A program made the position numbers and the translations under genes. Positions 1 to 64,000 of a stretch of DNA of 64,000 nt are shown here, piece after piece. The notes under the pieces are model-generated. The model saw nothing but the letters and a program-made list of their open reading frames with translations. It was not told the DNA's origin and made no database searches. Position 1 is the stretch's first letter. The number at the start of each line of letters is the position of its first letter. The DNA is from an uncultured Chloroflexia bacterium (lineage in GTDB: Bacteria > Chloroflexota > Anaerolineae > Anaerolineales > Anaerolineaceae), in assembly GCA_963793615.1 (NCBI GenBank), contig CAWCAN010000006.1, positions 3,499-67,498 of the forward strand, in the 5' to 3' direction.

Positions 1-1577
1 CCGATGGCCACCAGTTCGACCGTGCCTGCCGGCCCCCGTGCCCGCTCGGCCGCATATCGGGCACAGACCAACACGTCTTCCGCCCGCATCCCGACGTACG
101 AGCGGCCCAACAGGTAGGCGACGTACGCATCCTGATATTCCGGGCCGAATAATAGCCGCCTTCGCCCGAGGCGGCTGCGTCTGGCCCGTCCCGCGAAGAT
201 CGACCGCCAGGACGGCATCGCCGGCCTGCACCAATCGCTCGATGGGCCGCCGGGGGCCGCGTCGGCCGCCTTGCCCTGCTCGTGAACGTACAGCACGACG
301 CGGTCCGGCTTCGGCTTCTCGGGCAGGAACAACAGCGCCGGCAGCGACGATGCCCTCCTCGGGCTTGATCACGAGCTTCTCGATCTGGTAGCCCGTTCGC
401 GTGCAACCGTCCCGACGACTTCGACCTGCGGCTTGGGCAATTCCGACAGCTTGCGGATGCCGGCCAGCCGCCGCACCTGCGTCCAGCAGGGCCGTCCGGT
501 CGCCGGCTGCCCACGACGACTGCCCGCCGCTTCGCCAGTTCGTTCTCGTAGTCCTCGTTCAGGTCGTAGACCGAGCGTGCGCCCGGGCAGCGACATCACC
601 TTGCCGTCGGGCGTGCACTGGTATTCCTGCTCGCGTCAGCAGCGTGATCGGCGGCTCGATGATCGGCTGATCCTTGCCCAGCAGCCATCGCGACATCCAC
701 CGCGCCGCGCCTTCGCGTTGGATGGTGTTGTAGTTGTGCCCGGCGTCGTTTTCCAGGAGGTCGACGCGCTCGGCGAATCCCATGCGGGTGTAGAGCCGCT
801 TGGCGTAGCGGAAGGTGTCCCAGGTGCCGCCGATGTCGAAGAAGTCCTTGGTCGCGGCACAGATCAGCACCGGCGACGGCGCCCGCATCATGATGCAGTC
901 GGCATGGTCCATGCCGAAGGCCAACTGGCCGAAGATGTTCTGCTCGGCGTCCTGCGGCGCCGATCGTCGCCAGCAGCCGCGGCAAGCTCGTGAGGTAGCA
1001 GCTCGGCGCCGCCGCGCGGATGCGGTCGTCCAGGGCCATCAGGTAGCTGGTCTGCGTGCCGCCGCCGCTGTTGCCGGTGCAGCCGATCCGCTGCGGATCG
1101 ACCTCGGGCCGCGACTGGAGATAGTCGATCGCCCGCATGCCGTCCCAGATCTCGAAGCGCGCCGTGTTGCGGCCCAGCAGGATGCAGCCCATGCCGACCA
1201 TGCGTGTGGCCGCGGTGCCCCAGAGCTTCGGCCAGCCGCCTTCGCCGAGGTATTGGCCGCGCTCGCCCTGGTCGATCGGATCGAAGACCAGCGCCGCCAT
1301 GCCGTTGAGCGCCAGCAGGGCGCCCATCGACTGATACTCGTGCATGCCCTTGGCCTTCATCGCATGGCCGCACGGCACGAGCACGCCCGGATACGGCGGC
1401 TTGAAACGCTCGCGCGTCGGGCAGGAACAGCAGCGCCGTCACGTAATGCTTCGGCTGGCTCTCGAAGATGATCTTCTCCACGCGATAGCCGGGACGGGAA
1501 ATCGTGCCGACCGTCCGGGAGTTCAGCGGCGTTCGTTCGGGCAGACCGCCGATCGCTTCCAGGAACTTCTCGCGCAA
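1..1577 (-). CDS. alpha/beta hydrolase (acetyl-xylan-esterase / dienelactone-hydrolase-like); 3' end runs off the window; frame broken repeatedly
   Basis: Minus-strand ORFs 888..1577 (N-terminal part), 596..1384 (nucleophile elbow G-N-S-G-G-G) and 559..924 read as consecutive pieces of one hydrolase. More coding-looking minus-strand pieces (VVLYVHEQGKAADAAPGG / IERLVQAGDAVLAVDLRGTGQ) lie at ~180-300 in other frames. Confidence 0.55.
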
Positions 1578-1763
1578 CCGCTTCTGATAGGCGGCGATCT
1601 CCTATGACAGGATATATCAGGCCCAATATGTCCGTCATTTTTATTCCCCGGCCGAAATCGACGCCTTCCGTCGCCGCTGGCTTTGGGGCCGAAACGCCCG
1701 GCCTTCCGACAGCCCACTTGGGGCTCCGATGGCGGAAAACGCGGCCGAACCCGTGAGGCGGCC

Positions 1764-2561
1764 ATGAACCGGTTTCTCCGGGAAATCATTCTGCGGGCCG
1801 GGCAGATCACGATCGAATTCCGGCACAAGGCCGGCGGTCTGGCAATCGATCGCAAGTCCAAGAAGGACCTGGTCACTGAGGCCGATCGCGCCGTGGAGGA
1901 GTACCTGGTTGGGGAAATCCAGCAAAAGTTTCCCAGCCACGGGATCTTCGGCGAAGAAACCGGCCGCCGGGACGGAGACGAATTCTGCTGGGTGATCGAC
2001 CCCATCGACGGCACGACCTCGTATATTCACGGCCAGCCGTTTTACTCGGTTTCGATCGCGCTGCAGCAAAACGGCCGGGCGATCCTGGCGGCGGTCCATG
2101 CCCCGGCCCTGGGCGAATTGTTCGAGGCGACTGCGGGAGAAGGGGCGACCCTCAACGGCGAGCGGATCGGCGTCTCGAAGGAGTCCCGCCTGGACGATTC
2201 GCTGCTGGCGACGGGATTTGCCTGCATGAGGGATGGCCACGCGTATAACAATCTGCCGTATTTTCAGCAGATTTTGCCCCAGATTCGCGATATCCGGCGG
2301 ACCGGCTCGGCCGCGGTGGACCTGTCGTACATCGCCTGCGGCCGGCTGGAAGGATTCTGGGAACTGAACCTCAAACCCTACGATATCGCGGCAGGGGAGT
2401 TGATTGTGTCCGAGGCCGGCGGCCGGGTCACCGATTTTGCCGGAGACGCTGCGGGGCTGCCCGGCGAACTGATCGCCACCAACGGGAAAATTCACGATGC
2501 GATGATCGCGATCCTCGGCGGGATCAAGGCCCGGATCCTCGGCGACCGGGGAAAGGAATAA
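1764..2561 (+). CDS. suhB: inositol monophosphatase family protein
   Basis: ORF 1683..2561; likely ATG at 1764 (MNRFLREII). IMPase motifs WVIDPIDGTTSY and GSAAVDLSYIACGRLEGFWE are present. Confidence 0.85.
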   Translation: MNRFLREIILRAGQITIEFRHKAGGLAIDRKSKKDLVTEADRAVEEYLVGEIQQKFPSHGIFGEETGRRDGDEFCWVIDPIDGTTSYIHGQPFYSVSIALQQNGRAILAAVHAPALGELFEATAGEGATLNGERIGVSKESRLDDSLLATGFACMRDGHAYNNLPYFQQILPQIRDIRRTGSAAVDLSYIACGRLEGFWELNLKPYDIAAGELIVSEAGGRVTDFAGDAAGLPGELIATNGKIHDAMIAILGGIKARILGDRGKE

Positions 2562-2566
2562 CGACG

Positions 2567-2947
2567 ATGACGGACAAAGAAACCTTTTTCGACAAAGACA
2601 CCTTCGCCAAGTATTGCGGCATCGAGCTGATCGAGGCCGGCGGCGGCAACGCCGAAGCGCGACTGGCCATCCAGCCGCACCACCTCAACGGCGTGGGCAC
2701 CGTGCACGGGGGAATGATTTTTTCGCTGGCGGACCTGGCCTTCGCGGCCGCGTGCAATTCGCACGGCACGGTGGCCGTGGCCATCAATGTCAACATTCAA
2801 TATCTCAAGGCGATTTCCAGCGGCGTCCTGATCGCCAGGGCCAAAGAAGTATCGCTGAGCCGCAAGATCGGCACCTATTCGGTCCAGGTCACCGACGGCG
2901 AGGGCAACCTCATCGCCTCGTTTCAGGGCATGGCGTACAGGAAATAA
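2567..2947 (+). CDS. PaaI/4HBT-family hotdog-fold thioesterase
   Basis: 126-aa ORF with NGVGTVHGGMIFSLADLAFAAA, typical of PaaI-type thioesterases. Starts 6 nt after the suhB stop. Confidence 0.8.
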   Translation: MTDKETFFDKDTFAKYCGIELIEAGGGNAEARLAIQPHHLNGVGTVHGGMIFSLADLAFAAACNSHGTVAVAINVNIQYLKAISSGVLIARAKEVSLSRKIGTYSVQVTDGEGNLIASFQGMAYRK

Positions 2948-3028
2948 GTCAATCTGTGGACTCTCTTTTTGCTTGCGGGCTTGGGGTCTGCGCGGAAATG
3001 ACAAAGAAGGGCACGACATGCCGTGTCC

Positions 3029-4272
3029 CTACCGGGCAAGGGTCAGTGGCAAAGTAATGCGGAAGGCGTTGTCGGCAAGATCGAGGGTGATCGAGCCGTT
3101 GTGGGTTTGGGCGATGCGGCGGGCGATGGCCAGGCCCAGGCCGGTGCTGAGTCTGGCCGCGGTCGGGCTCGTAGGGGGTGAAGATTTCGTCAGCTTTTGA
3201 CGGGTCGAGGGCCGGGCCGGAGTCGGAGATGAGGATCTCGACGGCGGCATTGTTTGCGTTGGGGCGGCACTCGATGCGAATAGAGCCGGGCTGGGCACCG
3301 ATGCGGTCGAGGGAATAGAGGATCAGGTTGCCGATCATCTCGGTGACGCGGGCCGAATCGAGGGAGACCGATTTTGGCGCCGCATCGAGCCAAAGGTCGA
3401 GCTTGACGGAGCGCGTCTGGAGGACGGCGGCGAAGGTCTCGGCGACGGCGGCGATGATCGCGGCCGGATCGGCGGGGGCGAACTCGAAGGGACGCGGGCG
3501 ACTAAAGTCGAGCATGTCGAGGGTGAATTTCTTCATTCGCTGGAGGTTGGGCTGGAGGATGTCCCAGCTCCGCTGGAGGCGGTCGTAGTGTTTGTTCTTG
3601 AGGGCAAATTCGATGACCTCGCCTGCGCCGCAGACCATCTGGAGGATGTTTTTGACGGCGTGCGACATTTTCTGGGCGGCCAGGCCCGCTTCGGCCATGG
3701 CGGCGTTGTTGACGGACTGGCAGAGGAGTCGCCGGTGATCCCAGAGAAGGGCCAGAAGGCCCGCGGCCAACTCGAGGACGGCCAGGTCGCCTTCGTTCCA
3801 GGGGCGCGGGGACACGGGCGTCGGCGTAGATGGCGCCGATGCACCGTCCGGAAAGCGTCATGGGCACGCACAGGACGGAGACGATATTGAATCGCTGGAG
3901 TTGCGGGTCGGCGGCGAAGGGGGAGTTTTGACCGGCATCGTCGAGGAGGATGGATTGGCCGTCGCCCAGAACGGCGGCGAGAATCGCATCGCTGGCCGTG
4001 ACCAGCGACGGATCGCTGTGCGGGGCATGGGCGGAACCGACGGGACGGGGGTTTGCGGCGGCCGAGCCGGCCAGCACGACATGGACATTGTCGGCGTCGA
4101 GGCCGTCGCGGATCCATTCGGCCGCGGGGACAAAGTCGTTGGCTGTTCGATGCGGGCCGGCATCGAGGCCGCGAAAGGACAAAAGCCAATCGAGCGGAGC
4201 GGGGTGTTGCTCCGCGGGGGCCGCGTCGATCGTTTGCCGGTCGAGTCCGAGTCTGATTGCCGTTTCAGTCAT
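3029..4272 (-). CDS. GAF-domain sensor histidine kinase (two frame breaks)
   Basis: ORF 3502..4272 gives the N-terminal GAF-like part. ORF 2949..3815 gives the DHp part (H-box region SHAVKNILQ) and N-box. ORF 3029..3298 supplies the G-box tail (STGLGLAIARRIAQTHNGSITL). Breaks lie near ~3810 and ~3170. Confidence 0.75.
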
Positions 4273-4482
4273 CTGGGATCTCCATTTAGGTTCAGGGATT
4301 CACACCGGATGTATCGAACGGAAAAGATGGAGACTTAACGGCCCGGTCCTGTGCGATGGTCCGATAATTTCCGTCACGGCAATGAACCGCGATGCGGACA
4401 TTCCTCAGGGCTCGTTACAGAACGGACAGGACTCAAAGTCGATCGAACAAATGGCCGATACACCCTTTGAGAATACGACCCT

Positions 4483-4848
4483 TTGTCGAAAGGCGATGAT
4501 ATGAGCGGTAGCAGGATGCGTGCGGGAATGACGGTGGCGGAATTGCTGATCGTGATCTTTGTGCTGGCGGCGGTCGCGGCGGTGGCGGTGCCGCGGATTT
4601 CTCGCAGCGCCGAGCTATCCCAGGAGAATAACTGTCGGCGGAATGCCGGCCTGATCAACGCGGCGATCGAGCTGTATGCCAAGGACAACGGGGGGAACTA
4701 CCCGGCCGACGCTGCCGCGTTTAAAACCATTATTATGGACAATCTTCTGTATCTTCCCGAAGGGGCGCCGATCTGCCCGATGGGCGGGCAATTCCAGTAC
4801 GACCCGGCGACACGACGGGTATCCTGCTCGCACATGGCCGGTCGTTGA
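4483..4848 (+). CDS. prepilin-type N-terminal cleavage/methylation-domain protein (pseudopilin/pilin-like)
   Basis: N-terminus RAG|MTVAELLIVIFVLAAVAAVAV has Gly at -1, Glu at +5 and a hydrophobic helix, which is a class III signal. An ATG alternative start is at 4501. Confidence 0.6.
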   Translation: MSKGDDMSGSRMRAGMTVAELLIVIFVLAAVAAVAVPRISRSAELSQENNCRRNAGLINAAIELYAKDNGGNYPADAAAFKTIIMDNLLYLPEGAPICPMGGQFQYDPATRRVSCSHMAGR

Positions 4849-5173
4849 GACCGGACAATCATCCTTTGTGAATCCGTTATGCGGTGATGGTCTGCGCAAA
4901 AAATAAAGCCAGATTCCGATACAAAGCAGAATCTGGCTTCGGAGGAGGGTGATGAAAAGCCATTGAAAATGATTTCAAAGAACGGCTCTTTTGTTCTATC
5001 GGAATATCGAATATAATTCTTTAGAAAATCGAGAGTATGATAAGGCATCCAGGCGGTTTCGGGTCAAGAGGAAATTGGCAAAAAAATAAAATTTTTGTGG
5101 AAACTGCGGCGGATGGGCCGGACAATAGGGCAATGCGAGACAGGAATCGGGGTTAGGATTAGCGCAACTACTT

Positions 5174-6039
5174 ATGGATAAACGATTTACGATACTGGAC
5201 CTGCTGGAGGCCAAGACGGCCGGACGGAAGATTGTGGCGGTAAGCTGCTACGATTATACGACGGCGCGGCTGGTGGCCGCGGCGGGGGTGGAGATGATCC
5301 TGGTGGGGGATTCGGCGGCGCAGGTGCTGCTGGGGCACGACTGGACGCTGCCGGCGACGATGGATTTTATGGTGGCGATTACGGCGGCGGTCCGGCGGGC
5401 GGCGCCGCTGGCGTGTCTGGTGGCGGATATGCCGTTTTTGTCGTACCAGACGTGGGTGGGCGATGCGGTGCGGAATGCCGGGCGGTTTGTGCAGGAGGCG
5501 GGGGCCCAGGTGATCAAGATCGAGGCGAGCAACGCGTATCTCGATGTGGTTAAAGCGGTTAGCGATGCGGGGATGGCGGTGATGGCGCATATCGGGATCC
5601 GGCCGCAGAGTGTCGTCAAGCTGGGCAGGCTCAAGGCGGAGGGGACGACGGCGGATCTGGCGTGGGAGCTGATCTCAGCGCCGACCAGATGGTGCGGCGG
5701 GGGCCAGCGCCCTGCTGCTGGAGGGGACGGCGCGGGAGGTGGCGGGATTCATCACGCGGCGGGTGTCCGGTGCCGGTGATCAGTTGCGGGTCGGGGCCGG
5801 ATTGCGACGGGCAGATTTTGATCATGTCGGACATTCTGGGGATCAGCCCGTGCGGGCGGCCGAAGTTTTCGCAGGCGTATGTCGATCTGTCGGGGCCGAT
5901 CACCGAGGCGGTGGGCGATTATGCCCGGCAGGTGCGGTCGGGGGCGTTTCCGGATGACGAGCACTCCTACCACATCAAGGCGGGGCAATTCGAGAAGCTG
6001 ACGGAGATGGTGGGCGGCGGGCGGGAGGGGGAATCCTGA
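5174..6039 (+). CDS. panB: 3-methyl-2-oxobutanoate hydroxymethyltransferase (frame broken at ~5650-5760)
   Basis: ORF 5174..5779 matches the PanB N-terminal two thirds (YDYTTARL, MILVGDS, VADMPF, VKIE, HIG.RPQS). ORF 5662..6039 gives the C-terminal part (VPVISCGSGPDCDGQILIMSDILG...EHSYH). Confidence 0.8.
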
Positions 6040-6147
6040 CATGGGGACTCCCTTTATTGGGCGAGACATTTCACAGGCAACTGTTGGATTCGGGCTGTTT
6101 GTTGACCACCGGGGTCCTGATTTCATTTCAAACCAAGGTCGGCCGTT

Positions 6148-7318
6148 ATGTCGGATGAAACCGCCCAAACCGAAGACACTGCCGATTCCGGTGTCGGCGC
6201 AGGTCCGACCGGCGATGATCGTCGATGCGGCGTTTTTGTCGGAGAACGCTCGATGCTCCGGCGGTTTTTGGTGGCGCTGGTGTCGGACGGATTTTCGCCG
6301 ATCGTCGCCGGGCCGGGATCGCTGAAGGGATCGGACATCCTGAGCCCGTCGGTGGAGGTGGCGGAGTACCCGGTGTTTCATATTCCATTATTGTGGACGC
6401 AGAATTTCACCTTGCTGCTGGAGACGCTGGAGGAGCTGGGGCCGACGGTGCTGCATTGCCTGTCGCCGCGGCGGATCGGGCTGACGGAGGCGCTGGCCGA
6501 GGCGATGGAGATTCCGTATGTGGCGACCTTCACGCGGTGGCCGCGGATGCTGTTTCGGCCGAAGATCCGGGCGACGCATTGCGGGCAGTTGATCGGGACG
6601 ACGGCGGCGGTGGCCGGGCGGCTGGGCCGGGAGTATCCGGCGATGGCGGCGTCGATCTGCCAGGTCAGCGCGGGGGATTTCGTGGAGGATCGCTGCGCGT
6701 GCTATTCGCAGCCGAACCGGCAGACCAGCGTGATCGTCGGTGCAGCCGCTGGAGGACGAGCGGTTTTTTGAAGCGTTGCTCAACGCGGTGCGGCATCTGG
6801 CGATTGATGGGCACGATTTTGCGCTGGCGATCCTGGGGCAGGGCAAGGCGTCGGGGGTCATTCACCAGACGATTCGGAAGCTGGGGTTGTCGCGGATGGT
6901 GACGGTGACGCCGGTGATCGAGCCGTTGCAGACGGTGCTGTCGGCGGCGGACCTGTTCCTGCAGTCGGGCCGGCCGCTGGATATCAACCCGGCGCTGCTG
7001 GACGCGATGAGCGTGGGAATGGCGGTGGCGCTATCCAAGGATGGGCTGGAGGATACGCTGATCCCGGGCAAGGCCGCCGAGTACTTTGATCCGGCCGACG
7101 AATACAGCATCTACACATGCCTGCAGAAACTGCTGACGCAGAAGGAATATGCCCAGTCGCTGGCGCGGGGAGCCCAGGACTACATGCGGCAGCATCATTC
7201 GGTAAGCCGGATGACGGAGGAAATGATCCGCATCTACCAACACGCCCAGGACTGGCACCAGGCCCAAAACAAACCGGCCGCCGCGGCGGCCGGTACGAAT
7301 TCGGGACAAACAGGTTAG
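6148..7318 (+). CDS. GT1/GT4-family glycosyltransferase (one frame break ~6750)
   Basis: ORFs 6148..6771 and 6740..7318 abut. The C-terminal half has a GT-B-like layout (...LGQGK...LGLS..V...G......L..ADLFLQ...). An internal Met at 6253 is an alternative start. Confidence 0.55.
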
Positions 7319-7350
7319 ACTGTAACGATATTCAGCAAGCGTCCCGGCGA

Positions 7351-8224
7351 TCAGGCCAGCAGGCCGTAGGCCGTGAGGATCTTGCGGAGTTCGTTTCGCT
7401 TGCCGTCTTCCAGGGGGACCATCGGCAGACGCATTTCGTCGGAGGCCATCTCGAGCATGGCCATCGCGGCCTTGATCGGGATGGGGTTGGTCGCCAGGCT
7501 CAGCAGACTCTTGGACAGCGCGAAGAGCTTGTGGTGCCACTTGCGGGCCGAGACAAAATCGCCTTCCAGGATCAGGTCGGTCATGGCCTTGACATCGGCG
7601 GGGACGATGTTGGCGACGACGCTGATGACGCCCTTGCCGCCGACGGAGGCGATGGGCAGCGTGAGCGAATCGTCGCCGGAGAGGATCGTCAGGTCGCAGC
7701 GGGAGGCGATCTCGCTGGCCTGGTCGAGCGAGCCGGTGGCTTCCTTGATGGCGACGATGTTGTCGAGTCTCGCGAGAGCCGGGCGATGGTGTCCGGGGTC
7801 AGGCCTGCGCCGCAGCGGCCGGGGATGTTGTAGAGGACGATCGGCATATCGACCTCCTCGGCGATGGCCTTGAAGTGCTGGTAGAGGCCTTCCTGCGTGG
7901 GCTTGTTGTAGTAGGGGCAGACCTGCAGGGAGGCGTCGGCGCCGGCCTTCTTGGCGAAGGCGGTCAGCTCGATGGCCTCGGCGGTGGAGTTGGAGCCGGT
8001 GCCGGCGATGACGGGGATGCGGCCGTCGGCGGCACGGACGATCCGCTCGATGACCTGCTCGTGCTCTTCGTAGTCGAGGGTGGGCGATTCGCCGGTGGTG
8101 CCGACGGGGACGATGCCGTCGGTGCCGCTCTTGATCTGGAATCGACCAGCTCGTCGAGGGTTTCGAAATCCACTTCGCCGTCGCTGAAGGGCGTAATCAG
8201 AGCCACCATGGAACCGCTAAACAT
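7351..8224 (-). CDS. dapA: 4-hydroxy-tetrahydrodipicolinate synthase (several frame breaks)
   Basis: The N-terminus [28 protein letters not shown] is inside ORF 7964..8356, with its ATG at 8224. The C-terminus is ORF 7351..7584 (...[14 protein letters not shown]...MRLPMVPL). The middle part is readable only in shifted frames. Confidence 0.8.
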
Positions 8225-8291
8225 ATTGTTCTCCCGCATTTTCTGTTGTGATTGCGGCCGCGGCCGAATCGCCCGGCCGACGGTCCCGTGA

Positions 8292-9025
8292 TCAGCCTTC
8301 GGGCCCGTCTTGTATTTGTCGATGAGGCGGATCATTTCTCGGACGGCTTGTCGCATGCCGACCAGGACGGCGCGGGCGACGATGCTGTGGCCGATGTTGA
8401 ATTCGCCCAGGTCCTCGATCCGCGACCGGCCCGATGTTGCGATAGGTCAGGCCGTGCCCGGCATGAACGATCAGGCCCGCGGCCCGCGCCATGTCGCGGG
8501 CGTCGCGCAGCTCGTTGAGCTGCCGTTCGATCTGGGCATCGGTTGGGCGTTGGCGTAGGCGCCGGTGTGCAGCTCGACGGCGTCGCAGCCGGCTTCGGCG
8601 GAGGCGAAGATCTGTTCTTTGTCCGGCATGATAAAGGCGCTGACGCAGATGCCCTTCTTGTGCATCCGCTTGACGACGGCGATCGAGCGTTTGAGGCCGC
8701 CGACACAGTCCAGGCCGCCTTCGGTGGTCAGCTCTGGCGGCTTTCGGGCACGAGGGTGACCTGGTCGGGCCTGATGCGCTCGGCGATCTTGACGATCGGT
8801 TCGGCCAGGCACATTTCGAGGTTGAATTTGCAGGCGACGGTCTCGCTTGAGGACCGCGACGTCGCGGTCGTTGATGTGGCGGCGGTCCTCGCGCAGGTGG
8901 ACGGTGATGCCGTTGGCCCCGGCCAGCTCGCACTGGACGGCCGCCCAGACCGGGTCCGGCTCGTCGGTCCGGCGGGCCTGGCGGATCGTGGCGACATGGT
9001 CGATATTGACATTCAGAACGGCCAT
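8292..9025 (-). CDS. pdxJ: pyridoxine 5'-phosphate synthase (several frame breaks; 3' end uncertain)
   Basis: ORF 8471..9025 starts [26 protein letters not shown]...[13 protein letters not shown]. Later PdxJ segments ([33 protein letters not shown]) appear in the two other minus frames. Confidence 0.8.
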
Positions 9026-9103
9026 ACAAGTCCTTTATGATTTCCCGATTTCGCGGGGGCATTATACCATCGACAGGCCCAGTGGCAAGGAAGAATTCGG
9101 GAT

Positions 9104-9131
9104 TGAATATTGACTATTGAATATTGACTAT
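9104..9131. repeat. perfect 14-bp tandem duplication tgaatattgactat x2 at the compositional switch
   Basis: Read directly: 9104..9117 and 9118..9131 are identical. Confidence 0.9.
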
Positions 9132-10414
9132 TGCGGAATTAGTCGGATTTTTGCTCCCACCCCCTCTGAAGCCTTAAGAGTATTAATTGCTTCCAAGAAT
9201 GAGTTGCTATTAAAAGTATTAACCACCATTCTTGAGTCAGATAATGTAGCGATTCTTACAACAGCGAATTATTGGAAGATGGAATTGTACAGGCGGTTCG
9301 TTCCACCCAACCGGATATTGTTTTCTATGATTATCAATATTCCTCATTGGATGAAACATTGGATGTCGTAGACGATATTACCATCTTGCAGCCAGATGTA
9401 GCCACAATTGTTATCCTGCCGGAGGAAGAAATTGGAAACGCCAACCGGGTAATTTTGGCAGGGGCACGTGCTTTCCTGGCATATCCATTTACCCGGGCTA
9501 ATTTGCTGACAACCCTGCACCGGGTGAAAGAATTGCGTTCACGGGTAACCTCGTCCATCCATGGCGCAGGTATGGGTGAAGAAAAAATGAAAACCGAACG
9601 CACTTTATTGGTTTTCAGCCCAAAAGGCGGGGTGGGTTGCTCAACTGTTGCTTCCAACCTGGCGATTGCCATGTACCAGGAAAGTGATGATGAAGTCTTA
9701 CTGCTGGATGGCAAGCATTTGTTTGGAGACATTGGCTTGATGTTGAACATCAAGACTGCGAATTCGATTGCAGATTTGATCCCGCATGCTGGCTCGTTGG
9801 ATGAAAACCTGGTTCGCCAGGTGGTAATCCGACATGCCTCGGGAATTCAGGTGCTGCCCAGTCCGTTCTCCGCAACCATTGCCCAGAGTATCCGCCCGGA
9901 TGACCTGTTCAGTGTCATTCAAGGGTTGCAGAAAGTTTTCCCCAACATCATTGTGGATGGCGGCAACTATCTCAATGATGAAGTAGTGACCATGATGGAT
10001 ACTTCCCAGCGGGTAATCCTGGTTATCACACCTGACCTGGCTTCCTTGCGTGATGCCCGGCTTTTCCTGGACATCTGCCGGACGCTATCTTATCCCCGCG
10101 AGAAAATTTTACTGATAATCAACAAGTTTAGCGGGAAAAATGATGTTGCCCTGAGTGAAGTGGAAAAAGTGCTGCGTACAAAAATCTTCGGAGTAATTCC
10201 GGCAGATGAGAGTATTGCTTTGAACAGCTTGAATGAAGGTGTACCGATCATCCTTAAGCGTCCCGGGCATGTAATAAGTAAAGCCTATAAGAAAATTGCC
10301 AAAAGCTTATTGGAATTAGGACTTGGCATCAGCATCCAGAACACCCACTTCGGATGTTCTCATGAGAACATCACGGCTTGGATAAATGTTCGAGTTAAGG
10401 TGTTCATTGACTAA
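9117..10414 (+). CDS. cpaE: TadZ/CpaE-like pilus assembly protein: receiver-like domain plus MinD/ParA-type ATPase domain (frame break ~9265; 5' end unclear)
   Basis: Frame 9117 gives LRVLIASKNELLLKVLTTILES. Frame 9272 continues the REC-like fold, then LLVFSPKGGVGCSTVASNLA (deviant Walker A) and the rest of a MinD-like domain. There is no ATG with an RBS at the 5' end. Confidence 0.75.
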
Positions 10415-10482
10415 AGAGACTGTCATCTTTATTTTGGTACTGATTTACGGCAGGTGGCTTTATCACCCTCCTGGCTGTATTT

Positions 10483-11415
10483 TTGTATTCCTTGCTTTCC
10501 CCCAACAAAGTTAAGGAAAGGTTGAGCAGATATGTTGAAACACCACCTGAGGAAGTGAACCTCCCCAGGGCACCGAGCCAGAGACGGGAGAAAGTCAGCA
10601 GTTTTCGCTACAGGTTAAACAACATTCTCCTGGTATTTGCCGGTAAAAACCTGTACCGGAGATTGCAAAGTTCCAATTGGCAGATAACCGTCACGGAATA
10701 CGTCATGATCCAAATCCTGAGCGCAATATTGGGATTGATTCTTGGCTGGGTCATAACCAAATTCTTCCTGATCGGACTTGTTTTAGGTATTCTTTTATAT
10801 ATGCTGCCCGGGTTTTTCCTTTACCGAAGCATATTTCAACGTCAAAAGAAATTCCAGAATCAGCTTGTTGATGTGCTGGTTCTCATCCGTGGATCCGTAC
10901 AGGCAGGTTTCAGCCTGTTGCAGTCTCTTGAAGTTGTCGTTAAGGAGATGCCTGAACCTGCCAGCGAGGAATTTGGACGTGTGCAGCGGGAAGTGCAATT
11001 TGGTATTCCACTCAGCCAGGCTCTGGTAAGTCTCTCCGACCGTATGGAAAGCGATGACCTACAAATGGTCGTTACGGCAATTATTATCAACAGCCAGGTT
11101 GGTGGAAACCTCTCGGTTATGCTTACTGCGGTAACGGAAACCATTCGAAATCGAATTGCCCTGTTTGGCGAAGTGAGAGCATTGACATCCAATGCCAGGT
11201 TTACCAGTTATATTCTGACACTGCTACCGTTTATCACTGCCTTGGCAGTTGTGCTGCTCAGTCCAGGTTACTTTTCTGAATCCCTGGATTCACCAGTCAC
11301 CAAAATACTCTTCGGTTTTGCGCTGGTTGGCATCATTATCGGCAACATCTGGTTAAGGCGCATTGCAAATATTAAGTGTAAAGTGAAACGAACACAAAAC
11401 AGGAATCAGGCATGA
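10483..11415 (+). CDS. tadB: type II secretion system F-family protein TadB
   Basis: 310-aa ORF with a T2SSF domain (LPDALDLL-type region, here VDVLVLIRGSVQAGFSLLQSLE) and C-terminal TM helices. A TM-like N-terminus with ATG at 10386 lies in another frame, so a frame break near ~10450 is possible. Confidence 0.8.
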   Translation: MYSLLSPNKVKERLSRYVETPPEEVNLPRAPSQRREKVSSFRYRLNNILLVFAGKNLYRRLQSSNWQITVTEYVMIQILSAILGLILGWVITKFFLIGLVLGILLYMLPGFFLYRSIFQRQKKFQNQLVDVLVLIRGSVQAGFSLLQSLEVVVKEMPEPASEEFGRVQREVQFGIPLSQALVSLSDRMESDDLQMVVTAIIINSQVGGNLSVMLTAVTETIRNRIALFGEVRALTSNARFTSYILTLLPFITALAVVLLSPGYFSESLDSPVTKILFGFALVGIIIGNIWLRRIANIKCKVKRTQNRNQA

Positions 11416-12431
11416 ACAATATTTTTCTCATCGTGGCACTGGTAAGCGGGTTCTTCATTGCAGGGGCGGTTTTAATCTTTTTTGCCGTTCGCAGCAATCG
11501 GAGCAGCGATACAACCTCGCGCCTGACCGAATTTGTGTCGTTTCAAAGCCGGACAAAAACGACTATCAGCCAACCAGCACCAGAACAACAGCATTTTTCC
11601 GAGTTCTTCCTGCAGAGAACACTGCTGGCAAGTTTCAAGAAACTCCTGGCTTTTCTTGGTAAATTTACCCCGAAACAGTCCATTGAAAATACAGACCGTA
11701 AACTGGCTATCATACGCAATCCAAGTAACATGCGATCGCGAGAATTTTTTGCCCTCCGCCTTGTTTTCCTGGTAATCGGTATTGGGGTTGCTATCTTGAT
11801 TAATTTGCGTAATTTTGCGCAGATTGGCAGGCTGATATCACTGCAACAGGCTGGTACTGGCTCATTAATGACACAAATTCAAACCCCATCCATATTAATG
11901 GTGTACATTGGATTGGTTACCATTATTCTATTTTTTCTCTTCCCCATCGCCTGGCTCGATAGCGAGGTGAGAAAAGTAAAGTTTAAGGTTGAGCGCGAAT
12001 TTCCAGATGCGCTGGACCTGTTATCAGTTTGTTCTGATGCTGGACTGGGATTTGATCAAGCCTTGCAGCGTGTGGGAGAGTACATGCAGAACACCGTCGG
12101 CGCGGAGTTCCGGCGGGTATCTTCTGAGATGGAAGTAGGAGTATCTCGGGCAGATTCCTTGCGTAATATGAGCGAACGATTGCAAGTATCTGAACTCTCC
12201 AGTTTTGTCACCGTTATCATTCAATCAGAGATGCTGGGCATGCGAATTGCAGATGTACTGCACAGCCAGGCGGAACAATTTCGACTGATTCGGCAATTCA
12301 AAGCCAAAGAGATTGCATACCGCTTGCCCACAAAAATGGTAATTCCCCTGGCTTTGCTGATTTTGCCGGCACTTCTCATTGTCTTGCTGGGACCATTGAT
12401 TCCAAAGATATTTAATCTCTTATCGATGTAA
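11412..12431 (+). CDS. tadC: type II secretion system F-family protein TadC
   Basis: 339 aa, with FPDALDLLSVCSDAGLGFDQALQRV and terminal TM helices. Its start overlaps the tadB stop by 4 nt. Confidence 0.8.
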   Translation: MNNIFLIVALVSGFFIAGAVLIFFAVRSNRSSDTTSRLTEFVSFQSRTKTTISQPAPEQQHFSEFFLQRTLLASFKKLLAFLGKFTPKQSIENTDRKLAIIRNPSNMRSREFFALRLVFLVIGIGVAILINLRNFAQIGRLISLQQAGTGSLMTQIQTPSILMVYIGLVTIILFFLFPIAWLDSEVRKVKFKVEREFPDALDLLSVCSDAGLGFDQALQRVGEYMQNTVGAEFRRVSSEMEVGVSRADSLRNMSERLQVSELSSFVTVIIQSEMLGMRIADVLHSQAEQFRLIRQFKAKEIAYRLPTKMVIPLALLILPALLIVLLGPLIPKIFNLLSM

Positions 12432-12468
12432 GCGTTTTCACACTGAAATAATTTGAATTGGCGAAAAA

Positions 12469-14271
12469 ATGACTGACGAAAACCAGAACATCAATCTACC
12501 ACCAGATAGCGAACCGTCTTACCCTGATTTACCCAGGCGATATGCTGCCAGTCAATTGCTGGCAGATGAACCTGCTTATAAAATGCTGCTCAGCCACTAT
12601 CAGAACGCTGAATGGGATGAGTGCCTGGAACTCTTGAATGAGTTGGAGAAGACCTTTCCGGAAGACCCAACGCTGCACGAAATCCAGGAAGATATTGCTG
12701 TAAAACAACTGTTCCGCGAAAAAGAAGGCCTTACTTTAAAAGAAAATAAGAAGACAGTACGGAAAAAGATTTCTATCTCCTTCCTGGTAATTCTTGCCGG
12801 CATTCTGTTGGGAATTGGAATAATATATTGGATTTCTGCTGCAATCTACGCCAATGCCAATCCTGCCAATCGAATGACAGTTGACGAAAGAGTTGTCAGG
12901 TTGCAACAACTGGAAGACCAGGCAATAAATTACATCCGGGTGGGTAATACGCAATTAGCACAAAACACCATCATTCAAATTCAAGAGATTGATGCCAATT
13001 ATGCTGGATTGACGAACCTGATCAGCCAGACAAACCAGATGCTCGAACTGGATGGACTGTATCAGACCGCAAAGCAATTCCTGGTAGAAGAAAAGTACGA
13101 TGAAGCCCTGGGTATATTTCAGCAAATTAATGCCAAAAATCCGCTCTTCCGGGATGTAGCGTACCAGATTGAACAAATTGAGAAGAAAAACTCCATTGTG
13201 GATTTACTGGTAATTGCAGATACTGCATATTATCGAGCGCCGGTGGCAGGACGTCATAACTTCCTATGAAGCAGTTCTGGAGATTGACCCCGCAGTTGTC
13301 GCTCCAAAACTTGAAGAGCAATTGTTCATGAGTTATTACGAAACGATAAAGAATATTCTTTCCTCTCCAGATTCTACCGTTGAGGAAATTGACCAGGCAG
13401 AGTTGTATTACCGCAAAGCAGTGGCACTTGTTCCCCAGGATAAGGCATTTACCCAGGAACGCAGGGACTTGCAAACTTTTCTGGTGGGATTGCTCAACCT
13501 GAAATACCGCCAGATTGCAAAAGCCACCATTGATTCACCCTATATAACAGAAGATTTCTTAACCCGGGCAGTGGATTATTTAAAGAAAGCCACTACCATG
13601 AATCCCGATGATGCAAAAATCAAATCCGAATTGGATAAAGCCCAGCTCTACCTGGCTGCGCTTCAAAAATTCAACCGGATGGAATGGGATTTGGCGATTA
13701 TTAACCTGGAAAAATTATATGGATTTCAAGCTACTTATGCCAATGGCATGGTCCAAAAAATGCTTTATGAATCTGACACCGCTCGCGGACAGCGCTTCCT
13801 GTCAGCCGGATATTTTTTGGATGCACGAGGTGATTTCGAAAAAGCCGAAATCATCGCCTGGGATAACAAAGCCAATAAATTGCAGCTGCTTGAATCCCAA
13901 ATAAATATGGGAATGGTTTTGGGGAAAATGTATTACTTCCAGGATGCGATTGTTTATTTTAATATGGCACTTGACTCTGTCAATATTAACGATATCGTCA
14001 CAGATCCGGATACCCTGGCAGCCATCCAAAATGCCAGGCAACTGGCAGCCAGCAACCCGAATTTTGGCGCATTCGAAGAGTATCGGGATGCATTAACCAA
14101 TTTGAATAAGGCATATTATTACAAAGAAGTCACGATTGCAAAGGTCAAAGCCTGGCAGGTATTTCAATCATCTATAATTCAACCATAAAAGCCATCCGTG
14201 AAAAGAACAATCTGCCCGATATTACCGTTTCTAAAAGTGATATTACCGTTTTGGTTCCAATCATACAGTGA
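12469..14271 (+). CDS. membrane-anchored TPR-repeat protein with a C-terminal LysM-like domain (frame breaks ~13235 and ~14135)
   Basis: ORFs 12469..13269 and 13214..14188 abut, with a TM helix ISISFLVILAGILLGIGIIYWI. A third frame at 14133..14271 reads DCKGQSLAGISIIYNSTIKAIREKNNLPDITVSKSDITVLVPIIQ*, which is LysM-like. Confidence 0.6.
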
Positions 14272-14302
14272 TTTTTAGTTCAATTGTTTACGGAGTAATC
14301 TG

Positions 14303-15642
14303 ATGTTTACCAACCGACCAGCATTAAAAAATGATATTGCAAAAAAGACCACCCGGCGGGAGATACAGCCTGCGTTCGAATACGAACAGGATGCCATCCA
14401 GATACGGGATGTGGTTCAAAAGAAATTACTGGTTGAATTTAATGGCGAATTGTCGTTTGAAAATCTGGCACAACTAAAGCAGATAATCGAAACTTCTTTC
14501 AATCAATACCTGGCATCAGAAAACCTGATGTATACCCGGGCAATTCGTTTGCAGTTGTTGGAGTGGATAACCGCAGATATTATTGGATACGGTCCGCTGG
14601 AGCCCCTGCTGAGTGACTCTGGAAATTACTGAAATCATGGTCAATGGTCACAACGATGTGTACATCGAGCGATTTGGTATGATTGAGCATACCAATATTA
14701 AATTTACGAATGATGCCCACTTAAGACGGATCATCGATCGAATTGTGGCACCTATTGGAAGGCGGGTGGATGAATCTTCCCCGTTTGTTGATGCCCGCTT
14801 ACCCAACGGATTTCGTGTGAATGCGACTATCCCGCCACTCTCCCTGGATGGTCCCATTCTGACAATTCGTAAGTTTGCGGTGGTTCCCGTATACTGCCCA
14901 GGACTTGATAAACAATGGCACACTGAATAACAACCTGGCGTCATTCATCAAAGCCTGTGTTGAAGCAAAAATTAATATTGTCATTTCCGGTGGAACTGGA
15001 ACCGGGAAAACCACGCTGTTGAATGTGGTTTCAACCTATATCCCAGCCAATGAACGGATCATTTCGATTGAAGATACGGCAGAACTGAAACTTAACCAGA
15101 AACATGTTGTGCGACTGGAAAAAAGACCCCCCAATATCGAAGGTAAAGGGGAAGTGACCATCCGCCAGCTATTGATCAATGCTTTGCGCATGCGCCCGGA
15201 CCGTATCATTGTTGGTGAGGCGCGTGGTGGAGAAGCCCTGGATATGCTGCAGGCAATGAACACCGGTCATGAAGGATCCATGACCACCATTCACTCGAAC
15301 AGCCCAAGAGATACCCTGCGTAGAATTGAAACGATGGTAATGATGGCTGGTATGGATTTACCACTTAAAGCCATCCGTGAGCAGATTGCATCATCAATCA
15401 ACTTGCTCATCCACCTGGAACGTATGCGGGATGGCACCCGCCGGGTGGTGCAGGTAACGGAAGTACAGGGTATGGAAGGCGAAACATTCACATTACAGGA
15501 CTTGTTTGTATTTGAACAATCTGCTGTAACGAATGGTCGGGTGATTGGGACATTGAAATCAACTGGATTGCGACCCAGATTCGTGGAAAAGTTTGCAATC
15601 AACAGCATTACCCTGCCGGAAAATACATTTTCCAAATCGTGA
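14303..15642 (+). CDS. cpaF: CpaF/TadA-family pilus assembly ATPase (frame breaks ~14615 and ~14885)
   Basis: Three abutting ORFs: 14303..14632, 14613..14930 and 14875..15642. Walker [13 protein letters not shown], the Asp box, Walker B IIVGEARG and the His box [13 protein letters not shown] are present. Confidence 0.85.
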
Positions 15643-15779
15643 TGTTTTCGAGATAATAGGTGCGAGACAAATTGTATCCGGGAAAGAAACAGCAACTCTA
15701 CCGAGATGCTAGACAAATTTTCCCAAATACAGTAAAATTCCTGTTCGCATTACGGTAACTATGTTTTGGAGGAACGAAG

Positions 15780-16046
15780 TTGGCAAATATTAAGTCTGCA
15801 ATAAAGCGCAATAAACAGAATGAAAAACACCGCATCAGCAATCGTATCTATCGCGGCCGTGCCCGCACATTTGTTCAACGAGCCCGTGTTCTCATCCTTG
15901 CAGAGGAAAAAGAACAGGCTGAACAGACTGTAAACCAGGCGATCCGTGCTCTCGATGTTGCTGCTGCCAAGGGTGTGTTGCATAAAAACAATGCTGCCCG
16001 CCGCAAAAGCCGCCTCATGAAGCACCTGGCAACCCTGACCAAGTAG
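15780..16046 (+). CDS. rpsT: 30S ribosomal protein S20 (TTG start)
   Basis: MANIKSAIKRNKQNEKHR...AAKGVLHKNNAARRKSRL. GGAGG lies 7 nt upstream of the TTG at 15780. Confidence 0.9.
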   Translation: MANIKSAIKRNKQNEKHRISNRIYRGRARTFVQRARVLILAEEKEQAEQTVNQAIRALDVAAAKGVLHKNNAARRKSRLMKHLATLTK

Positions 16047-16111
16047 AGCAGTTGTGGCGAAATGCCACCCATCCCTCCCCGGGTTACCGGTGAGTTTTAT
16101 GTACCACTAGC

Positions 16112-16137
16112 AGCGGGAGACATACCTCCCGCTTTTT
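16112..16137 (+). terminator. rho-independent terminator after rpsT
   Basis: Stem agcgggag / ctcccgct with a 6-nt loop, followed by ttttt. Confidence 0.6.
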
Positions 16138-16156
16138 CGTGAACAGGGATATATGC

Positions 16157-17911
16157 ATGTTTGAGCAGGTTCAGTTACAGGTTGGACAGCAGGTAAATGA
16201 GATTCTTACCCGGCAGGGTATTCCCAGTGCACCTATCGATTGGAAATGGATACCTTTTGCAGGACAGTGGGGAATTTCCACTTCCTTTTTCCAAACTGCA
16301 GCCAATGAAAACAAACAGGGGAATGACACACCCGTAGGGGTGCGTGCGCAGCAAATTGCCCAGATAGTTGTTGAAAATCTCGGAGTCCCAACTGGTTTCA
16401 GCAAAGTGGAAGCAGTACGCGGATACCTGAACCTAACTTTTTCTTCATCTGCCTTTACCCGCCAGGTTCTGGATGCAGTCCAGCAGGAAGGCAGCCAGTT
16501 CGGTAAAGGACAACCCACCCACAAACGCATCATGGTTGAATATTCGCAGCCCAATACCCACAAGGCTTTTCATGTGGGGCATTTGCGTAATGTTGTTTTG
16601 GGCAGTGCGGTGTGCAATATTTTGGAATGGGCAGGGGATGATGTGGTGCGTGCCAATTATATTGGCGATATTGGACTGCACGTCATCAAATGGTTGTGGT
16701 GCTATCTGAAGTATCACAACGGAGAAGAACCGCCAGAGGACCGGGTACGCTGGATTGGTGAAATTTATGTGCAAGCCAGCAAGTATTATGAAGAAGACCC
16801 TGCAGTAGAACCGGAAGTACGGGCATTGTTTGCCCGCTGGGATAAACGTGAGCCTGAGATTGTTGCCTTATGGGAAAAAACCCGTCAATGGTCAATGGAT
16901 GCTTTTGATCAAATTTATACCCTTTTGGGTGTTCACTTTGACCGTTTCTATTTTGAAAGCGAAGTGGAACATACAGGCAAAGAACTGGTAAAAACCCTGA
17001 TTGAAAAAGGGCTGGCGCGTGACGAGCGACCGGAAGGTGCTGTTTTTATTCCACTGGATGAAATTGCCGGAACCAAAGAAAAATACCGGGTACTGGTAAT
17101 TTTACGTTCAGATGGTACCTCCCTGTATGCCACCAAAGACATACCCCTGGCAGTTCAAAAATTTGAAGAATATCATCTGGATAAGTCCATCTACGTGGTG
17201 GATGTACGCCAGTCTTTGTATTTGCAGCAGATTTTCAAAACTTTGGAATTGCTGGGATATCCTTGGGCATCGCAATGTTACCACCTGGCTTATGAAATCG
17301 TAAATTTGCCAGGCAATGTAACGATAGCCTCACGCGAGGGGGCAGTTGTGCTGTTGGAAGACCTGGTTCGGGAAGCAACCTCCCGGGCACTGGAAATTGT
17401 TAAGACGAAAAATCCGGATATTGGCGAAGAGAAACAAAATGCCGTGGCAAAGGCTGTGGCATTAGGTGCCATCCGCTATTCCATGCTGGCACGGGACAGT
17501 GCCAAGATTGTAACCTTTGATTGGGATGCAGCCTTGGATTTTAATGGTCAGGCTGCACCGTATATTCAGTATGCTGCAGTAAGGGCGAACAGCATATTGC
17601 GTAAAGCAGGTACTTTTCCTGAAACATGGGTTGCACCTGCTGAAATGGAGCAGGCGGAAATTACATTGATTGATTTGATCAGCCGATTACCGCAAGAAAT
17701 TCAAAAGGCAGCCCGGGACATCAAACCGCTCAATCTCACCACGCATGCTTATGAGCTGGCGCGTGCATTCAATGATTTTTATAACCAATGCCCGGTTTTG
17801 CAGGCTGAACCAGCCGTAAGAGATTTTCGGCTGCAATTGGTGGCGGCATCACGCCAGGCAATCAGCAACATTTTGGCGATACTTGGAATTACAGCACCAG
17901 ATATAATGTAG
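16157..17911 (+). CDS. argS: arginine--tRNA ligase
   Basis: ORF 16139..17911. The ATG at 16157 follows an aggga RBS. The HIGH-type motif AFHVGHLRN and a class I ArgRS C-terminal anticodon-binding domain ending in ...DIM are present. Confidence 0.9.
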   Translation: MFEQVQLQVGQQVNEILTRQGIPSAPIDWKWIPFAGQWGISTSFFQTAANENKQGNDTPVGVRAQQIAQIVVENLGVPTGFSKVEAVRGYLNLTFSSSAFTRQVLDAVQQEGSQFGKGQPTHKRIMVEYSQPNTHKAFHVGHLRNVVLGSAVCNILEWAGDDVVRANYIGDIGLHVIKWLWCYLKYHNGEEPPEDRVRWIGEIYVQASKYYEEDPAVEPEVRALFARWDKREPEIVALWEKTRQWSMDAFDQIYTLLGVHFDRFYFESEVEHTGKELVKTLIEKGLARDERPEGAVFIPLDEIAGTKEKYRVLVILRSDGTSLYATKDIPLAVQKFEEYHLDKSIYVVDVRQSLYLQQIFKTLELLGYPWASQCYHLAYEIVNLPGNVTIASREGAVVLLEDLVREATSRALEIVKTKNPDIGEEKQNAVAKAVALGAIRYSMLARDSAKIVTFDWDAALDFNGQAAPYIQYAAVRANSILRKAGTFPETWVAPAEMEQAEITLIDLISRLPQEIQKAARDIKPLNLTTHAYELARAFNDFYNQCPVLQAEPAVRDFRLQLVAASRQAISNILAILGITAPDIM

Positions 17912-17967
17912 ATAACCAATACCAGACTACGATTGTGTAGTCTGAATATAAAAAAAGGAGCAATGAA

Positions 17968-19291
17968 ATGACACCTGTTCGAACATTGATTATGGGAGCT
18001 GCAGGACGTGATTTCCACAACTTCAACGTTTATTTCCGCGATAATGCGGCATATGAGGTTGTGGCTTTTACCGCAACCCAAATCCCCAATATCGACGGAC
18101 GCAAATATCCGACCGAGTTGGCTGGCAAGTTATATCCCAAAGGTATATCGATTTATCCTGAAAGTGACCTGGAAATGCTCATCAAGAAACATAAAGTGGA
18201 GCAGGTCATTTTTGCCTACAGTGATGTTCCGCATGAATATGTAATGCATAAAGCATCCCAGGTAATGGCTGCAGGTTCCGATTTCCGCCTGATGGGTCCG
18301 ACTATCGACCATGGTGAAATCTACCAAACCAGTAGTTTCCATCTGTGCTGTGCGAACCGGTTCAGGCAAAAGCCAGACCACCCGCCGTGTTTCCCTTATC
18401 CTGCGAGAAATGGGTTATCGTGTGGCTGCCATCCGTCATCCCATGCCTTATGGCGACCTGGTAAAACAGGCGGTGCAGCGTTTTGAAACCTATGCTGACC
18501 TGGATAAACATGAATGCACAATTGAAGAACGGGAAGAATATGAACCTCATATCGACAATGGTGTGATTGTTTATGCCGGTGTGGATTACGAAGCCATCCT
18601 GCGCCAGGCTGAAAAAGAAGTGGACATTGTCTTATGGGATGGCGGTAACAACGACTTCTCCTTCTACACTCCTGACCTTTCGATTGTAGTGGTTGACCCG
18701 CATCGACCCGGGCATGAATATACATATCATCCCGGTGAGACCAATGTTCGCATGGCAGATGTGTTCGTCATCAATAAAGTGGATACAGCTGCACCGGAAA
18801 GTATTATTGCGGTGCGTGACCGGATCGCCAGTCTTAACCCCAAAGCGCTTGTAATCGAAGGTGCATCTCCGTTATTTGTTGATGATCCGGAAGCCATTCG
18901 TGGAAAACGTGTTTTGGTGATTGAAGACGGACCCACCCTGACCCATGGTGAAATGAAATATGGTGCCGGCTGGGTGGCTGCCAAACGCTTTGGTGCAGCC
19001 GAAATTGTTGACCCACGTCCATTTGCTGTTGGTTCCATTGCGGATACGTATAAAAAATACCCGAATACCGGGATGATTTTGCCGGCAATGGGTTATGGTG
19101 ATGCGCAGGTGCGTGACCTGGAAAAAACCATTAATAACTCCAATGTTGACCTGGTGATTTCCGCCACACCGATTGACCTGAACCGTATCATCAAGGTCAA
19201 CAAGCCCATGCAGCGGGTGAGGTATGAATTACAGGAGATTGGTCAACCAACTCTGGATGAAATCCTTATGAAGAAGTTTGGGCGCAAGTAA
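17968..19291 (+). CDS. COG2403-type predicted GTPase (often annotated as cyclic 2,3-diphosphoglycerate synthetase-like); one frame break ~18310
   Basis: ORFs 17968..18486 and 18311..19291 abut. P-loop-like AVRTGSGKSQTT, then DGGNND and INKVD. Confidence 0.65.
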
Positions 19292-19394
19292 TTAAAGCGT
19301 AATAAAAGCAGCCAGTGAATGCCTCTCGGATTTGTATCGAAAAGTGGAATTCGGGAAGTGAGTTCACTGGCTGAATAGTAAGTGAAAGAATAAA

Positions 19395-20651
19395 ATGATT
19401 GATGAAGTTGTAATTCTGGTACGGTCCGGTAAGGGTGGCGATGGGATGGTTCACTTTCATCGCGAAAAGTATATTGCACGTGGCGGACCTGACGGCGGAG
19501 ATGGTGGGCGCGGCGGCAGCGTGATTTTGGTTGTTGTACCCACCAAGAATACCCTGGCAGATTTTCGTCACCAATCCCGTTATGTAGGTGAAGACGGCAA
19601 ACCGGGTGGACCAAGTAATATGTCTGGTAAGTCGGCAGAAGATTTATTAATCCAGGTACCCCCAGGCACAGTCGTTTACGATGCAAAAACAAACGCAGTA
19701 TTAGGCGACCTGGTGACAGCCGACCAACGCCTGGTTATATGTAAAGCAGGCAGAGGGGGAAGAGGCAATCAGCATTTTGCAAATTCACGCCGACAGGCAC
19801 CCCAGATTGCAGAAAAAGGCGAGCCAGGTGAAGAGCGAACCATCCGGCTTGAGTTAAAACTTATTGCAGATGTGGGAATTGTGGGTGTACCCAATGCAGG
19901 CAAGTCCAGCCTGCTGGCAGCCCTGACCAATGCGCAGCCCAAGATTGCCGATTATCCTTTTACCACCCTGGAACCAAATCTGGGTGTGGTTCAACTGGAT
20001 ATGGATACCCGTTTTGTCCTGGCAGATATTCCGGGTTTGATTGAAGGTGCACACGCCGGAGCAGGGTTGGGGGATTCGTTTTTACGGCATATTCAACGCA
20101 CCCGGGTGCTCATCCATGTTCTGGATGGGATGGCAGAAGACCCGTTGGTGGATTTTGCTCAAACGAACAGCGAAATGGCTTTGTTCGATGACACCCTGGC
20201 AGAAAAACCCCAGTTGGTGCTCCTGAATAAGATGGACATGCCCGAAGTAGTGGAACGAAGAAAAGCCATTGAAAAAGCCATTCGAAAGCGCGGGTATGAT
20301 TTCCTGGCTGTATCCGCCCTGGCTCGAACAGGATTGGAAGATGTGGTTAATAAAGCCGCGGTATTGCTGCAAACAGCACCCAGCCCGCGGGAAGTAGTGG
20401 AAATGCCGGTATACCGTCCTGCAGTGGATCCACACGCATTTACGGTGGAGAAGGTGGATGGCGGCTGGCAGGTAAAGGGAGCCGCAATCGAACGGGCTGC
20501 CAGTATGACCTATTGGGAATATGAGGACTCTGTCCGGCGGTTTCACAGGTTACTTGAAACCATTGGAATTGATAAAGCCTTACGAAATGCAGGTATCCAG
20601 GAGGGGGATACAGTTTGGGTTGGTGATTACGAATTGGAATGGCAGGATTAG
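19395..20651 (+). CDS. obgE: GTPase Obg/CgtA
   Basis: Obg fold with glycine-rich N-terminus (GGDGGRGGSV), G1 GVPNAGKSSLL, G3 DIPGLIEGA and G4 NKMD, plus a C-terminal OCT-like domain. Confidence 0.9.
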   Translation: MIDEVVILVRSGKGGDGMVHFHREKYIARGGPDGGDGGRGGSVILVVVPTKNTLADFRHQSRYVGEDGKPGGPSNMSGKSAEDLLIQVPPGTVVYDAKTNAVLGDLVTADQRLVICKAGRGGRGNQHFANSRRQAPQIAEKGEPGEERTIRLELKLIADVGIVGVPNAGKSSLLAALTNAQPKIADYPFTTLEPNLGVVQLDMDTRFVLADIPGLIEGAHAGAGLGDSFLRHIQRTRVLIHVLDGMAEDPLVDFAQTNSEMALFDDTLAEKPQLVLLNKMDMPEVVERRKAIEKAIRKRGYDFLAVSALARTGLEDVVNKAAVLLQTAPSPREVVEMPVYRPAVDPHAFTVEKVDGGWQVKGAAIERAASMTYWEYEDSVRRFHRLLETIGIDKALRNAGIQEGDTVWVGDYELEWQD

Positions 20652-20654
20652 AGT

Positions 20655-21251
20655 ATGCGCATAGGTGTTTTTGGTGGTACCTTTGACCCTCCCCATCTTG
20701 GGCACATGATCCTGGCAATGGAAGCATTTACCCAGTTGCACCTGGATCGTCTTCTGTGGGTATTGACCCCTGATCCACCCCATAAACGCGGGCAGGAAAT
20801 TTCTCCGATCGAACAACGACTTGAACTTTCCATTACAGCATTACAAAATGAACCGCTGTTTGAACTATCGCGTGTGGAAATTGATCGACCAGGTCCGCAT
20901 TTTGTTTCAGATACGATGCATATCCTGGGAAAACAGTATCCGGATGACGAATTGAATTACCTGATTGGGGGAGACTCACTGCATGATTTACCGAACTGGG
21001 ACAGACCGATGGAATTTATTGAAGCCTGCCATGCCATTGGGGTTATGCGCCGACCTGAAGATGATGTGAATCTTCATTGGCTGGAAGATCAACTGCCGGG
21101 ATTGACGAAAAAATTGCGTTTCATTGATGTACCCCTGCTGGAGATTTCTGCATCGCAGATACGGCAGCGAATCATTGCTGGGATGCCCTACCGATACTAC
21201 TTATTACCCGAAGTCTACGAACTTATCCGAAAGAAGAATTATTACCGCTAG
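20655..21251 (+). CDS. nadD: nicotinate-nucleotide adenylyltransferase
   Basis: MRIGVFGGTFDPPHLGH and ISASQIR motifs. Starts 4 nt after the obg stop. Confidence 0.9.
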   Translation: MRIGVFGGTFDPPHLGHMILAMEAFTQLHLDRLLWVLTPDPPHKRGQEISPIEQRLELSITALQNEPLFELSRVEIDRPGPHFVSDTMHILGKQYPDDELNYLIGGDSLHDLPNWDRPMEFIEACHAIGVMRRPEDDVNLHWLEDQLPGLTKKLRFIDVPLLEISASQIRQRIIAGMPYRYYLLPEVYELIRKKNYYR

Positions 21252-21253
21252 CC

Positions 21254-22399
21254 ATGTCCTTCATTACTGATCCATTCTTCCTGGCGGTCGGGCTCAGTCA
21301 TTTCGTCGTGGATATGATTAACAGCCTGCGCAGCATCATTCTGGCGTATCTCAGCGTACCGCTGCATTTATCCAATTCCACAATAGGCATCATCAGTACC
21401 ATTTATGTTATCTCAAGTGCTGCCGTTCAACCGGTGTGCGGTTATTTCAGTGACCGGATTGGATCCCGATGGATTCTGGCAGGTGGTGTTTTATGGATGG
21501 GGGTATTCTTGAGCCTGGCATTAATCGTACCGGGATGGTCATCCATAATATTTCTCATCATCGGAAGCCTTGGATCAGGTGCAGTCCATCCGGCAGGCAC
21601 GGCACAGGCTACCATGATTGGGCGGACTCGGATGGCAGGGCAGGAGACAACTGCTGCATCCCTATTCTCGTTATTTGGACAGACCGCCTACTTTGTGGGT
21701 CCGGTATTGGCAGGTGTGCTGCTGCAGTTGTGGGGATTACGCGGGCTGGCTGTTATCGCGGTAATTGCGTTTCCTGTAGCAGGTCTGGCATTTCGATTGA
21801 AGGACTATGCCCAAACTGCCACATCGCGGCAGGTGGTTGTACGCAAGCATGAGAAACAAAGCCTGGGAATGATTATCGTTTTAATTGCACTGGCTGGTTT
21901 TCAATCCTGGTCCCAGACCAATATCAGTGTTTTCTTGCCCAAATATTTAAGCGATGCCGGATGGCTGCCGGTCAGCTATGGCTTGATGACAGCTCTTTTC
22001 AGCGGAGGTTCGGCAATAGGTGTGATATCCGGCGGAAGATTGGCGGACAAGATCGGAAAATGGCGCGTGATTGTGTTTGGTCTTGGTTCCGGTTTCCTCC
22101 CCTTGATGCTGATTCCGATTGCTGGATTCTCTAATTGGCTTTATATTATTGTGCCTGTTGCAGGTTTTCTAACGGGTATGGCTTTCAGCGTCATTGTCGT
22201 TCTGGCGCAGCATCTATTCCCGGTTGGAATGGGTCTGGCTTCTGGATTAGCGCTGGGATTCATTTTCGCCAGCGGAGCGCTCGGTACTCTGGTGAGTGGA
22301 AACCTGGCTGACCTGTATGGTTTTGCTCCGGTTTTCTATCTGAGCGCATCGCTGGCGTTTTTGGGCGGTATGCTTGGATTCTTTTTCCGTAAAGATTAG
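21254..22399 (+). CDS. MFS transporter
   Basis: 381 aa with about 12 predicted hydrophobic helices and the MFS loop motif GYFSDRIGSR. Confidence 0.8.
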   Translation: MSFITDPFFLAVGLSHFVVDMINSLRSIILAYLSVPLHLSNSTIGIISTIYVISSAAVQPVCGYFSDRIGSRWILAGGVLWMGVFLSLALIVPGWSSIIFLIIGSLGSGAVHPAGTAQATMIGRTRMAGQETTAASLFSLFGQTAYFVGPVLAGVLLQLWGLRGLAVIAVIAFPVAGLAFRLKDYAQTATSRQVVVRKHEKQSLGMIIVLIALAGFQSWSQTNISVFLPKYLSDAGWLPVSYGLMTALFSGGSAIGVISGGRLADKIGKWRVIVFGLGSGFLPLMLIPIAGFSNWLYIIVPVAGFLTGMAFSVIVVLAQHLFPVGMGLASGLALGFIFASGALGTLVSGNLADLYGFAPVFYLSASLAFLGGMLGFFFRKD

Positions 22400-23257
22400 T
22401 CTTCAGACTGCATCAAAACAATATTTCCAAGTCCCATTTGAATTCTAATAAACAGTGTTGGACCCTCGCCTGTAGTGGAATATACCTTGTCCTTGTTGGT
22501 CCAGGTTCCGCTGATATTTACATTGCTGACACCATCGGTTACATCCACCTGGCAAGCCATCCCTTTTGGAACGATTATTTTCACTTCGCTGACAGCCGAA
22601 TTGATTCTTACCGAGGCATCCTGCTTCAGGGAACCGCCAAAGTCCAAGGTGTATGAACCGGCACCACTGGAAAACTCCATCTGCTTAAAATTGGCATTTC
22701 CCAGCCCCATAATCGATACTTGTGAAGCACCGGTGTGATACGTAAGAGATTCCATCGTCTCAGGATTTGGTTCGCTGAATAACACCTCGGTGCTTGAAGC
22801 GCCTTCGTTGATGGATAGACTGGTCAAAGCCAGTCCGCTCAGGTCAAAAGTAGCTTCATAAGCGCCGCCATTAATCGTGAGGTCCATTGGTTTCGCACCT
22901 AATTTCAGGTCCCATTCGTTAATCGTGTTATCCAGGTCAACCGGCAGTTTATCCCAGTTGAATTCCTGCTCGATTGATAATGAACCTACACCACGATCAA
23001 TTACAGGTTTAAGTTCTGCGAACATTATAGGTAATAATGCCTTCAACCAGTTTTTCGGTTCCAGGTTTCAGCGTAAATTTTCCTGCACCCATGGATAATG
23101 TGAGATTTACTGGTGAACCTGTGGAATGCTCTTCTTCAACAGTTAATGTTTGCGTATCGCCAGTTTTTTGGGTATTTACAGGCAATCCGATGGAACAAGC
23201 CAGGCTGCTTAATACCAGTACGGCAAGAGAAATTAGTATTGCGGGTTTTTTTATCAT
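22396..23257 (-). CDS. lipoprotein with toastrack-type (DUF4097/DUF2154-like) beta-rich domain (frame break ~23025)
   Basis: ORF 23009..23257 gives the lipobox signal (LSSLAC). ORF 22396..23046 has repetitive beta-strand segments of the toastrack/LiaG kind. Confidence 0.5.
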
Positions 23258-23287
23258 ATCTACCTCTTAATTATTATTCTATGAATT

Positions 23288-23322
23288 ATGGAGCAGACTT
23301 GCTTATTGAAAGTCTGCTCCAT
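23288..23322 (-). terminator. 12-bp stem hairpin between the beta-helix membrane protein gene and the toastrack gene (terminator or attenuator)
   Basis: atggagcagact ... agtctgctccat are perfect inverted repeats. The flanks are AT-rich, but there is no clean U-run. Confidence 0.35.
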
Positions 23323-23333
23323 TTATTTCACCA

Positions 23334-24467
23334 TTATTTTTCAGGGGGTAATGGCTCTTCCGGTTTGGATGATGCCGGTTTTTCTGATGCATCTTTTACC
23401 ATTTTCTTTATGGCATCTTCGTCCACCATTTGAGTAGTGCCCATAGTTTTCTTTTCTGGTTCCACCACTGGTGTCGAAACAACCGCAGCAGGGATGGAAG
23501 GAATTAACTGTACAGGTGTATCGCTCACACCATCGGGATAGCGGGAACCAAAGCGGGTCAGCACCACAGCACCAAAACCGACCATGGTTACCATGAGGAC
23601 GATCAACTGACCCAGGCAGGGTACCCAACCAATTGCGGCTGCACCCAATGAGAGCAGCAGTGTGCCCACACCTGCGGTGATCGGGGTGGACCAGGTGGTT
23701 TTGAATAGTCGTGCTACTCTTTTACCAAGCTCAAGTCCCAATCCAAACCAGCCGTACAGCAATGCCACAAAGAATACCATCAACACAAGCAGCACTAGTG
23801 GGATTCCGATAATTGTTACTGCCAGTATGAGACTGCCAAATAAAACCACCAGCATTCCCAGGGCACCAATGCCGAGTGATAAACCAAACCGGCTTGTGAT
23901 GGTCTGCGCCATTCTTTCATTACCTTTCGGAGAGATAAGCGCAACGATAATGGCAATGGTTGCAAAGGCTAATGCCTGAAATATGGAAAGGAAAAAATTT
24001 CCAATGGGTTTTAGAAAGTTGAAGGCATTGGATGGATTTACAGCCACATCCGGGACAATATCGCCAGGGTCGGATGAAGTAATTAACTCACCAGTTACTT
24101 TTGCCCCGGAATCCTGCACCAGGTTTCCACCAATGCGGGTGATGTCGCCATTTACGATGGCATTCTCATATAAATGCACGAAACCACCAGTGGAAACAAT
24201 GCTCCCGTTAACCACGCCATGAACTTCCAGCGATCCTCCGGTGAGGACAATATCCCCATTAACGGTAGAACCGTCTTCAAGGGAGGCAGAACCACCGAAA
24301 ATCACCATATCTCCATGAATGGATTGACCAGTGCGTAATACACAGGAATCACCCAATATAACGGTTCCACAATCCTGGGTGGTTGCCGCATTCACCGAAC
24401 CACTAAAGGTGAACAGCATCCAGAATGCAATCACAATACTTAAACTGATAAATTTAAATGTTTTCAT
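23334..24467 (-). CDS. secreted beta-helix (bactofilin / polymer-forming-cytoskeletal-like repeats) domain fused to a polytopic membrane domain
   Basis: Likely start is MKTFKFISLS... at 24467, 1 nt after the anti-sigma stop. Repeats include GDMVIFGGSASLEDGSTVNGDIVLTGGSLEVHGVVNGSIV, followed by about 5 TM helices and a Pro/Glu/Lys-rich tail. Confidence 0.6.
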   Translation of the reverse strand: MKTFKFISLSIVIAFWMLFTFSGSVNAATTQDCGTVILGDSCVLRTGQSIHGDMVIFGGSASLEDGSTVNGDIVLTGGSLEVHGVVNGSIVSTGGFVHLYENAIVNGDITRIGGNLVQDSGAKVTGELITSSDPGDIVPDVAVNPSNAFNFLKPIGNFFLSIFQALAFATIAIIVALISPKGNERMAQTITSRFGLSLGIGALGMLVVLFGSLILAVTIIGIPLVLLVLMVFFVALLYGWFGLGLELGKRVARLFKTTWSTPITAGVGTLLLSLGAAAIGWVPCLGQLIVLMVTMVGFGAVVLTRFGSRYPDGVSDTPVQLIPSIPAAVVSTPVVEPEKKTMGTTQMVDEDAIKKMVKDASEKPASSKPEEPLPPEK

Positions 24468-24468
24468 T

Positions 24469-25029
24469 TTATTGAACTCCCTCTTGGATAAGTTCACTTT
24501 TATTCGATTTCCTGAAGGTATAGTGCCACACAGCACCACCCCAAATGGCTGCAAGTGCCAGTGCACTGGTTGTTGCCAGGATCCAACCCGCCAGATAATA
24601 ACCCGCCGGGATACTCCTAAAGACAGGCAGGTATTCATATTTGAATTCACTAAAGAGAATTACCCCCCTGGCTGCGGTTTTAAATACTGCAGCCACAATA
24701 TCAGCCGGTGTGGTCGATACCATGAAGTAAATTCCCCACGCCAGCAGCATCGCAACCGTCAATCCCAACATGAATATCACCAGGCGCTTGGCAGACTGTA
24801 CCTGCTGACGGGCATGCCGGACTGGAAGGCTTTTCTGCCACCGGTTTACGAAACCAGGAGCAGGAGTTTTCATGCCTCCCGTTCTCATCTGGAGCCGGGC
24901 TGCCTGCCATTGGCTTTGCAGCAGGCGGCAGTGGCTGCATGACTCCAGGTGCTGCCGGGTTGCTTCTGTTTGCTGGGGGGTTAGACGATCGTCTGTCAGG
25001 ATCCATTCTTCATAAGGGTGATGGCTCAT
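24469..25029 (-). CDS. zf-HC2 anti-sigma factor, membrane-anchored
   Basis: Start MSHHPYEEW at 25029. The H-x3-C-x2-C motif (HLESCSHC) and TM helices are present. It overlaps the sigma factor stop by 20 nt. Confidence 0.7.
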   Translation of the reverse strand: MSHHPYEEWILTDDRLTPQQTEATRQHLESCSHCRLLQSQWQAARLQMRTGGMKTPAPGFVNRWQKSLPVRHARQQVQSAKRLVIFMLGLTVAMLLAWGIYFMVSTTPADIVAAVFKTAARGVILFSEFKYEYLPVFRSIPAGYYLAGWILATTSALALAAIWGGAVWHYTFRKSNKSELIQEGVQ

Positions 25030-25603
25030 AGTATTTACCTCCTGAATCTGGAAGCGTTTCTGGTACCCGATATTGTTGTGCAATCATCAACCGGGCACGG
25101 TGTAATCTGCTTTTAACCGCGCTGACAGTTGATGAAAGCGTTTGGGCTATCTCATCTTCCGACATTTCATACCAATAACGTAAAACAATCACTGCACGGT
25201 CCTCCGGTTTCATCTGGGCAAGTACTGCGTGGAGCGCATCGGTTTCTTCCGATTTACTTGCCAGTTTTTCGGGTCCAGGAGTGGGATCGGGGAGCATTTC
25301 TTCCATGACCAGGTCAATTGAAAACACGGGCATGGTTTTTTTACGCTGCTGGTCGATGCAATAATGGGCTGCGATGGAAAGTAACCAGGTCATAAAAGGC
25401 CGGTTAAAGTCATACCTGTTTCCGTGCTGGTATGCCCGCCAGAATGTTTCTTGGGCGGCTTCTTCTGCCTCACCCTCGTCTCCAAGCATGCGGTAGCAAA
25501 GGTTATAGACCGGCCGCTGGTATGTTTCTACCAACAGGCTGAAAGCCTCTTGATCTCCTTTGAGTGCCTGACCGAGCCATTCTGGTTGACTATTACTCAC
25601 CAT
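25010..25603 (-). CDS. ECF (group IV) sigma-70 factor
   Basis: Region 2 (YQRPVYNLCYRMLGDEGEAEEAAQETFWRAY) and region 4 (LRYWYEMSEDEIAQTLSSTVSAVKSRLHRAR) are present. Confidence 0.85.
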   Translation of the reverse strand: MVSNSQPEWLGQALKGDQEAFSLLVETYQRPVYNLCYRMLGDEGEAEEAAQETFWRAYQHGNRYDFNRPFMTWLLSIAAHYCIDQQRKKTMPVFSIDLVMEEMLPDPTPGPEKLASKSEETDALHAVLAQMKPEDRAVIVLRYWYEMSEDEIAQTLSSTVSAVKSRLHRARLMIAQQYRVPETLPDSGGKYYEPSPL

Positions 25604-25634
25604 TTACTCCAGAACCTGAAATGTTCTACTCTAT

Positions 25635-25661
25635 ATACGCAAAGCCGCCAGAATCGTTGCA
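25635..25661 (-). promoter_or_regulatory. candidate ECF-type promoter (GCAAC-N16-CGTAT) upstream of the sigma factor gene
   Basis: The minus strand reads tGCAACgattctggcggctttgCGTATa, about 34 nt upstream of the ATG at 25603. This resembles the AAC-N16-CGT pattern of ECF promoters. Confidence 0.3.
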
Positions 25662-25690
25662 GAATTGCTAACAATTGTAATCCTGTCGAA

Positions 25691-25721
25691 AAGAAAAATC
25701 CCATTGAATGAATGGGATTTT
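25691..25721 (-). terminator. rho-independent terminator after the Ser/Thr kinase gene
   Basis: Stem aaaatcccatt / aatgggatttt with a 5-nt loop. On the minus strand it is followed by a T-rich run. Confidence 0.6.
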
Positions 25722-25756
25722 CGAGTAGCAGGGAGTGTTAAATGTAAAGGTTATTC

Positions 25757-27230
25757 TTATTCCAGAGGGATAATCTCGTATTCAATTTGTGTGTTGGAAA
25801 TTTCGAGGTGATTAAGTTCAAATTCTGCGTTATCCATGGCAATGGAAAATCCATCATTAATCCCTTTGGAAAGTATGCCACCCACCAACAATAAGGGAAA
25901 GTCATTGTATTTCCGTAAGGAAAAAATAGGTTTGCCCTTTTTTTCGGTAATCTTTACCTCGAGTTTTGCCGGTCCGTACTTTGTTTCCGCACTGAGAAAC
26001 GCCCGATCTGGGGATTGAAAGTTCACATCAAATGAAGCAGCCAAATCTGCCGCATACATATCCAGTGTGCCACTGAGTGCATCCGTGGCTTCCTCTTCGG
26101 TTAGGAATTCTGAACGTTTGATATTTGTGTCCACAAAGGTGTAATCCAGTTTGGAAAATGCAGTCTGGATTAGGCGTGAGATGAGAACCGCACCGCCAAT
26201 ACTTAATAAAATGCTGGCAAGCAGCAGCACGCCTATCAAGGTTCCGAAGAATGTTACCAACCAGCGAAGTACCTTATGAGATTGGGTACGTTTTTGCATT
26301 GTTTCAACTGGTTTATCGGGCTGTACCATTTGGGTGGCGGGGATGACGCTTTGCCGGGTTGGAATTTGGGTAAGAACAGCCATGGGAGGCAGTATGCCGC
26401 GGGAAAGGTTTTCCAAAGCAACACCCATTGCAGCCATGGTGGGGAACCGGTCTTCCGGCACTTTGGCAATTGATCGCAGGATGATATTTTCCACCTGTTC
26501 CGGCAAACCAGGAAGTATTTCACTTGGAAGTGGTGGAATCTCTGTGGCGTGTTTCAGTACCACAGCCATGGGTGTATCTGCATCGAATGGCAGTTTGCCT
26601 GTCACCAGTTCATAAAATAAAATTCCCAGGGCATAAATATCTGCCCTTCCGTCCAGGGGTTTGCCAAAACTTTGTTCCGGCGACATATAATGCGGCGTGC
26701 CAATCCCAAAACCGGTACCGGTCAGGTCGGTTGTTGTTTGCTGCCCGAGCATCTTGGCAATTCCAAAATCCGAAAGCATGGGATGCCCGCTATCCGAAAT
26801 GAGAATGTTGGCTGGTTTTACATCACGATGAATAATGTTCTGACTGTGTGCATATTGCAGTGCATGGGTGATGGGCAGCAATAATTTGGCTGCTTCCTGC
26901 CAGGGAAGGGGTGCACCCATGCGATCCTTAAGCGTACCGCCTGAGACATATTCCATGACCAGGTAAGGTGACCCATTTTCTTCCCCATAATCAAGAACTT
27001 TGACAATATTGGGATGGGAGAGATGTGCCAGGGCTTTGGCTTCCCGCTCAAACCGGATGAGAAAAGTTTCATCATTTCCAGATGCAAGCAGCACTTTTAA
27101 TTGCCACAAATCGATCCAACCGGGTGTCCAGGGCTTTGTAAACGGTCGCCATGCCGCCATGCCCCAGTAATTCAACAATTTGATAGCGCCCAATGAACTT
27201 TCCGCTCAGGTCGGAATTGGACTCGGTCAT
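25757..27230 (-). CDS. Hanks-type Ser/Thr protein kinase with a TM helix and extracytoplasmic C-terminal domain (frame break ~27110)
   Basis: The N-terminus [33 protein letters not shown] lies in a shifted frame, with its ATG at 27230. ORF 25757..27193 carries [16 protein letters not shown] and the [10 protein letters not shown] segment, then a TM helix and about 150 aa of unknown ectodomain. Confidence 0.85.
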
Positions 27231-27432
27231 AAAACCCTCCCAAAAAACAAATTATGGATAAATGCAGACTATTGGCAAGACCTCATTATAGTATGAATGT
27301 AACATTAATACATCAATTTCGAAAATCATGGGAATAATGGTGTTTGTAAATGAGATGGATAAACCGTTTGCGTGCTACGGGAAATATAAATCTTGGTAAA
27401 TCCCAAAATTGATAATAGCCTTAAAAATATAA

Positions 27433-28342
27433 TTATCCAGTTTCCGGATGCTGCGGTTTGGGAGAAGATATATTTACCAGATAAATCCCAAGAAGCACCA
27501 CCAACCCGCCAATCCATTGACCGGTCATCAAGCTTTCGCCTAGAATGGGGATGGCAATTAATGCGGTGATGACAGGCTGGGCAATCATGGTGGGCGAAAC
27601 AACCGATGCGGAAAGGTGCCCAAGCGCATAAACAATGGCGTAGTACCCACTGACTTGGGAAATTAACCCGGCAGCCAGGAACATCATATAGGTATTAAAG
27701 GAATAACCCGTCAACTGCTGGTGGGTAACCAGGTTGGCAACTAATAAAACGATGGCAGTGGCAGTTGTTGCCAGCCAGACATAGGTGATGGTGGGTAACA
27801 CCGTTCTCCCTTTTTGCGTGGTGAGATAATAACCAGCATAAAAGAAACTGGAGAGAACTGCCAGGAAATCACCTCCGCTTAAAAGTGGGATGAAGCAGCA
27901 AGTTGTATCCCAAAACAATGGTGGCTCCAGCCAGTGTCAGCATCAAGCCCACCCAAAAACGGGAGCGTGGTTTTTCTTTCCAGAAAAGCCAGGCAATGAA
28001 TGCCACCCATAACGGAGCAATATTGTTCAACAAGGTGGCATTTGCCACCCTGGTGAGCATGATGGCAAAACCCCAGATGGCATGGTCAAATGCAGAAAAT
28101 ACACCTGCCATGAGCGGATAAAGCAGGTGAATGCGTTTAATACCCTTATGCTTAACTAATGAACTTATCCCGAAAGGCATAAAAACGAGGGATGCGATTG
28201 TCATGCGGTAAAACGAGGTTACCAGGGGAGATGCTTCAGCCAACCGGATGAATAATGAGGAAAGGGATAAGGCTAAAACACCACCAGCCAATGCCAGATA
28301 GGGGAGAATCCTGCGCCATTCCATGAGGCGGAATTGTATCAC
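27433..28342 (-). CDS. EamA/DMT-family transporter (frame break ~27890)
   Basis: ORFs 27869..28342 and 27433..27918 abut. About 10 hydrophobic helices form two EamA-like halves. Confidence 0.8.
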
Positions 28343-28378
28343 AGGTGTTCTTTTTTAGCTTTCAAATGGATGCTGGAA

Positions 28379-31141
28379 TCAGTCTTCCATTTCCTGGCGC
28401 AACCGGTTACGGGCTTTGGCGAAAAATTTGACGGCAAACCAGATGATTGGCAGCAGAATTGCGGTGCAGGTAAAGTTGACAGGCTTCAGTTGCACAACTT
28501 TATCAACCGTAATCTCATAGCGAACATCACTGCCCGCCAGTTGTTTGTCAAACGGGCGCACCCGCAGAATATAAAGACCATCCTGGGTTGGTTTCCACTC
28601 CAGGCTGGCAGCCTGGTTGAAGCTCTCAGGATTGGCTTCACCCACGACAACGTCACCCAATGGGTCGTAAAGCTGGAATGCAGCCGCTGCATTTCCATCC
28701 AGGGGCTTAGTGGTAATTCGGTAGGTTGAACCTGCACTGGCGGGGAATACCAGCCAATCGTAATCCGAGTAGCCGCACAGGGTGTGCTGCTGGGTCTGGC
28801 TGATTTCTATTGGCGTGGCACCTTGCAGGGTATCGTCACCGGGATCGGGGCTTTCAAATATATCCGGTGTACAGTCGCTTGCGATGCGAACGAATGCCTG
28901 GGCGGTATCACTGTAGGGTTCTTTATTGCCTGCTGTATCCACAGCACGCATGCGGAATTGATATGTGTGTCCCAACTCACCAACGAACCAGAGGGAACTG
29001 GAATCGGCGGGGATCGGTTTGCCCCAACCCACCCAATCTTCTCCATCACGTGAAAATTCCATATCCAGATGAAGAATTTCTTCACTGCCTTGTTCCACAT
29101 TCCAGTTCAGTTGCACGGCAGTCGTTTGGGATATTTCCGGTAAAGTTTCCATGCTGGTTACCGGCAAATCGATGACTTTGTAGATGTTAAAACTGACGGT
29201 TTTTTGACTGATGCCAGCCAGGTTCCTGGCAGAGAGCGTCCAGCGGTATTCGCCAACTGGCAATGTGCCAATTTCCCAAACCAAATCGGTCTGCCATTCC
29301 AGAATCCGGGCATATCCATCGGGTCCCTGCAGCTGGGCTGAATAATCATCCGCACCCGTGGTAATGTTCCAGGTGAGGGTGATGGCATCCTCCAGGGTTG
29401 GGGAATGACCGAGCGCTTCGGAAGGTAATATCGGTTTTGGCTCTTGGGGAGGATCAATACGTGGCATTACTTGCAGGGACTTTAACCAGCCAGCAGAGCC
29501 AGACAGGGTGATAAGGTCTTCTTCAGAATCCAGGAGTACCAGCCGATTGCCACCAAAACCAATGGCTTCATACGCCAGGACCATTAAATTCTGCCCGATG
29601 GTGATTGATTCCACCTGGTTTCCACCAAGCGGATTGAGTCCTTCCATGGCAGCGTAATCCCCAATATCCAGGGTTTGGCAATTGCCATTAAACCCGGCGT
29701 TGGGATATATGGCTACCTGGTTGTCGTTGGGAGTACATACCACCGGGGTAGGGGTAATTGTGGGAGTGGGAGTTGGCGGTGTGCAATCATATTTCATTTC
29801 CAAAAGGCGTGAGCCCTGCAATTTAGCAGCATTCTTGCCGGCAAAATCCACCACCTGTAAACCAATCATGAATGGTCCAAGGGGTACATTTTCCTTACAC
29901 AGGTCAAGCGAAGTTTTGAAGGGAGTAACTGTCTGGGCAGTTCCTGCTGCTCTCCAGTTGCCATCGGTTGAGATATACAACTGCATGGAGGCAATACCGG
30001 TATCGTCCTTCCCAAAGCCTTCCACGGTCATCATTTGGGTGCTGATGATGGTATCGGCTGCCGGAGCGGTAATGCCACCGGTGGGTACTGCTTTATCGCC
30101 ATTATTCTGGGAGAAATATTTATCTCCCGTAACACATTGCGAACCATAATTGGGGAATTTACTGGCTTCCACACAGGTGCGTGGTCTGCCACCGTTAGCG
30201 GTAACCTCATCAAACAGAATGTCAACCGAGGTACCCCAGAATGAATTGGCATTGGTGTGTACCATGAAATGTAAATGCGAACCTGAACTGGGACCGGTGT
30301 TATCAGCATACCCAATCAGTTCACCCTGTGCCACGGAAGCACCTTTAACCCGGAATGCCGCCGGGATGCTGTCCTGTGCCAGGTGATAATACACCTGGTA
30401 GGTGGTTGGTGTGGTGGAGGTATCTTCCAGGATCAGGAAATTGGCACTTTCGTGATAGTTGTTTGGATAACGCCAGACGGCAGTCTTGACCCTGCCACCT
30501 CTGGCAGCCAGCACTGGGAAATTGGTACCGTCTGCGAAGTCAAAGGCATACAGGCAGGTATCGGGGCAGGTCTTGTAAACAAAAACATGACCGATGCTGC
30601 CGGTCAATCGAACAACCCTGCCAGACGGGTAGGGTAGTTTATATCCTTTTAATGGTGTGCCTTTTTGCAAGCGCTGCTCTTTGGAAACATAACGGGCTTT
30701 CATCTCAGGATCGAGGACATCATCCGGTACCCGTTTGAGTGTTTTGGACCAGGATTTATCCGCTTGCAGGATAATTTTCCAGTCATCTGCATTTGTTCCG
30801 TCCCCACTGACACGTTCCCCGATTGCCAAACCCACTTCACCCGGGATTATTTCACCGGTTTCCGGGTCGAGCAAACTCAACCATAAGAGAGCGAGGCTGC
30901 CATCTGCGCTGTATGTAAAACGCTCAATCTTCACTTGATACACCAGGAAGGCAATAATATCATTCCGGTTCTGGATGCTGCTCTGGAATGCGGCAGATAA
31001 AGCGGTATCCCAACCAGGATTAACCGGAACTGGGGTTCCTGATTGCCCGCTTTCCTGGCTGCCATTCAACAGGGCACAGGAGGAAAGTAACAGCGACAGA
31101 ATGAGAAAAAGGCAAAATGAGAAGTATCGGCGACGTGTCAT
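28379..31141 (-). CDS. 920-aa M23-family metallopeptidase lipoprotein with Ig/FN3-like repeats, a PPC-like domain and a C-terminal TM anchor
   Basis: Lipobox LLSSC. M23 signature GELIGYADNTGPSSGSHLHFMVH. Thr/Pro linker PPTPTPTITPTP. Pre-peptidase C-terminal-like segment DYDWLVFPASAGSTYRITT...LYILRV. Terminal helix AILLPIIWFAVKFF. Confidence 0.8.
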   Translation of the reverse strand: MTRRRYFSFCLFLILSLLLSSCALLNGSQESGQSGTPVPVNPGWDTALSAAFQSSIQNRNDIIAFLVYQVKIERFTYSADGSLALLWLSLLDPETGEIIPGEVGLAIGERVSGDGTNADDWKIILQADKSWSKTLKRVPDDVLDPEMKARYVSKEQRLQKGTPLKGYKLPYPSGRVVRLTGSIGHVFVYKTCPDTCLYAFDFADGTNFPVLAARGGRVKTAVWRYPNNYHESANFLILEDTSTTPTTYQVYYHLAQDSIPAAFRVKGASVAQGELIGYADNTGPSSGSHLHFMVHTNANSFWGTSVDILFDEVTANGGRPRTCVEASKFPNYGSQCVTGDKYFSQNNGDKAVPTGGITAPAADTIISTQMMTVEGFGKDDTGIASMQLYISTDGNWRAAGTAQTVTPFKTSLDLCKENVPLGPFMIGLQVVDFAGKNAAKLQGSRLLEMKYDCTPPTPTPTITPTPVVCTPNDNQVAIYPNAGFNGNCQTLDIGDYAAMEGLNPLGGNQVESITIGQNLMVLAYEAIGFGGNRLVLLDSEEDLITLSGSAGWLKSLQVMPRIDPPQEPKPILPSEALGHSPTLEDAITLTWNITTGADDYSAQLQGPDGYARILEWQTDLVWEIGTLPVGEYRWTLSARNLAGISQKTVSFNIYKVIDLPVTSMETLPEISQTTAVQLNWNVEQGSEEILHLDMEFSRDGEDWVGWGKPIPADSSSLWFVGELGHTYQFRMRAVDTAGNKEPYSDTAQAFVRIASDCTPDIFESPDPGDDTLQGATPIEISQTQQHTLCGYSDYDWLVFPASAGSTYRITTKPLDGNAAAAFQLYDPLGDVVVGEANPESFNQAASLEWKPTQDGLYILRVRPFDKQLAGSDVRYEITVDKVVQLKPVNFTCTAILLPIIWFAVKFFAKARNRLRQEMED

Positions 31142-31170
31142 ACCCGCAAGGTTGCAGGTTTTGTGCCAGC

Positions 31171-31449
31171 CTATCCGCCTGCAACCGCCGGGAAAAGCAT
31201 CACTTCATCGCCATCCTGGATCAGCACATCCTCGTCGTTTATTTTTAATGGATTGCCGTTGATAAAGACCCGCAGATGAGGGGCGAGTTTGCCATCCTGT
31301 AAAGCAATCTGGGCAAAACCTGCAGGAAATCGTTCAGCCAGGGCAATAATCAATTGCATCAAGGTGAGCGGAGCAGGAAACGTGAGCGTTTCACTTTTGC
31401 AATCCGTGTATACACTCAGGATGTTGAAATACCGGACTGTAATTTTCAT
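31171..31449 (-). CDS. MoaD/ThiS-family small beta-grasp protein ending in Gly-Gly
   Basis: MKITVRYFNIL...VMLFPAVAGG*. Its ATG at 31449 shares one base with the TGA of the upstream AOR gene (TGATG). Confidence 0.7.
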   Translation of the reverse strand: MKITVRYFNILSVYTDCKSETLTFPAPLTLMQLIIALAERFPAGFAQIALQDGKLAPHLRVFINGNPLKINDEDVLIQDGDEVMLFPAVAGG

Positions 31450-33440
31450 CAATATTCGCTTGCAACGTTTTCTGTATAGGGGGTTGCCCAACCCATTTTT
31501 GTCCTGATTTCTGCGGCTTTACCGCTTTCAATCTGTTCTTTCATGCGGAAATATTCCTCACGCAGACCCAGGCGGGTAAGGGTTTCAAGTGTGGGAAGTC
31601 CGGTGTTTTCATCCCACTCCCGCAGGCGATAGTAATCCGGCAGCATGATATCCAACCGGCATACACTGCCATTTGCATTACCCGAAGTGGACGGTTTGAG
31701 GGTGAAACGCCAGGGCAGCACATCATCCGCTGCGTCAATACCGTGCAGGGCATTGTATGCTCTCTGCAGGTTGTAAATCCGTTCACCGATGGCTTTTAAG
31801 CGAGGTACATCCATTTCCATGCCTGTGATATAAGAAATGGCATCAGCATTTTCCTGCCAGTACACTTCCGCCATCACAAATGTACCGCCAGATTTGCAGG
31901 TACCAACCGAATCAATGATTGCACCAAATTCTTCCCCATCCTTTACCAGGAAAGCTTTATGTTTTGTGGCAAGCGGTTCGACCAGTTCAGGCAGATATTC
32001 TTCACCGTAACGCCGAACTGCCTCGGATGGATAACCCGTTTCATCCAGGATGGGGAATGCCTTCAAATGGTCGGCTCCCCGGGTGGATGTTACATGCGCC
32101 AATCCCATGGATTGCTGCGCTCTGCCATCCTGGGCGGAGATATCCTGACCCTTGACATGCATGGCATACTTCACCGCTTCTCCACCTAAAATCCGGGCAG
32201 CATGCGAGGTGCCTTCTGCCAGCAGGTCAGCCAGTTTTCCCTGGCGGTTGGCAATCCGTTTCAGCAATTCCACCATGGTGGTGTAACTTCCCCAATTCAA
32301 ATTCAAACCTTCCCATTCTGATTTAGGCAGGATACCTTTTTCGGCCAGTTCCATGGCGAATGCAATAACCCCGCCGGCAGAGATGGTGTCCAATCCCAGG
32401 TCGTCACATAATTCATTCCCTTTTAAAACAGCGGGTAGATTCCTGTTACACAACCTGGCACCCAGTGAGTTCAGGGTTTCATATTCCACGCTGGAATCCA
32501 ACACACCCGCATATTCTCCCGAGGTTACTTCGTAAACCTTGTCACAACCGACCGGGCAATTGAAACAGGAAACATCCCGGTCAAAATGCTTCTCGTGAAG
32601 CATTTCGCCTGAGATTTCATCAAAACCTTCAAAACCGCCAAGCTGGAAGTTGCGGGTCGGAAACCGTCCCATGGGCTGCATCAATGCCACCAGACCCGGA
32701 GTACCAAAGCGGTGAACACCTGGGAAGAATTCATTGGTTCGAATTTCATCATGCATGCGCATGGAGAGTTCCATAAGTTTTTCAGGGTGAGCAACCGGAA
32801 TTGCGCCTGTACCTCGTACCGCGATGGCTTTAAGATTTTTCGAGCCCATGACAGCCCCGATGCCTGTGCGGGCTGCACTGCGGCGATAAGTTACCTGGAT
32901 ACTGGCAAAACGTACCAGGTTTTCACCCGCAGGACCAATTGCAGCAACTTTGAGGTCAGGGTCTTTTGCCAGAACTTTAAGCATCTGCTCTGTTTCGAAA
33001 ACACCTTTACCCCATAATGCGCTTGCCTGCCGCAATTCCACTTCAGCATCTTTTATCCATAAATAGACAGGCGCAGGCGATTTGCCTTCAAAAATGATCA
33101 AATCATAGCCAGCAAATTTCAATTCAGGACCAAAATGACCACCCGAGTTTGCATCCCCATACATCCCGGTCAGCGGGCTTTTGGCAATGAACTCCAGGCG
33201 ACCGGAATTCGGCATGGGGCTGGTGCATAAGGTTCCAGTGGAAACAATTAACTTGTTGTCCGGTGAGAGCGGGTCCACTTCGGGGGGGACCTCATCCCAC
33301 AAAATGCGGGTGCCAATCCCGTTACCACCCAAATAATTCTCCACCCAGTCCACGGGTAAAGGTAATTTTGAAATTGATCCGGTAGTCAGATTAACCCGCA
33401 AGTATTGACCCGCATATCCTTTATAGGGAAATTCGCTCAT
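31449..33440 (-). CDS. aldehyde:ferredoxin oxidoreductase-family (tungsto/molybdo-pterin) enzyme, copy 1
   Basis: 663 aa, intact. AFOR N-terminal domain (YAGQYLRVNLTTG...LGGNGIGTRILWDE) and 4Fe-4S ligands CFNCPVGC plus a downstream Cys are present, with an AOR C-terminal domain to the end. Confidence 0.9.
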   Translation of the reverse strand: MSEFPYKGYAGQYLRVNLTTGSISKLPLPVDWVENYLGGNGIGTRILWDEVPPEVDPLSPDNKLIVSTGTLCTSPMPNSGRLEFIAKSPLTGMYGDANSGGHFGPELKFAGYDLIIFEGKSPAPVYLWIKDAEVELRQASALWGKGVFETEQMLKVLAKDPDLKVAAIGPAGENLVRFASIQVTYRRSAARTGIGAVMGSKNLKAIAVRGTGAIPVAHPEKLMELSMRMHDEIRTNEFFPGVHRFGTPGLVALMQPMGRFPTRNFQLGGFEGFDEISGEMLHEKHFDRDVSCFNCPVGCDKVYEVTSGEYAGVLDSSVEYETLNSLGARLCNRNLPAVLKGNELCDDLGLDTISAGGVIAFAMELAEKGILPKSEWEGLNLNWGSYTTMVELLKRIANRQGKLADLLAEGTSHAARILGGEAVKYAMHVKGQDISAQDGRAQQSMGLAHVTSTRGADHLKAFPILDETGYPSEAVRRYGEEYLPELVEPLATKHKAFLVKDGEEFGAIIDSVGTCKSGGTFVMAEVYWQENADAISYITGMEMDVPRLKAIGERIYNLQRAYNALHGIDAADDVLPWRFTLKPSTSGNANGSVCRLDIMLPDYYRLREWDENTGLPTLETLTRLGLREEYFRMKEQIESGKAAEIRTKMGWATPYTENVASEY

Positions 33441-33961
33441 GATGTCCTCCGGGGTTTGATAACGCCGTCTGTTTCTTGCTGTTCAAGCAATGCATTGCGG
33501 GCATTTTTTAAGCGTTCATACACAACCTGGCCGCCTTGTAAAACGTCCACTTTCTGAATTGCTCCAGGAGCACACACTTTCACGCACCACGGGTCGCCAT
33601 CACACTGGTCACATTTAAGCGATACCAATCGGCCGTTTTTTCCTCTACCCGGCAATCTATGAACCTGAATGGCACCAATTTCACAAGCCCGGCTGCATTT
33701 CCCGCAACCCGTGCATAATGCTTCGGTTATCACAACTGCGCCAGCAGCATTTACGGCAATTGCATTTTCTGGGCAGACCGGGATGCAGGGTTTTTCATCA
33801 CAGGGTATGCAGGTAATTGGAATGATGACTTTTCGGTTTTCATCGTGCATCACTTGTATTCGCGATAAGTTGGTACTGACAGTGCCTTCATGCTTTAAGG
33901 AACAGAAAACAGTACATGCCATGCAACCGGTACATTTTTGCGGATCAATATCCAGATACAT
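33437..33961 (-). CDS. 4Fe-4S polyferredoxin (AOR electron-transfer subunit-like)
   Basis: Likely start MYLDIDPQKCTGCMAC at 33961. Four Cys clusters are present (CTGCMACTVFC, CIPCDEKPCIPVCP, CTGCGKCSRAC, CDQC...CVKVC). ATGA overlap with AOR copy 1. Confidence 0.8.
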   Translation of the reverse strand: MYLDIDPQKCTGCMACTVFCSLKHEGTVSTNLSRIQVMHDENRKVIIPITCIPCDEKPCIPVCPENAIAVNAAGAVVITEALCTGCGKCSRACEIGAIQVHRLPGRGKNGRLVSLKCDQCDGDPWCVKVCAPGAIQKVDVLQGGQVVYERLKNARNALLEQQETDGVIKPRRTS

Positions 33962-35333
33962 AACTTCCTTTCTGACGGGCAATGAACCGCCCGCTGCCGG
34001 CTTCGCCGATAAATTGACCATTGTGATAAACCACTTTCCCGCGTGCAATAGTTGTGACGGGGTATCCAGTCAGCTCCATACCTTCATAGGGTGTGTAATC
34101 AACATTTTCATGCAGTAAGGTATGCGTGAGCGTGACTTTGCGGGTTGGATCAAAAATAACTATGTCTGCATCAGAACCTTGTGCAAGACAACCTTTTTGC
34201 GGATACATGCCAAAAATGCGGGCTGGTGCAGTGCTGCAAATTTCCACCCAGCGCTCAAGGCTGATGTGACCCGATAGAACACCAAAAGTATGCATTAATG
34301 ACAACCGGCTTTCAATCCCGGGCAATCCTCCTGGAATTTGGGTAAAGGTCTTTCGCCCCAATTCTTTTTGTCCAGAAAAATTAAAGGGACAATGGTCTGT
34401 TCCAATAGTGCTGATGGTCTTGTCAGCCAGACCACTCCATAAGGCTGCCTGGTCATTACTCGTTCGTAATGGGGGTGAGCACACAAATTTTGCGCCTTCA
34501 AAATCCGGACGGAAGAGTTCTTGTTCGTCCAGTAACAGGTACTGGGGGCAGGTTTCAGCCAGGGCATTTACTCCCCGCAATTGTGCCTGGTGGACTGCTT
34601 GAACTGCACCGGCAGTAGACAGGTGAACGATGTACAACGCAGCATTGGTGACTTCAGATAGAGTAAGCGCCCTGGTTACCGCTTCCACTTCAGTGATGGC
34701 AGGTCGGGATGCGGCATGGTATTGGGGAGAGGTTTTCCCAGCTGCAGTCAATTCTTGTTTCAGGTAAGAAATGGCAGCATCATTTTCAGCGTGCACAAGT
34801 ACCAGACCGCCTGCCCGGTTTACTGTTTTCAGTGCTTGCAGAAATTCATTATCGGTAAGGCGAAAACCGTCATAAGTAAGATATGTTTTAAATGAAGTAA
34901 CACCATCTAGAATTAATGGGGGTATTTGGGAAAGCGTTTCCGGTTCGCTGTTAGTAATGGTCATATGCAGACCATAATCGGTAACTGTTTTTCCAGTTGC
35001 CTCTGCTTTGCGTTTTTCCAATGCCTGCAGCAAGGTCTCGCCGGATTCAGGTTCAATAAAGTCAATTACAGTGGTTGTTCCGCCGCAAATGGCTGCCCGT
35101 GTGCCTGTAAACCAATCATCGCTGGATGTTGTCTTCCCGACCGGCATTTGCAAATGGACATGGGGATCAATCCCGCCAGGGATTACCAGGCTGCCAGCCG
35201 CGTCAATTTCCTGTATGCCATGCAAACCGCGTTCGATGGCGGCAATTTTTTCATTGATAATGCCAATGTCCGCCTGGATGACTCCCCAGCCAGACACGAG
35301 AGTACCGTTGCGGATAACGGTGTCAAACTGCAT
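33945..35333 (-). CDS. D-hydantoinase/dihydropyrimidinase-family cyclic amidohydrolase
   Basis: 462 aa, intact. GGIDPHVHL metal site, SFKTYLTY (carboxylated-Lys position), VHAEN, HLS and GTDHCPF are present. Confidence 0.85.
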   Translation of the reverse strand: MQFDTVIRNGTLVSGWGVIQADIGIINEKIAAIERGLHGIQEIDAAGSLVIPGGIDPHVHLQMPVGKTTSSDDWFTGTRAAICGGTTTVIDFIEPESGETLLQALEKRKAEATGKTVTDYGLHMTITNSEPETLSQIPPLILDGVTSFKTYLTYDGFRLTDNEFLQALKTVNRAGGLVLVHAENDAAISYLKQELTAAGKTSPQYHAASRPAITEVEAVTRALTLSEVTNAALYIVHLSTAGAVQAVHQAQLRGVNALAETCPQYLLLDEQELFRPDFEGAKFVCSPPLRTSNDQAALWSGLADKTISTIGTDHCPFNFSGQKELGRKTFTQIPGGLPGIESRLSLMHTFGVLSGHISLERWVEICSTAPARIFGMYPQKGCLAQGSDADIVIFDPTRKVTLTHTLLHENVDYTPYEGMELTGYPVTTIARGKVVYHNGQFIGEAGSGRFIARQKGSYVSGY

Positions 35334-37201
35334 AATCCACCAGATCCAACCGCTTTAGTGTATGTGCTGTCGGCTTACCCTTTTCATCCCAACCACGCAA
35401 TTGATAATAGCGCTGCAGCATGGCATCGAAGTTTTTAATGCTGGCAACCGTCACCGGTTTTTCTGAACGGGATGGCATCACCCCCGTCTGCTGAAGGGGT
35501 GTAGGTATAGATTTCTAGGGGTTCCTTGGTAAATCTGCCTGGAAGTACGTCCTGGCGGCTGTCGAATCCATGCCGTACGTTGAATTGTCTCTCCAGGTTC
35601 ACAATGCGTTCACCGGCAGTTAACAAGTCTTTGCCTGATACAGGGATGCCCAGGGAAGTTAATCCATCCGCCAGGTCATCCACCATGACTACATACGTCT
35701 CTGCCGTGCTGAACTTGCACAAACCCAGTGAATCAATCACTGCGCAAAAATTCTCGCCGTATTGCAAAACATCCGCCTTATAGGTCTCATCGGCACTGTC
35801 CATCAACTTCGGCAGATATTCTTCCGGGAAAAGTTTTCGTGCTGCTTCCCAGTTTCCTGCCAGGTCGATTGTGGGTAACCCATACAGATGGTCAGCTCCA
35901 CGATTGCTGGTGGCATGTCCCAAACCGAAAGTTTTTGCCACCCGGGGTTCCTGGCGGGGTAATTCAACCCCTTTTACCTGCATGGCATATTGAGCGGAAT
36001 CTTTTCCAATTTTTACAGCAGCCCGGGAAACACCTTCTGCAAGAATATCACCCAAGCCCTGGCGGTTGGCAATGGCATCAATCAGTCCCAGGATGGTTTC
36101 GGCATCACCCCATTCAAGGGAAAAATGGGGATCATCCAAAATTCCACGTTGGTGGCATTCCATTGCAAAAGCGATGCACACACCCGTGGAGATGGTGTCC
36201 AATCCATGTTCATTGCACAGGTAATTGGCGCGGATGACCACTTCCGGGTCCCGGTTATATACCAGTGGTCCAAATGCATCTGTGGTTTCATATTCGGGAC
36301 CTTCAATTACATTTTCAACGTTGTTATTCAGGATGGTTGAACGTCGGGAGCAGCGCATGGGACAGGCAGCACAACCTTTGCGCTTGGTCCAATACTGTTC
36401 GAAGGATTGCTGGCTGAGACTGGAGATAAATGGTATCTGGCTGGTCTGATGGTTTTTTGCCGGCAAGTCGCCAGACATGTTTTTAATGCTCATTAAAAAC
36501 AAGGTGGAACCGTTCATCAGACCCTGCGAGCCAGGGTGGTTGATCAGGCGTTGATTGGTCTGCCTGACAAGTGCTGTAAACTCTGGTTCAAATGTTGGTC
36601 GGCGGCTGGCAATGACGTGAATGGCTTTGAGATTCTTGCTGCCCATCACGGCACCTGGTCCGGTTCGGGCGGCTGCCCTGCCGCCATCGTTGATAATCGC
36701 GGCGATTTTGACCAGGTTTTCACCGGCTACTCCAATGGCAGCAACCCGTCCACCTGCCTGGGCAATTAAGGTCTCCTCCACCTGGGAGGTGGTGAGACCC
36801 CACAGGTTATCAGCAGGGAAAATGGTGATAGTGTCATCGCGGACTTCAAGATAACTCGGGGAGGGGGCTTTTCCGGTAATGATGAGCGCATCAAAACCCG
36901 CCCGGCTCAATTCCGGTCCAAAATGACCGCCAGCATTGGCATAGCCGTACGCACCAGTGGCAGGGGATTTAAAAGTTACATGGTAACGGGAGGAAGTCGG
37001 CCAGGGAGTTCCATTGAGCGGACCGGACGTGAAAATGATACAATTTTCTGGATCAAAAGGCTGCACTTCCGGGGAAACCATCTGGTACAGGTAGGCTGCA
37101 CCCAGACCGCGCCCACCCAGGAATTTACGCAATAAAATTGGGTCAGTCTCTTTTTGTGTTATCAGACCGGTCGTCAGGTTAATGGTTGCAGTAATTCCCA
37201 T
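35323..37201 (-). CDS. aldehyde:ferredoxin oxidoreductase-family enzyme, copy 2 (frame break ~35450 near the 3' end)
   Basis: ORF 35435..37201 carries the AFOR N and C domains and CAACPMRC. A shifted frame continues SEKPVTVASIKNFDAMLQRYYQLRGWDEKGKPTAHTLKRLDLVDYAV*, the typical AOR C-terminus. Its stop at 35323 overlaps the hydantoinase start by 11 nt. Confidence 0.85.
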
Positions 37202-37222
37202 GGAGAGCCTCTCAATTTGATT

Positions 37223-37759
37223 TTAAAAAGCAGGTGGGGTCATTATGCAGATGACATACAACTCATCATTTCCAATGGATGCAAATGAACGCAATTGTGC
37301 ACCTTCATATTGGACGCTATCGCCAGGATTCAACTGGTAAGAACGTTCACCCAAAACAATTTCCATTGAACCCTGAATCACAATCATCACTTCTTCAGTT
37401 GGCTGGAAAAGCGGCTGGGCGACCTGGCGGGTACCGGATTTGAGATGAATGGCAAAACAACCCAACTGGCGGGCAAGGTCACTGGTAAGTAATTCATATT
37501 CCACCCGGCTGCTGGGAAAGCTGAGTTTTTTACGCTGGTTCCGGCGCACAACCACTTCGGTTTGCTGTTCGCCGTCCAATAATGCAAACATGGGGACTTT
37601 TAATGCCGTGGCAATACGCTGCAGGGAACTGATGGAGGGCGAAGTGGCATCATTCTCCACCTGGCTGAGAAAACTGGCAGTCAGTTCGGTCAAATCACCC
37701 AACTCACGCAGGCTTAACCCCAATTCTTTACGTCGCTCGTGCAATTTTTTCCCGATCAT
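37223..37759 (-). CDS. XRE-family HTH plus cupin-domain transcriptional regulator
   Basis: HTH_3 (LRELGDLTELTASFLSQVENDATSPSISSLQRIATAL) and a C-terminal cupin_2 domain. Ends 21 nt upstream of AOR copy 2 on the same strand. Confidence 0.85.
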   Translation of the reverse strand: MIGKKLHERRKELGLSLRELGDLTELTASFLSQVENDATSPSISSLQRIATALKVPMFALLDGEQQTEVVVRRNQRKKLSFPSSRVEYELLTSDLARQLGCFAIHLKSGTRQVAQPLFQPTEEVMIVIQGSMEIVLGERSYQLNPGDSVQYEGAQLRSFASIGNDELYVICIMTPPAF

Positions 37760-37790
37760 TCCTATTAGTATAGAAAATGGGGCAAGGTTT

Positions 37791-37825
37791 TGTCAAGTGA
37801 CATTTGATATATGTTCAGTGACAGT
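37791..37825. promoter_or_regulatory. candidate operator: TGTCA-N2-TGACA palindrome plus imperfect palindrome ttcagtgacagtgaa (AGTGACA repeated 21 bp apart)
   Basis: Read directly in the 260-bp divergent spacer between the XRE-cupin gene and the YgeW-like gene. Confidence 0.25.
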
Positions 37826-38019
37826 GAATATTTTTCAGATACTTTGAGATTAAAGAAACTATAATGTGATTAATGTTATCTTGAAGCCAGTATGGCTTTA
37901 TGATATGATATTTCTGTAAATCTACACTGTACAATTTCAAGTGGAGATAAACACCAGCCTGTGATTTCACCAAACAAGGTATACCATCTCATTTTTTACA
38001 TCTGTTACGGAGGAATTGT

Positions 38020-39081
38020 ATGAAGACGACAAGTTTCAAAGGTCGTGATTTCCTGGCAGAAACTGATTTTACCCGCGAGGAAATCGAAACTGTATTAACT
38101 GTTGCCGAGGAATTGAAAAAAGACCGGGCAATGGGTCACTATCATGACCAGCTCCTGCGTTCCAAAACCCTGTTCATGATTTTTTACAACCAGTCATTAC
38201 GCACCCGCAATTCTTTCGAAGCCGGAATGACGCAGCTTGGCGGTCATGCCCACTATCTTGACCCTGACAAAATTTACAAACCCGCCCTGGAAGGCCGCGA
38301 AATTGCCTACACCACCGAGCGTGTTTCGGATGTTGCCCGGGTGCTGGACCGCATGGGTGATGCCATCGCCATCCGCTGTTATGGCGATCCGGTCGACTGG
38401 GAATATGGTGGAGCCCACGCCATGCTGCGCGAATTTGCCAAATGGGCAGATATTCCGGTCCTGAACATGGAAGATGACATTTACCATCCTTTCCAGGGTC
38501 TGGCAGATGTGTTGACCGTCAAAGAGAAATTTGGCGGTTTCAAAGGCGTAAAATTCACCATGTCCTGGGCATATTCCCCCAGTGTGCATAAACCACGGGC
38601 TGTTCCGCAATCTGCCATCCTGTATGCCACCATGCTGGGCATGGATGTCACCCTGGCACACCCCAAGGGAATGGAACTGGCTCCGGATATCATGGCTCAA
38701 TGCAAAACCTATGCGGAAGACGCTGGCGGTTCCTTCAATTACACAGACAATTTTGAAGACGGTGTTGAAGGTGCGCATGTGGTCTACCCGAAAGCCTGGT
38801 GCGCCACTCCCATTTTCTTGCAACCCATCGGTGAGAACGATCCCAAGAAAACACAGGCGATTTTCGATGCCCATAAGGATTGGAAATGCACTGCAGATAC
38901 CATGAAGCTGGCTGATAAAAACGCCATCTACCTGCACTGTCTTCCCGCTGACCGGGGTTATGAAGTTTCGAATGAGGTGATGGATAAAACCAGTGGACCC
39001 GGCTGGAAATCCGCCATCTTTGATCAGGCTGAAAACAGGCTGCATGTTCAAAAAGCAGTCATGAGCCTGGTGATGCAATAA
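38020..39081 (+). CDS. YgeW-type (knotted) carbamoyltransferase
   Basis: SLRTRNSFE carbamoyl-phosphate motif and HCLPADRG. From my memory of E. coli YgeW, it also shows YgeW-like blocks WAYSPSVHKPRAVPQS, GMDVTLAHPKG, VVYPKAW and HKDWKCT. Confidence 0.75.
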   Translation: MKTTSFKGRDFLAETDFTREEIETVLTVAEELKKDRAMGHYHDQLLRSKTLFMIFYNQSLRTRNSFEAGMTQLGGHAHYLDPDKIYKPALEGREIAYTTERVSDVARVLDRMGDAIAIRCYGDPVDWEYGGAHAMLREFAKWADIPVLNMEDDIYHPFQGLADVLTVKEKFGGFKGVKFTMSWAYSPSVHKPRAVPQSAILYATMLGMDVTLAHPKGMELAPDIMAQCKTYAEDAGGSFNYTDNFEDGVEGAHVVYPKAWCATPIFLQPIGENDPKKTQAIFDAHKDWKCTADTMKLADKNAIYLHCLPADRGYEVSNEVMDKTSGPGWKSAIFDQAENRLHVQKAVMSLVMQ

Positions 39082-39091
39082 GGTTGGATGT

Positions 39092-39121
39092 ACGAGCGGG
39101 CTGAAAAGCCCGCTCGTTTTG
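39092..39121 (+). terminator. rho-independent terminator after the carbamoyltransferase gene
   Basis: Stem acgagcgggc / gcccgctcgt with a 6-nt loop, then tttt. Confidence 0.75.
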
Positions 39122-39230
39122 CAAATCTCAGGCAGCACGCTTAATTGGGAATTTATACCCCCACTATTTGAATGCATGATGCCTGGAATATATTTTATGT
39201 TTATGATTGTTTATTGAAGTGGAGGATGCC

Positions 39231-40250
39231 ATGGCACAACGAATGGCGCTTTATTTACAGGATAAACATGATATCCGTTATGAATTGGAAATAGCCCAGT
39301 ATGCTGAAGACCGTGGTTTCAGCGAAATCTGGCAGGCGGATACCCGGCTGGCGCGTGACTGTATAGTGATGATGAGTGCCTTTCTCACGCATACCAAAAA
39401 ACTGCGTATTGGATCCGGCGTGCTGCCTATTTGGACCCGCAACGCTGCCGTGATTGCTGCCACCTGGAGCAGCATGTGGGAACTGGGTGGCAAAATTGAT
39501 GGTCGTTCGCGGGTAATGCTCGGATTAGGTGCCTGGTGGGAACCGATTGCCGGACGGGTTGGGGTGAATCGCATCAAACCGTTGAAAGCCATGCGGGAAA
39601 ATGTAGAAGCCATCAGGCAGCTATTTACGATGAAAGAAGTTACTTACCAGGGTGAATTTGTGCAATTGGACCGCATCAACCTGGACGTGGCATTTGGTGA
39701 TAAAAGTCCGCGGGATATACCCATTTATATTGGGGCAACCGGCGACAAAATGCTGGAACTGGCTGGAGAAATTTGCGATGGCGTGGTATTGAATTACGTC
39801 GTTTCGGTCGATTACATCAAGGAAGCCATCCGCAAGGTGGAAGTTGGTGCCCAAAAAGTTGGCAAGACCATAAAGGATATTGACCTGCCAGAACTACTGG
39901 TATGTTCGTTATCCGATAAAGACCCGAAGGCTGCCATGGCAGAAGGAAAGAAACTGGTGGCGTATTACCTGGCAACTGAACCCCACATCATGAAAGCCAG
40001 CCATGTCAGCGAGGAATTGCTGGAAAAAGTGCAGGCAATCATGTCCTGGCCGGCTACGGAAGACGATTATATTCGTGCCAGCCAGGTGATACCGGATGAT
40101 GTGGTTCGGCAGTTAATGGCGGTTGGCACAACGGAGGATTGCCGTGCCAAGGTGAAGGAATATATTGATGCCGGGGTTACCTGCCCGATCCTCTTCCCGA
40201 TGATGCCGGACATCAAGCCGGTGGTGGATGCCTTTGCGGATTGGGGATAA
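39231..40250 (+). CDS. LLM-class (luciferase-like) flavin/F420-dependent oxidoreductase
   Basis: ORF 39207..40250. The ATG at 39231 is preceded by GGAGG. A TIM-barrel LLM pattern ([47 protein letters not shown]) is present. Confidence 0.8.
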
Positions 40251-40273
40251 GGTTTATGTTTTGGTTAGTAGAG

Positions 40274-40308
40274 CAAAGCAGTCTCATTAATGAGACTGCT
40301 TTGTTTTT
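40274..40308 (+). terminator. rho-independent terminator after the LLM gene
   Basis: 13-bp perfect stem caaagcagtctca / tgagactgctttg with loop ttaa, then ttttt. Confidence 0.75.
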
Positions 40309-40596
40309 GTCATCCTGAATGTAACGAAGGATCTCGCATTGAAATCAAATTCCCGTGCGAGATGTTTCGCTTCACTCAACATGACAGGCGGTGATGTACC
40401 CGAGAGTACGAGGTTGCCTTGAAAAATTCCCGGGCGAGATGTTTCGCTTCGCTCAACATGACAGGGGTGATTGTCACCCTGAGTGAAACGAAGGGTCTCG
40501 CCTTGAAAAAATTCCCGGGCAAGATGTTTCGCTTCGCTCAACATGACAGGTCAGATGTCATCCTGAGGGAGGCCGCCAATTCCCTGAAAATTCCCA
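40309..40596. repeat. about 3.5 tandem copies of a ~77-85-bp internally palindromic element
   Basis: Units end at 40388, 40465 and 40550 with (c)gagatgtttcgcttc[a/g]ctcaacatgacagg. Each unit starts with the inverse-complement-like arm gtcatcctga.tg.aacgaagg.tctcg. Confidence 0.8.
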
Positions 40597-40602
40597 CAAG
40601 CC

Positions 40603-41238
40603 TTAAAACACCACTTCCTCTTTCCCTGAAAGCTTGTCGTTGATTATTTCCACCACCTGGTCCAAATGTTTTGGCAGGTGAACAAAGTCCAGATCATCCG
40701 TGCGCAGGGTGAGCACCGGGCATAGGTCAAAAGTTTTCAACCATTCATCATAATAAGAATCAAGCAGGGTAAGGTATTCCGCAGTTATGCCGGTTTCAAT
40801 ATTGCGTGCCCGGCTGTGGATGCGATTCATCAAAACAGAGACAGGGGCTTTGAGATAGATGAGCAGGGAAGGGGCTGGCAGACTTTGCACAATCAGTTCG
40901 AACAACTTGCGATAAGACGAATAATCCAGTTCATTCAAATTTCCCATACTGTGGAGTGCACGGGCAAAAATGAAGGCATCTTCATAAATACTGCGGTCAA
41001 TGATGGCATTGCGCGGGTCACTCCACATATCCAGGTGCTGCTGGGCGCGGTGACCGAGGAAATAGATTTGCAGATGGAAAGACCAGCTTTTCATATCTTT
41101 GTAAAAATTGGGCAGGTAGGGGTTATCGGCAACGGATTCGTAGGCGGTCAGCCAGCCCAACCGTTCACCAATCTTCTCGGTCAAGGATGTTTTACCGGAA
41201 CCAATATTGCCTGCCACCAATATGAGTCTTTTTGCCAT
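40603..41238 (-). CDS. deoxynucleoside kinase
   Basis: P-loop GNIGSGKTSL, ERSIYED-like DRSIYEDAFIF and the arginine-rich lid RIHSRAR. Confidence 0.85.
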   Translation of the reverse strand: MAKRLILVAGNIGSGKTSLTEKIGERLGWLTAYESVADNPYLPNFYKDMKSWSFHLQIYFLGHRAQQHLDMWSDPRNAIIDRSIYEDAFIFARALHSMGNLNELDYSSYRKLFELIVQSLPAPSLLIYLKAPVSVLMNRIHSRARNIETGITAEYLTLLDSYYDEWLKTFDLCPVLTLRTDDLDFVHLPKHLDQVVEIINDKLSGKEEVVF

Positions 41239-41342
41239 GTGGTTCTCCTTTTTACTGCATCCAATACGTGCATATTATATATGATTCAGCATGCTGCATT
41301 CGTTACGACTTCATTTTGAAATAATTTACTATAATTAGCACT

Positions 41343-41988
41343 ATGACATCACAGATTACCCAGTTTTTACAACAATTAACTCAAGACGAAATCGGGTTAT
41401 ATCGTTCTCTTAACACCCCTGAACGGGTGCAGGCATTTCTGGATCAGACCACGTATTCCTCTGATCATTTTTACCGCAACCCGATCAGGGTGCTGCGCGA
41501 GCGGATTGCCAACTGCCTGGACGGAGCCCTCTTTGCAGCTGCCTGCCTGCGCCAGAGCGGTTACCCACCCAGGGTGATTGACCTGGTGCCGGAGCCTGGA
41601 ACAGATGACGACCACTTTATTGCAGTTTATAAACTTAATGGATTATGGGGAGCGGTAGCCAAATCCAACTTTGCAGGATTGCGCTACCGTGAGCCAATTT
41701 ATCACACGGCGCGTGACCTGGTGCTATCGTATTTTGAACAATACTTTAACACGGCAGGTATGAAGACCCTGCGCGCCTATACCAGACCATTCAACCTGGC
41801 GAAGTTGGACTCGGTTGGCTGGATGTATCAGCGATGAAGGAATGGATGCGGTGGAGCGGGCATCCTATGGCTGGAAGCAGGTGACACTCTTTAGCCCGGA
41901 AGTGATTGCTGGGTTTATGACGGTGGATGAACGAACGCTGAAGGCGGGATTGGCTGGTGCAAACCAGGCGGGGTTGTATAAGGGGTAA
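41343..41988 (+). CDS. transglutaminase-like cysteine-protease-fold protein (frame break ~41830)
   Basis: ORF 41343..41837 has a candidate Cys/His/Asp arrangement (ANCLDGALF ... DDDHFIAVY). A shifted frame continues DEGMDAVERASYGWKQV...GLYKG* to 41988. Confidence 0.55.
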
Positions 41989-41992
41989 TAAT

Positions 41993-42235
41993 CCCTCACC
42001 AAACCTCAACCCTTCGGGCATTTCGTCCCAGATGGAGAGGAATTATGCGTTTGCCATCATTTAGCCTCACCCATAGGGAGATTGATTAATGGATTTTGGT
42101 TTTCTTAGTTAGAATCGTATTTTAACGAGTTTTTCGTCATTGAGCTGTATATAGGTGTTCTTGCTTAATATTCACAATCTACATATGAAATGAAATCGAT
42201 TATCTCCTCTCCCTTGGGAGAGGCTGGGTGAGGGG
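41993..42235. repeat. copies of a ~35-52-bp hairpin repeat family (ccctcaccc..cctct(a)ccc..gggagagg) upstream of the DUF559 gene
   Basis: Long copy at 41993..42044, short partial copy at ~42063..42082, and an inverted short copy at 42205..42235 (ctcctctcccttgggagaggctgggtgaggg). Confidence 0.7.
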
Positions 42236-42274
42236 GGAACCTGAGAAATTAAAGATAAATAAATTTGCACTCTT

Positions 42275-42634
42275 TTATGTCACAAAACTTTTGCGTATTG
42301 CTTCGATCACCGAATCCAATTGTTTGAAAACCATCTCATTGGTAAATCGTATCACACGATAACCTTGTCCTTCCAGCCAGGCAGTCCGACTTAAGTCATA
42401 CTTCACCTGGTCAATATGCGTTCCACCATCAATTTCAATTATTAATTTTTCTTCAAAACAGCAAAAATCCACGATGTAGTTTCCGATTGGAAATTGGCGT
42501 TTGAATTTGAGACCGTCCATCTGGCGATTTCGCAAGCTCCGCCAGAGGATCTTTTCTGCAGGGGTCTGGTTTTGACGAAGTTGGCGGGCATTATTTAGTA
42601 TTAGTGGTTTGATAGATTTCATCTTTTCCCTCAC
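42275..42634 (-). CDS. DUF559 (Vsr-like fold) endonuclease-domain protein
   Basis: LRQNQTPAEKILWRSLRNRQMDGLKFKRQFPIGNYIVDFCCFEEKLIIEIDGGTH...GYRVIRFTNEMV is the canonical DUF559 pattern. Confidence 0.8.
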   Translation of the reverse strand: MREKMKSIKPLILNNARQLRQNQTPAEKILWRSLRNRQMDGLKFKRQFPIGNYIVDFCCFEEKLIIEIDGGTHIDQVKYDLSRTAWLEGQGYRVIRFTNEMVFKQLDSVIEAIRKSFVT

Positions 42635-43063
42635 CCAACCTCTACCCTACGGGCACTTCGTCCCAATGGGAGAGGAGTTCTGTGTTTGTACTTACTTTAG
42701 CAGTCCCATTTGAAAGGTGCCTGAATTTTTCCCTCACCTAACCTCTCCCTGAGGGAGAGGAATTTAGCATTAACATTCACCAAGCCTGTTCCGGGTGAAG
42801 AGACAACAATATTTACCCTCACCCCACCTCTACCCTACGGGCACTTCGTCCCAAAGGGAGAGGAGTTTTACCTCATACAACCTCTACCCTGCGGGCACTT
42901 CGTCCCAGAGGGAGTGGAGTTCTGCGTGTTCCCTAACTAAACTGCTTCCATGGGAAAAGTAACTGAATTTTACCCTCACCCAACCTCTCGCAGGTGGAGG
43001 AGTTTTGCATTTACCCTCACCTTACCTCTACCCTACGGGCACTTCGTCCCAAGGGAGAGGAAT
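42628..43063. repeat. array of at least 6 further copies of the ccctcaccc...gggagaggagtt hairpin repeat (long and short forms)
   Basis: Copies at ~42628..42679, 42731..42774, 42816..42868, 42870..42921, 42973..43005 and 43014..43063. The inter-copy segments are themselves related to each other. Confidence 0.8.
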
Positions 43064-43710
43064 CTGAGCTTTAATCCTAACCTAACCTTTAATTTGCGAG
43101 CATTTTGAAACCTGGAGAGAAAATCCATCATGCCTTCAAGTAAATGCAGGTATTTTTTCCGGAATTTGGCAACTTTTGGGGCGACCACGAACTGGCAATA
43201 CCCCTGGGATGGATTACGGGCGAAGTACTCCTGGTGATATTCCTCGGCAGGATAAAAAGCATCCTGGGGTACCACCTGGGTCACAATCGGGTTATCCCAA
43301 ATCTTTTCCAGTTCAAGCTGTTGGATCACCGCCTCAGCAGCCGTTTTCTGATTTGCATTAACATAAAAGATTGCGGATCGATACTGGCTGCCCACATCCG
43401 CTCCCTGGCGATTAAGCGTGGTGGGGTCGTGAATACTGAAAAAGATATGCAGCAAATTCTCAAAAGTGATTTGTTCTGGATCGAAAGTCACCTGCACCAC
43501 TTCGGCGTGACCAGTTTCTCCCGTGCAGACCTGCTGATAGGTTGGTTCCGGAATCTGCCCTCCGGCATATCCAGAGACAACATCCGTAACACCAATTACC
43601 TGGTCAAAAACCGCCTCCAGGCACCAAAAACAACCGCCTGCAAGATAGGCAACTTCAAGGTTATTTTTGCCAACATCCGTTTGATTTATCATGGGAAATT
43701 CTCCTGACAA
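43033..43710 (-). CDS. msrA: peptide-methionine (S)-S-oxide reductase
   Basis: GGCFWCLEAVF active-site motif, GHAEVVQVTFDP and YHQEYF. The last ~10 codons of the ORF run into a repeat copy, so the true stop is uncertain. Confidence 0.85.
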   Translation of the reverse strand: MSGEFPMINQTDVGKNNLEVAYLAGGCFWCLEAVFDQVIGVTDVVSGYAGGQIPEPTYQQVCTGETGHAEVVQVTFDPEQITFENLLHIFFSIHDPTTLNRQGADVGSQYRSAIFYVNANQKTAAEAVIQQLELEKIWDNPIVTQVVPQDAFYPAEEYHQEYFARNPSQGYCQFVVAPKVAKFRKKYLHLLEGMMDFLSRFQNARKLKVRLGLKLRFLSLGTKCP

Positions 43711-43730
43711 TAATTAGTACCGGTAATAAT

Positions 43731-43762
43731 AAAAACGAACCCGGGCATTTCTGCCTGGGTTC
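43731..43762 (-). terminator. rho-independent terminator after nrdJ
   Basis: The minus strand reads gaacccaggc agaaat gcccgggttc, followed by gtttttatt. Confidence 0.7.
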
Positions 43763-43806
43763 AATTGTAGTCTATCGGAATTATGAATTCAAGCCAGTCT
43801 GGATAC

Positions 43807-46374
43807 CTAACACTCACTATACCCGCAGGCGTAACACTTTCGGCAGCCTTCTTCATTTACCACGGCTGCCTGGCCGCACTCCGGGCATAAATCTCCCACC
43901 TTTTGTAAGGGCATTTCGGTTTCGTGGATGGTGACTTCTTCATTTTCCAATTCAACACCTATCTCACTGGTATGGGTATAGGTAAGGTTCTGCATCTCAT
44001 TTTCGCGAGCCTGGAGATACTCCTCGAGAACCTGCCCGATTCCGTCTGGCAGACTTCGTACCCGGTTGGGACCAAAACCAAGCGACCGTCCGCCACCAAT
44101 GCCGTTTAACTGGGTGATGACCTCTTTCATGCGGTCACTGGGTAAAATGGGAGAGGAAATGCGCAGAATATAGGAGACCAGGCGTCCAATCGCTTCGGAC
44201 ACAGAAGCGGTATCCGAACCTGCTTTGGCAGTGTTGATGAACACTTCAAATGGCTGGTGACCACCATTTTCGTTGATGGTCACAAAGGCTTTACCCAAAG
44301 GTGTCTCGACTGTATAGGTATAACCTGGCAGCGATCGTGGGCGGGGTTTTTTCGTGTCTGGCCAGATGGGTGGTTGATACACATATGTACCTTCCACTTT
44401 CTTTTCTGCAGTGGCTTTTGTTTCCAGCACCACTTTTTCCCGCGAATTGGTTACATAAACCGTTATACCTTTACAACCCAGTTTCCATGCCAGTTGATAT
44501 GCCATGGCAATATCATTGGGCGTGGCACCTTCCGGGAAATTGATTGTTTTAGAGAGGCTGTTATCCACAAATGCCTGCATAGCTGCCTGCATGCGGACGT
44601 GCTCATCTGCAGTGACATCCATTGAAACCACAAATACGTTCCGAATGGATTCAGGTACGGCATCAACATTCTGGCAGGAGCCTTCTTCCATGACCTGGTT
44701 CAAAATCTCCTGGCGTTCTTCACCACTTATTTCTGCTTCATCCAATGCCCGTTCAAAGAGCGGGCTGGTATAGGAAAGTGCCAGGTCGGTGCCGTTATCA
44801 TTTACATGACGCACATACGCCAGGGCGAATACAGGTTCACAGCCATAGCCTTCACAGCCTGCCACGGTAGCAATGGTACCGGTAGGTGCAATGGTTGTCT
44901 GGGCTGCATTTCGAATGCCATGTTCCAAAATCCCCCTGGTGATGACCTTCCCAATCGATGGATGGGACGGTTCCAATCCCGGGTGTATTCGATAATGGAA
45001 ACAGGCGGCTGCCACTGGAAGTTTTCTTTGTTGTAGATACTTTTGGATATACCGGGAAATGGTCCACGTTCTTTTGCCAGCTCAATTGACGTTTGCATAC
45101 TGAAATAGCGCACAAATTCCATCACCTGGGCGGCAAATTCCTGTCCCTCTTCTGAACCATAGCGGATACCCACATGGTACATCAGGTCAGCCAGCCCCAT
45201 GATGCCCAGCCCGATGCGGCGGTTTTTCAACGCGGCTTCCTTCAGTTGTGGCACTGCCGGTACATACTGGTTGGCGTCGACCACATCATCCAGGAAACGG
45301 GTAGATGTAATGGCACTTTGGCGCAGCTTTTCCCAATCCACCTGATGGTCAGGAGCAAAGTGCTGGGCAAGATTGATGGAACCCAGGCAGCAACTCTCAT
45401 ACGGTCCCAGCCACTGTTCACCGCATGGGTTGGTGGCTTCCAGGGCATATTGCTCCGAAACCGGATTGCCGCGATTGGCGGCATCCAAAAACAATAAACC
45501 TGGTTCACCGTTGTGATGAGCCTGTTTCACAATCAATTCAAAAATCTGGCGGGCGCGCACGGTTTTATACACTTTTACCGGCATACCTGCTTTATCCACC
45601 TGGTCCAGGCTGCCATCGAAGCTGCGATACAACGGGAAGCCAACATCCGGAAACCGTAAATCCCAATCTAAATCTTCCTCCACAGCCTTCATGAAAGCAT
45701 CGGTTATGCCGACAGAAATATTGAAGTTGGTGATGGCATTTTCATTTGTTTTACAGGTGATGAAATCTTCGATATCAGGGTGATCCACCCGCAGAACAGC
45801 CATGTTAGCACCACGGCGGGTGCCGCCCTGGGCAACTTCGCCGAAAGCATGGTCATACACTTTGAGAAAGCCAACCGGTCCGGTGGCTCGCCCGGCGGAT
45901 GTTTTTACAATCGTGCCTTTCGGGCGCAGCCGTGAAAAGGCAAAGCCATTACCACCGCCGGTTTGCTGGATAAGTGCGGCATCCCGCAGCGTGGAAAAAA
46001 TTCCAGTCGAGGCTTTTCCCATGTCATCGCTGATGGGCAGAACAAAACAGGCTGCAAGCTGACCAAGCGGGGTACCAGCACCTGTAAATGTGGGTGAATT
46101 GGGGAAGAAGTTTATTCCTGCCAGGAGTTCATAATACTCCCGGGCGTACGATATTACATCCTTCCCCCAGTTTTTTTCCACTTTGGCGATATGATAGGCC
46201 ACCCGCCAGAACATTTCTTCGACAAATTCGCAAGGATTGCCATCATCCCCCGCCGAACATATCTTTTAACAACACCTGCCTGGCGTTATCCCCCATTTTT
46301 GCTTCGGGTAAACCTTCTGGCATGGGAGGCGTTTGAAGCAATCCATGCTTTTCAATCTTGACGGTAGCAACCAT
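43807..46374 (-). CDS. nrdJ: class II (adenosylcobalamin-dependent) ribonucleotide reductase (frame breaks ~44970 and ~46215-46250)
   Basis: N-terminus [11 protein letters not shown]... has its ATG at 46374, 1 nt after the nrdR stop. ORF 44802..46214 carries the catalytic core (NPCGEQ). ORF 43807..45015 carries APTGTI and the C-terminal CPECG...[12 protein letters not shown] zinc ribbon. Confidence 0.85.
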
Positions 46375-46375
46375 G

Positions 46376-46837
46376 TTAAATACTCCTTATGACTTCTAAT
46401 AGTTCGTCGATCTCGTTCCGAATGGTATGCAGGTCGTCCATATGAAGATAAACAATTGCATAACGAATATAGGCAATCAAATCCAGTGTTTTTAATCCAT
46501 CAATGACCATGTCGCCAACCAGGCGGGATGGTACTTCTGCTTTCCCCAGTTGCTGCAGACGGGCTTCAATTTCACCCACCAGTCTTTCAATATCTGCTGC
46601 AGAAACGGGTCGTTTGGCACAGGAAATGCGAACTCCATGCAGCAACTTGTCCCGGTCAAATTCTTCACGGGAACCGTCTTTTTTAACGATCATAGGCGTT
46701 GCCAGGATGGGTCGCTCAATGGTTGTGAAGCGCTGTTGGCAGCTTTCACACTCGCGGCGTCTTCTGACGCCACCGCGGCTATCTCGAGTGGTATCTAAAA
46801 CCTTTGACTCTTCATGCTGGCAATACGGACATCGCAT
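46376..46837 (-). CDS. nrdR: transcriptional repressor NrdR
   Basis: MRCPYCQHEESKVLDT...CESCQQRFTT zinc ribbon plus an ATP-cone. The ATG is at 46837. Confidence 0.9.
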   Translation of the reverse strand: MRCPYCQHEESKVLDTTRDSRGGVRRRRECESCQQRFTTIERPILATPMIVKKDGSREEFDRDKLLHGVRISCAKRPVSAADIERLVGEIEARLQQLGKAEVPSRLVGDMVIDGLKTLDLIAYIRYAIVYLHMDDLHTIRNEIDELLEVIRSI

Positions 46838-46899
46838 TTTTGCTCTCCGACCTGAATGAATGGGTGCCGTTGCGTAGTGAGTGCCGCTCGAAAACACAA

Positions 46900-46915
46900 C
46901 CCCCATATATGGGGG
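46900..46915. promoter_or_regulatory. candidate NrdR box: perfect 16-bp palindrome CCCCCATATATGGGGG
   Basis: Lies 63-78 nt upstream of the nrdR start. Its central C-ATATAT-G core matches the remembered NrdR-box consensus (acaCwAtATaTwGtgt); the outer arms differ. Confidence 0.4.
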
Positions 46916-47052
46916 TATGCAATTTATGTGCCAGTACATCTGGCTGTAAACATTCTAGCATAAAGAAAATTGCGATGCAAGTAAAACCGCTTATTTTAAT
47001 CTTAAAATATAGAACAGAATTCCTTAAAGAATTCCGGGTTATAATCAGGCGC

Positions 47053-47967
47053 ATGTGTTCATATATATCCCCCAGGCGGCGTGTACTAATCGGGTTGATA
47101 TTGATGCTTCTAATCCTTACTGGATGTGTTCGACCCAGCCCGGATGACTCAACTGCCTTACCATCACCTGTAATACAAAAGTCTTCAACACCTGCAATTC
47201 CAACCTCCACACCATTGCCGTTGGCACTTGAGGTAAATGGAGAAGGTGTGCTGCTGGCTGATTATGATTCTGAGCTGGCGCGATTGCAAATGGCGCTGGT
47301 CGAACTAGGAACGGAAATGCCAGAGCAGGAGCAAAAGCAGCGGGTTCTTGACCAATTGATTGATACCACACTGCTTTCGCAAGAAGCCATAAAGGCAGGT
47401 TTTACGCTTGAAGATGCCCAGGTTCAAGAAAGGCTGGACACCCTTGCCACGGAAATGGGTGGCAGTGTAACTCTTATGGATTGGATGAACACTTACGGGT
47501 ATGATGATGCATCCTTACTGCGCACATTAAAACGATCCATGCTTGCTGCCTGGCAGAGAGATCAGATCACTGCGGCTGTGGGAGATACTGCTGACCAGGT
47601 ACATGCCCGCCAGATTCGGGTGGGGGAAGAAGCGGTAGCACAAACTTATTTTGCCAGGTTACAATCTGGTATAGATTTTGCAACGATAGCACTAGAAGAG
47701 GATCCGCTAACCGGCGGAGAACTGGGTTGGTTCCCACAAGGATATTTGCTGCAGCCTGAACTTAATGATATAGTTTTCACCCTTAACCCAGGTGAATACA
47801 GCCAGGTGATTGAAACACAAATTGGATATCATATTATCCAGGTAATTGAAAGAGATGCACAGCACGCCTTAACATCCGAGACACGCCAATTTTTACAGCA
47901 CAAAGCGCTGGAAGACTGGCTGGTAAAGCAAAAAGAAAGTGCTGTTATCAAAGTGTTGGTACCATAA
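47053..47967 (+). CDS. PpiC/parvulin-type peptidyl-prolyl isomerase lipoprotein (SurA/PrsA-like)
   Basis: Lipobox LILTGC after the Met at 47053. Parvulin domain HARQIRV...GGELGWFPQG...IGYHIIQV. The listed ORF start at 46804 overlaps nrdR and is not credible. Confidence 0.75.
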   Translation: MCSYISPRRRVLIGLILMLLILTGCVRPSPDDSTALPSPVIQKSSTPAIPTSTPLPLALEVNGEGVLLADYDSELARLQMALVELGTEMPEQEQKQRVLDQLIDTTLLSQEAIKAGFTLEDAQVQERLDTLATEMGGSVTLMDWMNTYGYDDASLLRTLKRSMLAAWQRDQITAAVGDTADQVHARQIRVGEEAVAQTYFARLQSGIDFATIALEEDPLTGGELGWFPQGYLLQPELNDIVFTLNPGEYSQVIETQIGYHIIQVIERDAQHALTSETRQFLQHKALEDWLVKQKESAVIKVLVP

Positions 47968-47997
47968 GTATCAGAATCAGGAAGTTGAGAGGTAGTT

Positions 47998-49074
47998 ATG
48001 CCCGTCGTTGAACCAGAACTATACATTGAGCGTGAAGAAAAGCAACTTTCCCGTTTTGGTTTCTTTTGGAATTTTCTATCCTTTCTCTTGATGGTTGGCA
48101 TCCTGTTGTTTGCTGGCATTTTCTTTTTAATTTTTCGTGACCCTGCCTCGGCAGTCAATCCGTTTCCACCACCTACCATGCCTGCCCGGGTCATCATCCC
48201 CTCCGCAACTTTCGCAGCCACGGATCCATTTGTGGCTCCAATTACTACCGACCTGGCGACTACTGCAAGCCTTGTTACCGATACTGTTGTTGAGACTCCG
48301 CAACCCACTGCTGGATTGCCGATTGTGACCATGGCGCCTTCTATTGCTGTTGTGGATCCAACCCAGGAAATCCCATCACCAACCAGTGGTGTAAATTCTG
48401 CTTACCCGTTTGCGCTGCAATCACAACCGGCTGCGATTCAAGCCGCAGTTTTATACCCGGATCGTGATTGTAAATGGATGGGGGTGGGTGGACAGGTTTT
48501 GGATATGCAGGGACGCCCTTACACAGGTATCACCATTCAAATGGGCGGTTTTATTGATGGAAATTCTGTCTACCTTACCAGCCTGACCGGAACTGCTCTC
48601 CAGTATGGACCTGCAGGGTATGAATTTACGATTGCAGACGCACCGATTGCCAGCAAGAGTATGTTATGGCTGCGATTGGTTGATCAAGCCGGATTAGCTC
48701 TTTCCGAGCGGATTTATTTTGACACTTTTGACCAATGTGGTCAAAACCTGGTTGTGATTAATTTCAAGCAGGTTAAAGTAAACTATCCGATTGTTCTGCG
48801 TGGAGTGATGGTAATTGTTTCATCTCCCGCCAATAATCCCGTCAGTGGCAGCGCAGGCAATTCCATGACCCTGCCGTTCATAAAAAAAGCAAAATCAAAG
48901 CCGGTCAAGTCACCGGCTTTTTTGCCGGGTACAGGCATAAGGCGGGCAGTCAGGGGTTTATTCAACCTCATTGACAATGCAGCAACATCCAGTAAAATTG
49001 CAGATAATTGTTCAGGGGTGGAATCACCGGGGAGGGGGACAGTATCCAGACCAGTTCCGCAAACGGTGGAATAG
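47998..49074 (+). CDS. hypothetical membrane-anchored protein (N-terminal TM, Pro/Thr-rich linker, beta-rich domain); 3' end doubtful
   Basis: RBS-like gagagg before the ATG at 47998. TM helix FFWNFLSFLLMVGILLFAGIFFLIF. The last ~290 nt are antisense to the DUF711 gene, so the real stop is probably near ~48790 and lost by a frame error. Confidence 0.4.
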   Translation: MPVVEPELYIEREEKQLSRFGFFWNFLSFLLMVGILLFAGIFFLIFRDPASAVNPFPPPTMPARVIIPSATFAATDPFVAPITTDLATTASLVTDTVVETPQPTAGLPIVTMAPSIAVVDPTQEIPSPTSGVNSAYPFALQSQPAAIQAAVLYPDRDCKWMGVGGQVLDMQGRPYTGITIQMGGFIDGNSVYLTSLTGTALQYGPAGYEFTIADAPIASKSMLWLRLVDQAGLALSERIYFDTFDQCGQNLVVINFKQVKVNYPIVLRGVMVIVSSPANNPVSGSAGNSMTLPFIKKAKSKPVKSPAFLPGTGIRRAVRGLFNLIDNAATSSKIADNCSGVESPGRGTVSRPVPQTVE

Positions 49075-50003
49075 AGCAGTAAATCCTTTATCCCAAATGT
49101 ATTATTTTCTGTTCGCTTTGCCAGGATGGAATCTTCCAACACGGGCAGCATCATGCCGTTAAACCCTGCTTTTTTCCAATTGCCATTGTCCAGCGCTGCA
49201 GCCAAAATTGCCGCTGCTGCCACACCTCCATGCATACCAATTTGAACTCCAAACGCTTCGATGGCTCCGCCTAAAGAGCAGTTATCCTCCGGGAAGGGGG
49301 CTGGGGAAAAATCAAAGCCGAAGAATTGAAGTTCCGTCTTGCTTGTTATTTCTGCGCATAGTTTTTCCAGTTTTGCAGCATGCTCTTCCAATTTTCTTTT
49401 TATATTGTTGCAGGCTGAAGTAATATCTGCGGAATTTTGGATGGTTTCAAGAACCACATCCGCACATTCGATTGCCAGGCTAAATCCGGGTTTTCCTCCA
49501 TCGTGATAGGCTGCCGGGAAAAAAGGTCCATGAGGTGCAACATTTGCCAGGGCAGCAAAACGAAGATTGGTAAATCCATCTGGAGTGAGCGGTGTGATTC
49601 TGGCAATAATTTGACCGCATTCCCTAATGGCAGGCAGGGATATTCCTTCATGCTTTTCAGCAATAATACCGGTACAAAAAACTTTCGTGGTATTGGCTAG
49701 GATAATTGGGATGAGTGGGTATGCCCACGGAATGTCAGATGAAGCGGGACCAATGGATAAGTAGGCAAATCCTGCTTCCTCAACTTTCAACTCCATTTGT
49801 TGTGCAAAAACACCTGCAGCGACAGGTTCATGCGGGAAGTAACCGGGAAAGGGCTGGGTAGCCAACCGCGTGGTTTGAACTTCATAACCTGCCTGTGAAA
49901 AAAGCTGCTTCCCCAGTTCCGCAGCCTGGGTGACTGCAGCCTGCTCCTGTATATTCCCCTGGGGAGTAATGGAAGTAAAACAAGTGATGGATCGAATTTT
50001 CAT
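48783..50003 (-). CDS. DUF711 / UPF0210-family protein
   Basis: MKIRSITCF...GPFFPAAYH...STVCGTGLDTVPLPGD is the characteristic UPF0210 pattern. Confidence 0.8.
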   Translation of the reverse strand: MKIRSITCFTSITPQGNIQEQAAVTQAAELGKQLFSQAGYEVQTTRLATQPFPGYFPHEPVAAGVFAQQMELKVEEAGFAYLSIGPASSDIPWAYPLIPIILANTTKVFCTGIIAEKHEGISLPAIRECGQIIARITPLTPDGFTNLRFAALANVAPHGPFFPAAYHDGGKPGFSLAIECADVVLETIQNSADITSACNNIKRKLEEHAAKLEKLCAEITSKTELQFFGFDFSPAPFPEDNCSLGGAIEAFGVQIGMHGGVAAAAILAAALDNGNWKKAGFNGMMLPVLEDSILAKRTENNTFGIKDLLLYSTVCGTGLDTVPLPGDSTPEQLSAILLDVAALSMRLNKPLTARLMPVPGKKAGDLTGFDFAFFMNGRVMELPALPLTGLLAGDETITITPRRTIG

Positions 50004-50791
50004 GAAGGGATACTCCTCTGACGGATGGCTTCAAAAATGAGTATGCCTGCGGCAACTGATGCGTTCAATGATTCTGCCTGACCAGGCATGGGAATGTGTA
50101 TTTTTCGATGGGGCAGGGTGTAGGCTTCTGCTGACATACCTTCAGCTTCATTACCAATCCCCAACAGCATCGGAGTTTTTAAATCCGCTTCCCAACAAGC
50201 AATGCCTTCCCTGACATCGCTAATCCAGAGATTGGGTGGGGTGGTTTTTTGTTTGGCAAGCCAGTCCCGAATGGCGTTCCAATCTGCACTGATTATCGGT
50301 AATCGGAAATGGGCACCCATCGCACTTCGTACCACCTTGGGTGAATACACATCCACAGTTCCAACGGTATATATTACAGCCTGTACTTCTGCTGCCAGGC
50401 AGGTGCGCAGCAAGGTACCCATGTTACCCGGATCACGAATTTGATCAGCCAGTACAATGAAATCTGCTTTTTCCGGAAGGGTCATGGTTTGCATGGGAAC
50501 AACCGCCAGGATACCTTGCGGGGTATCGGTATCTGAGAGCGATTTTAACAATGCTGGTGTTACTTCTTCTATTTCGCAGTTCAATGATTTCAATTTTTCC
50601 AATGCAGATTGCCCGCGTTCCGATAGCAACCCGGAAAATAGCACTAAATCGGGTCTCACTTGGGCAGTGATGGCTTCTTCAACAAGCCGAACACCTTCCA
50701 CTACATATTTCCGGTTTTGGGTGCGTTCCAGGTGTTGTGTAAGCAGTGCTCGAACGGTTTTGATGCGGGTATTTTGGGCGGAAGTTATCAT
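50000..50791 (-). CDS. TrmH/SpoU-family RNA 2'-O-methyltransferase (RlmB-like)
   Basis: SpoU motifs DQIRDPGNMGTLLRT, LLGIGNEAEGMS and IPMPGQAESLNASVAAGILIFE. ATGA overlap with the DUF711 gene. Confidence 0.85.
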   Translation of the reverse strand: MITSAQNTRIKTVRALLTQHLERTQNRKYVVEGVRLVEEAITAQVRPDLVLFSGLLSERGQSALEKLKSLNCEIEEVTPALLKSLSDTDTPQGILAVVPMQTMTLPEKADFIVLADQIRDPGNMGTLLRTCLAAEVQAVIYTVGTVDVYSPKVVRSAMGAHFRLPIISADWNAIRDWLAKQKTTPPNLWISDVREGIACWEADLKTPMLLGIGNEAEGMSAEAYTLPHRKIHIPMPGQAESLNASVAAGILIFEAIRQRSIPS

Positions 50792-50799
50792 GATTTCTC

Positions 50800-51382
50800 T
50801 TATGCTTTTGGAGGTTGAAGTTTTACCCAGGAAGTAAATGCAGATTTGAAAACCTGTAATGTGGCACCATCCAGAATTGTTATCCTGACCAATTGCAAAC
50901 TACTTTTCAGATGGGCAATAAAAAATGCAGCAACCTGCTCAAAGAAAATGGGTGCTGCTATTTCTTTTGGGAAACCAAATATCCCGGTTGAAATTGGCGG
51001 CATAGCAATCTTTTCCAGCTTCAGTTTTTCAGCCAGCGCCAACGCACCGGAAATTGCCAGGGCAAGTTTGCTTTCTTCATCGCCAGAACCCCAGATCGGT
51101 CCGACCGCATAAATCACATACTTACAGGGCAGCGAACCAGCACTTGTATATGCAGGCTGTTCGTGATCCACCTTCCCATATTTTTGTACCCATAAATTAC
51201 TTTCCTGTTGAATGATCCTGCCGCCTTTTTTGACAATTGCTCCAGCAACACCACCACCATGCTGCAGCCAGCCATTTGCAGCATTAACAATTGCATCAAC
51301 GGATTCTTCTGTCAGGTCCCCATGGACAATCTGCAGAATTTGACCGCTATCAAATGTATGCTCATAGGACCACGGAGTTCAT
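50800..51382 (-). CDS. macro-domain protein (ADP-ribose binding / deacetylase-like); frame break ~51365
   Basis: An open frame from ~51360 reads YEHTFDSGQILQIVHGDLTEESVDAIVNAANGWLQHGGGVAGAI...IAMPPISTGIFGFP. The only start (ATG at 51382, MNSVV) is in another frame. Confidence 0.7.
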
Positions 51383-51410
51383 ATTCTACCCTCTGAACAA
51401 TTTTACCCCG

Positions 51411-51446
51411 TTAAAAAGAAACGGGATGGTGGTTACACCATCCCGT
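51411..51446 (-). terminator. rho-independent terminator after rplT
   Basis: Stem acgggatggtg / caccatcccgt with loop gtta. On the minus strand it is followed by ttctttttaa. Confidence 0.75.
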
Positions 51447-51466
51447 AAGGATTTTAACTAGTTGAA

Positions 51467-51817
51467 TTAAGCTGATTGTGCTTTTTTAACGATTGCAGTA
51501 AATGCTTCTGGATCACGTACTGCCAGGTCTGCCAGCATTTTGCGGTTCAAATTGATCTCCGCTTTTCGCAGGTGATTTACCAGGCGACTGTAGGTGAGAC
51601 CATTCAAGCGGGCAGCAGCATTGATACGGGTAATCCATAATTTGCGCAGGTCACGTTTGCGTACCCGGCGGTCACGGTAGGCGTACCACATGCTTTTCAG
51701 CATGGCTTCATTTGCACGACGGATCAAACGATGACGTGAGCCGGCATACCCTTTTGTGAACTTGAGAATTGACTTGTGGCGTGAAGTACCTTGCGGACCA
51801 CTTTTAATACGAGCCAT
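51467..51817 (-). CDS. rplT: 50S ribosomal protein L20
   Basis: [31 protein letters not shown]... Confidence 0.95.
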
Positions 51818-51904
51818 AATTACTCCTTTGCGAACCCCTGGGCGTCGGTGAAATCACCAGTTATAAACACCCAACAGACGCACTAAAGATGGATACGATG
51901 AGCG

Positions 51905-52114
51905 CTATTTCTTCTCTTTCATGAAAGGCGCCAGATGCTTAACTCGTTTGATGATACTCTCACCTTTTACAGGGATCATCTCGGAGAGCAGTGCTTTTGT
52001 GCGGCCTGGTGTACGGCGACGCAGATGGCTTTTGCCACCTTTGGTGCGTACTACAATCCCGCTGCCCGTCAGGCGAAACCTTTTGGAGGTTGCCTTATGG
52101 GTCTTCAACTTCAT
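51905..52114 (-). CDS. rpmI: 50S ribosomal protein L35
   Basis: MKLKTHKATSKRFRLTGSGIVVRTKGGKSHL. ORF 51905..52141 is trimmed to the internal Met at 52114. Confidence 0.9.
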   Translation of the reverse strand: MKLKTHKATSKRFRLTGSGIVVRTKGGKSHLRRRTPGRTKALLSEMIPVKGESIIKRVKHLAPFMKEKK

Positions 52115-52221
52115 TTTTCCAACTTTTGCTTTCCTTGGCACAGCGAAACTCCTCTAGATAAAATCTGCGGCTGGTTTGGCAGCCGCAGGGATGGATAACA
52201 TCCAGCAGACTGCCAGCTTGA

Positions 52222-52803
52222 TTATTCGGTGAGGACCGCATCACCTTGTTCTGGTGCTGCTTTCTCTTCCAATTCCGCTTTCTTTTTCGATATTTTCAGT
52301 GGAGTGAGCAGCATGGTCATAACACGACCTTCCATGTTTGGCATCTGTTCCACCGAGGCTACATCAGCGAGTTCTTGCGCAACTTCACGCAGGTCTTCGA
52401 GTGCCAATTCGGGGTAGGTAATTTCACGACCTCGAAAGCGCACGGTAACCCGCACTTTCATACCATCTCCAATCCAACGGCGTGCATCTCTTGTTTTAAA
52501 AGAGCGGTGATGCTCATTGGTCTTGGGGCGCAACCGGATTTCTTTAATCTCGATTTTCGTTTGCGCTTTTCGGGCTTCGCGTTCTTTCTTTGTTCGTTCG
52601 TACAGAAACTTGCCAAAATCCATTACCCGGCAGACGGGGGGGTCTGAATTGGGGGCAACCTCAACAAGGTCAAGATCTGCTTCGCGAGCAATCCGTAAGG
52701 CTTCACGGGTTGCAATAACGCCGATGTTCTCTCCGTTTGGTCCGATTACCCGGACTTCCGGAACCCGGATGGTTTCATTTACCCGAAAGGTGGTAGCGCT
52801 GAT
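52222..52803 (-). CDS. infC: translation initiation factor IF-3, apparently starting at a non-canonical ATC codon
   Basis: The frame of ORF 52222..52623 stays open upstream through (I)SATTFRVNETIRVPEVRVIGPNGENIGVIATREALRIAREADLDLVEVAPNSDPPVCRVMDFGKF with no ATG/GTG/TTG. AAGGAGAG lies 5 nt upstream of the ATC at 52803..52801. Confidence 0.8.
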   Translation of the reverse strand: MSATTFRVNETIRVPEVRVIGPNGENIGVIATREALRIAREADLDLVEVAPNSDPPVCRVMDFGKFLYERTKKEREARKAQTKIEIKEIRLRPKTNEHHRSFKTRDARRWIGDGMKVRVTVRFRGREITYPELALEDLREVAQELADVASVEQMPNMEGRVMTMLLTPLKISKKKAELEEKAAPEQGDAVLTE

Positions 52804-52989
52804 AAGAACTCTCCTTTTCTAATACAAACAACACTCCGTTCCAATGAACGGAATTTAGCGAAGGAATGATACCACAGGTATGAATGGTACGTCAACAATA
52901 AATCGTAATGAGCAGGATGTTAATTTATGCGATAATCATTAGGAATTCACAAAGTTCGTTATTCTACCACTATCCAGGGTTATGCGACT

Positions 52990-55425
52990 ATGCTTCAAAG
53001 ACGTACCTGGCAATTTATCTTGGCTATTTTATTTGGCGTTCAGTCCAGTCTTACTTTGGTCTGGATTTTATTAATCCCGGGTGAAGAATCCTCAGCGGTT
53101 TTTCTCGGATTATCACCTTCACGCCTGGTGCTGGTGTTAATTCCCCTTGGTTTGCTCCTATTTTCCATCGGCTGTATTGTTCTTCTCTTGTCCAGGTCAA
53201 CATATTGGAAAGATGGATTGGGTATTTAGAAAACAATGTGGGCTCAAACCACTATGTCTTAATATTTCTCTGGATAAGCATGACTTGTGTCACATTGATC
53301 TTGAGCGGCAGGGTGATTCTTGGGCTGGCAGATGCGGTAATGCAGCGATTGATTCCCGTACTCTTGTTGGTCAGTGTGTTTACTGCTGTGATCGGATTGA
53401 TCGTCTGGTTTGATAAAGGCGAGAAGAGCGTCTTTCGACAACGGATCGAATGGAAGCCAATCGTCTGCATGGCAGGTATTGTAATAACCCTTTCCGTTGC
53501 AGGCGTGATTGTCGGTATATACCCTGCTCTTCACTCCCATCATTACTCGGCAGCAGGCTTACCCATTCTTCCCGCCCAAATAAGCATTTCCATTTATGCT
53601 TCTGTTTGCTCTGCAATCCTGGCAAACTTTGTAAAAAGAAATATCCTAATCAGGAAAATACTACCCATACTGTTTGCAATCACTATTTTTCTGGTGGCAG
53701 CATTGATGTGGACCAGGGTGCCCATTCAAGAAACTTATTTTACCCAGCCTTCCAACCTGGCTGGTGGATCCTTTGTTCCAAATTCGGATTCATTGACCTA
53801 TGACAGCAACGCCCAACTAATGCTGCTGGGAGAAGGATTGGCGGGGGGAGATGCATTACCCCGCCCTTTGTACTCGTTCATCCTTGGGATTTTACATTTA
53901 CTTGTGGGTACAGGTATTAAAGAAGTCATTAATGCCCAGACAATAATCCTGGCACTTATTCCCGTTGGATTGTACTTTCTGGGACGAAAAATTAAATTCC
54001 CCGGCTGCAGGGATATTAGCAGCATTTCTATTCATATTTCGTGAATATAACCAGGCTGTACTTAGCAGCGCATACACTCTTTCAAGTGTTCGTATGCTGA
54101 TGTCGGAACCAATCATGGCGGGGTCCCTGGTTGTCTTGCTTGTTGAGCGCATCCAACTGGTTACAGCACCCCAGTTCACGAACGTGTGCATTTGTAACAG
54201 GTATATTGCTTGGTTTATCCGCACTAATCCGAACCCAGGTGTTTGTTCTTTTACCGTTACTCTTGTTGTGGTCGTTTTTGGTGCATAATCGTCAACACAA
54301 GCAATGGTTAAATCCAGTTTGTGGTTGATATTGGGCTTGATTATAGTGGTGTTTGCCTGGATGGGTCGAAATGCGCTTCGTAATGGGGCATTCGTCTTTG
54401 AAGATCCCGGGTACTCTTCCAGAACCCTGGTGGCGAATGAAGGTGAGGATGAGGAAGGCGGCATTGTCGAAATCGCACTTAACGCCCCGGGTGAATTTTT
54501 CCAGAACACTGCATCTTATCTCACCAATAATGTGCTGAGTTCCCTGTATCAATTACCCTGGGGTGCTGACTGGAATTTTGACCTGCCAGGTTATAAAAGT
54601 CTGCACCCTGAACAACCGTTTTACCCGGCCTTTGATCCGGAACCATACCAAATCCTGTTCATCGTGCTGCATCTGGGTTTTATTGTTCTTGGTCTGGCTT
54701 TTGCTATGGAGAGTTCAACGTTGGGCAGGCATGTTGCCCAATGGCAGTTTATATTGGATATGCTCTTTCAACCAGTGTGGTGGGATTCTCCGGCTGGCGA
54801 TATATTTTGCCTGTTGACTGGATCATCCTGTTCTATTGGGCGGCCGGTTTATTTGAAGCCGGGAGGCTGTTGCGATCTGTTTTTCGTGTTAAAACAGAAC
54901 CGGATGCGGTAACCTTGCTCAAAACCCCAACACGAGAATGGCGGATTGGGATTCTCCTGGCTGTGGGCTTGCTGGTGGGATTGTTAATACCCATTGGTGA
55001 ATCGCTTTTCCCGAAGAAAATGGGAGAACTGGGTCAGGATGACATAATGAATAAAATAAAAGCCAGCCCGGCTACAGCAGAGATACTAACCCTGGCAGAA
55101 CAGCCTGATTCCCAGGTTGTGCAAGGAATGTTGTATTATCCAATGGTTTTGCTGGATGAGGATGATTTTGCCCGGTTGAAAATCCGTAGTTCCTGGATAA
55201 TTTCGGAAAGACCTGTTTTGAAATTTGTGGTTGCCCACAAAAACAAAACACAATGTAATCTTGCCGATTGCGGAAATTCCGCAAAACATTTCCAATAGTA
55301 TTCCTGTGATTGTTGTCGGGTGCAGCCGGGCGGGTTGGATGGAAGCATCTGCTTTGTTAGTGGATACCAAAGAACCGTACTGGATTTACAGCAGTCAACC
55401 TGTGTCAGCCAATTGTGAAAAATAA
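52990..55425 (+). CDS. large polytopic membrane protein, GT-C fold glycosyltransferase-like (ArnT/PMT, GT39/GT83-like); at least 6 frame breaks
   Basis: ORFs 52990..53229, 53205..54044, 53965..54288, 54131..54328, 54304..54912, 54741..55298 and 55225..55425 abut or overlap end to end. All are hydrophobic helices plus loop regions. The family call is tentative. Confidence 0.5.
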
Positions 55426-55429
55426 AGCG

Positions 55430-56408
55430 TTATTGCTGGCGGGAATTTCGAGGTCTGGCAGGTACATTTTGAATATCCAATGCCAGGAACTGCAATAGAA
55501 GCTGCACTCCTAAAATGATGGGTAATACCGCCAGCATCACCGTTCCCGTGGAAGTGATAATACCTGTCGTGATTGGATTTAACCACCAGACAATTCCCCA
55601 GGTTAACCCGAAAATTGTTAACAGGGTTCCAGCCACAAGATACAGGGAACCGACAGAAAAATCAAACGTAAAGTATTGCCACCAAATTCGGCGCAGCCAG
55701 GCAAGGAATAATAAGGGCGGAAATTCGATCAGCGTTTTCATTATGGAAAGCGAACTATTTTCAGCACCATAATGAGACGCCATGGGAATATCCGAGATGA
55801 CTGCACGATTGCGATTTAGCTCATTCAAAAGGGAGCACTGAAATAATAGCGGGGTGAAGCCGTTCTAAATTCACCTGCTTTAACATGCTGGCGTCAACTG
55901 CAAAAAATCCATTAGTCGGATCAAAAATGTTCCAATACCCTGATGCTGCTTTTACAATAAATGAGAGGGCAAGGTTTCCCACACGCCGGATAAAAGGCAT
56001 CTGGTTGATGTTCTGATGGGTTGTAAACCGATTGCCTTTGGAGAAATCCGCTTCGCCGCGCAATATCGGGTTGAGTAAAGGCTGCAAATAGGAGGATGGC
56101 ATTTGCCCGTCCCCATCCATTTTTACAACCACGGTGGCATGTACTTCCAGCGCTTTCCGAAAACCACTGACCATGGCACCGCCAACCCCAAGATTTTTGG
56201 GATGATTAATCAGCACAACCCTGGGGTCATTGAGGTTAGAAACCAGTTCGACTGAACGATCCGGGCTGGCATCATTCACAGCAATGATAATATCAACCCA
56301 GTCTGGAATATCTCGGATAACCGCCTGGATGAAGGGTTCCACGCGGTACATGGGGATGATGACTGCTATCTTTTCTATAACCTTGCTGGTCTTATCCTGC
56401 GGAAGCAT
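55430..56408 (-). CDS. GT2-family glycosyltransferase with C-terminal TM helices (polyprenyl-phosphate sugar synthase-like); frame breaks ~55830
   Basis: ORF 55821..56408 has the GT-A domain (IAVIIPMYRVE, VNDASPD, KMDGDGQ). ORF 55430..55828 continues with NRAVISDIPM..YG.ENSSL and two TM helices, as in DPM1/ArnC/GtrB-type enzymes. Confidence 0.7.
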
Positions 56409-56550
56409 CCCGTTTTCCCATCCTTACTTCTCGTGATTATATCATTGCTGGAAAATGAGCATTTTATTTATTGAAGCAGGCTGCAACCATTGCTATTAAC
56501 TTTTGTCAGGATATACTGTATATCAAAACACAGAAATTAATTAGAGGTAA

Positions 56551-57027
56551 ATGATGACAACTACTCCCCAATTTGATTTGCAAGCCGCCCACCACTATTT
56601 TTCCATGAATTGTTTTAACCAAACCTGGGATTTCATGGACAAACCCTCCCGCACCCCGGAGGAAGACCAGTACATGGTTTTGCTTGCCATCGCATCCTAC
56701 TGGCATTGGACAGAACGCACGGATGTAACCCCGACAAATCTTTCGGTTGGATTATGGCAGATAAGCAGAGCCTATGCCTTGACCGGTGATTCCATAAATG
56801 CAGCAGTTTACGCCCAACGCTGCCTGGATATTGGTGTGCGCGAAAATGTTCCCCCGTTTTACCTGGGATTTGCGTATGAAGCCCTGGCACGCGCAGCGAA
56901 AATTGCCGGGGAAAGTGAAAAATCCAAAAAGTACCTGAGCCAGGCTTATGACGCATTAAAAAATGTGGTTGATCCAGAAGAGAAACAGATGCTGTCGAAG
57001 GACCTGGAAGAAATCCGCATCCCATAA
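56551..57027 (+). CDS. hypothetical helical protein
   Basis: 158-aa ORF with ordinary codon usage, followed by a strong terminator. No family recognised. Confidence 0.45.
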   Translation: MMTTTPQFDLQAAHHYFSMNCFNQTWDFMDKPSRTPEEDQYMVLLAIASYWHWTERTDVTPTNLSVGLWQISRAYALTGDSINAAVYAQRCLDIGVRENVPPFYLGFAYEALARAAKIAGESEKSKKYLSQAYDALKNVVDPEEKQMLSKDLEEIRIP

Positions 57028-57033
57028 TCAAAA

Positions 57034-57062
57034 AACAGCGGGAGAATTTCTCCCGCTGTTTT
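57034..57062. terminator. bidirectional terminator hairpin between convergent genes
   Basis: Perfect 12-bp inverted repeat aacagcgggaga / tctcccgctgtt, flanked by aaaaa on the left and tttt on the right. Confidence 0.65.
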
Positions 57063-57082
57063 GCTATCAATGCAACGAACGC

Positions 57083-58865
57083 TCAAATTTTCTTTTCAAT
57101 CTCGTCTTTGGCACGCAGGATGAAATCGGCTAATGGAATTGCTCCCGGATTCTCCCCGGAACGCATTCGCAAAGCCACTTCTCCGGATTCCATTTCTTTA
57201 TCACCCACAACCAGCATGTAAGGGATCTTCTGGTTCTGGGCATCCCGAATCTTGGCATTCATGCGCTCGCCACGGTCATCCACCTCGACCCGCAACCCGG
57301 CTTCTTTAAGCTCTTGAGATACCTGGTTGGCATAGTCCACATGCCGGTCGGCAATGGGAATGACCATGCCTGCACCGGGCTGAGCCAGACCGGGAATGCC
57401 CCGGCATAATGCTCGATCAGGACACCGAAGAAGCGTTCCATGCTGCCCAGCAAGGCGCGATGAACCATGTAGGGGCGATGGGGCTGCCCGTCTTCGCCGA
57501 TATAGGTCAGGTCAAACCGTTCGGGTTCGTTAAAGTCGAACTGGATGGTGGATAGCTGCCATTCCCGGTCGAGGGCATCGTTCACTTTCAGGTCAATTTT
57601 GGGACCATAGAATGCGCCGCCGCCACGGTCAACCTCGTATGGCATGTTGGCACGTTTCAGGGAGTCTTCCAGGGCATCTTCGGCTGCCTGCCATTGTTCC
57701 GGTTCGCCCACTGATTTTTCCGGCTTGGTGCTCAGGTAGGCTTTGATCTTGTCAAAACCGAAAGCACGCAGGATGTGCAACGCTGAAACTGAGCACAAAA
57801 TCGATTTCCTCCGGCATCTGGTCGGGACGGCAGAAATGATGGGCGTCATCCTGGGTGAAGCCGCGCACACGCATCAAGCCATGCAGCACGCCGGAGCGTT
57901 CGTAGCGGTAGACCGTGCCTTTTTCAGCATAGCGCAGAGGCAGGTCGCGGTAGGAGCGCAGGCTGTTCTTGTAGATATGCAGATGGAACGGGCAGTTCAT
58001 CGGTTTAAGATAATACTGCTGCCCTTCGATATCGATTGGCGAGTACATGTTTTCTTTATAAAAACCGAGGTGACCGCTGGTCTCCCACAGGCTGGCTTTG
58101 CCGATATGGGGGGTGTAGACAAAGTCATACCCATTGGCAAGATGCTCGTCTTCCCAGTAGCGTTCAGACAAGCCAGCGCACCATGGCGCCTTTGGGGTGC
58201 CACAGGATCAAACCGGTGCCGACTTCATCGTTGGAGCTGAACAGGTCCAGGTCTTTCCCCACCCGGCGGTGGTCGCGTTTTTTGGCTTCCTCCTGCTTGT
58301 GCAGGTATTCTTCCAGTTCATCTTTCGAGTTCCAGACGGTGCCATAAATGCGCTGCAGCATCGGGCGTTTTTCATCACCGCGCCAGTAGGCACCGGCAAT
58401 GCTCATCAGTTTGAAGGCCTGCGGGTTGATTTGCGAGGTATTATCCACATGCGGACCACGGCACAAATCACTGAAACTGCTGTGGGTGAAGATGGAAATC
58501 TCCGGTTTTTCCGTCAGCGGATTGCCATGCTCGTCCATGCCGCCTTGTTCCAGCCCGTCGATCAATTCGAGTTTGTAGGGTTGATCGGCAAAGACCGTGC
58601 GGGCTTCATCGGCGCTGATGACCTTGCGGTTGAAGACATGTTTGCCGGCGATGATGGTGCGCATCTTCTTTTCGATTTCTTCCAGGTCTTCAGGGGTAAG
58701 CGACCTGGGCAGGTCGAAATCGTAGTAGAAACCGTCATCAATGGCGGGTCCGATGGCAATTTTGGCAGTCGGGAATTTCTCCAACACTGCCTGCGCCATG
58801 ACATGCGCGGTCGAGTGGCGGATGCGGTATAACATGCTCTGTTCGTAATTTTCTTTATCGTTCAT
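57083..58865 (-). CDS. thrS: threonine--tRNA ligase (no N-terminal TGS domain; frame breaks ~57300, ~57800, ~58170)
   Basis: Four abutting ORFs. The N-terminus starts in the editing domain ([12 protein letters not shown]). Class II motifs are in 57259..58171, and the anticodon-binding domain is in 57083..57367. Confidence 0.9.
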
Positions 58866-59130
58866 TCTTCCTCCAGTACGTATTCAAAAAGAAAGCCATT
58901 AAATAAAAATAACCCTTGCCCTGGGGCAAGAGTTACTCTCATGCGGTTCCACCCAGATTAACCTGGTTTCAGGTCATCTCGTTGTACCGATAACGGGGTT
59001 ACCGTCTTCCTTACTTGGTTTGACCCGTTCAGGTTGCCGCTCTCAGGGGGTTTTCACCGGTTTTTCCGAAGGAGAATTGCAGCCATGTTCTCCTCTCTCT
59101 GGCGGTCAGAACCGGTTACTCGTTCTGATC
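58866..59130 (-). promoter_or_regulatory. T-box leader (Thr-type) with intrinsic terminator upstream of thrS
   Basis: The minus strand shows an AGAGAG box, AGTA/GAA S-turn elements, the F-box CCCGTTA and the T-box AATCTGGGTGGAACCGCA (plus 58941..58960). The terminator aactcttgccc/gggcaagggtt plus atttttattt lies at plus 58901..58934. ACC triplets occur in the 3' half of stem I. Confidence 0.7.
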
Positions 59131-59147
59131 ATAGCGTTTCGTATGTG

Positions 59148-59221
59148 TGGGCGGTATAGGACTCGAACCTACGGCCTTTGCGATGTCAACGCAATGCTCT
59201 AACCAACTGAGCTAACCGCCC
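59148..59221 (-). tRNA. tRNA-Val (anticodon GAC)
   Basis: Reverse complement GGGCGGTTAGCTCAGTTGGTTAGAGCATTGCGTTGACATCGCAAAGGCCGTAGGTTCGAGTCCTATACCGCCCA folds as a cloverleaf. The anticodon loop is TTGACAT. Confidence 0.9.
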
Positions 59222-59233
59222 GAGTAAAAAAGA

Positions 59234-59261
59234 ATTATACCTGAATCAGTGATTTATGCAA
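59234..59261 (-). promoter_or_regulatory. sigma-70-type promoter for tRNA-Val (TTGCAT-N16-TATAAT)
   Basis: The minus strand reads TTGCATaaatcactgattcaggTATAAT, ending 12 nt before the tRNA 5' end. Confidence 0.55.
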
Positions 59262-59326
59262 GAAATTTGTTGAAAATTGTGAATTTTTGTGAATTTCGCC
59301 AAAACCTGATTGCCTGGAAATCTTGA

Positions 59327-59842
59327 TCAATTCGCCAATTCGTACGGGATAAAAATTTCTCCCTGGAAAACGCTTGCTTCGTGCCCCACGGCAAACAACT
59401 CAAAATCAACAAAATCATCCAGGCGGGTCATGGGACCGGCACAATACAGGTAATCCGGATGGTCCAGGCGGGTGATGCAGGTATAGGTCTTGTTGGCATC
59501 CACCAGCAGGGAATATTCTCCCTGAACGGGTTCGGGAAATGCAAAAGTGATCAAATAATTCCAGTTGGACAGCACGCCATGGGATACCAGTACAATTTTG
59601 CTGATGTCATCCACCAGAGTGGGCGTAAGCACCTGGTTGGGTGTTGCGGTGGGCGTTGCCAATGCAGTCGGGCGGGGGCTTGCGGTTGCTGCTGCCGGTG
59701 TGACTGTAGGAGGTAAGGGAGTGGAAGTTGTGACCGGTCGTGTGGACGCAGGTTGTGCTTCAGGGGCAGCATTACAGGCAGCCAGCATGAAAACGCATAC
59801 TATGATAAGGATGATTACGAGTGGAGATTTTACAGGTTTCAT
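59327..59842 (-). CDS. hypothetical lipoprotein
   Basis: Likely start MKPVKSPLVIILIIVCVFMLAAC (lipobox) at 59842, followed by a Thr/Pro/Ala-rich linker and a ~100-aa domain. Confidence 0.5.
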   Translation of the reverse strand: MKPVKSPLVIILIIVCVFMLAACNAAPEAQPASTRPVTTSTPLPPTVTPAAATASPRPTALATPTATPNQVLTPTLVDDISKIVLVSHGVLSNWNYLITFAFPEPVQGEYSLLVDANKTYTCITRLDHPDYLYCAGPMTRLDDFVDFELFAVGHEASVFQGEIFIPYELAN

Positions 59843-59934
59843 TTTTTGCCCGGGGTAATTATAGCCGCTCCAGGCTGAAAACAGGCAAACAAAAACCTCC
59901 GGCAGGTGCCGGAGGCTGTTGGGTTTCGTAAAAA

Positions 59935-60756
59935 TCAGGGGAGTACCCACATCTCGGAATTTTCAAAAACGCAATGCTGCCCATAATCCTTGTTGGTGCC
60001 GGATTGCAGGCTGTAGTAGAGTCCCCCGCTGGAAAACTTGGAATCCTGCTTGCGGAAAACCTGCTTGCCATTCACAAAAAAGGTTACCCAATCATCTTCT
60101 GCCACCAGCATGAGCTGGGCATTGCCATCGGGTGTGGAAGGTTTGCCGTAATAGCCGCGCCCTTTTTCCACGTATTTGCCCGATTCAAACGACCACATGT
60201 AAACATATCCATCGAGCGTGTAGAAAATGGCATAGTTGTTGTCGTTATCTTCCAGCCGAAATACAAAGCCGCAGCCCGCTTTGGGCCAATCGGATATTGT
60301 GCTGGCTGTTTCGTAGGTCATGTCGGTTTTCAACACGAAGTTGGCAGGGCTGTAACCGGTGTCGTACCACTGGTACCAGCCGAGCTGCGCCCAGGTCTCG
60401 TCAAAGCCGGGAATGGCAACATATTCCCCGTCAGTGGTGTTGATAATCTTTTCCTGGTACAACCTCTCAATATCCGCCATCATGCCGGATGCCTGCACGG
60501 TTGATTCACCCACCTGCGCCAACTGGGTGGCTACGATGGCTGCAGCCTGGGTGGCGATGCTGTCCGCGGTGGCTTGAAAGCCGTCATCCGGGGTGTCTTC
60601 CACCACTTCAATTTCGGTGGGTTCCTCGGTTTCTACCGGTTCTTCTGTTTCTTCCGGTTCAACAGTCTCATCGGTGGAATTACCAATGCTGAAACCGCAT
60701 GCCATGGTTATTAGAAGTATTACGATGATAAGTTTATAGACCAGGTTCTTTTTCAT
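59935..60756 (-). CDS. hypothetical lipoprotein with an acidic linker and a beta-sandwich-like C-terminal domain
   Basis: Likely start MKKNLVYKLIIVILLITMAC at 60756, followed by a Glu-rich linker (EPEETEEPVETEEPTEIE). No family confidently recognised. Confidence 0.5.
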   Translation of the reverse strand: MKKNLVYKLIIVILLITMACGFSIGNSTDETVEPEETEEPVETEEPTEIEVVEDTPDDGFQATADSIATQAAAIVATQLAQVGESTVQASGMMADIERLYQEKIINTTDGEYVAIPGFDETWAQLGWYQWYDTGYSPANFVLKTDMTYETASTISDWPKAGCGFVFRLEDNDNNYAIFYTLDGYVYMWSFESGKYVEKGRGYYGKPSTPDGNAQLMLVAEDDWVTFFVNGKQVFRKQDSKFSSGGLYYSLQSGTNKDYGQHCVFENSEMWVLP

Positions 60757-60772
60757 CTTTACCGCCGATCTT

Positions 60773-61138
60773 TTATACTGCAAACATATGGAGGTAGTAA
60801 ATAGTCTCCGTGATGTTTGAAAATACGCTGCCAATGCCGGGACCAAGTAATGCCATTACGGTGATGAAGCAAACCGGGATGAGGATCAGTGCCAGCCAGA
60901 TGTAACCCAAAATCAAGCCGGCGGTTGCCATGCCTTCGCCGCTGTATTTGTCCGGGTTCTCTTTAAATTGCTTTTTGGCAATGTGACCGGTGATGATGGC
61001 AATCAGGGAAAAGCCAATGATGCCCGTGATCAGGCTGATGATGGCAAGCGTATTCGTTTGCGGTCCAACGGGACCAGGATAAGGCTGCTGCCCATACGCT
61101 GGAGGAGGGGGAGGGGTGTATGAGGGATAGCTGGACAT
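60773..61138 (-). CDS. DUF4190-like small membrane protein with a Pro/Tyr-rich N-terminus
   Basis: MSSYPSYTPPPPPAYGQQPYPGP, then two hydrophobic hairpins (TNTLAIISLITGIIGF...GLILGYIWLALILI). Confidence 0.65.
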   Translation of the reverse strand: MSSYPSYTPPPPPAYGQQPYPGPVGPQTNTLAIISLITGIIGFSLIAIITGHIAKKQFKENPDKYSGEGMATAGLILGYIWLALILIPVCFITVMALLGPGIGSVFSNITETIYYLHMFAV

Positions 61139-61227
61139 AAAAATTGCTCCTTGATTAAAGAAATGTTAATGGATGAAGAGATTATAGCCGAATCCCAGGC
61201 TGAATCCAAGAGGCAGGATGGCACCTA

Positions 61228-61236
61228 TGGTATAAT
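61228..61236 (+). promoter_or_regulatory. extended -10 element (TGgTATAAT) upstream of tRNA-Ser
   Basis: tggtataat ends 16 nt before the tRNA 5' end. No good -35 element was seen. Confidence 0.45.
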
Positions 61237-61252
61237 CGGCATGCTTTACCCC

Positions 61253-61340
<88 letters not shown>

Positions 61341-61366
61341 TCGTATATATGGGCTCTTTTTCAATC

Positions 61367-61389
61367 CTACCCCCCACATGTGGGGGTAG
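61367..61389 (+). terminator. GC-rich palindromic hairpin downstream of tRNA-Ser (possible terminator)
   Basis: ctaccccc(c)acatgtgggggtag, followed by tgccttt. The U-run is weak. Confidence 0.35.
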
Positions 61390-61555
61390 TGCCTTTAAGT
61401 CCCTAATTTGTTAATGTGTAGTCGTGCGCGCTACACTCCGATTAAACTATCCCACTTTTACCCTGACAGGCTGTTAGTTCCGAACGATTTGCAAGCACTT
61501 ATAAGACAATGTTTGTGATACTTGAGTTTGATATATATTCCACTAATCTGTGAAA

Positions 61556-63663
61556 TTATCTTAAACAGTGAATAATTATTTGGTAGTGTAAATGGAGAAC
61601 TCCCGTACCGTTAATTGCAATTAGTTGAGTGCCAGATTGATCGAAATATAAATATTTTGCGTTAATTGGAAGCTGAGTTAGCAACTTGCCACTAGTGGAT
61701 TCAAAATACATCACCACCAACCAAGAAAATGTCCCCCATTGTATTGAATACCAAGGGAGAAGTAGTATTTTCAGAAATAAAGTTATAAGAGGTAGTCATA
61801 GTTGTAACATCCCATACCCAACCTGCTCCAGAAGCCAGCTTCTGACTATCAGGACTGAAGGATAAACTTCCACATACTTCTTCAGAATTCGCAGAAAGAA
61901 TACCTTTATAACTTCCCCCCTTCCTTCTAAACAGAAATATGCTGGGAGAACCCATCGAGCAATAGGCAACATATAGATCATCCGGGCTGATCGTATAATA
62001 AAAGGATGTTTCATTACTTGCAGTTTTTATATCCATTAACCATTCACCTGTTACCGTATCAATGAAGCGCATCGATTTTTCTTTACACACCATTGTGTGA
62101 CCGTTCGAAGAAAATTCACAAGTAGAATTAATATAAGGTGCAATGTAAGTTTTTTCTCCTGTTTGTAAATCCCAGAATTCTACAAATTCGCCAGCAGGAT
62201 TTCGATAAAATAAGGCAAGCCTTTCATTATCAATAAAGCGAACCTCAAGGAACAGAGTGTTCATTGAAGGAAATAATTCTTGAATAAATTCACCTTTGGA
62301 AGTAAAGATTTGGGCTGAAGTGAAGTAGGAATACGCTATTTGTTTACCATCCGGACTTATCTGCGGTTCGCTATTCACATCGTAAAGTGAAATTTCCTGC
62401 AATAGAATTCCTGATTTGGTATCCCATAAGCTTAAGTTTCCATCAAGTGTTGAAAGAATAAATTTTGAGCCATCAGGATTGAAGGAAAATCGGGAAATTA
62501 AAAGGTGGTAAGTCTAATACTGAATGGATTACCTGATCACTATTTGTGTCAAATATTAACATCTGGCTTTTCGTGTAATGTTGTTCTTTCGTTTTATAAT
62601 TTGTGTAAACACCTCCATATACAACTCCAACTTGATAACCTTCGAGATCTTTATTATTCCAGAAATTTGGTTTGGCATTTGAATAATATACTTGTCCACC
62701 ATCATCAGTTGTATTCGAATAAACGGTTGATAAATCAGAAAGTAAATTGCCAGTTGATACTGCAAAAGTAGATATTTTTTTGTTATCTGTTAATAGCATA
62801 CGTTGTCCATCCACAGAGAACTTTGGAATTCCATAACCTTCAAACTCGAAAACTTTATCTCCCCGTTTTAGCTCCACACCTACGAACATTGGATTATCGG
62901 GATTTCCTGAATCTATTTACATTTGAAATGATTAATGAACAATCATTATTAATGGACAAGCTATAAAAAGAGAATTTTTCTTGACTAGTTAGTTGAAAGT
63001 TATATTTTCTTATTTCCTTAGTTATCAAATTGAGTGTATAAAAACCATACTCATCAATAGAAATCGCGAGTATTTGTCCATCTAGACTTAAATCATATAA
63101 TTTTTCATTATTCAGTTCTTCTTGTAATTCAACATCAATCTGTTCAATTTTTTCATCATCTATGTTAAGAATAACAGGTAGCTTGTCGCGAAGACCAAAT
63201 ATGCGACCGTCATTAATAAAGTGTTTGGCAGTGACGCCAGAATAACTTGAAACTATTTTTAACCGAATCAGGATCAATCACATCCAATCGATCTGATGTT
63301 TGAGCAATTAGCTTTTTTCCATCAGGAGACCAAATTAATTCTGTCACATAACCGCGTGTGTTTAACGAAAAAGATTTCTTTTACAATTATATTTTGAACA
63401 TTAGTGGAATCAATGATTTGAGGTTCAGAATTTATAGTAGGCGTAATAGTTTGGGAAGGAATGATTGGAGTGGTAGGAGTTATTGTAGGTGTTGATTGAA
63501 CTAAAGTGATTGGCGACACACTAGGTTGCACAGTACTAGAAAGCTCAGTTGGTTTTGTTTCATTCGATTTATTCGAATAACAACTTGATAATAGCAGACA
63601 AAGGCAGATCAGTTGAAATTGATAACCAAACCGAATATTTGCTATCCTCTTTTGGCAACGCAT
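61556..63663 (-). CDS. PD40/WD40-like beta-propeller lipoprotein in an AT-rich segment (at least 5 frame breaks)
   Basis: ORF 63322..63663 gives the lipobox signal (LLLSSC) and a Thr/Pro linker. ORFs 62894..63277, 62473..62889 and 61701..62402, plus a shifted tail to 61556, carry repeated SPDGK/SVDGQ/SLDGQ blade motifs. Confidence 0.5.
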
Positions 63664-63797
63664 AATTAATTATATCCAGGTATTTTGTAAAAGCTATTTT
63701 TAAACATTATTACGTCACAAGTATTTTTATATTCCGAAATATATTTGTTGAAAAGCCAAAAATGAAAGGCTATAATACGGTACAGGAGGAATATTTC

Positions 63798-64000
63798 ATG
63801 AAAGCAGCCTTCCAACTTACCCGTATCCTTATCGCCAGTCTCATCATCCTGGCGCTGACCGCCTGCAATTTACCCCAATTCGTGGCTGACCAGGTACCCA
63901 CCATCGAAAGACCCAGTGATACCCCCAACGCCACATTGACCGAGATTTTTGCCATCGTGGGGACCCTGACAGCGGTGCCGACCATGACCCTCGTTCCTCC
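63798..64000 (+). CDS. hypothetical lipoprotein, 5' part only (runs off the window)
   Basis: AGGAGG lies 8 nt before the ATG at 63798. MKAAFQLTRILIASLIILALTAC is a lipobox. The frame is open to the window end and is not in the ORF track because it has no stop. Confidence 0.5.
   Translation, partial: MKAAFQLTRILIASLIILALTACNLPQFVADQVPTIERPSDTPNATLTEIFAIVGTLTAVPTMTLVP

Follow-up and report, generated by a model that had tools for sequence, protein, structure and literature searches.

A translationally coupled operon and its divergent neighbours

In the window, by which we mean the whole 64,000-nucleotide stretch analysed, six genes on the minus strand follow one another in the order PuuR-like regulator, AOR2, HyuA-type hydantoinase, four-cluster polyferredoxin, AOR1 and MoaD-like protein, and two genes lie divergently to them:

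37767 to 37796, minus strand: sigma-70-like promoter before the regulator gene (TTGACA, 18 nt, TATACT)
37223 to 37759, minus strand: XRE-type HTH and cupin regulator (PuuR-like), first gene of the operon; Pfam HTH_3 and Cupin_2
35323 to 37201, minus strand: AOR2, AOR/WOR-family pterin enzyme, single subunit (Class I type), 625 aa after correction
33945 to 35333, minus strand: HyuA-type D-hydantoinase/dihydropyrimidinase, 462 aa; TIGR02033 558.8 bits, cutoff 393.25
33437 to 33961, minus strand: polyferredoxin, WorS/AorA/YgfS-like, 174 aa; four [4Fe-4S] motifs, Fer4 family matches
31449 to 33440, minus strand: AOR1, AOR/WOR-family pterin subunit (Class II type, AorB-like) with polyferredoxin partner, 663 aa
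31171 to 31449, minus strand: MoaD/ThiS-like protein with Gly-Gly end, 92 aa; Pfam ThiS 38.6 bits, above cutoff
38020 to 39081, plus strand: divergent carbamoyltransferase, YgeW analogue, 353 aa; OTCace_N and OTCace
39207 to 40250, plus strand: luciferase-like (LLM) oxidoreductase; PF00296 197 bits

All six minus-strand genes of the preliminary description were found again in the order and at the coordinates given there, and Pfam and NCBIfam profile matches agreed with its family calls. Re-measurement of the junctions reproduced the 21-nt gap, the 17-nt overlap on the upstream side of the polyferredoxin gene, the ATGA overlap on its downstream side and the TGATG through which the MoaD-like gene overlaps AOR1 by one base; the 11-nt overlap of AOR2 and the hydantoinase gene is not present as deposited and is given by the corrected frame only. 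Since the same gene order was found again in many unrelated contigs, the operon arrangement is beyond chance. The span first assigned to the unit was too small, as the divergent carbamoyltransferase and LLM reductase genes are also members.

AOR2 starts at 37201 and its deposited ORF ends at 35435 (588 aa), 101 nt ahead of the ATG of the hydantoinase gene; the C-terminus conserved among AORs (..MLQRYYQLRGWDEKG..) runs on in a different frame to 35323, a frameshift that had been read through unremarked as one continuous frame. Alignment with the relatives L001 and L003, in which AOR2 is uninterrupted (625 aa; 74% identity between the window protein and the L001 orthologue), located one surplus C within the CCC at 35469-35471. 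This shift is probably an assembly indel, because 3/5 other genes matched in the comparison with L001 (EamA, a kinase and a 214-aa protein) are also split by single frame breaks. It seems improbable that the frameshift is real and AOR2 a true pseudogene in this strain, with the operon decaying or relying on AOR1 only. The public record P0121 contains the same 588-aa protein, so that the deposited assembly does carry the frameshift, and with it AOR2 loses 37 conserved C-terminal residues and is no longer translationally coupled to the hydantoinase gene. However, further window genes are fragmented in a pattern typical of an indel-prone assembly, the tail, though out of frame, remains well conserved with 56% identity to L001, and AOR2 is intact in 5/5 close relatives.

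The best NCBIfam match of the regulator was PuuR, although its 65.6 bits fall well short of the cutoff (211), and a homologue stands first in the cluster in L004, L005, L010, L055, L090, L096, L098, L101 and L170. The sequence ahead of this gene was the top promoter match within 30900-40500 (11/12). As promoter-like matches in this interval did not in total exceed the shuffled expectation, the evidence for the promoter rests on its conservation: its hexamers and a block located upstream, ACTGAACATATATCAAAT.TCAC, are identical in L001, L008 and L009, where the remaining spacer has diverged. This block could be an operator.

The hydantoinase shares 44% identity with E. coli HyuA, which also matches TIGR02033, and its translation contains the metal-site motifs DPHVH, SFK, VHAEN, VHLS and GTDHCP. 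Its original assignment stands, and identity as a dihydroorotase was ruled out by its genuine TIGR02033 membership. The polyferredoxin carries 16 Cys in four motifs and shares 28% identity with E. coli YgfS; among NCBIfam models it matches the polyferredoxin portions of AegA and YgfT. A polyferredoxin gene lies directly upstream of the AOR1-clade genes in every case. A MoaD-like gene comes after AOR1 in most AOR1-type loci, and L004, which has an XdhD-like enzyme and no AORs, retains it as well. The MoaD-like protein, scoring slightly below the NCBIfam cutoffs for SAMP1 and MoaD_arch, is likely a pterin-cofactor maturation factor.

The carbamoyltransferase is 35% identical to E. coli YgeW and remained below every curated NCBIfam cutoff (AOTCase 277 vs 288, YgeW 178 vs 453). 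Its orthologues (74-83% identity) adjoin AMHdn, an SsnA-like amidohydrolase gene, or the hydantoinase or AOR2 gene in L011, L018, L095, L105-L109, L128, L131, L144, L146, L164 and L167. The LLM protein is the best-conserved protein of the cluster (75-85% identity) and adjoins AMHdn in 22/46 metagenome loci. It matched F420-LLM/Mer-type NCBIfam models only, all below cutoff; it is probably F420-dependent and a candidate ring-reducing (dearomatising) enzyme. Li et al. (2025, PMC12507026) had previously pointed to a variant in Chloroflexota that uses an F420 luciferase-like reductase, and suggested that proteins of this type serve as yanthine reductase in the phylum.

Two AOR clades with altered active sites

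Both AORs matched PF02730 and PF01314 (AOR1 with 272.5 and 404.5 bits, AOR2 with 243.9 and 338.9 bits) and are ~37% identical to each other. The top solved relatives of AOR1 are 9mqx (440 bits), PfAOR 1aor (423 bits) and AorB 8c0z (402 bits). In a neighbour-joining tree, built without support values, AOR2 fell within a monophyletic clade of 55 sequences and AOR1 in its own clade of 28, both distinct from PfAOR/9mqx and from generic Chloroflexota AORs. Generic aldehyde-oxidising clades had initially been considered a possible place for the two enzymes; neither belongs to a PfAOR-type clade, and each clade shares this neighbourhood.

Tyr427, the proposed aldehyde-positioning residue, which is reported to occur in all known AORs (PMC12096430, PMC13328260), is replaced by Gln throughout, in 55/55 members of the AOR2 clade and 28/28 of the AOR1 clade. 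Trp316, Cys447 and Tyr452 are likewise lost from both clades, Tyr452 being Leu in AOR2 and Phe in AOR1; Thr243, Glu311, Tyr312, Glu313 and His448 are retained in both, and AOR2 keeps the four cluster Cys. Judged from their separate clades and these residues, AOR1 and AOR2 appear to be specialised enzymes, and the Glu313/His448 pair points to oxo-transfer/hydride chemistry and not to Birch-type reduction. To our knowledge no member of either clade has a known enzyme activity, and we know of no AOR-family enzyme shown to act on a purine. BamB, the AOR-family class II benzoyl-CoA reductase, whose first coordination sphere is altered, is a precedent for action on an aromatic ring in place of an aldehyde, but its match was far weaker (274 and 178 bits) and all BamC-I partners are missing.

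Polyferredoxin, AOR1 and the MoaD-like protein mirror aorA (four [4Fe-4S]), aorB (W-pterin) and aorD/aorE (MoaD-like) of the Aromatoleum aromaticum aorA-E operon (PMC6365974), and in the 2026 WOR classification (PMC13328260) AOR2 alone corresponds to Class I and AOR1 with the polyferredoxin to Class II (WorL + WorS). Unlike AorAB(C), the window operon does not encode an AorC FAD/NAD subunit and is embedded among ureide/purine hydrolases instead of aromatic or alcohol metabolism; both AORs further differ from AorAB(C) and the WORs in lying outside the PfAOR/9mqx clade and lacking the Tyr427 that characterised AORs keep.

Conservation of the neighbourhood and exchange with xanthine dehydrogenases

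The neighbourhood survey covered 46 AOR2-clade loci with <70% identity to the window and, as control in the same scan, 31 generic AOR loci; flanks extended to at most 10 kb, and most loci were MAG or metagenome contigs. AOR2-clade loci were distributed over at least five phyla (Chloroflexota, Bacillota, Thermotogota, Spirochaetota and Atribacterota). A hydantoinase gene was located within 10 kb in 18/46 of them (39%) compared to 0/31 controls (Fisher p = 2e-5), and AMHdn in 24/46 (52%) compared to 0/31 (p = 2e-7). In 10 loci below 70% identity AOR2 immediately precedes the hydantoinase gene, with a gap of -6 to +125 nt. The pairing is thus conserved, and its persistence far outside the lineage of the window bears out the earlier view of one functional unit. 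That the genes adjoin by coincidence and the AORs, in line with the annotation of most AOR-family members, serve general aldehyde detoxification independently of the hydantoinase is effectively refuted and retains hardly any probability, since the 39% share of loci with a nearby hydantoinase gene, low as it may seem, stands against none among the controls, and the pairing recurs over five phyla with overlapping or tight junctions in 10 independent loci and with active-site changes specific to these AOR clades.

The preliminary description had suggested that the AORs replace xanthine-dehydrogenase (XDH)-family enzymes. Concerning gene content, two otherwise collinear clusters fit this idea: L004 has the order regulator-hydantoinase-MoaD-AMHdn-LLM-YgfM-like-XdhD-like, and L005 the order regulator-AOR2-hydantoinase-polyferredoxin-AOR1-MoaD-AMHdn-LLM, the essential difference being the YgfM-like and XdhD-like genes in one and AOR2 with polyferredoxin-AOR1 in the same slot of the other. 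Furthermore, across 164 loci fused XdhD-type genes occurred in 8, and 0/8 also had AOR1 or AOR2. AOR1 was accompanied by AOR2 in 24/28 loci. Three-subunit XDH genes occurred with AOR2 in 12/18 loci and with AOR1 in only 1; as AOR2 thus often co-occurs with three-subunit XDH, it is not simply an XDH substitute, and a catalytic replacement would be an inferred role. Both families combine a pyranopterin metal site with Fe-S relays, and hydroxylation of C-H or dehydroxylation of C-OH beside a heteroatom has a formal counterpart in aldehyde/acid interconversion. However, the folds are unrelated, a Mo-MCD/MPT sulfido cofactor (XdhABC, XdhD-YgfM, selenium-dependent DOPDH) contrasts with the W/Mo-bis-pyranopterin of the AOR family, and the AORs have no FAD subunit, so that electrons would pass to ferredoxin or polyferredoxin.

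Relation to the reductive uric-acid pathway

In composition the partner genes correspond to those of the characterised reductive uric-acid (2,8-dioxopurine) pathway (PMC12507026). In E. coli this cluster reads ygeW-ygeX-ygeY-hyuA-yqeA ... ygfK-ssnA-ygfM-xdhD, and C. difficile and C. sporogenes variants exist (PMC12507026; bioRxiv 10.1101/2025.04.24.650524). The pathway was therefore not undescribed, as had been proposed, with respect to its backbone; AOR-family enzymes are absent from both of these 2025 papers, and their involvement in a purine-type cluster is the new element. Comparison of ~160 related loci suggests that the operon, in which tungsten-type AORs take the usual place of molybdenum enzymes of the xanthine-dehydrogenase type, is an unreported variant of anaerobic uric-acid/purine breakdown.

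The window shares with this cluster the HyuA-family hydantoinase and a carbamoyltransferase in the YgeW position. Its relatives add an SsnA-like amidohydrolase paired with an LLM, UacX-like or YgfK-like ring reductase, YgeY-like peptidases, YqeB/YqeC and XdhD/YgfM-like enzymes. A scan centred on AMHdn yielded a core of hydantoinase-AMHdn-LLM with carbamoyltransferase, YgeY-like peptidase, deaminase-type amidohydrolase and regulator. In non-Chloroflexi loci AMHdn is followed by a DHO_dh + 2x[4Fe-4S] protein of the UacX type; a YgfK-like protein is present in L045, YqeB, YqeC, YgfM-like and XdhD-like proteins are added in L163, and YgeY with a weak YgeX in L034 and L048. The window operon differs in embedding two AOR/WOR-family enzymes, a polyferredoxin and a MoaD-like protein, and the fused XdhD-type enzyme is missing wherever AOR1 or AOR2 occurs. 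AMHdn is distant from E. coli SsnA (25% identity; 228-259 bits vs cutoffs of 444-455), as is the carbamoyltransferase from YgeW, both scoring below curated cutoffs. The 64-kb window contains no SsnA-like, YgeY, YgeX, carbamate kinase, purine transporter or tungstate transporter gene.

With moderate confidence, at about an even chance, we interpret the region as the core of an Anaerolineaceae version of the reductive purine/uric-acid cluster, in which the AORs would perform pterin-dependent purine redox steps. The PuuR-like repressor/sensor and the conserved promoter would drive one translationally coupled six-gene operon, with the YgeW-like carbamoyltransferase and the F420-type LLM reductase transcribed divergently. 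AOR2, as a single ferredoxin-linked subunit, and polyferredoxin-AOR1 may catalyse purine-ring hydroxylation/dehydroxylation, a step performed elsewhere by XdhD-YgfM or three-subunit xanthine dehydrogenases, e.g. from urate to 2,8-dioxopurine, which is the formal C=N analogue of acid-to-aldehyde reduction, a known AOR reaction. The LLM protein might then reduce the ring with F420H2, as proposed by Li et al. (2025), and an SsnA-like amidohydrolase, encoded in relatives and not in the window, would open the first ring. The hydantoinase, of established family membership, would convert a hydantoin/dihydropyrimidine ring to an N-carbamoyl acid, and the carbamoyltransferase could cleave a ureido group by phosphorolysis, yielding carbamoyl phosphate. 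Pterin cofactor would be supplied with the help of the MoaD-like protein.

A serious though rather unlikely alternative retains the purine/ureide pathway and assigns canonical chemistry to the AORs, which would oxidise an aldehyde or reduce a carboxylate formed within or next to the pathway, or would feed in electrons as reduced ferredoxin for the reductive steps, and leave the heterocycle untouched. Since the Glu313/His448 catalytic pair is retained, ordinary aldehyde/acid chemistry is possible; conservation likewise extends to Glu311, Tyr312 and Thr243, to the cluster cysteines and to the pterin motifs, and the top solved relatives are bona fide aldehyde oxidoreductases. Moreover, XDH-family members can be aldehyde oxidoreductases, and pterin-aldehyde-oxidoreductase models also match them, so that an exchange between XdhD and AORs would suit an aldehyde substrate as well; AOR2 also occurs alongside three-subunit XDH in the 12 loci mentioned. 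However, the characterised pathway has no aldehyde intermediate (PMC12507026), an ordinary aldehyde pocket is made less likely by the invariant loss of Tyr427 and Tyr452 from the two clades (PMC12096430), and the swapped-out enzyme in L004, L090 and L163 is a fused XdhD-type protein with a YgfM-like partner, an architecture of the type shown to reduce urate (PMC12507026).

More doubtful is a non-purine substrate, at least in the lineage of the window, such as a pyrimidine, a hydantoin in free form or some other cyclic ureide. The LLM protein would then reduce uracil/thymine, the hydantoinase act as dihydropyrimidinase and the carbamoyltransferase cleave N-carbamoyl-beta-alanine, with the AORs serving an upstream hydroxylation or a downstream semialdehyde. 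TIGR02033 indeed spans dihydropyrimidinases besides HyuA, a deoxynucleoside kinase gene is conserved in the vicinity, and the window lineage (the window, L001-L003 and L008) has retained no more than regulator, AORs, hydantoinase, carbamoyltransferase and LLM and is without the SsnA-like gene that a bicyclic substrate would require. However, the missing genes may sit elsewhere in the genome, as the contig comprises only ~80 kb, and both aminotransferase and beta-ureidopropionase are absent. Furthermore, all more distant relatives hold their LLM (75-85%) and carbamoyltransferase (74-83%) orthologues within a purine-type set of AMHdn, XdhD-like, YgeY, YqeB and YqeC. Other heterocycles, e.g. pteridines or flavins, are possible substrates because L004 alone encodes an ECF transporter whose S component is of the riboflavin type, and relatives encode a GlcD-CCG oxidase.

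Organisation of the AOR-hydantoinase operon

Six minus-strand genes form the row given in the preliminary description, and ORF listing and family scans confirmed their order:

37223-37759, minus: XRE-HTH/cupin regulator (REG); top NCBIfam match in the family scan PuuR, far under cutoff
37201 (start) to 35435 (stop of the deposited frame), minus: AOR2, AOR family, 588 aa; PF02730 243.9 bits, PF01314 338.9 bits
33945-35333, minus: hydantoinase (HYD); TIGR02033 558.8 bits (cutoff 393.25)
33437-33961, minus: polyferredoxin (PFD), 174 aa; four Cys motifs, 16 Cys
31449-33440, minus: AOR1, AOR family, 663 aa; PF02730 272.5 bits, PF01314 404.5 bits
31171-31449, minus: ThiS/MoaD-like protein, 92 aa; C-terminal Gly-Gly
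37796-37767: promoter 5' of the regulator gene, near-consensus TTGACA, 18 nt, TATACT

Four of the five tight junctions described for this row are exact in the ORF listing (a 21-nt gap, a 17-nt overlap, and the ATGA and TGATG overlaps that link PFD, AOR1 and the MoaD-like gene), but the 11-nt overlap of AOR2 and the hydantoinase gene is absent from the sequence as given and appears only after frameshift correction. The promoter and an adjoining upstream block are identical in four relatives, where the remaining spacer is divergent. The proposal of one functional unit is upheld, and the unit also includes the divergent carbamoyltransferase gene (38020-39081) and the divergent gene of a luciferase-like, probably F420-type reductase (LLM, 39207-40250), because orthologues of both occur in relatives' loci centred on an SsnA-like amidohydrolase, AMHdn. 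An inverted repeat at 37877-37905 was dropped as a candidate operator, not being conserved in relatives, and an M23 peptidase was dropped as a unit member, being syntenic solely within the window's lineage. A terminator scan 3' of the MoaD-like gene gave nothing convincing, with matches at shuffle level, and Rfam detected in the window a T-box and two tRNAs alone, none of them inside the operon. Exact-sequence lookup of the hydantoinase and its 100%-identical database twin returned no entry.

In AOR2, the conserved C-terminal AOR motif runs on in another frame to 35323, and the 11-nt overlap with the hydantoinase ATG exists in that frame alone. AOR2 of the relatives is intact (625 aa), and the alignment traces the difference to a single surplus C within the CCC run at 35469-35471; the deposited database protein P0121 likewise ends after 588 aa. 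Among the five other genes matched between the window and the related locus L001, those for an EamA protein, a Ser/Thr kinase and a 214-aa protein are also frame-split. Coordinates of frame-broken or fragmented window genes (the first three with single frameshifts relative to L001):

25757-27203: Ser/Thr kinase
27433-28342: EamA protein
41343-41982: 214-aa protein
14303-15642: type II/IV secretion ATPase, seemingly cut into three ORFs

Other window genes are fragmentary as well. This pattern points to an assembly prone to indels in this window, and because several other genes are split or fragmentary, the AOR2 frameshift is probably an assembly indel too. The same breakages speak against AOR2 being a true pseudogene, which we regard as very improbable despite the short deposited protein. 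Roughly the first 9 kb (window positions 1-9000) have 56-66% G+C, as against 44-51% over most of the rest and 35% in the last 2 kb, and carry mostly short or truncated genes, such as a ketopantoate hydroxymethyltransferase spanning just 165 of 259 profile positions; this segment may be foreign DNA or mark a place where the MAG contig was chimerically joined.

Conserved linkage of AOR2 with amidohydrolase genes

One genome per species was scanned with an AOR2-clade protein alignment, and the proteins of the window and its relatives were placed on the resulting 80 loci by tblastn, which also supplied the gene coordinates for L034 and L048, two loci of high GC. Loci with generic AORs (37-41% identity) recovered in the same scan served as a built-in control.

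Partner genes at most 10 kb from the AOR gene
AOR2 clade, <70% identical to the window, 46 loci: hydantoinase in 18, AMHdn in 24
Generic AORs (control), 31 loci: hydantoinase in 0, AMHdn in 0

The two groups differ significantly for the hydantoinase (Fisher p = 2e-5) and for AMHdn, a 441-aa amidohydrolase (p = 2e-7). An AOR1-clade gene was also present in 17 of the 46 AOR2-clade loci, and in 10 of them AOR2 lay immediately 5' of the hydantoinase gene (gap -6 to +125 nt). The association was found in Chloroflexota, Bacillota, Thermotogota, Spirochaetota and Atribacterota. Hence the AOR-hydantoinase adjacency, whose loss from related genomes would have told against the original proposal, is conserved in five phyla, and the linkage is no local accident. 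The nearest relatives, L001-L003, L008 and L009 (Anaerolineaceae MAGs, 72-76% identity), were dropped as independent evidence because their collinearity extends into unrelated flanks (M23 peptidase, EamA, kinase).

Coupling of AOR2 and hydantoinase is frequent, not obligatory: the hydantoinase gene between AOR2 and PFD is missing in some AOR-type clusters (L170, L011, L012). Locus L170 (GCA_001050235.2, DF967972.1 1939680-1961590) belongs to Longilinea arvoryzae, a cultured Anaerolineae species, and has the order REG-AOR2-PFD-AOR1-ThiS-AMHdn-LLM. A cultured organism with an AOR-type cluster makes experiments feasible, and this species is the obvious test organism.

Probable correspondence to the reductive uric-acid pathway

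In the characterised pathway, urate reduction to 2,8-dioxopurine is the task of XdhD-YgfM and reduction of the ring that of YgfK or UacX; the two rings are next opened by SsnA and HyuA, YgeW/UacY and YgeY strip the ureido groups, and YgeX leads to pyruvate (PMC12507026; bioRxiv 10.1101/2025.04.24.650524). Li et al. used SsnA as marker and described Chloroflexota neighbourhoods lacking YgfK/UacX and holding a PF00296 F420-type enzyme instead (PMC12507026). A second survey, a metagenome scan centred on AMHdn (46 loci), yielded a core of HYD-AMHdn-LLM together with the carbamoyltransferase, YgeY-like peptidases, a deaminase-type amidohydrolase and the regulator. Orthologues of the window's LLM (75-85% identity) adjoin AMHdn in 22 of the 46 loci, which places a candidate ring reductase beside an SsnA-type hydrolase; those of its carbamoyltransferase in AMHdn-centred loci are 74-83% identical. 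Outside Chloroflexota, the gene 3' of AMHdn encodes a DHO_dh protein with 2x[4Fe-4S], or in L045 a DHO_dh/Fer4_20/Pyr_redox_2 protein, and UacX-like and YgfK-like proteins adjoin AMHdn in L034, L039, L044 and L045. YgeY-like genes occur in 13 of the 46 AMHdn loci, and YgeX was seen weakly, in L034 and L048 only. Locus L163, also outside Chloroflexota, encodes YqeB and YqeC, an FAD subunit resembling YgfM, and a fused Mo protein of 980 aa (top model TIGR03313, XdhD family).

The hydantoinase is 44% identical to E. coli HyuA, which itself scores 675 on TIGR02033, and its translation contains the metal-site motifs DPHVH, SFK, VHAEN, VHLS and GTDHCP (HxH, carbamylated Lys, His, His and Asp of the binuclear site). 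By these features it is a true member of the D-hydantoinase/dihydropyrimidinase family (TIGR02033; HyuA/PydB); its score exceeds the TIGR02033 cutoff, and the dihydroorotase and allantoinase models both stay under cutoff, so that these identities, among them the biosynthetic dihydroorotase that could have undermined the initial reading, were rejected. SsnA is the top match of AMHdn at about half of the required score (228-259 bits; cutoffs 444-455), with only 25% identity to the E. coli protein. For the carbamoyltransferase, identity to YgeW is only 35% and every curated cutoff is missed; its top NCBIfam match, also sub-cutoff, is the biosynthetic N-acetylornithine carbamoyltransferase, a reading dropped as the main one because many loci have the 74-83% orthologues in a fixed place next to AMHdn, HYD or AOR2. 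As judged from these family assignments, the combined gene set of the relatives matches the components of the reductive uric-acid pathway, which was characterised in 2025, so that the backbone of the operon's route can no longer be called undescribed. Neither PMC12507026 nor bioRxiv 10.1101/2025.04.24.650524 mentions AOR or tungsten, and the literature searched contained no link of AOR with hydantoinase, dihydropyrimidinase, uric acid or 2,8-dioxopurine. New relative to that literature are the AOR/WOR component, its exclusivity with XdhD-type enzymes and the Tyr427Gln signature.

This exclusivity appears on comparing two distant hydantoinase relatives that were decisive for the pathway assignment, locus L005 (REG-AOR2-HYD-PFD-AOR1-MoaD-AMHdn-LLM) and locus L004, the latter of which has no AOR and reads REG-HYD-MoaD-AMHdn-LLM, followed by an FAD subunit and a fused Fe-S/Mo XDH-family protein; the divergent genes of both encode a deaminase-type amidohydrolase, an ECF transporter and a GlcD-CCG oxidase. 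An XdhD-type fused Fe-S/Mo protein with a YgfM-like partner is present in eight AOR-free relatives, and no XdhD-YgfM urate reductase was found in the window or in any AOR1/AOR2 locus. Over 164 loci, neither AOR1 nor AOR2 ever occurred together with the fused XdhD-type gene (8 loci). Of the 18 loci with three-subunit XDH genes, 12 also had AOR2 and one had AOR1. AOR2 was present in 24 of the 28 AOR1 loci; among the four that lack it, three (L094, L099, L154) are contigs ending beside PFD/AOR1. This pattern fits a two-slot model in which slot one would be filled by XdhD-YgfM or AOR2, and slot two by three-subunit XDH or PFD-AOR1 (or a third AOR). In characterised systems the slots correspond to reduction of urate to 2,8-dioxopurine and to xanthine/hypoxanthine hydroxylation. 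The suggestion that AORs replace xanthine-dehydrogenase-family enzymes thus holds at the level of gene content.

A third AOR clade, 33-35% identical to AOR1, lies directly 3' of the fused XdhD-like gene in XDH-type cluster versions (L090:16218-18029; L097:7300-9033; L098:16147-17961), so the 'molybdenum' versions of the cluster often also carry an AOR-family partner. In Bacillota clusters, a UbiD-family (prenyl-FMN) decarboxylase gene follows 3' of the deaminase-type amidohydrolase gene (L048:5233-6579; L034:934-2280; Pfam on the L048 copy). A conserved divergent arm in L004 (1-7223), L005, L010, L055 and L170, missing from the window lineage, encodes the deaminase-type amidohydrolase, ECF T and A components and an 870-aa FAD_binding_4-FeS-CCG fusion. 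L004 additionally encodes a riboflavin-type S component (PF07155), a type suggesting that a flavin or a pteridine-like heterocycle might be what is imported.

The two AOR clades and their possible role

AOR1 and AOR2, about 37% identical to each other, both exceed the gathering scores of PF02730 and PF01314. Their top PDB bit scores fall to genuine aldehyde oxidoreductases (1aor, 9mqx, 8c0z, 9g7j), and AOR-type structures outscore FOR, WOR83, BamB and WOR5. A neighbour-joining tree was calculated from 129 AOR sequences, without support values and leaving out FOR, WOR4/5, GAPOR and BamB. In it, one clade holds AOR2 (55 sequences) and another AOR1 (28 sequences), and PfAOR and 9mqx cluster apart from them with generic Chloroflexota AORs. 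Within the limits of such a tree, both enzymes stand outside the generic aldehyde-oxidising clade, as the preliminary description required.

The [4Fe-4S] Cys ligands (PfAOR 288, 291, 295, 494) and the pterin/Mg residues Arg76, Arg182, Asp343 and Asp489 are invariant in all 55 AOR2-clade and 28 AOR1-clade sequences; Asn93 is kept in 51/55 of the former and all of the latter. The conserved second-shell residues are Thr243, Glu313, Tyr427 and His448 (PMC13328260; PMC12096430), and Tyr427 positions the aldehyde while Tyr452 takes part in a proton relay (2026 classification, PMC13328260; 2025 review, PMC12096430). In the alignment, Thr243, Glu311, Tyr312, Glu313 and His448 are retained in both clades, Tyr427 is replaced by Gln in 55/55 and 28/28 sequences, Tyr452 by Leu (AOR2 clade) or Phe (AOR1 clade), Cys447 by Asp and Trp316 by Asp or Asn. 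With Tyr427 and Tyr452 lost, the second-shell set of aldehyde-oxidising AOR sensu stricto is incomplete; generic Chloroflexota AORs retain the canonical residues including Tyr427, which PfAOR and 9mqx also have. Since Glu313, His448 and the ligands are kept and Tyr427, Tyr452, Cys447 and Trp316 are changed, the oxo-transfer machinery is predicted to be intact and the substrate pocket to be remodelled to polar, amide-type contacts.

AOR2 fits Class I and PFD plus AOR1 Class II of the layouts in the 2026 classification (PMC13328260), the latter with PFD directly 5' of the pterin subunit and a MoaD-like gene present. PFD-AOR1-MoaD repeats the aorA-aorB-aorD/E logic of the Aromatoleum aromaticum aor operon (PMC6365974); unlike AorABC, the window module has no AorC-like FAD subunit, hence the two-subunit (Class II) layout. 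No tungstate transporter was found in the 64-kb window. Archaeal PFD-AOR pairs sister to the AOR1 clade occur in L063 and L086 (Promethearchaeota/Hermodarchaeota MAGs) and also in L053 and L067. A related module may exist in Asgard archaea, because the L063 and L086 pairs adjoin a carbamoyltransferase gene (53% identical to the window's) and two amidohydrolase genes.

When AORs reduce an acid to an aldehyde with low-potential ferredoxin, the nitrogen counterpart of that reaction would be the conversion of a lactim C(OH)=N into CH=N. On this analogy and the slot model, we give about an even chance to AOR1 and AOR2 being integral redox enzymes of the pathway in the XDH-type slots. More tentatively, they might act directly on purines, and it is conceivable to the same degree that they are the first AOR/WOR enzymes on N-heterocycles, namely purine hydroxylases/dehydroxylases that contain tungsten (or molybdenum) and are linked to ferredoxin. 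In that case AOR2 would occupy the XdhD slot (urate to 2,8-dioxopurine), PFD-AOR1 would stand in for xanthine dehydrogenase, and the exchange of Tyr427 for Gln would adapt the pocket to lactam/ureide substrates. What the analysis shows directly is the gene content, the family membership, the conserved linkage, the module exclusivity and the active-site substitutions; all substrates, the metal, the use of F420 and the ligand of the cupin regulator are inferred.

The main rival, somewhat doubtful given the altered Tyr427 and Tyr452 and favoured by the top PDB matches, is that the AORs perform ordinary aldehyde/acid chemistry or supply reduced ferredoxin to the pathway. A pyrimidine or hydantoin substrate appears unlikely in view of the relatives' gene set; it draws on the 64-kb window itself, in which SsnA/AMHdn, YgeY, YgeX, carbamate kinase (YqeA), XDH and YgfK were all missing and the remainder is housekeeping. 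The window lineage has either its missing pathway genes elsewhere in the genome or a shorter route, and for this reason the rival is kept. BamB-like ring reduction is unlikely, with weak similarity and Glu313/His448 kept.

A physiological role is defined for just ~5/92 WOR/AOR clades (PMC13328260), and two further clades, possibly three, here gain a specific, testable metabolic context. The anaerobic uric-acid pathway, which was worked out as recently as 2025 and is relevant to gout and the gut microbiome, is extended by an environmental, widespread version in which key redox enzymes are apparently swapped for members of an unrelated family of pterin enzymes. Should the AORs act on purines, the chemistry of the family would widen from aldehydes, sulfonates and benzoyl-CoA to N-heterocycles, and the availability of tungsten would be tied to how nucleobases are turned over in anoxic sediments, in digesters and in the subsurface. 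If N-heterocycles are indeed their substrates, anaerobes of at least five phyla would possess purine breakdown independent of the xanthine-oxidase family and selenium.

Two minor observations concern other window genes. Beside the LLM gene, loci of the window lineage share a deoxynucleoside kinase gene (40603-41238, minus, in the window; PF01712 for the orthologue from L001), which may reflect a loose link to nucleoside metabolism or mere synteny. On the minus strand (region 58164-59221), a tRNA gene (59148-59221) is followed immediately by a T-box leader (58919-59141, 98.7 bits), which lies 5' of the gene of a 233-aa protein whose sole domain is tRNA_SAD (Thr/Ala-tRNA synthetase editing-type), which may be a T-box-controlled free-standing editing protein.
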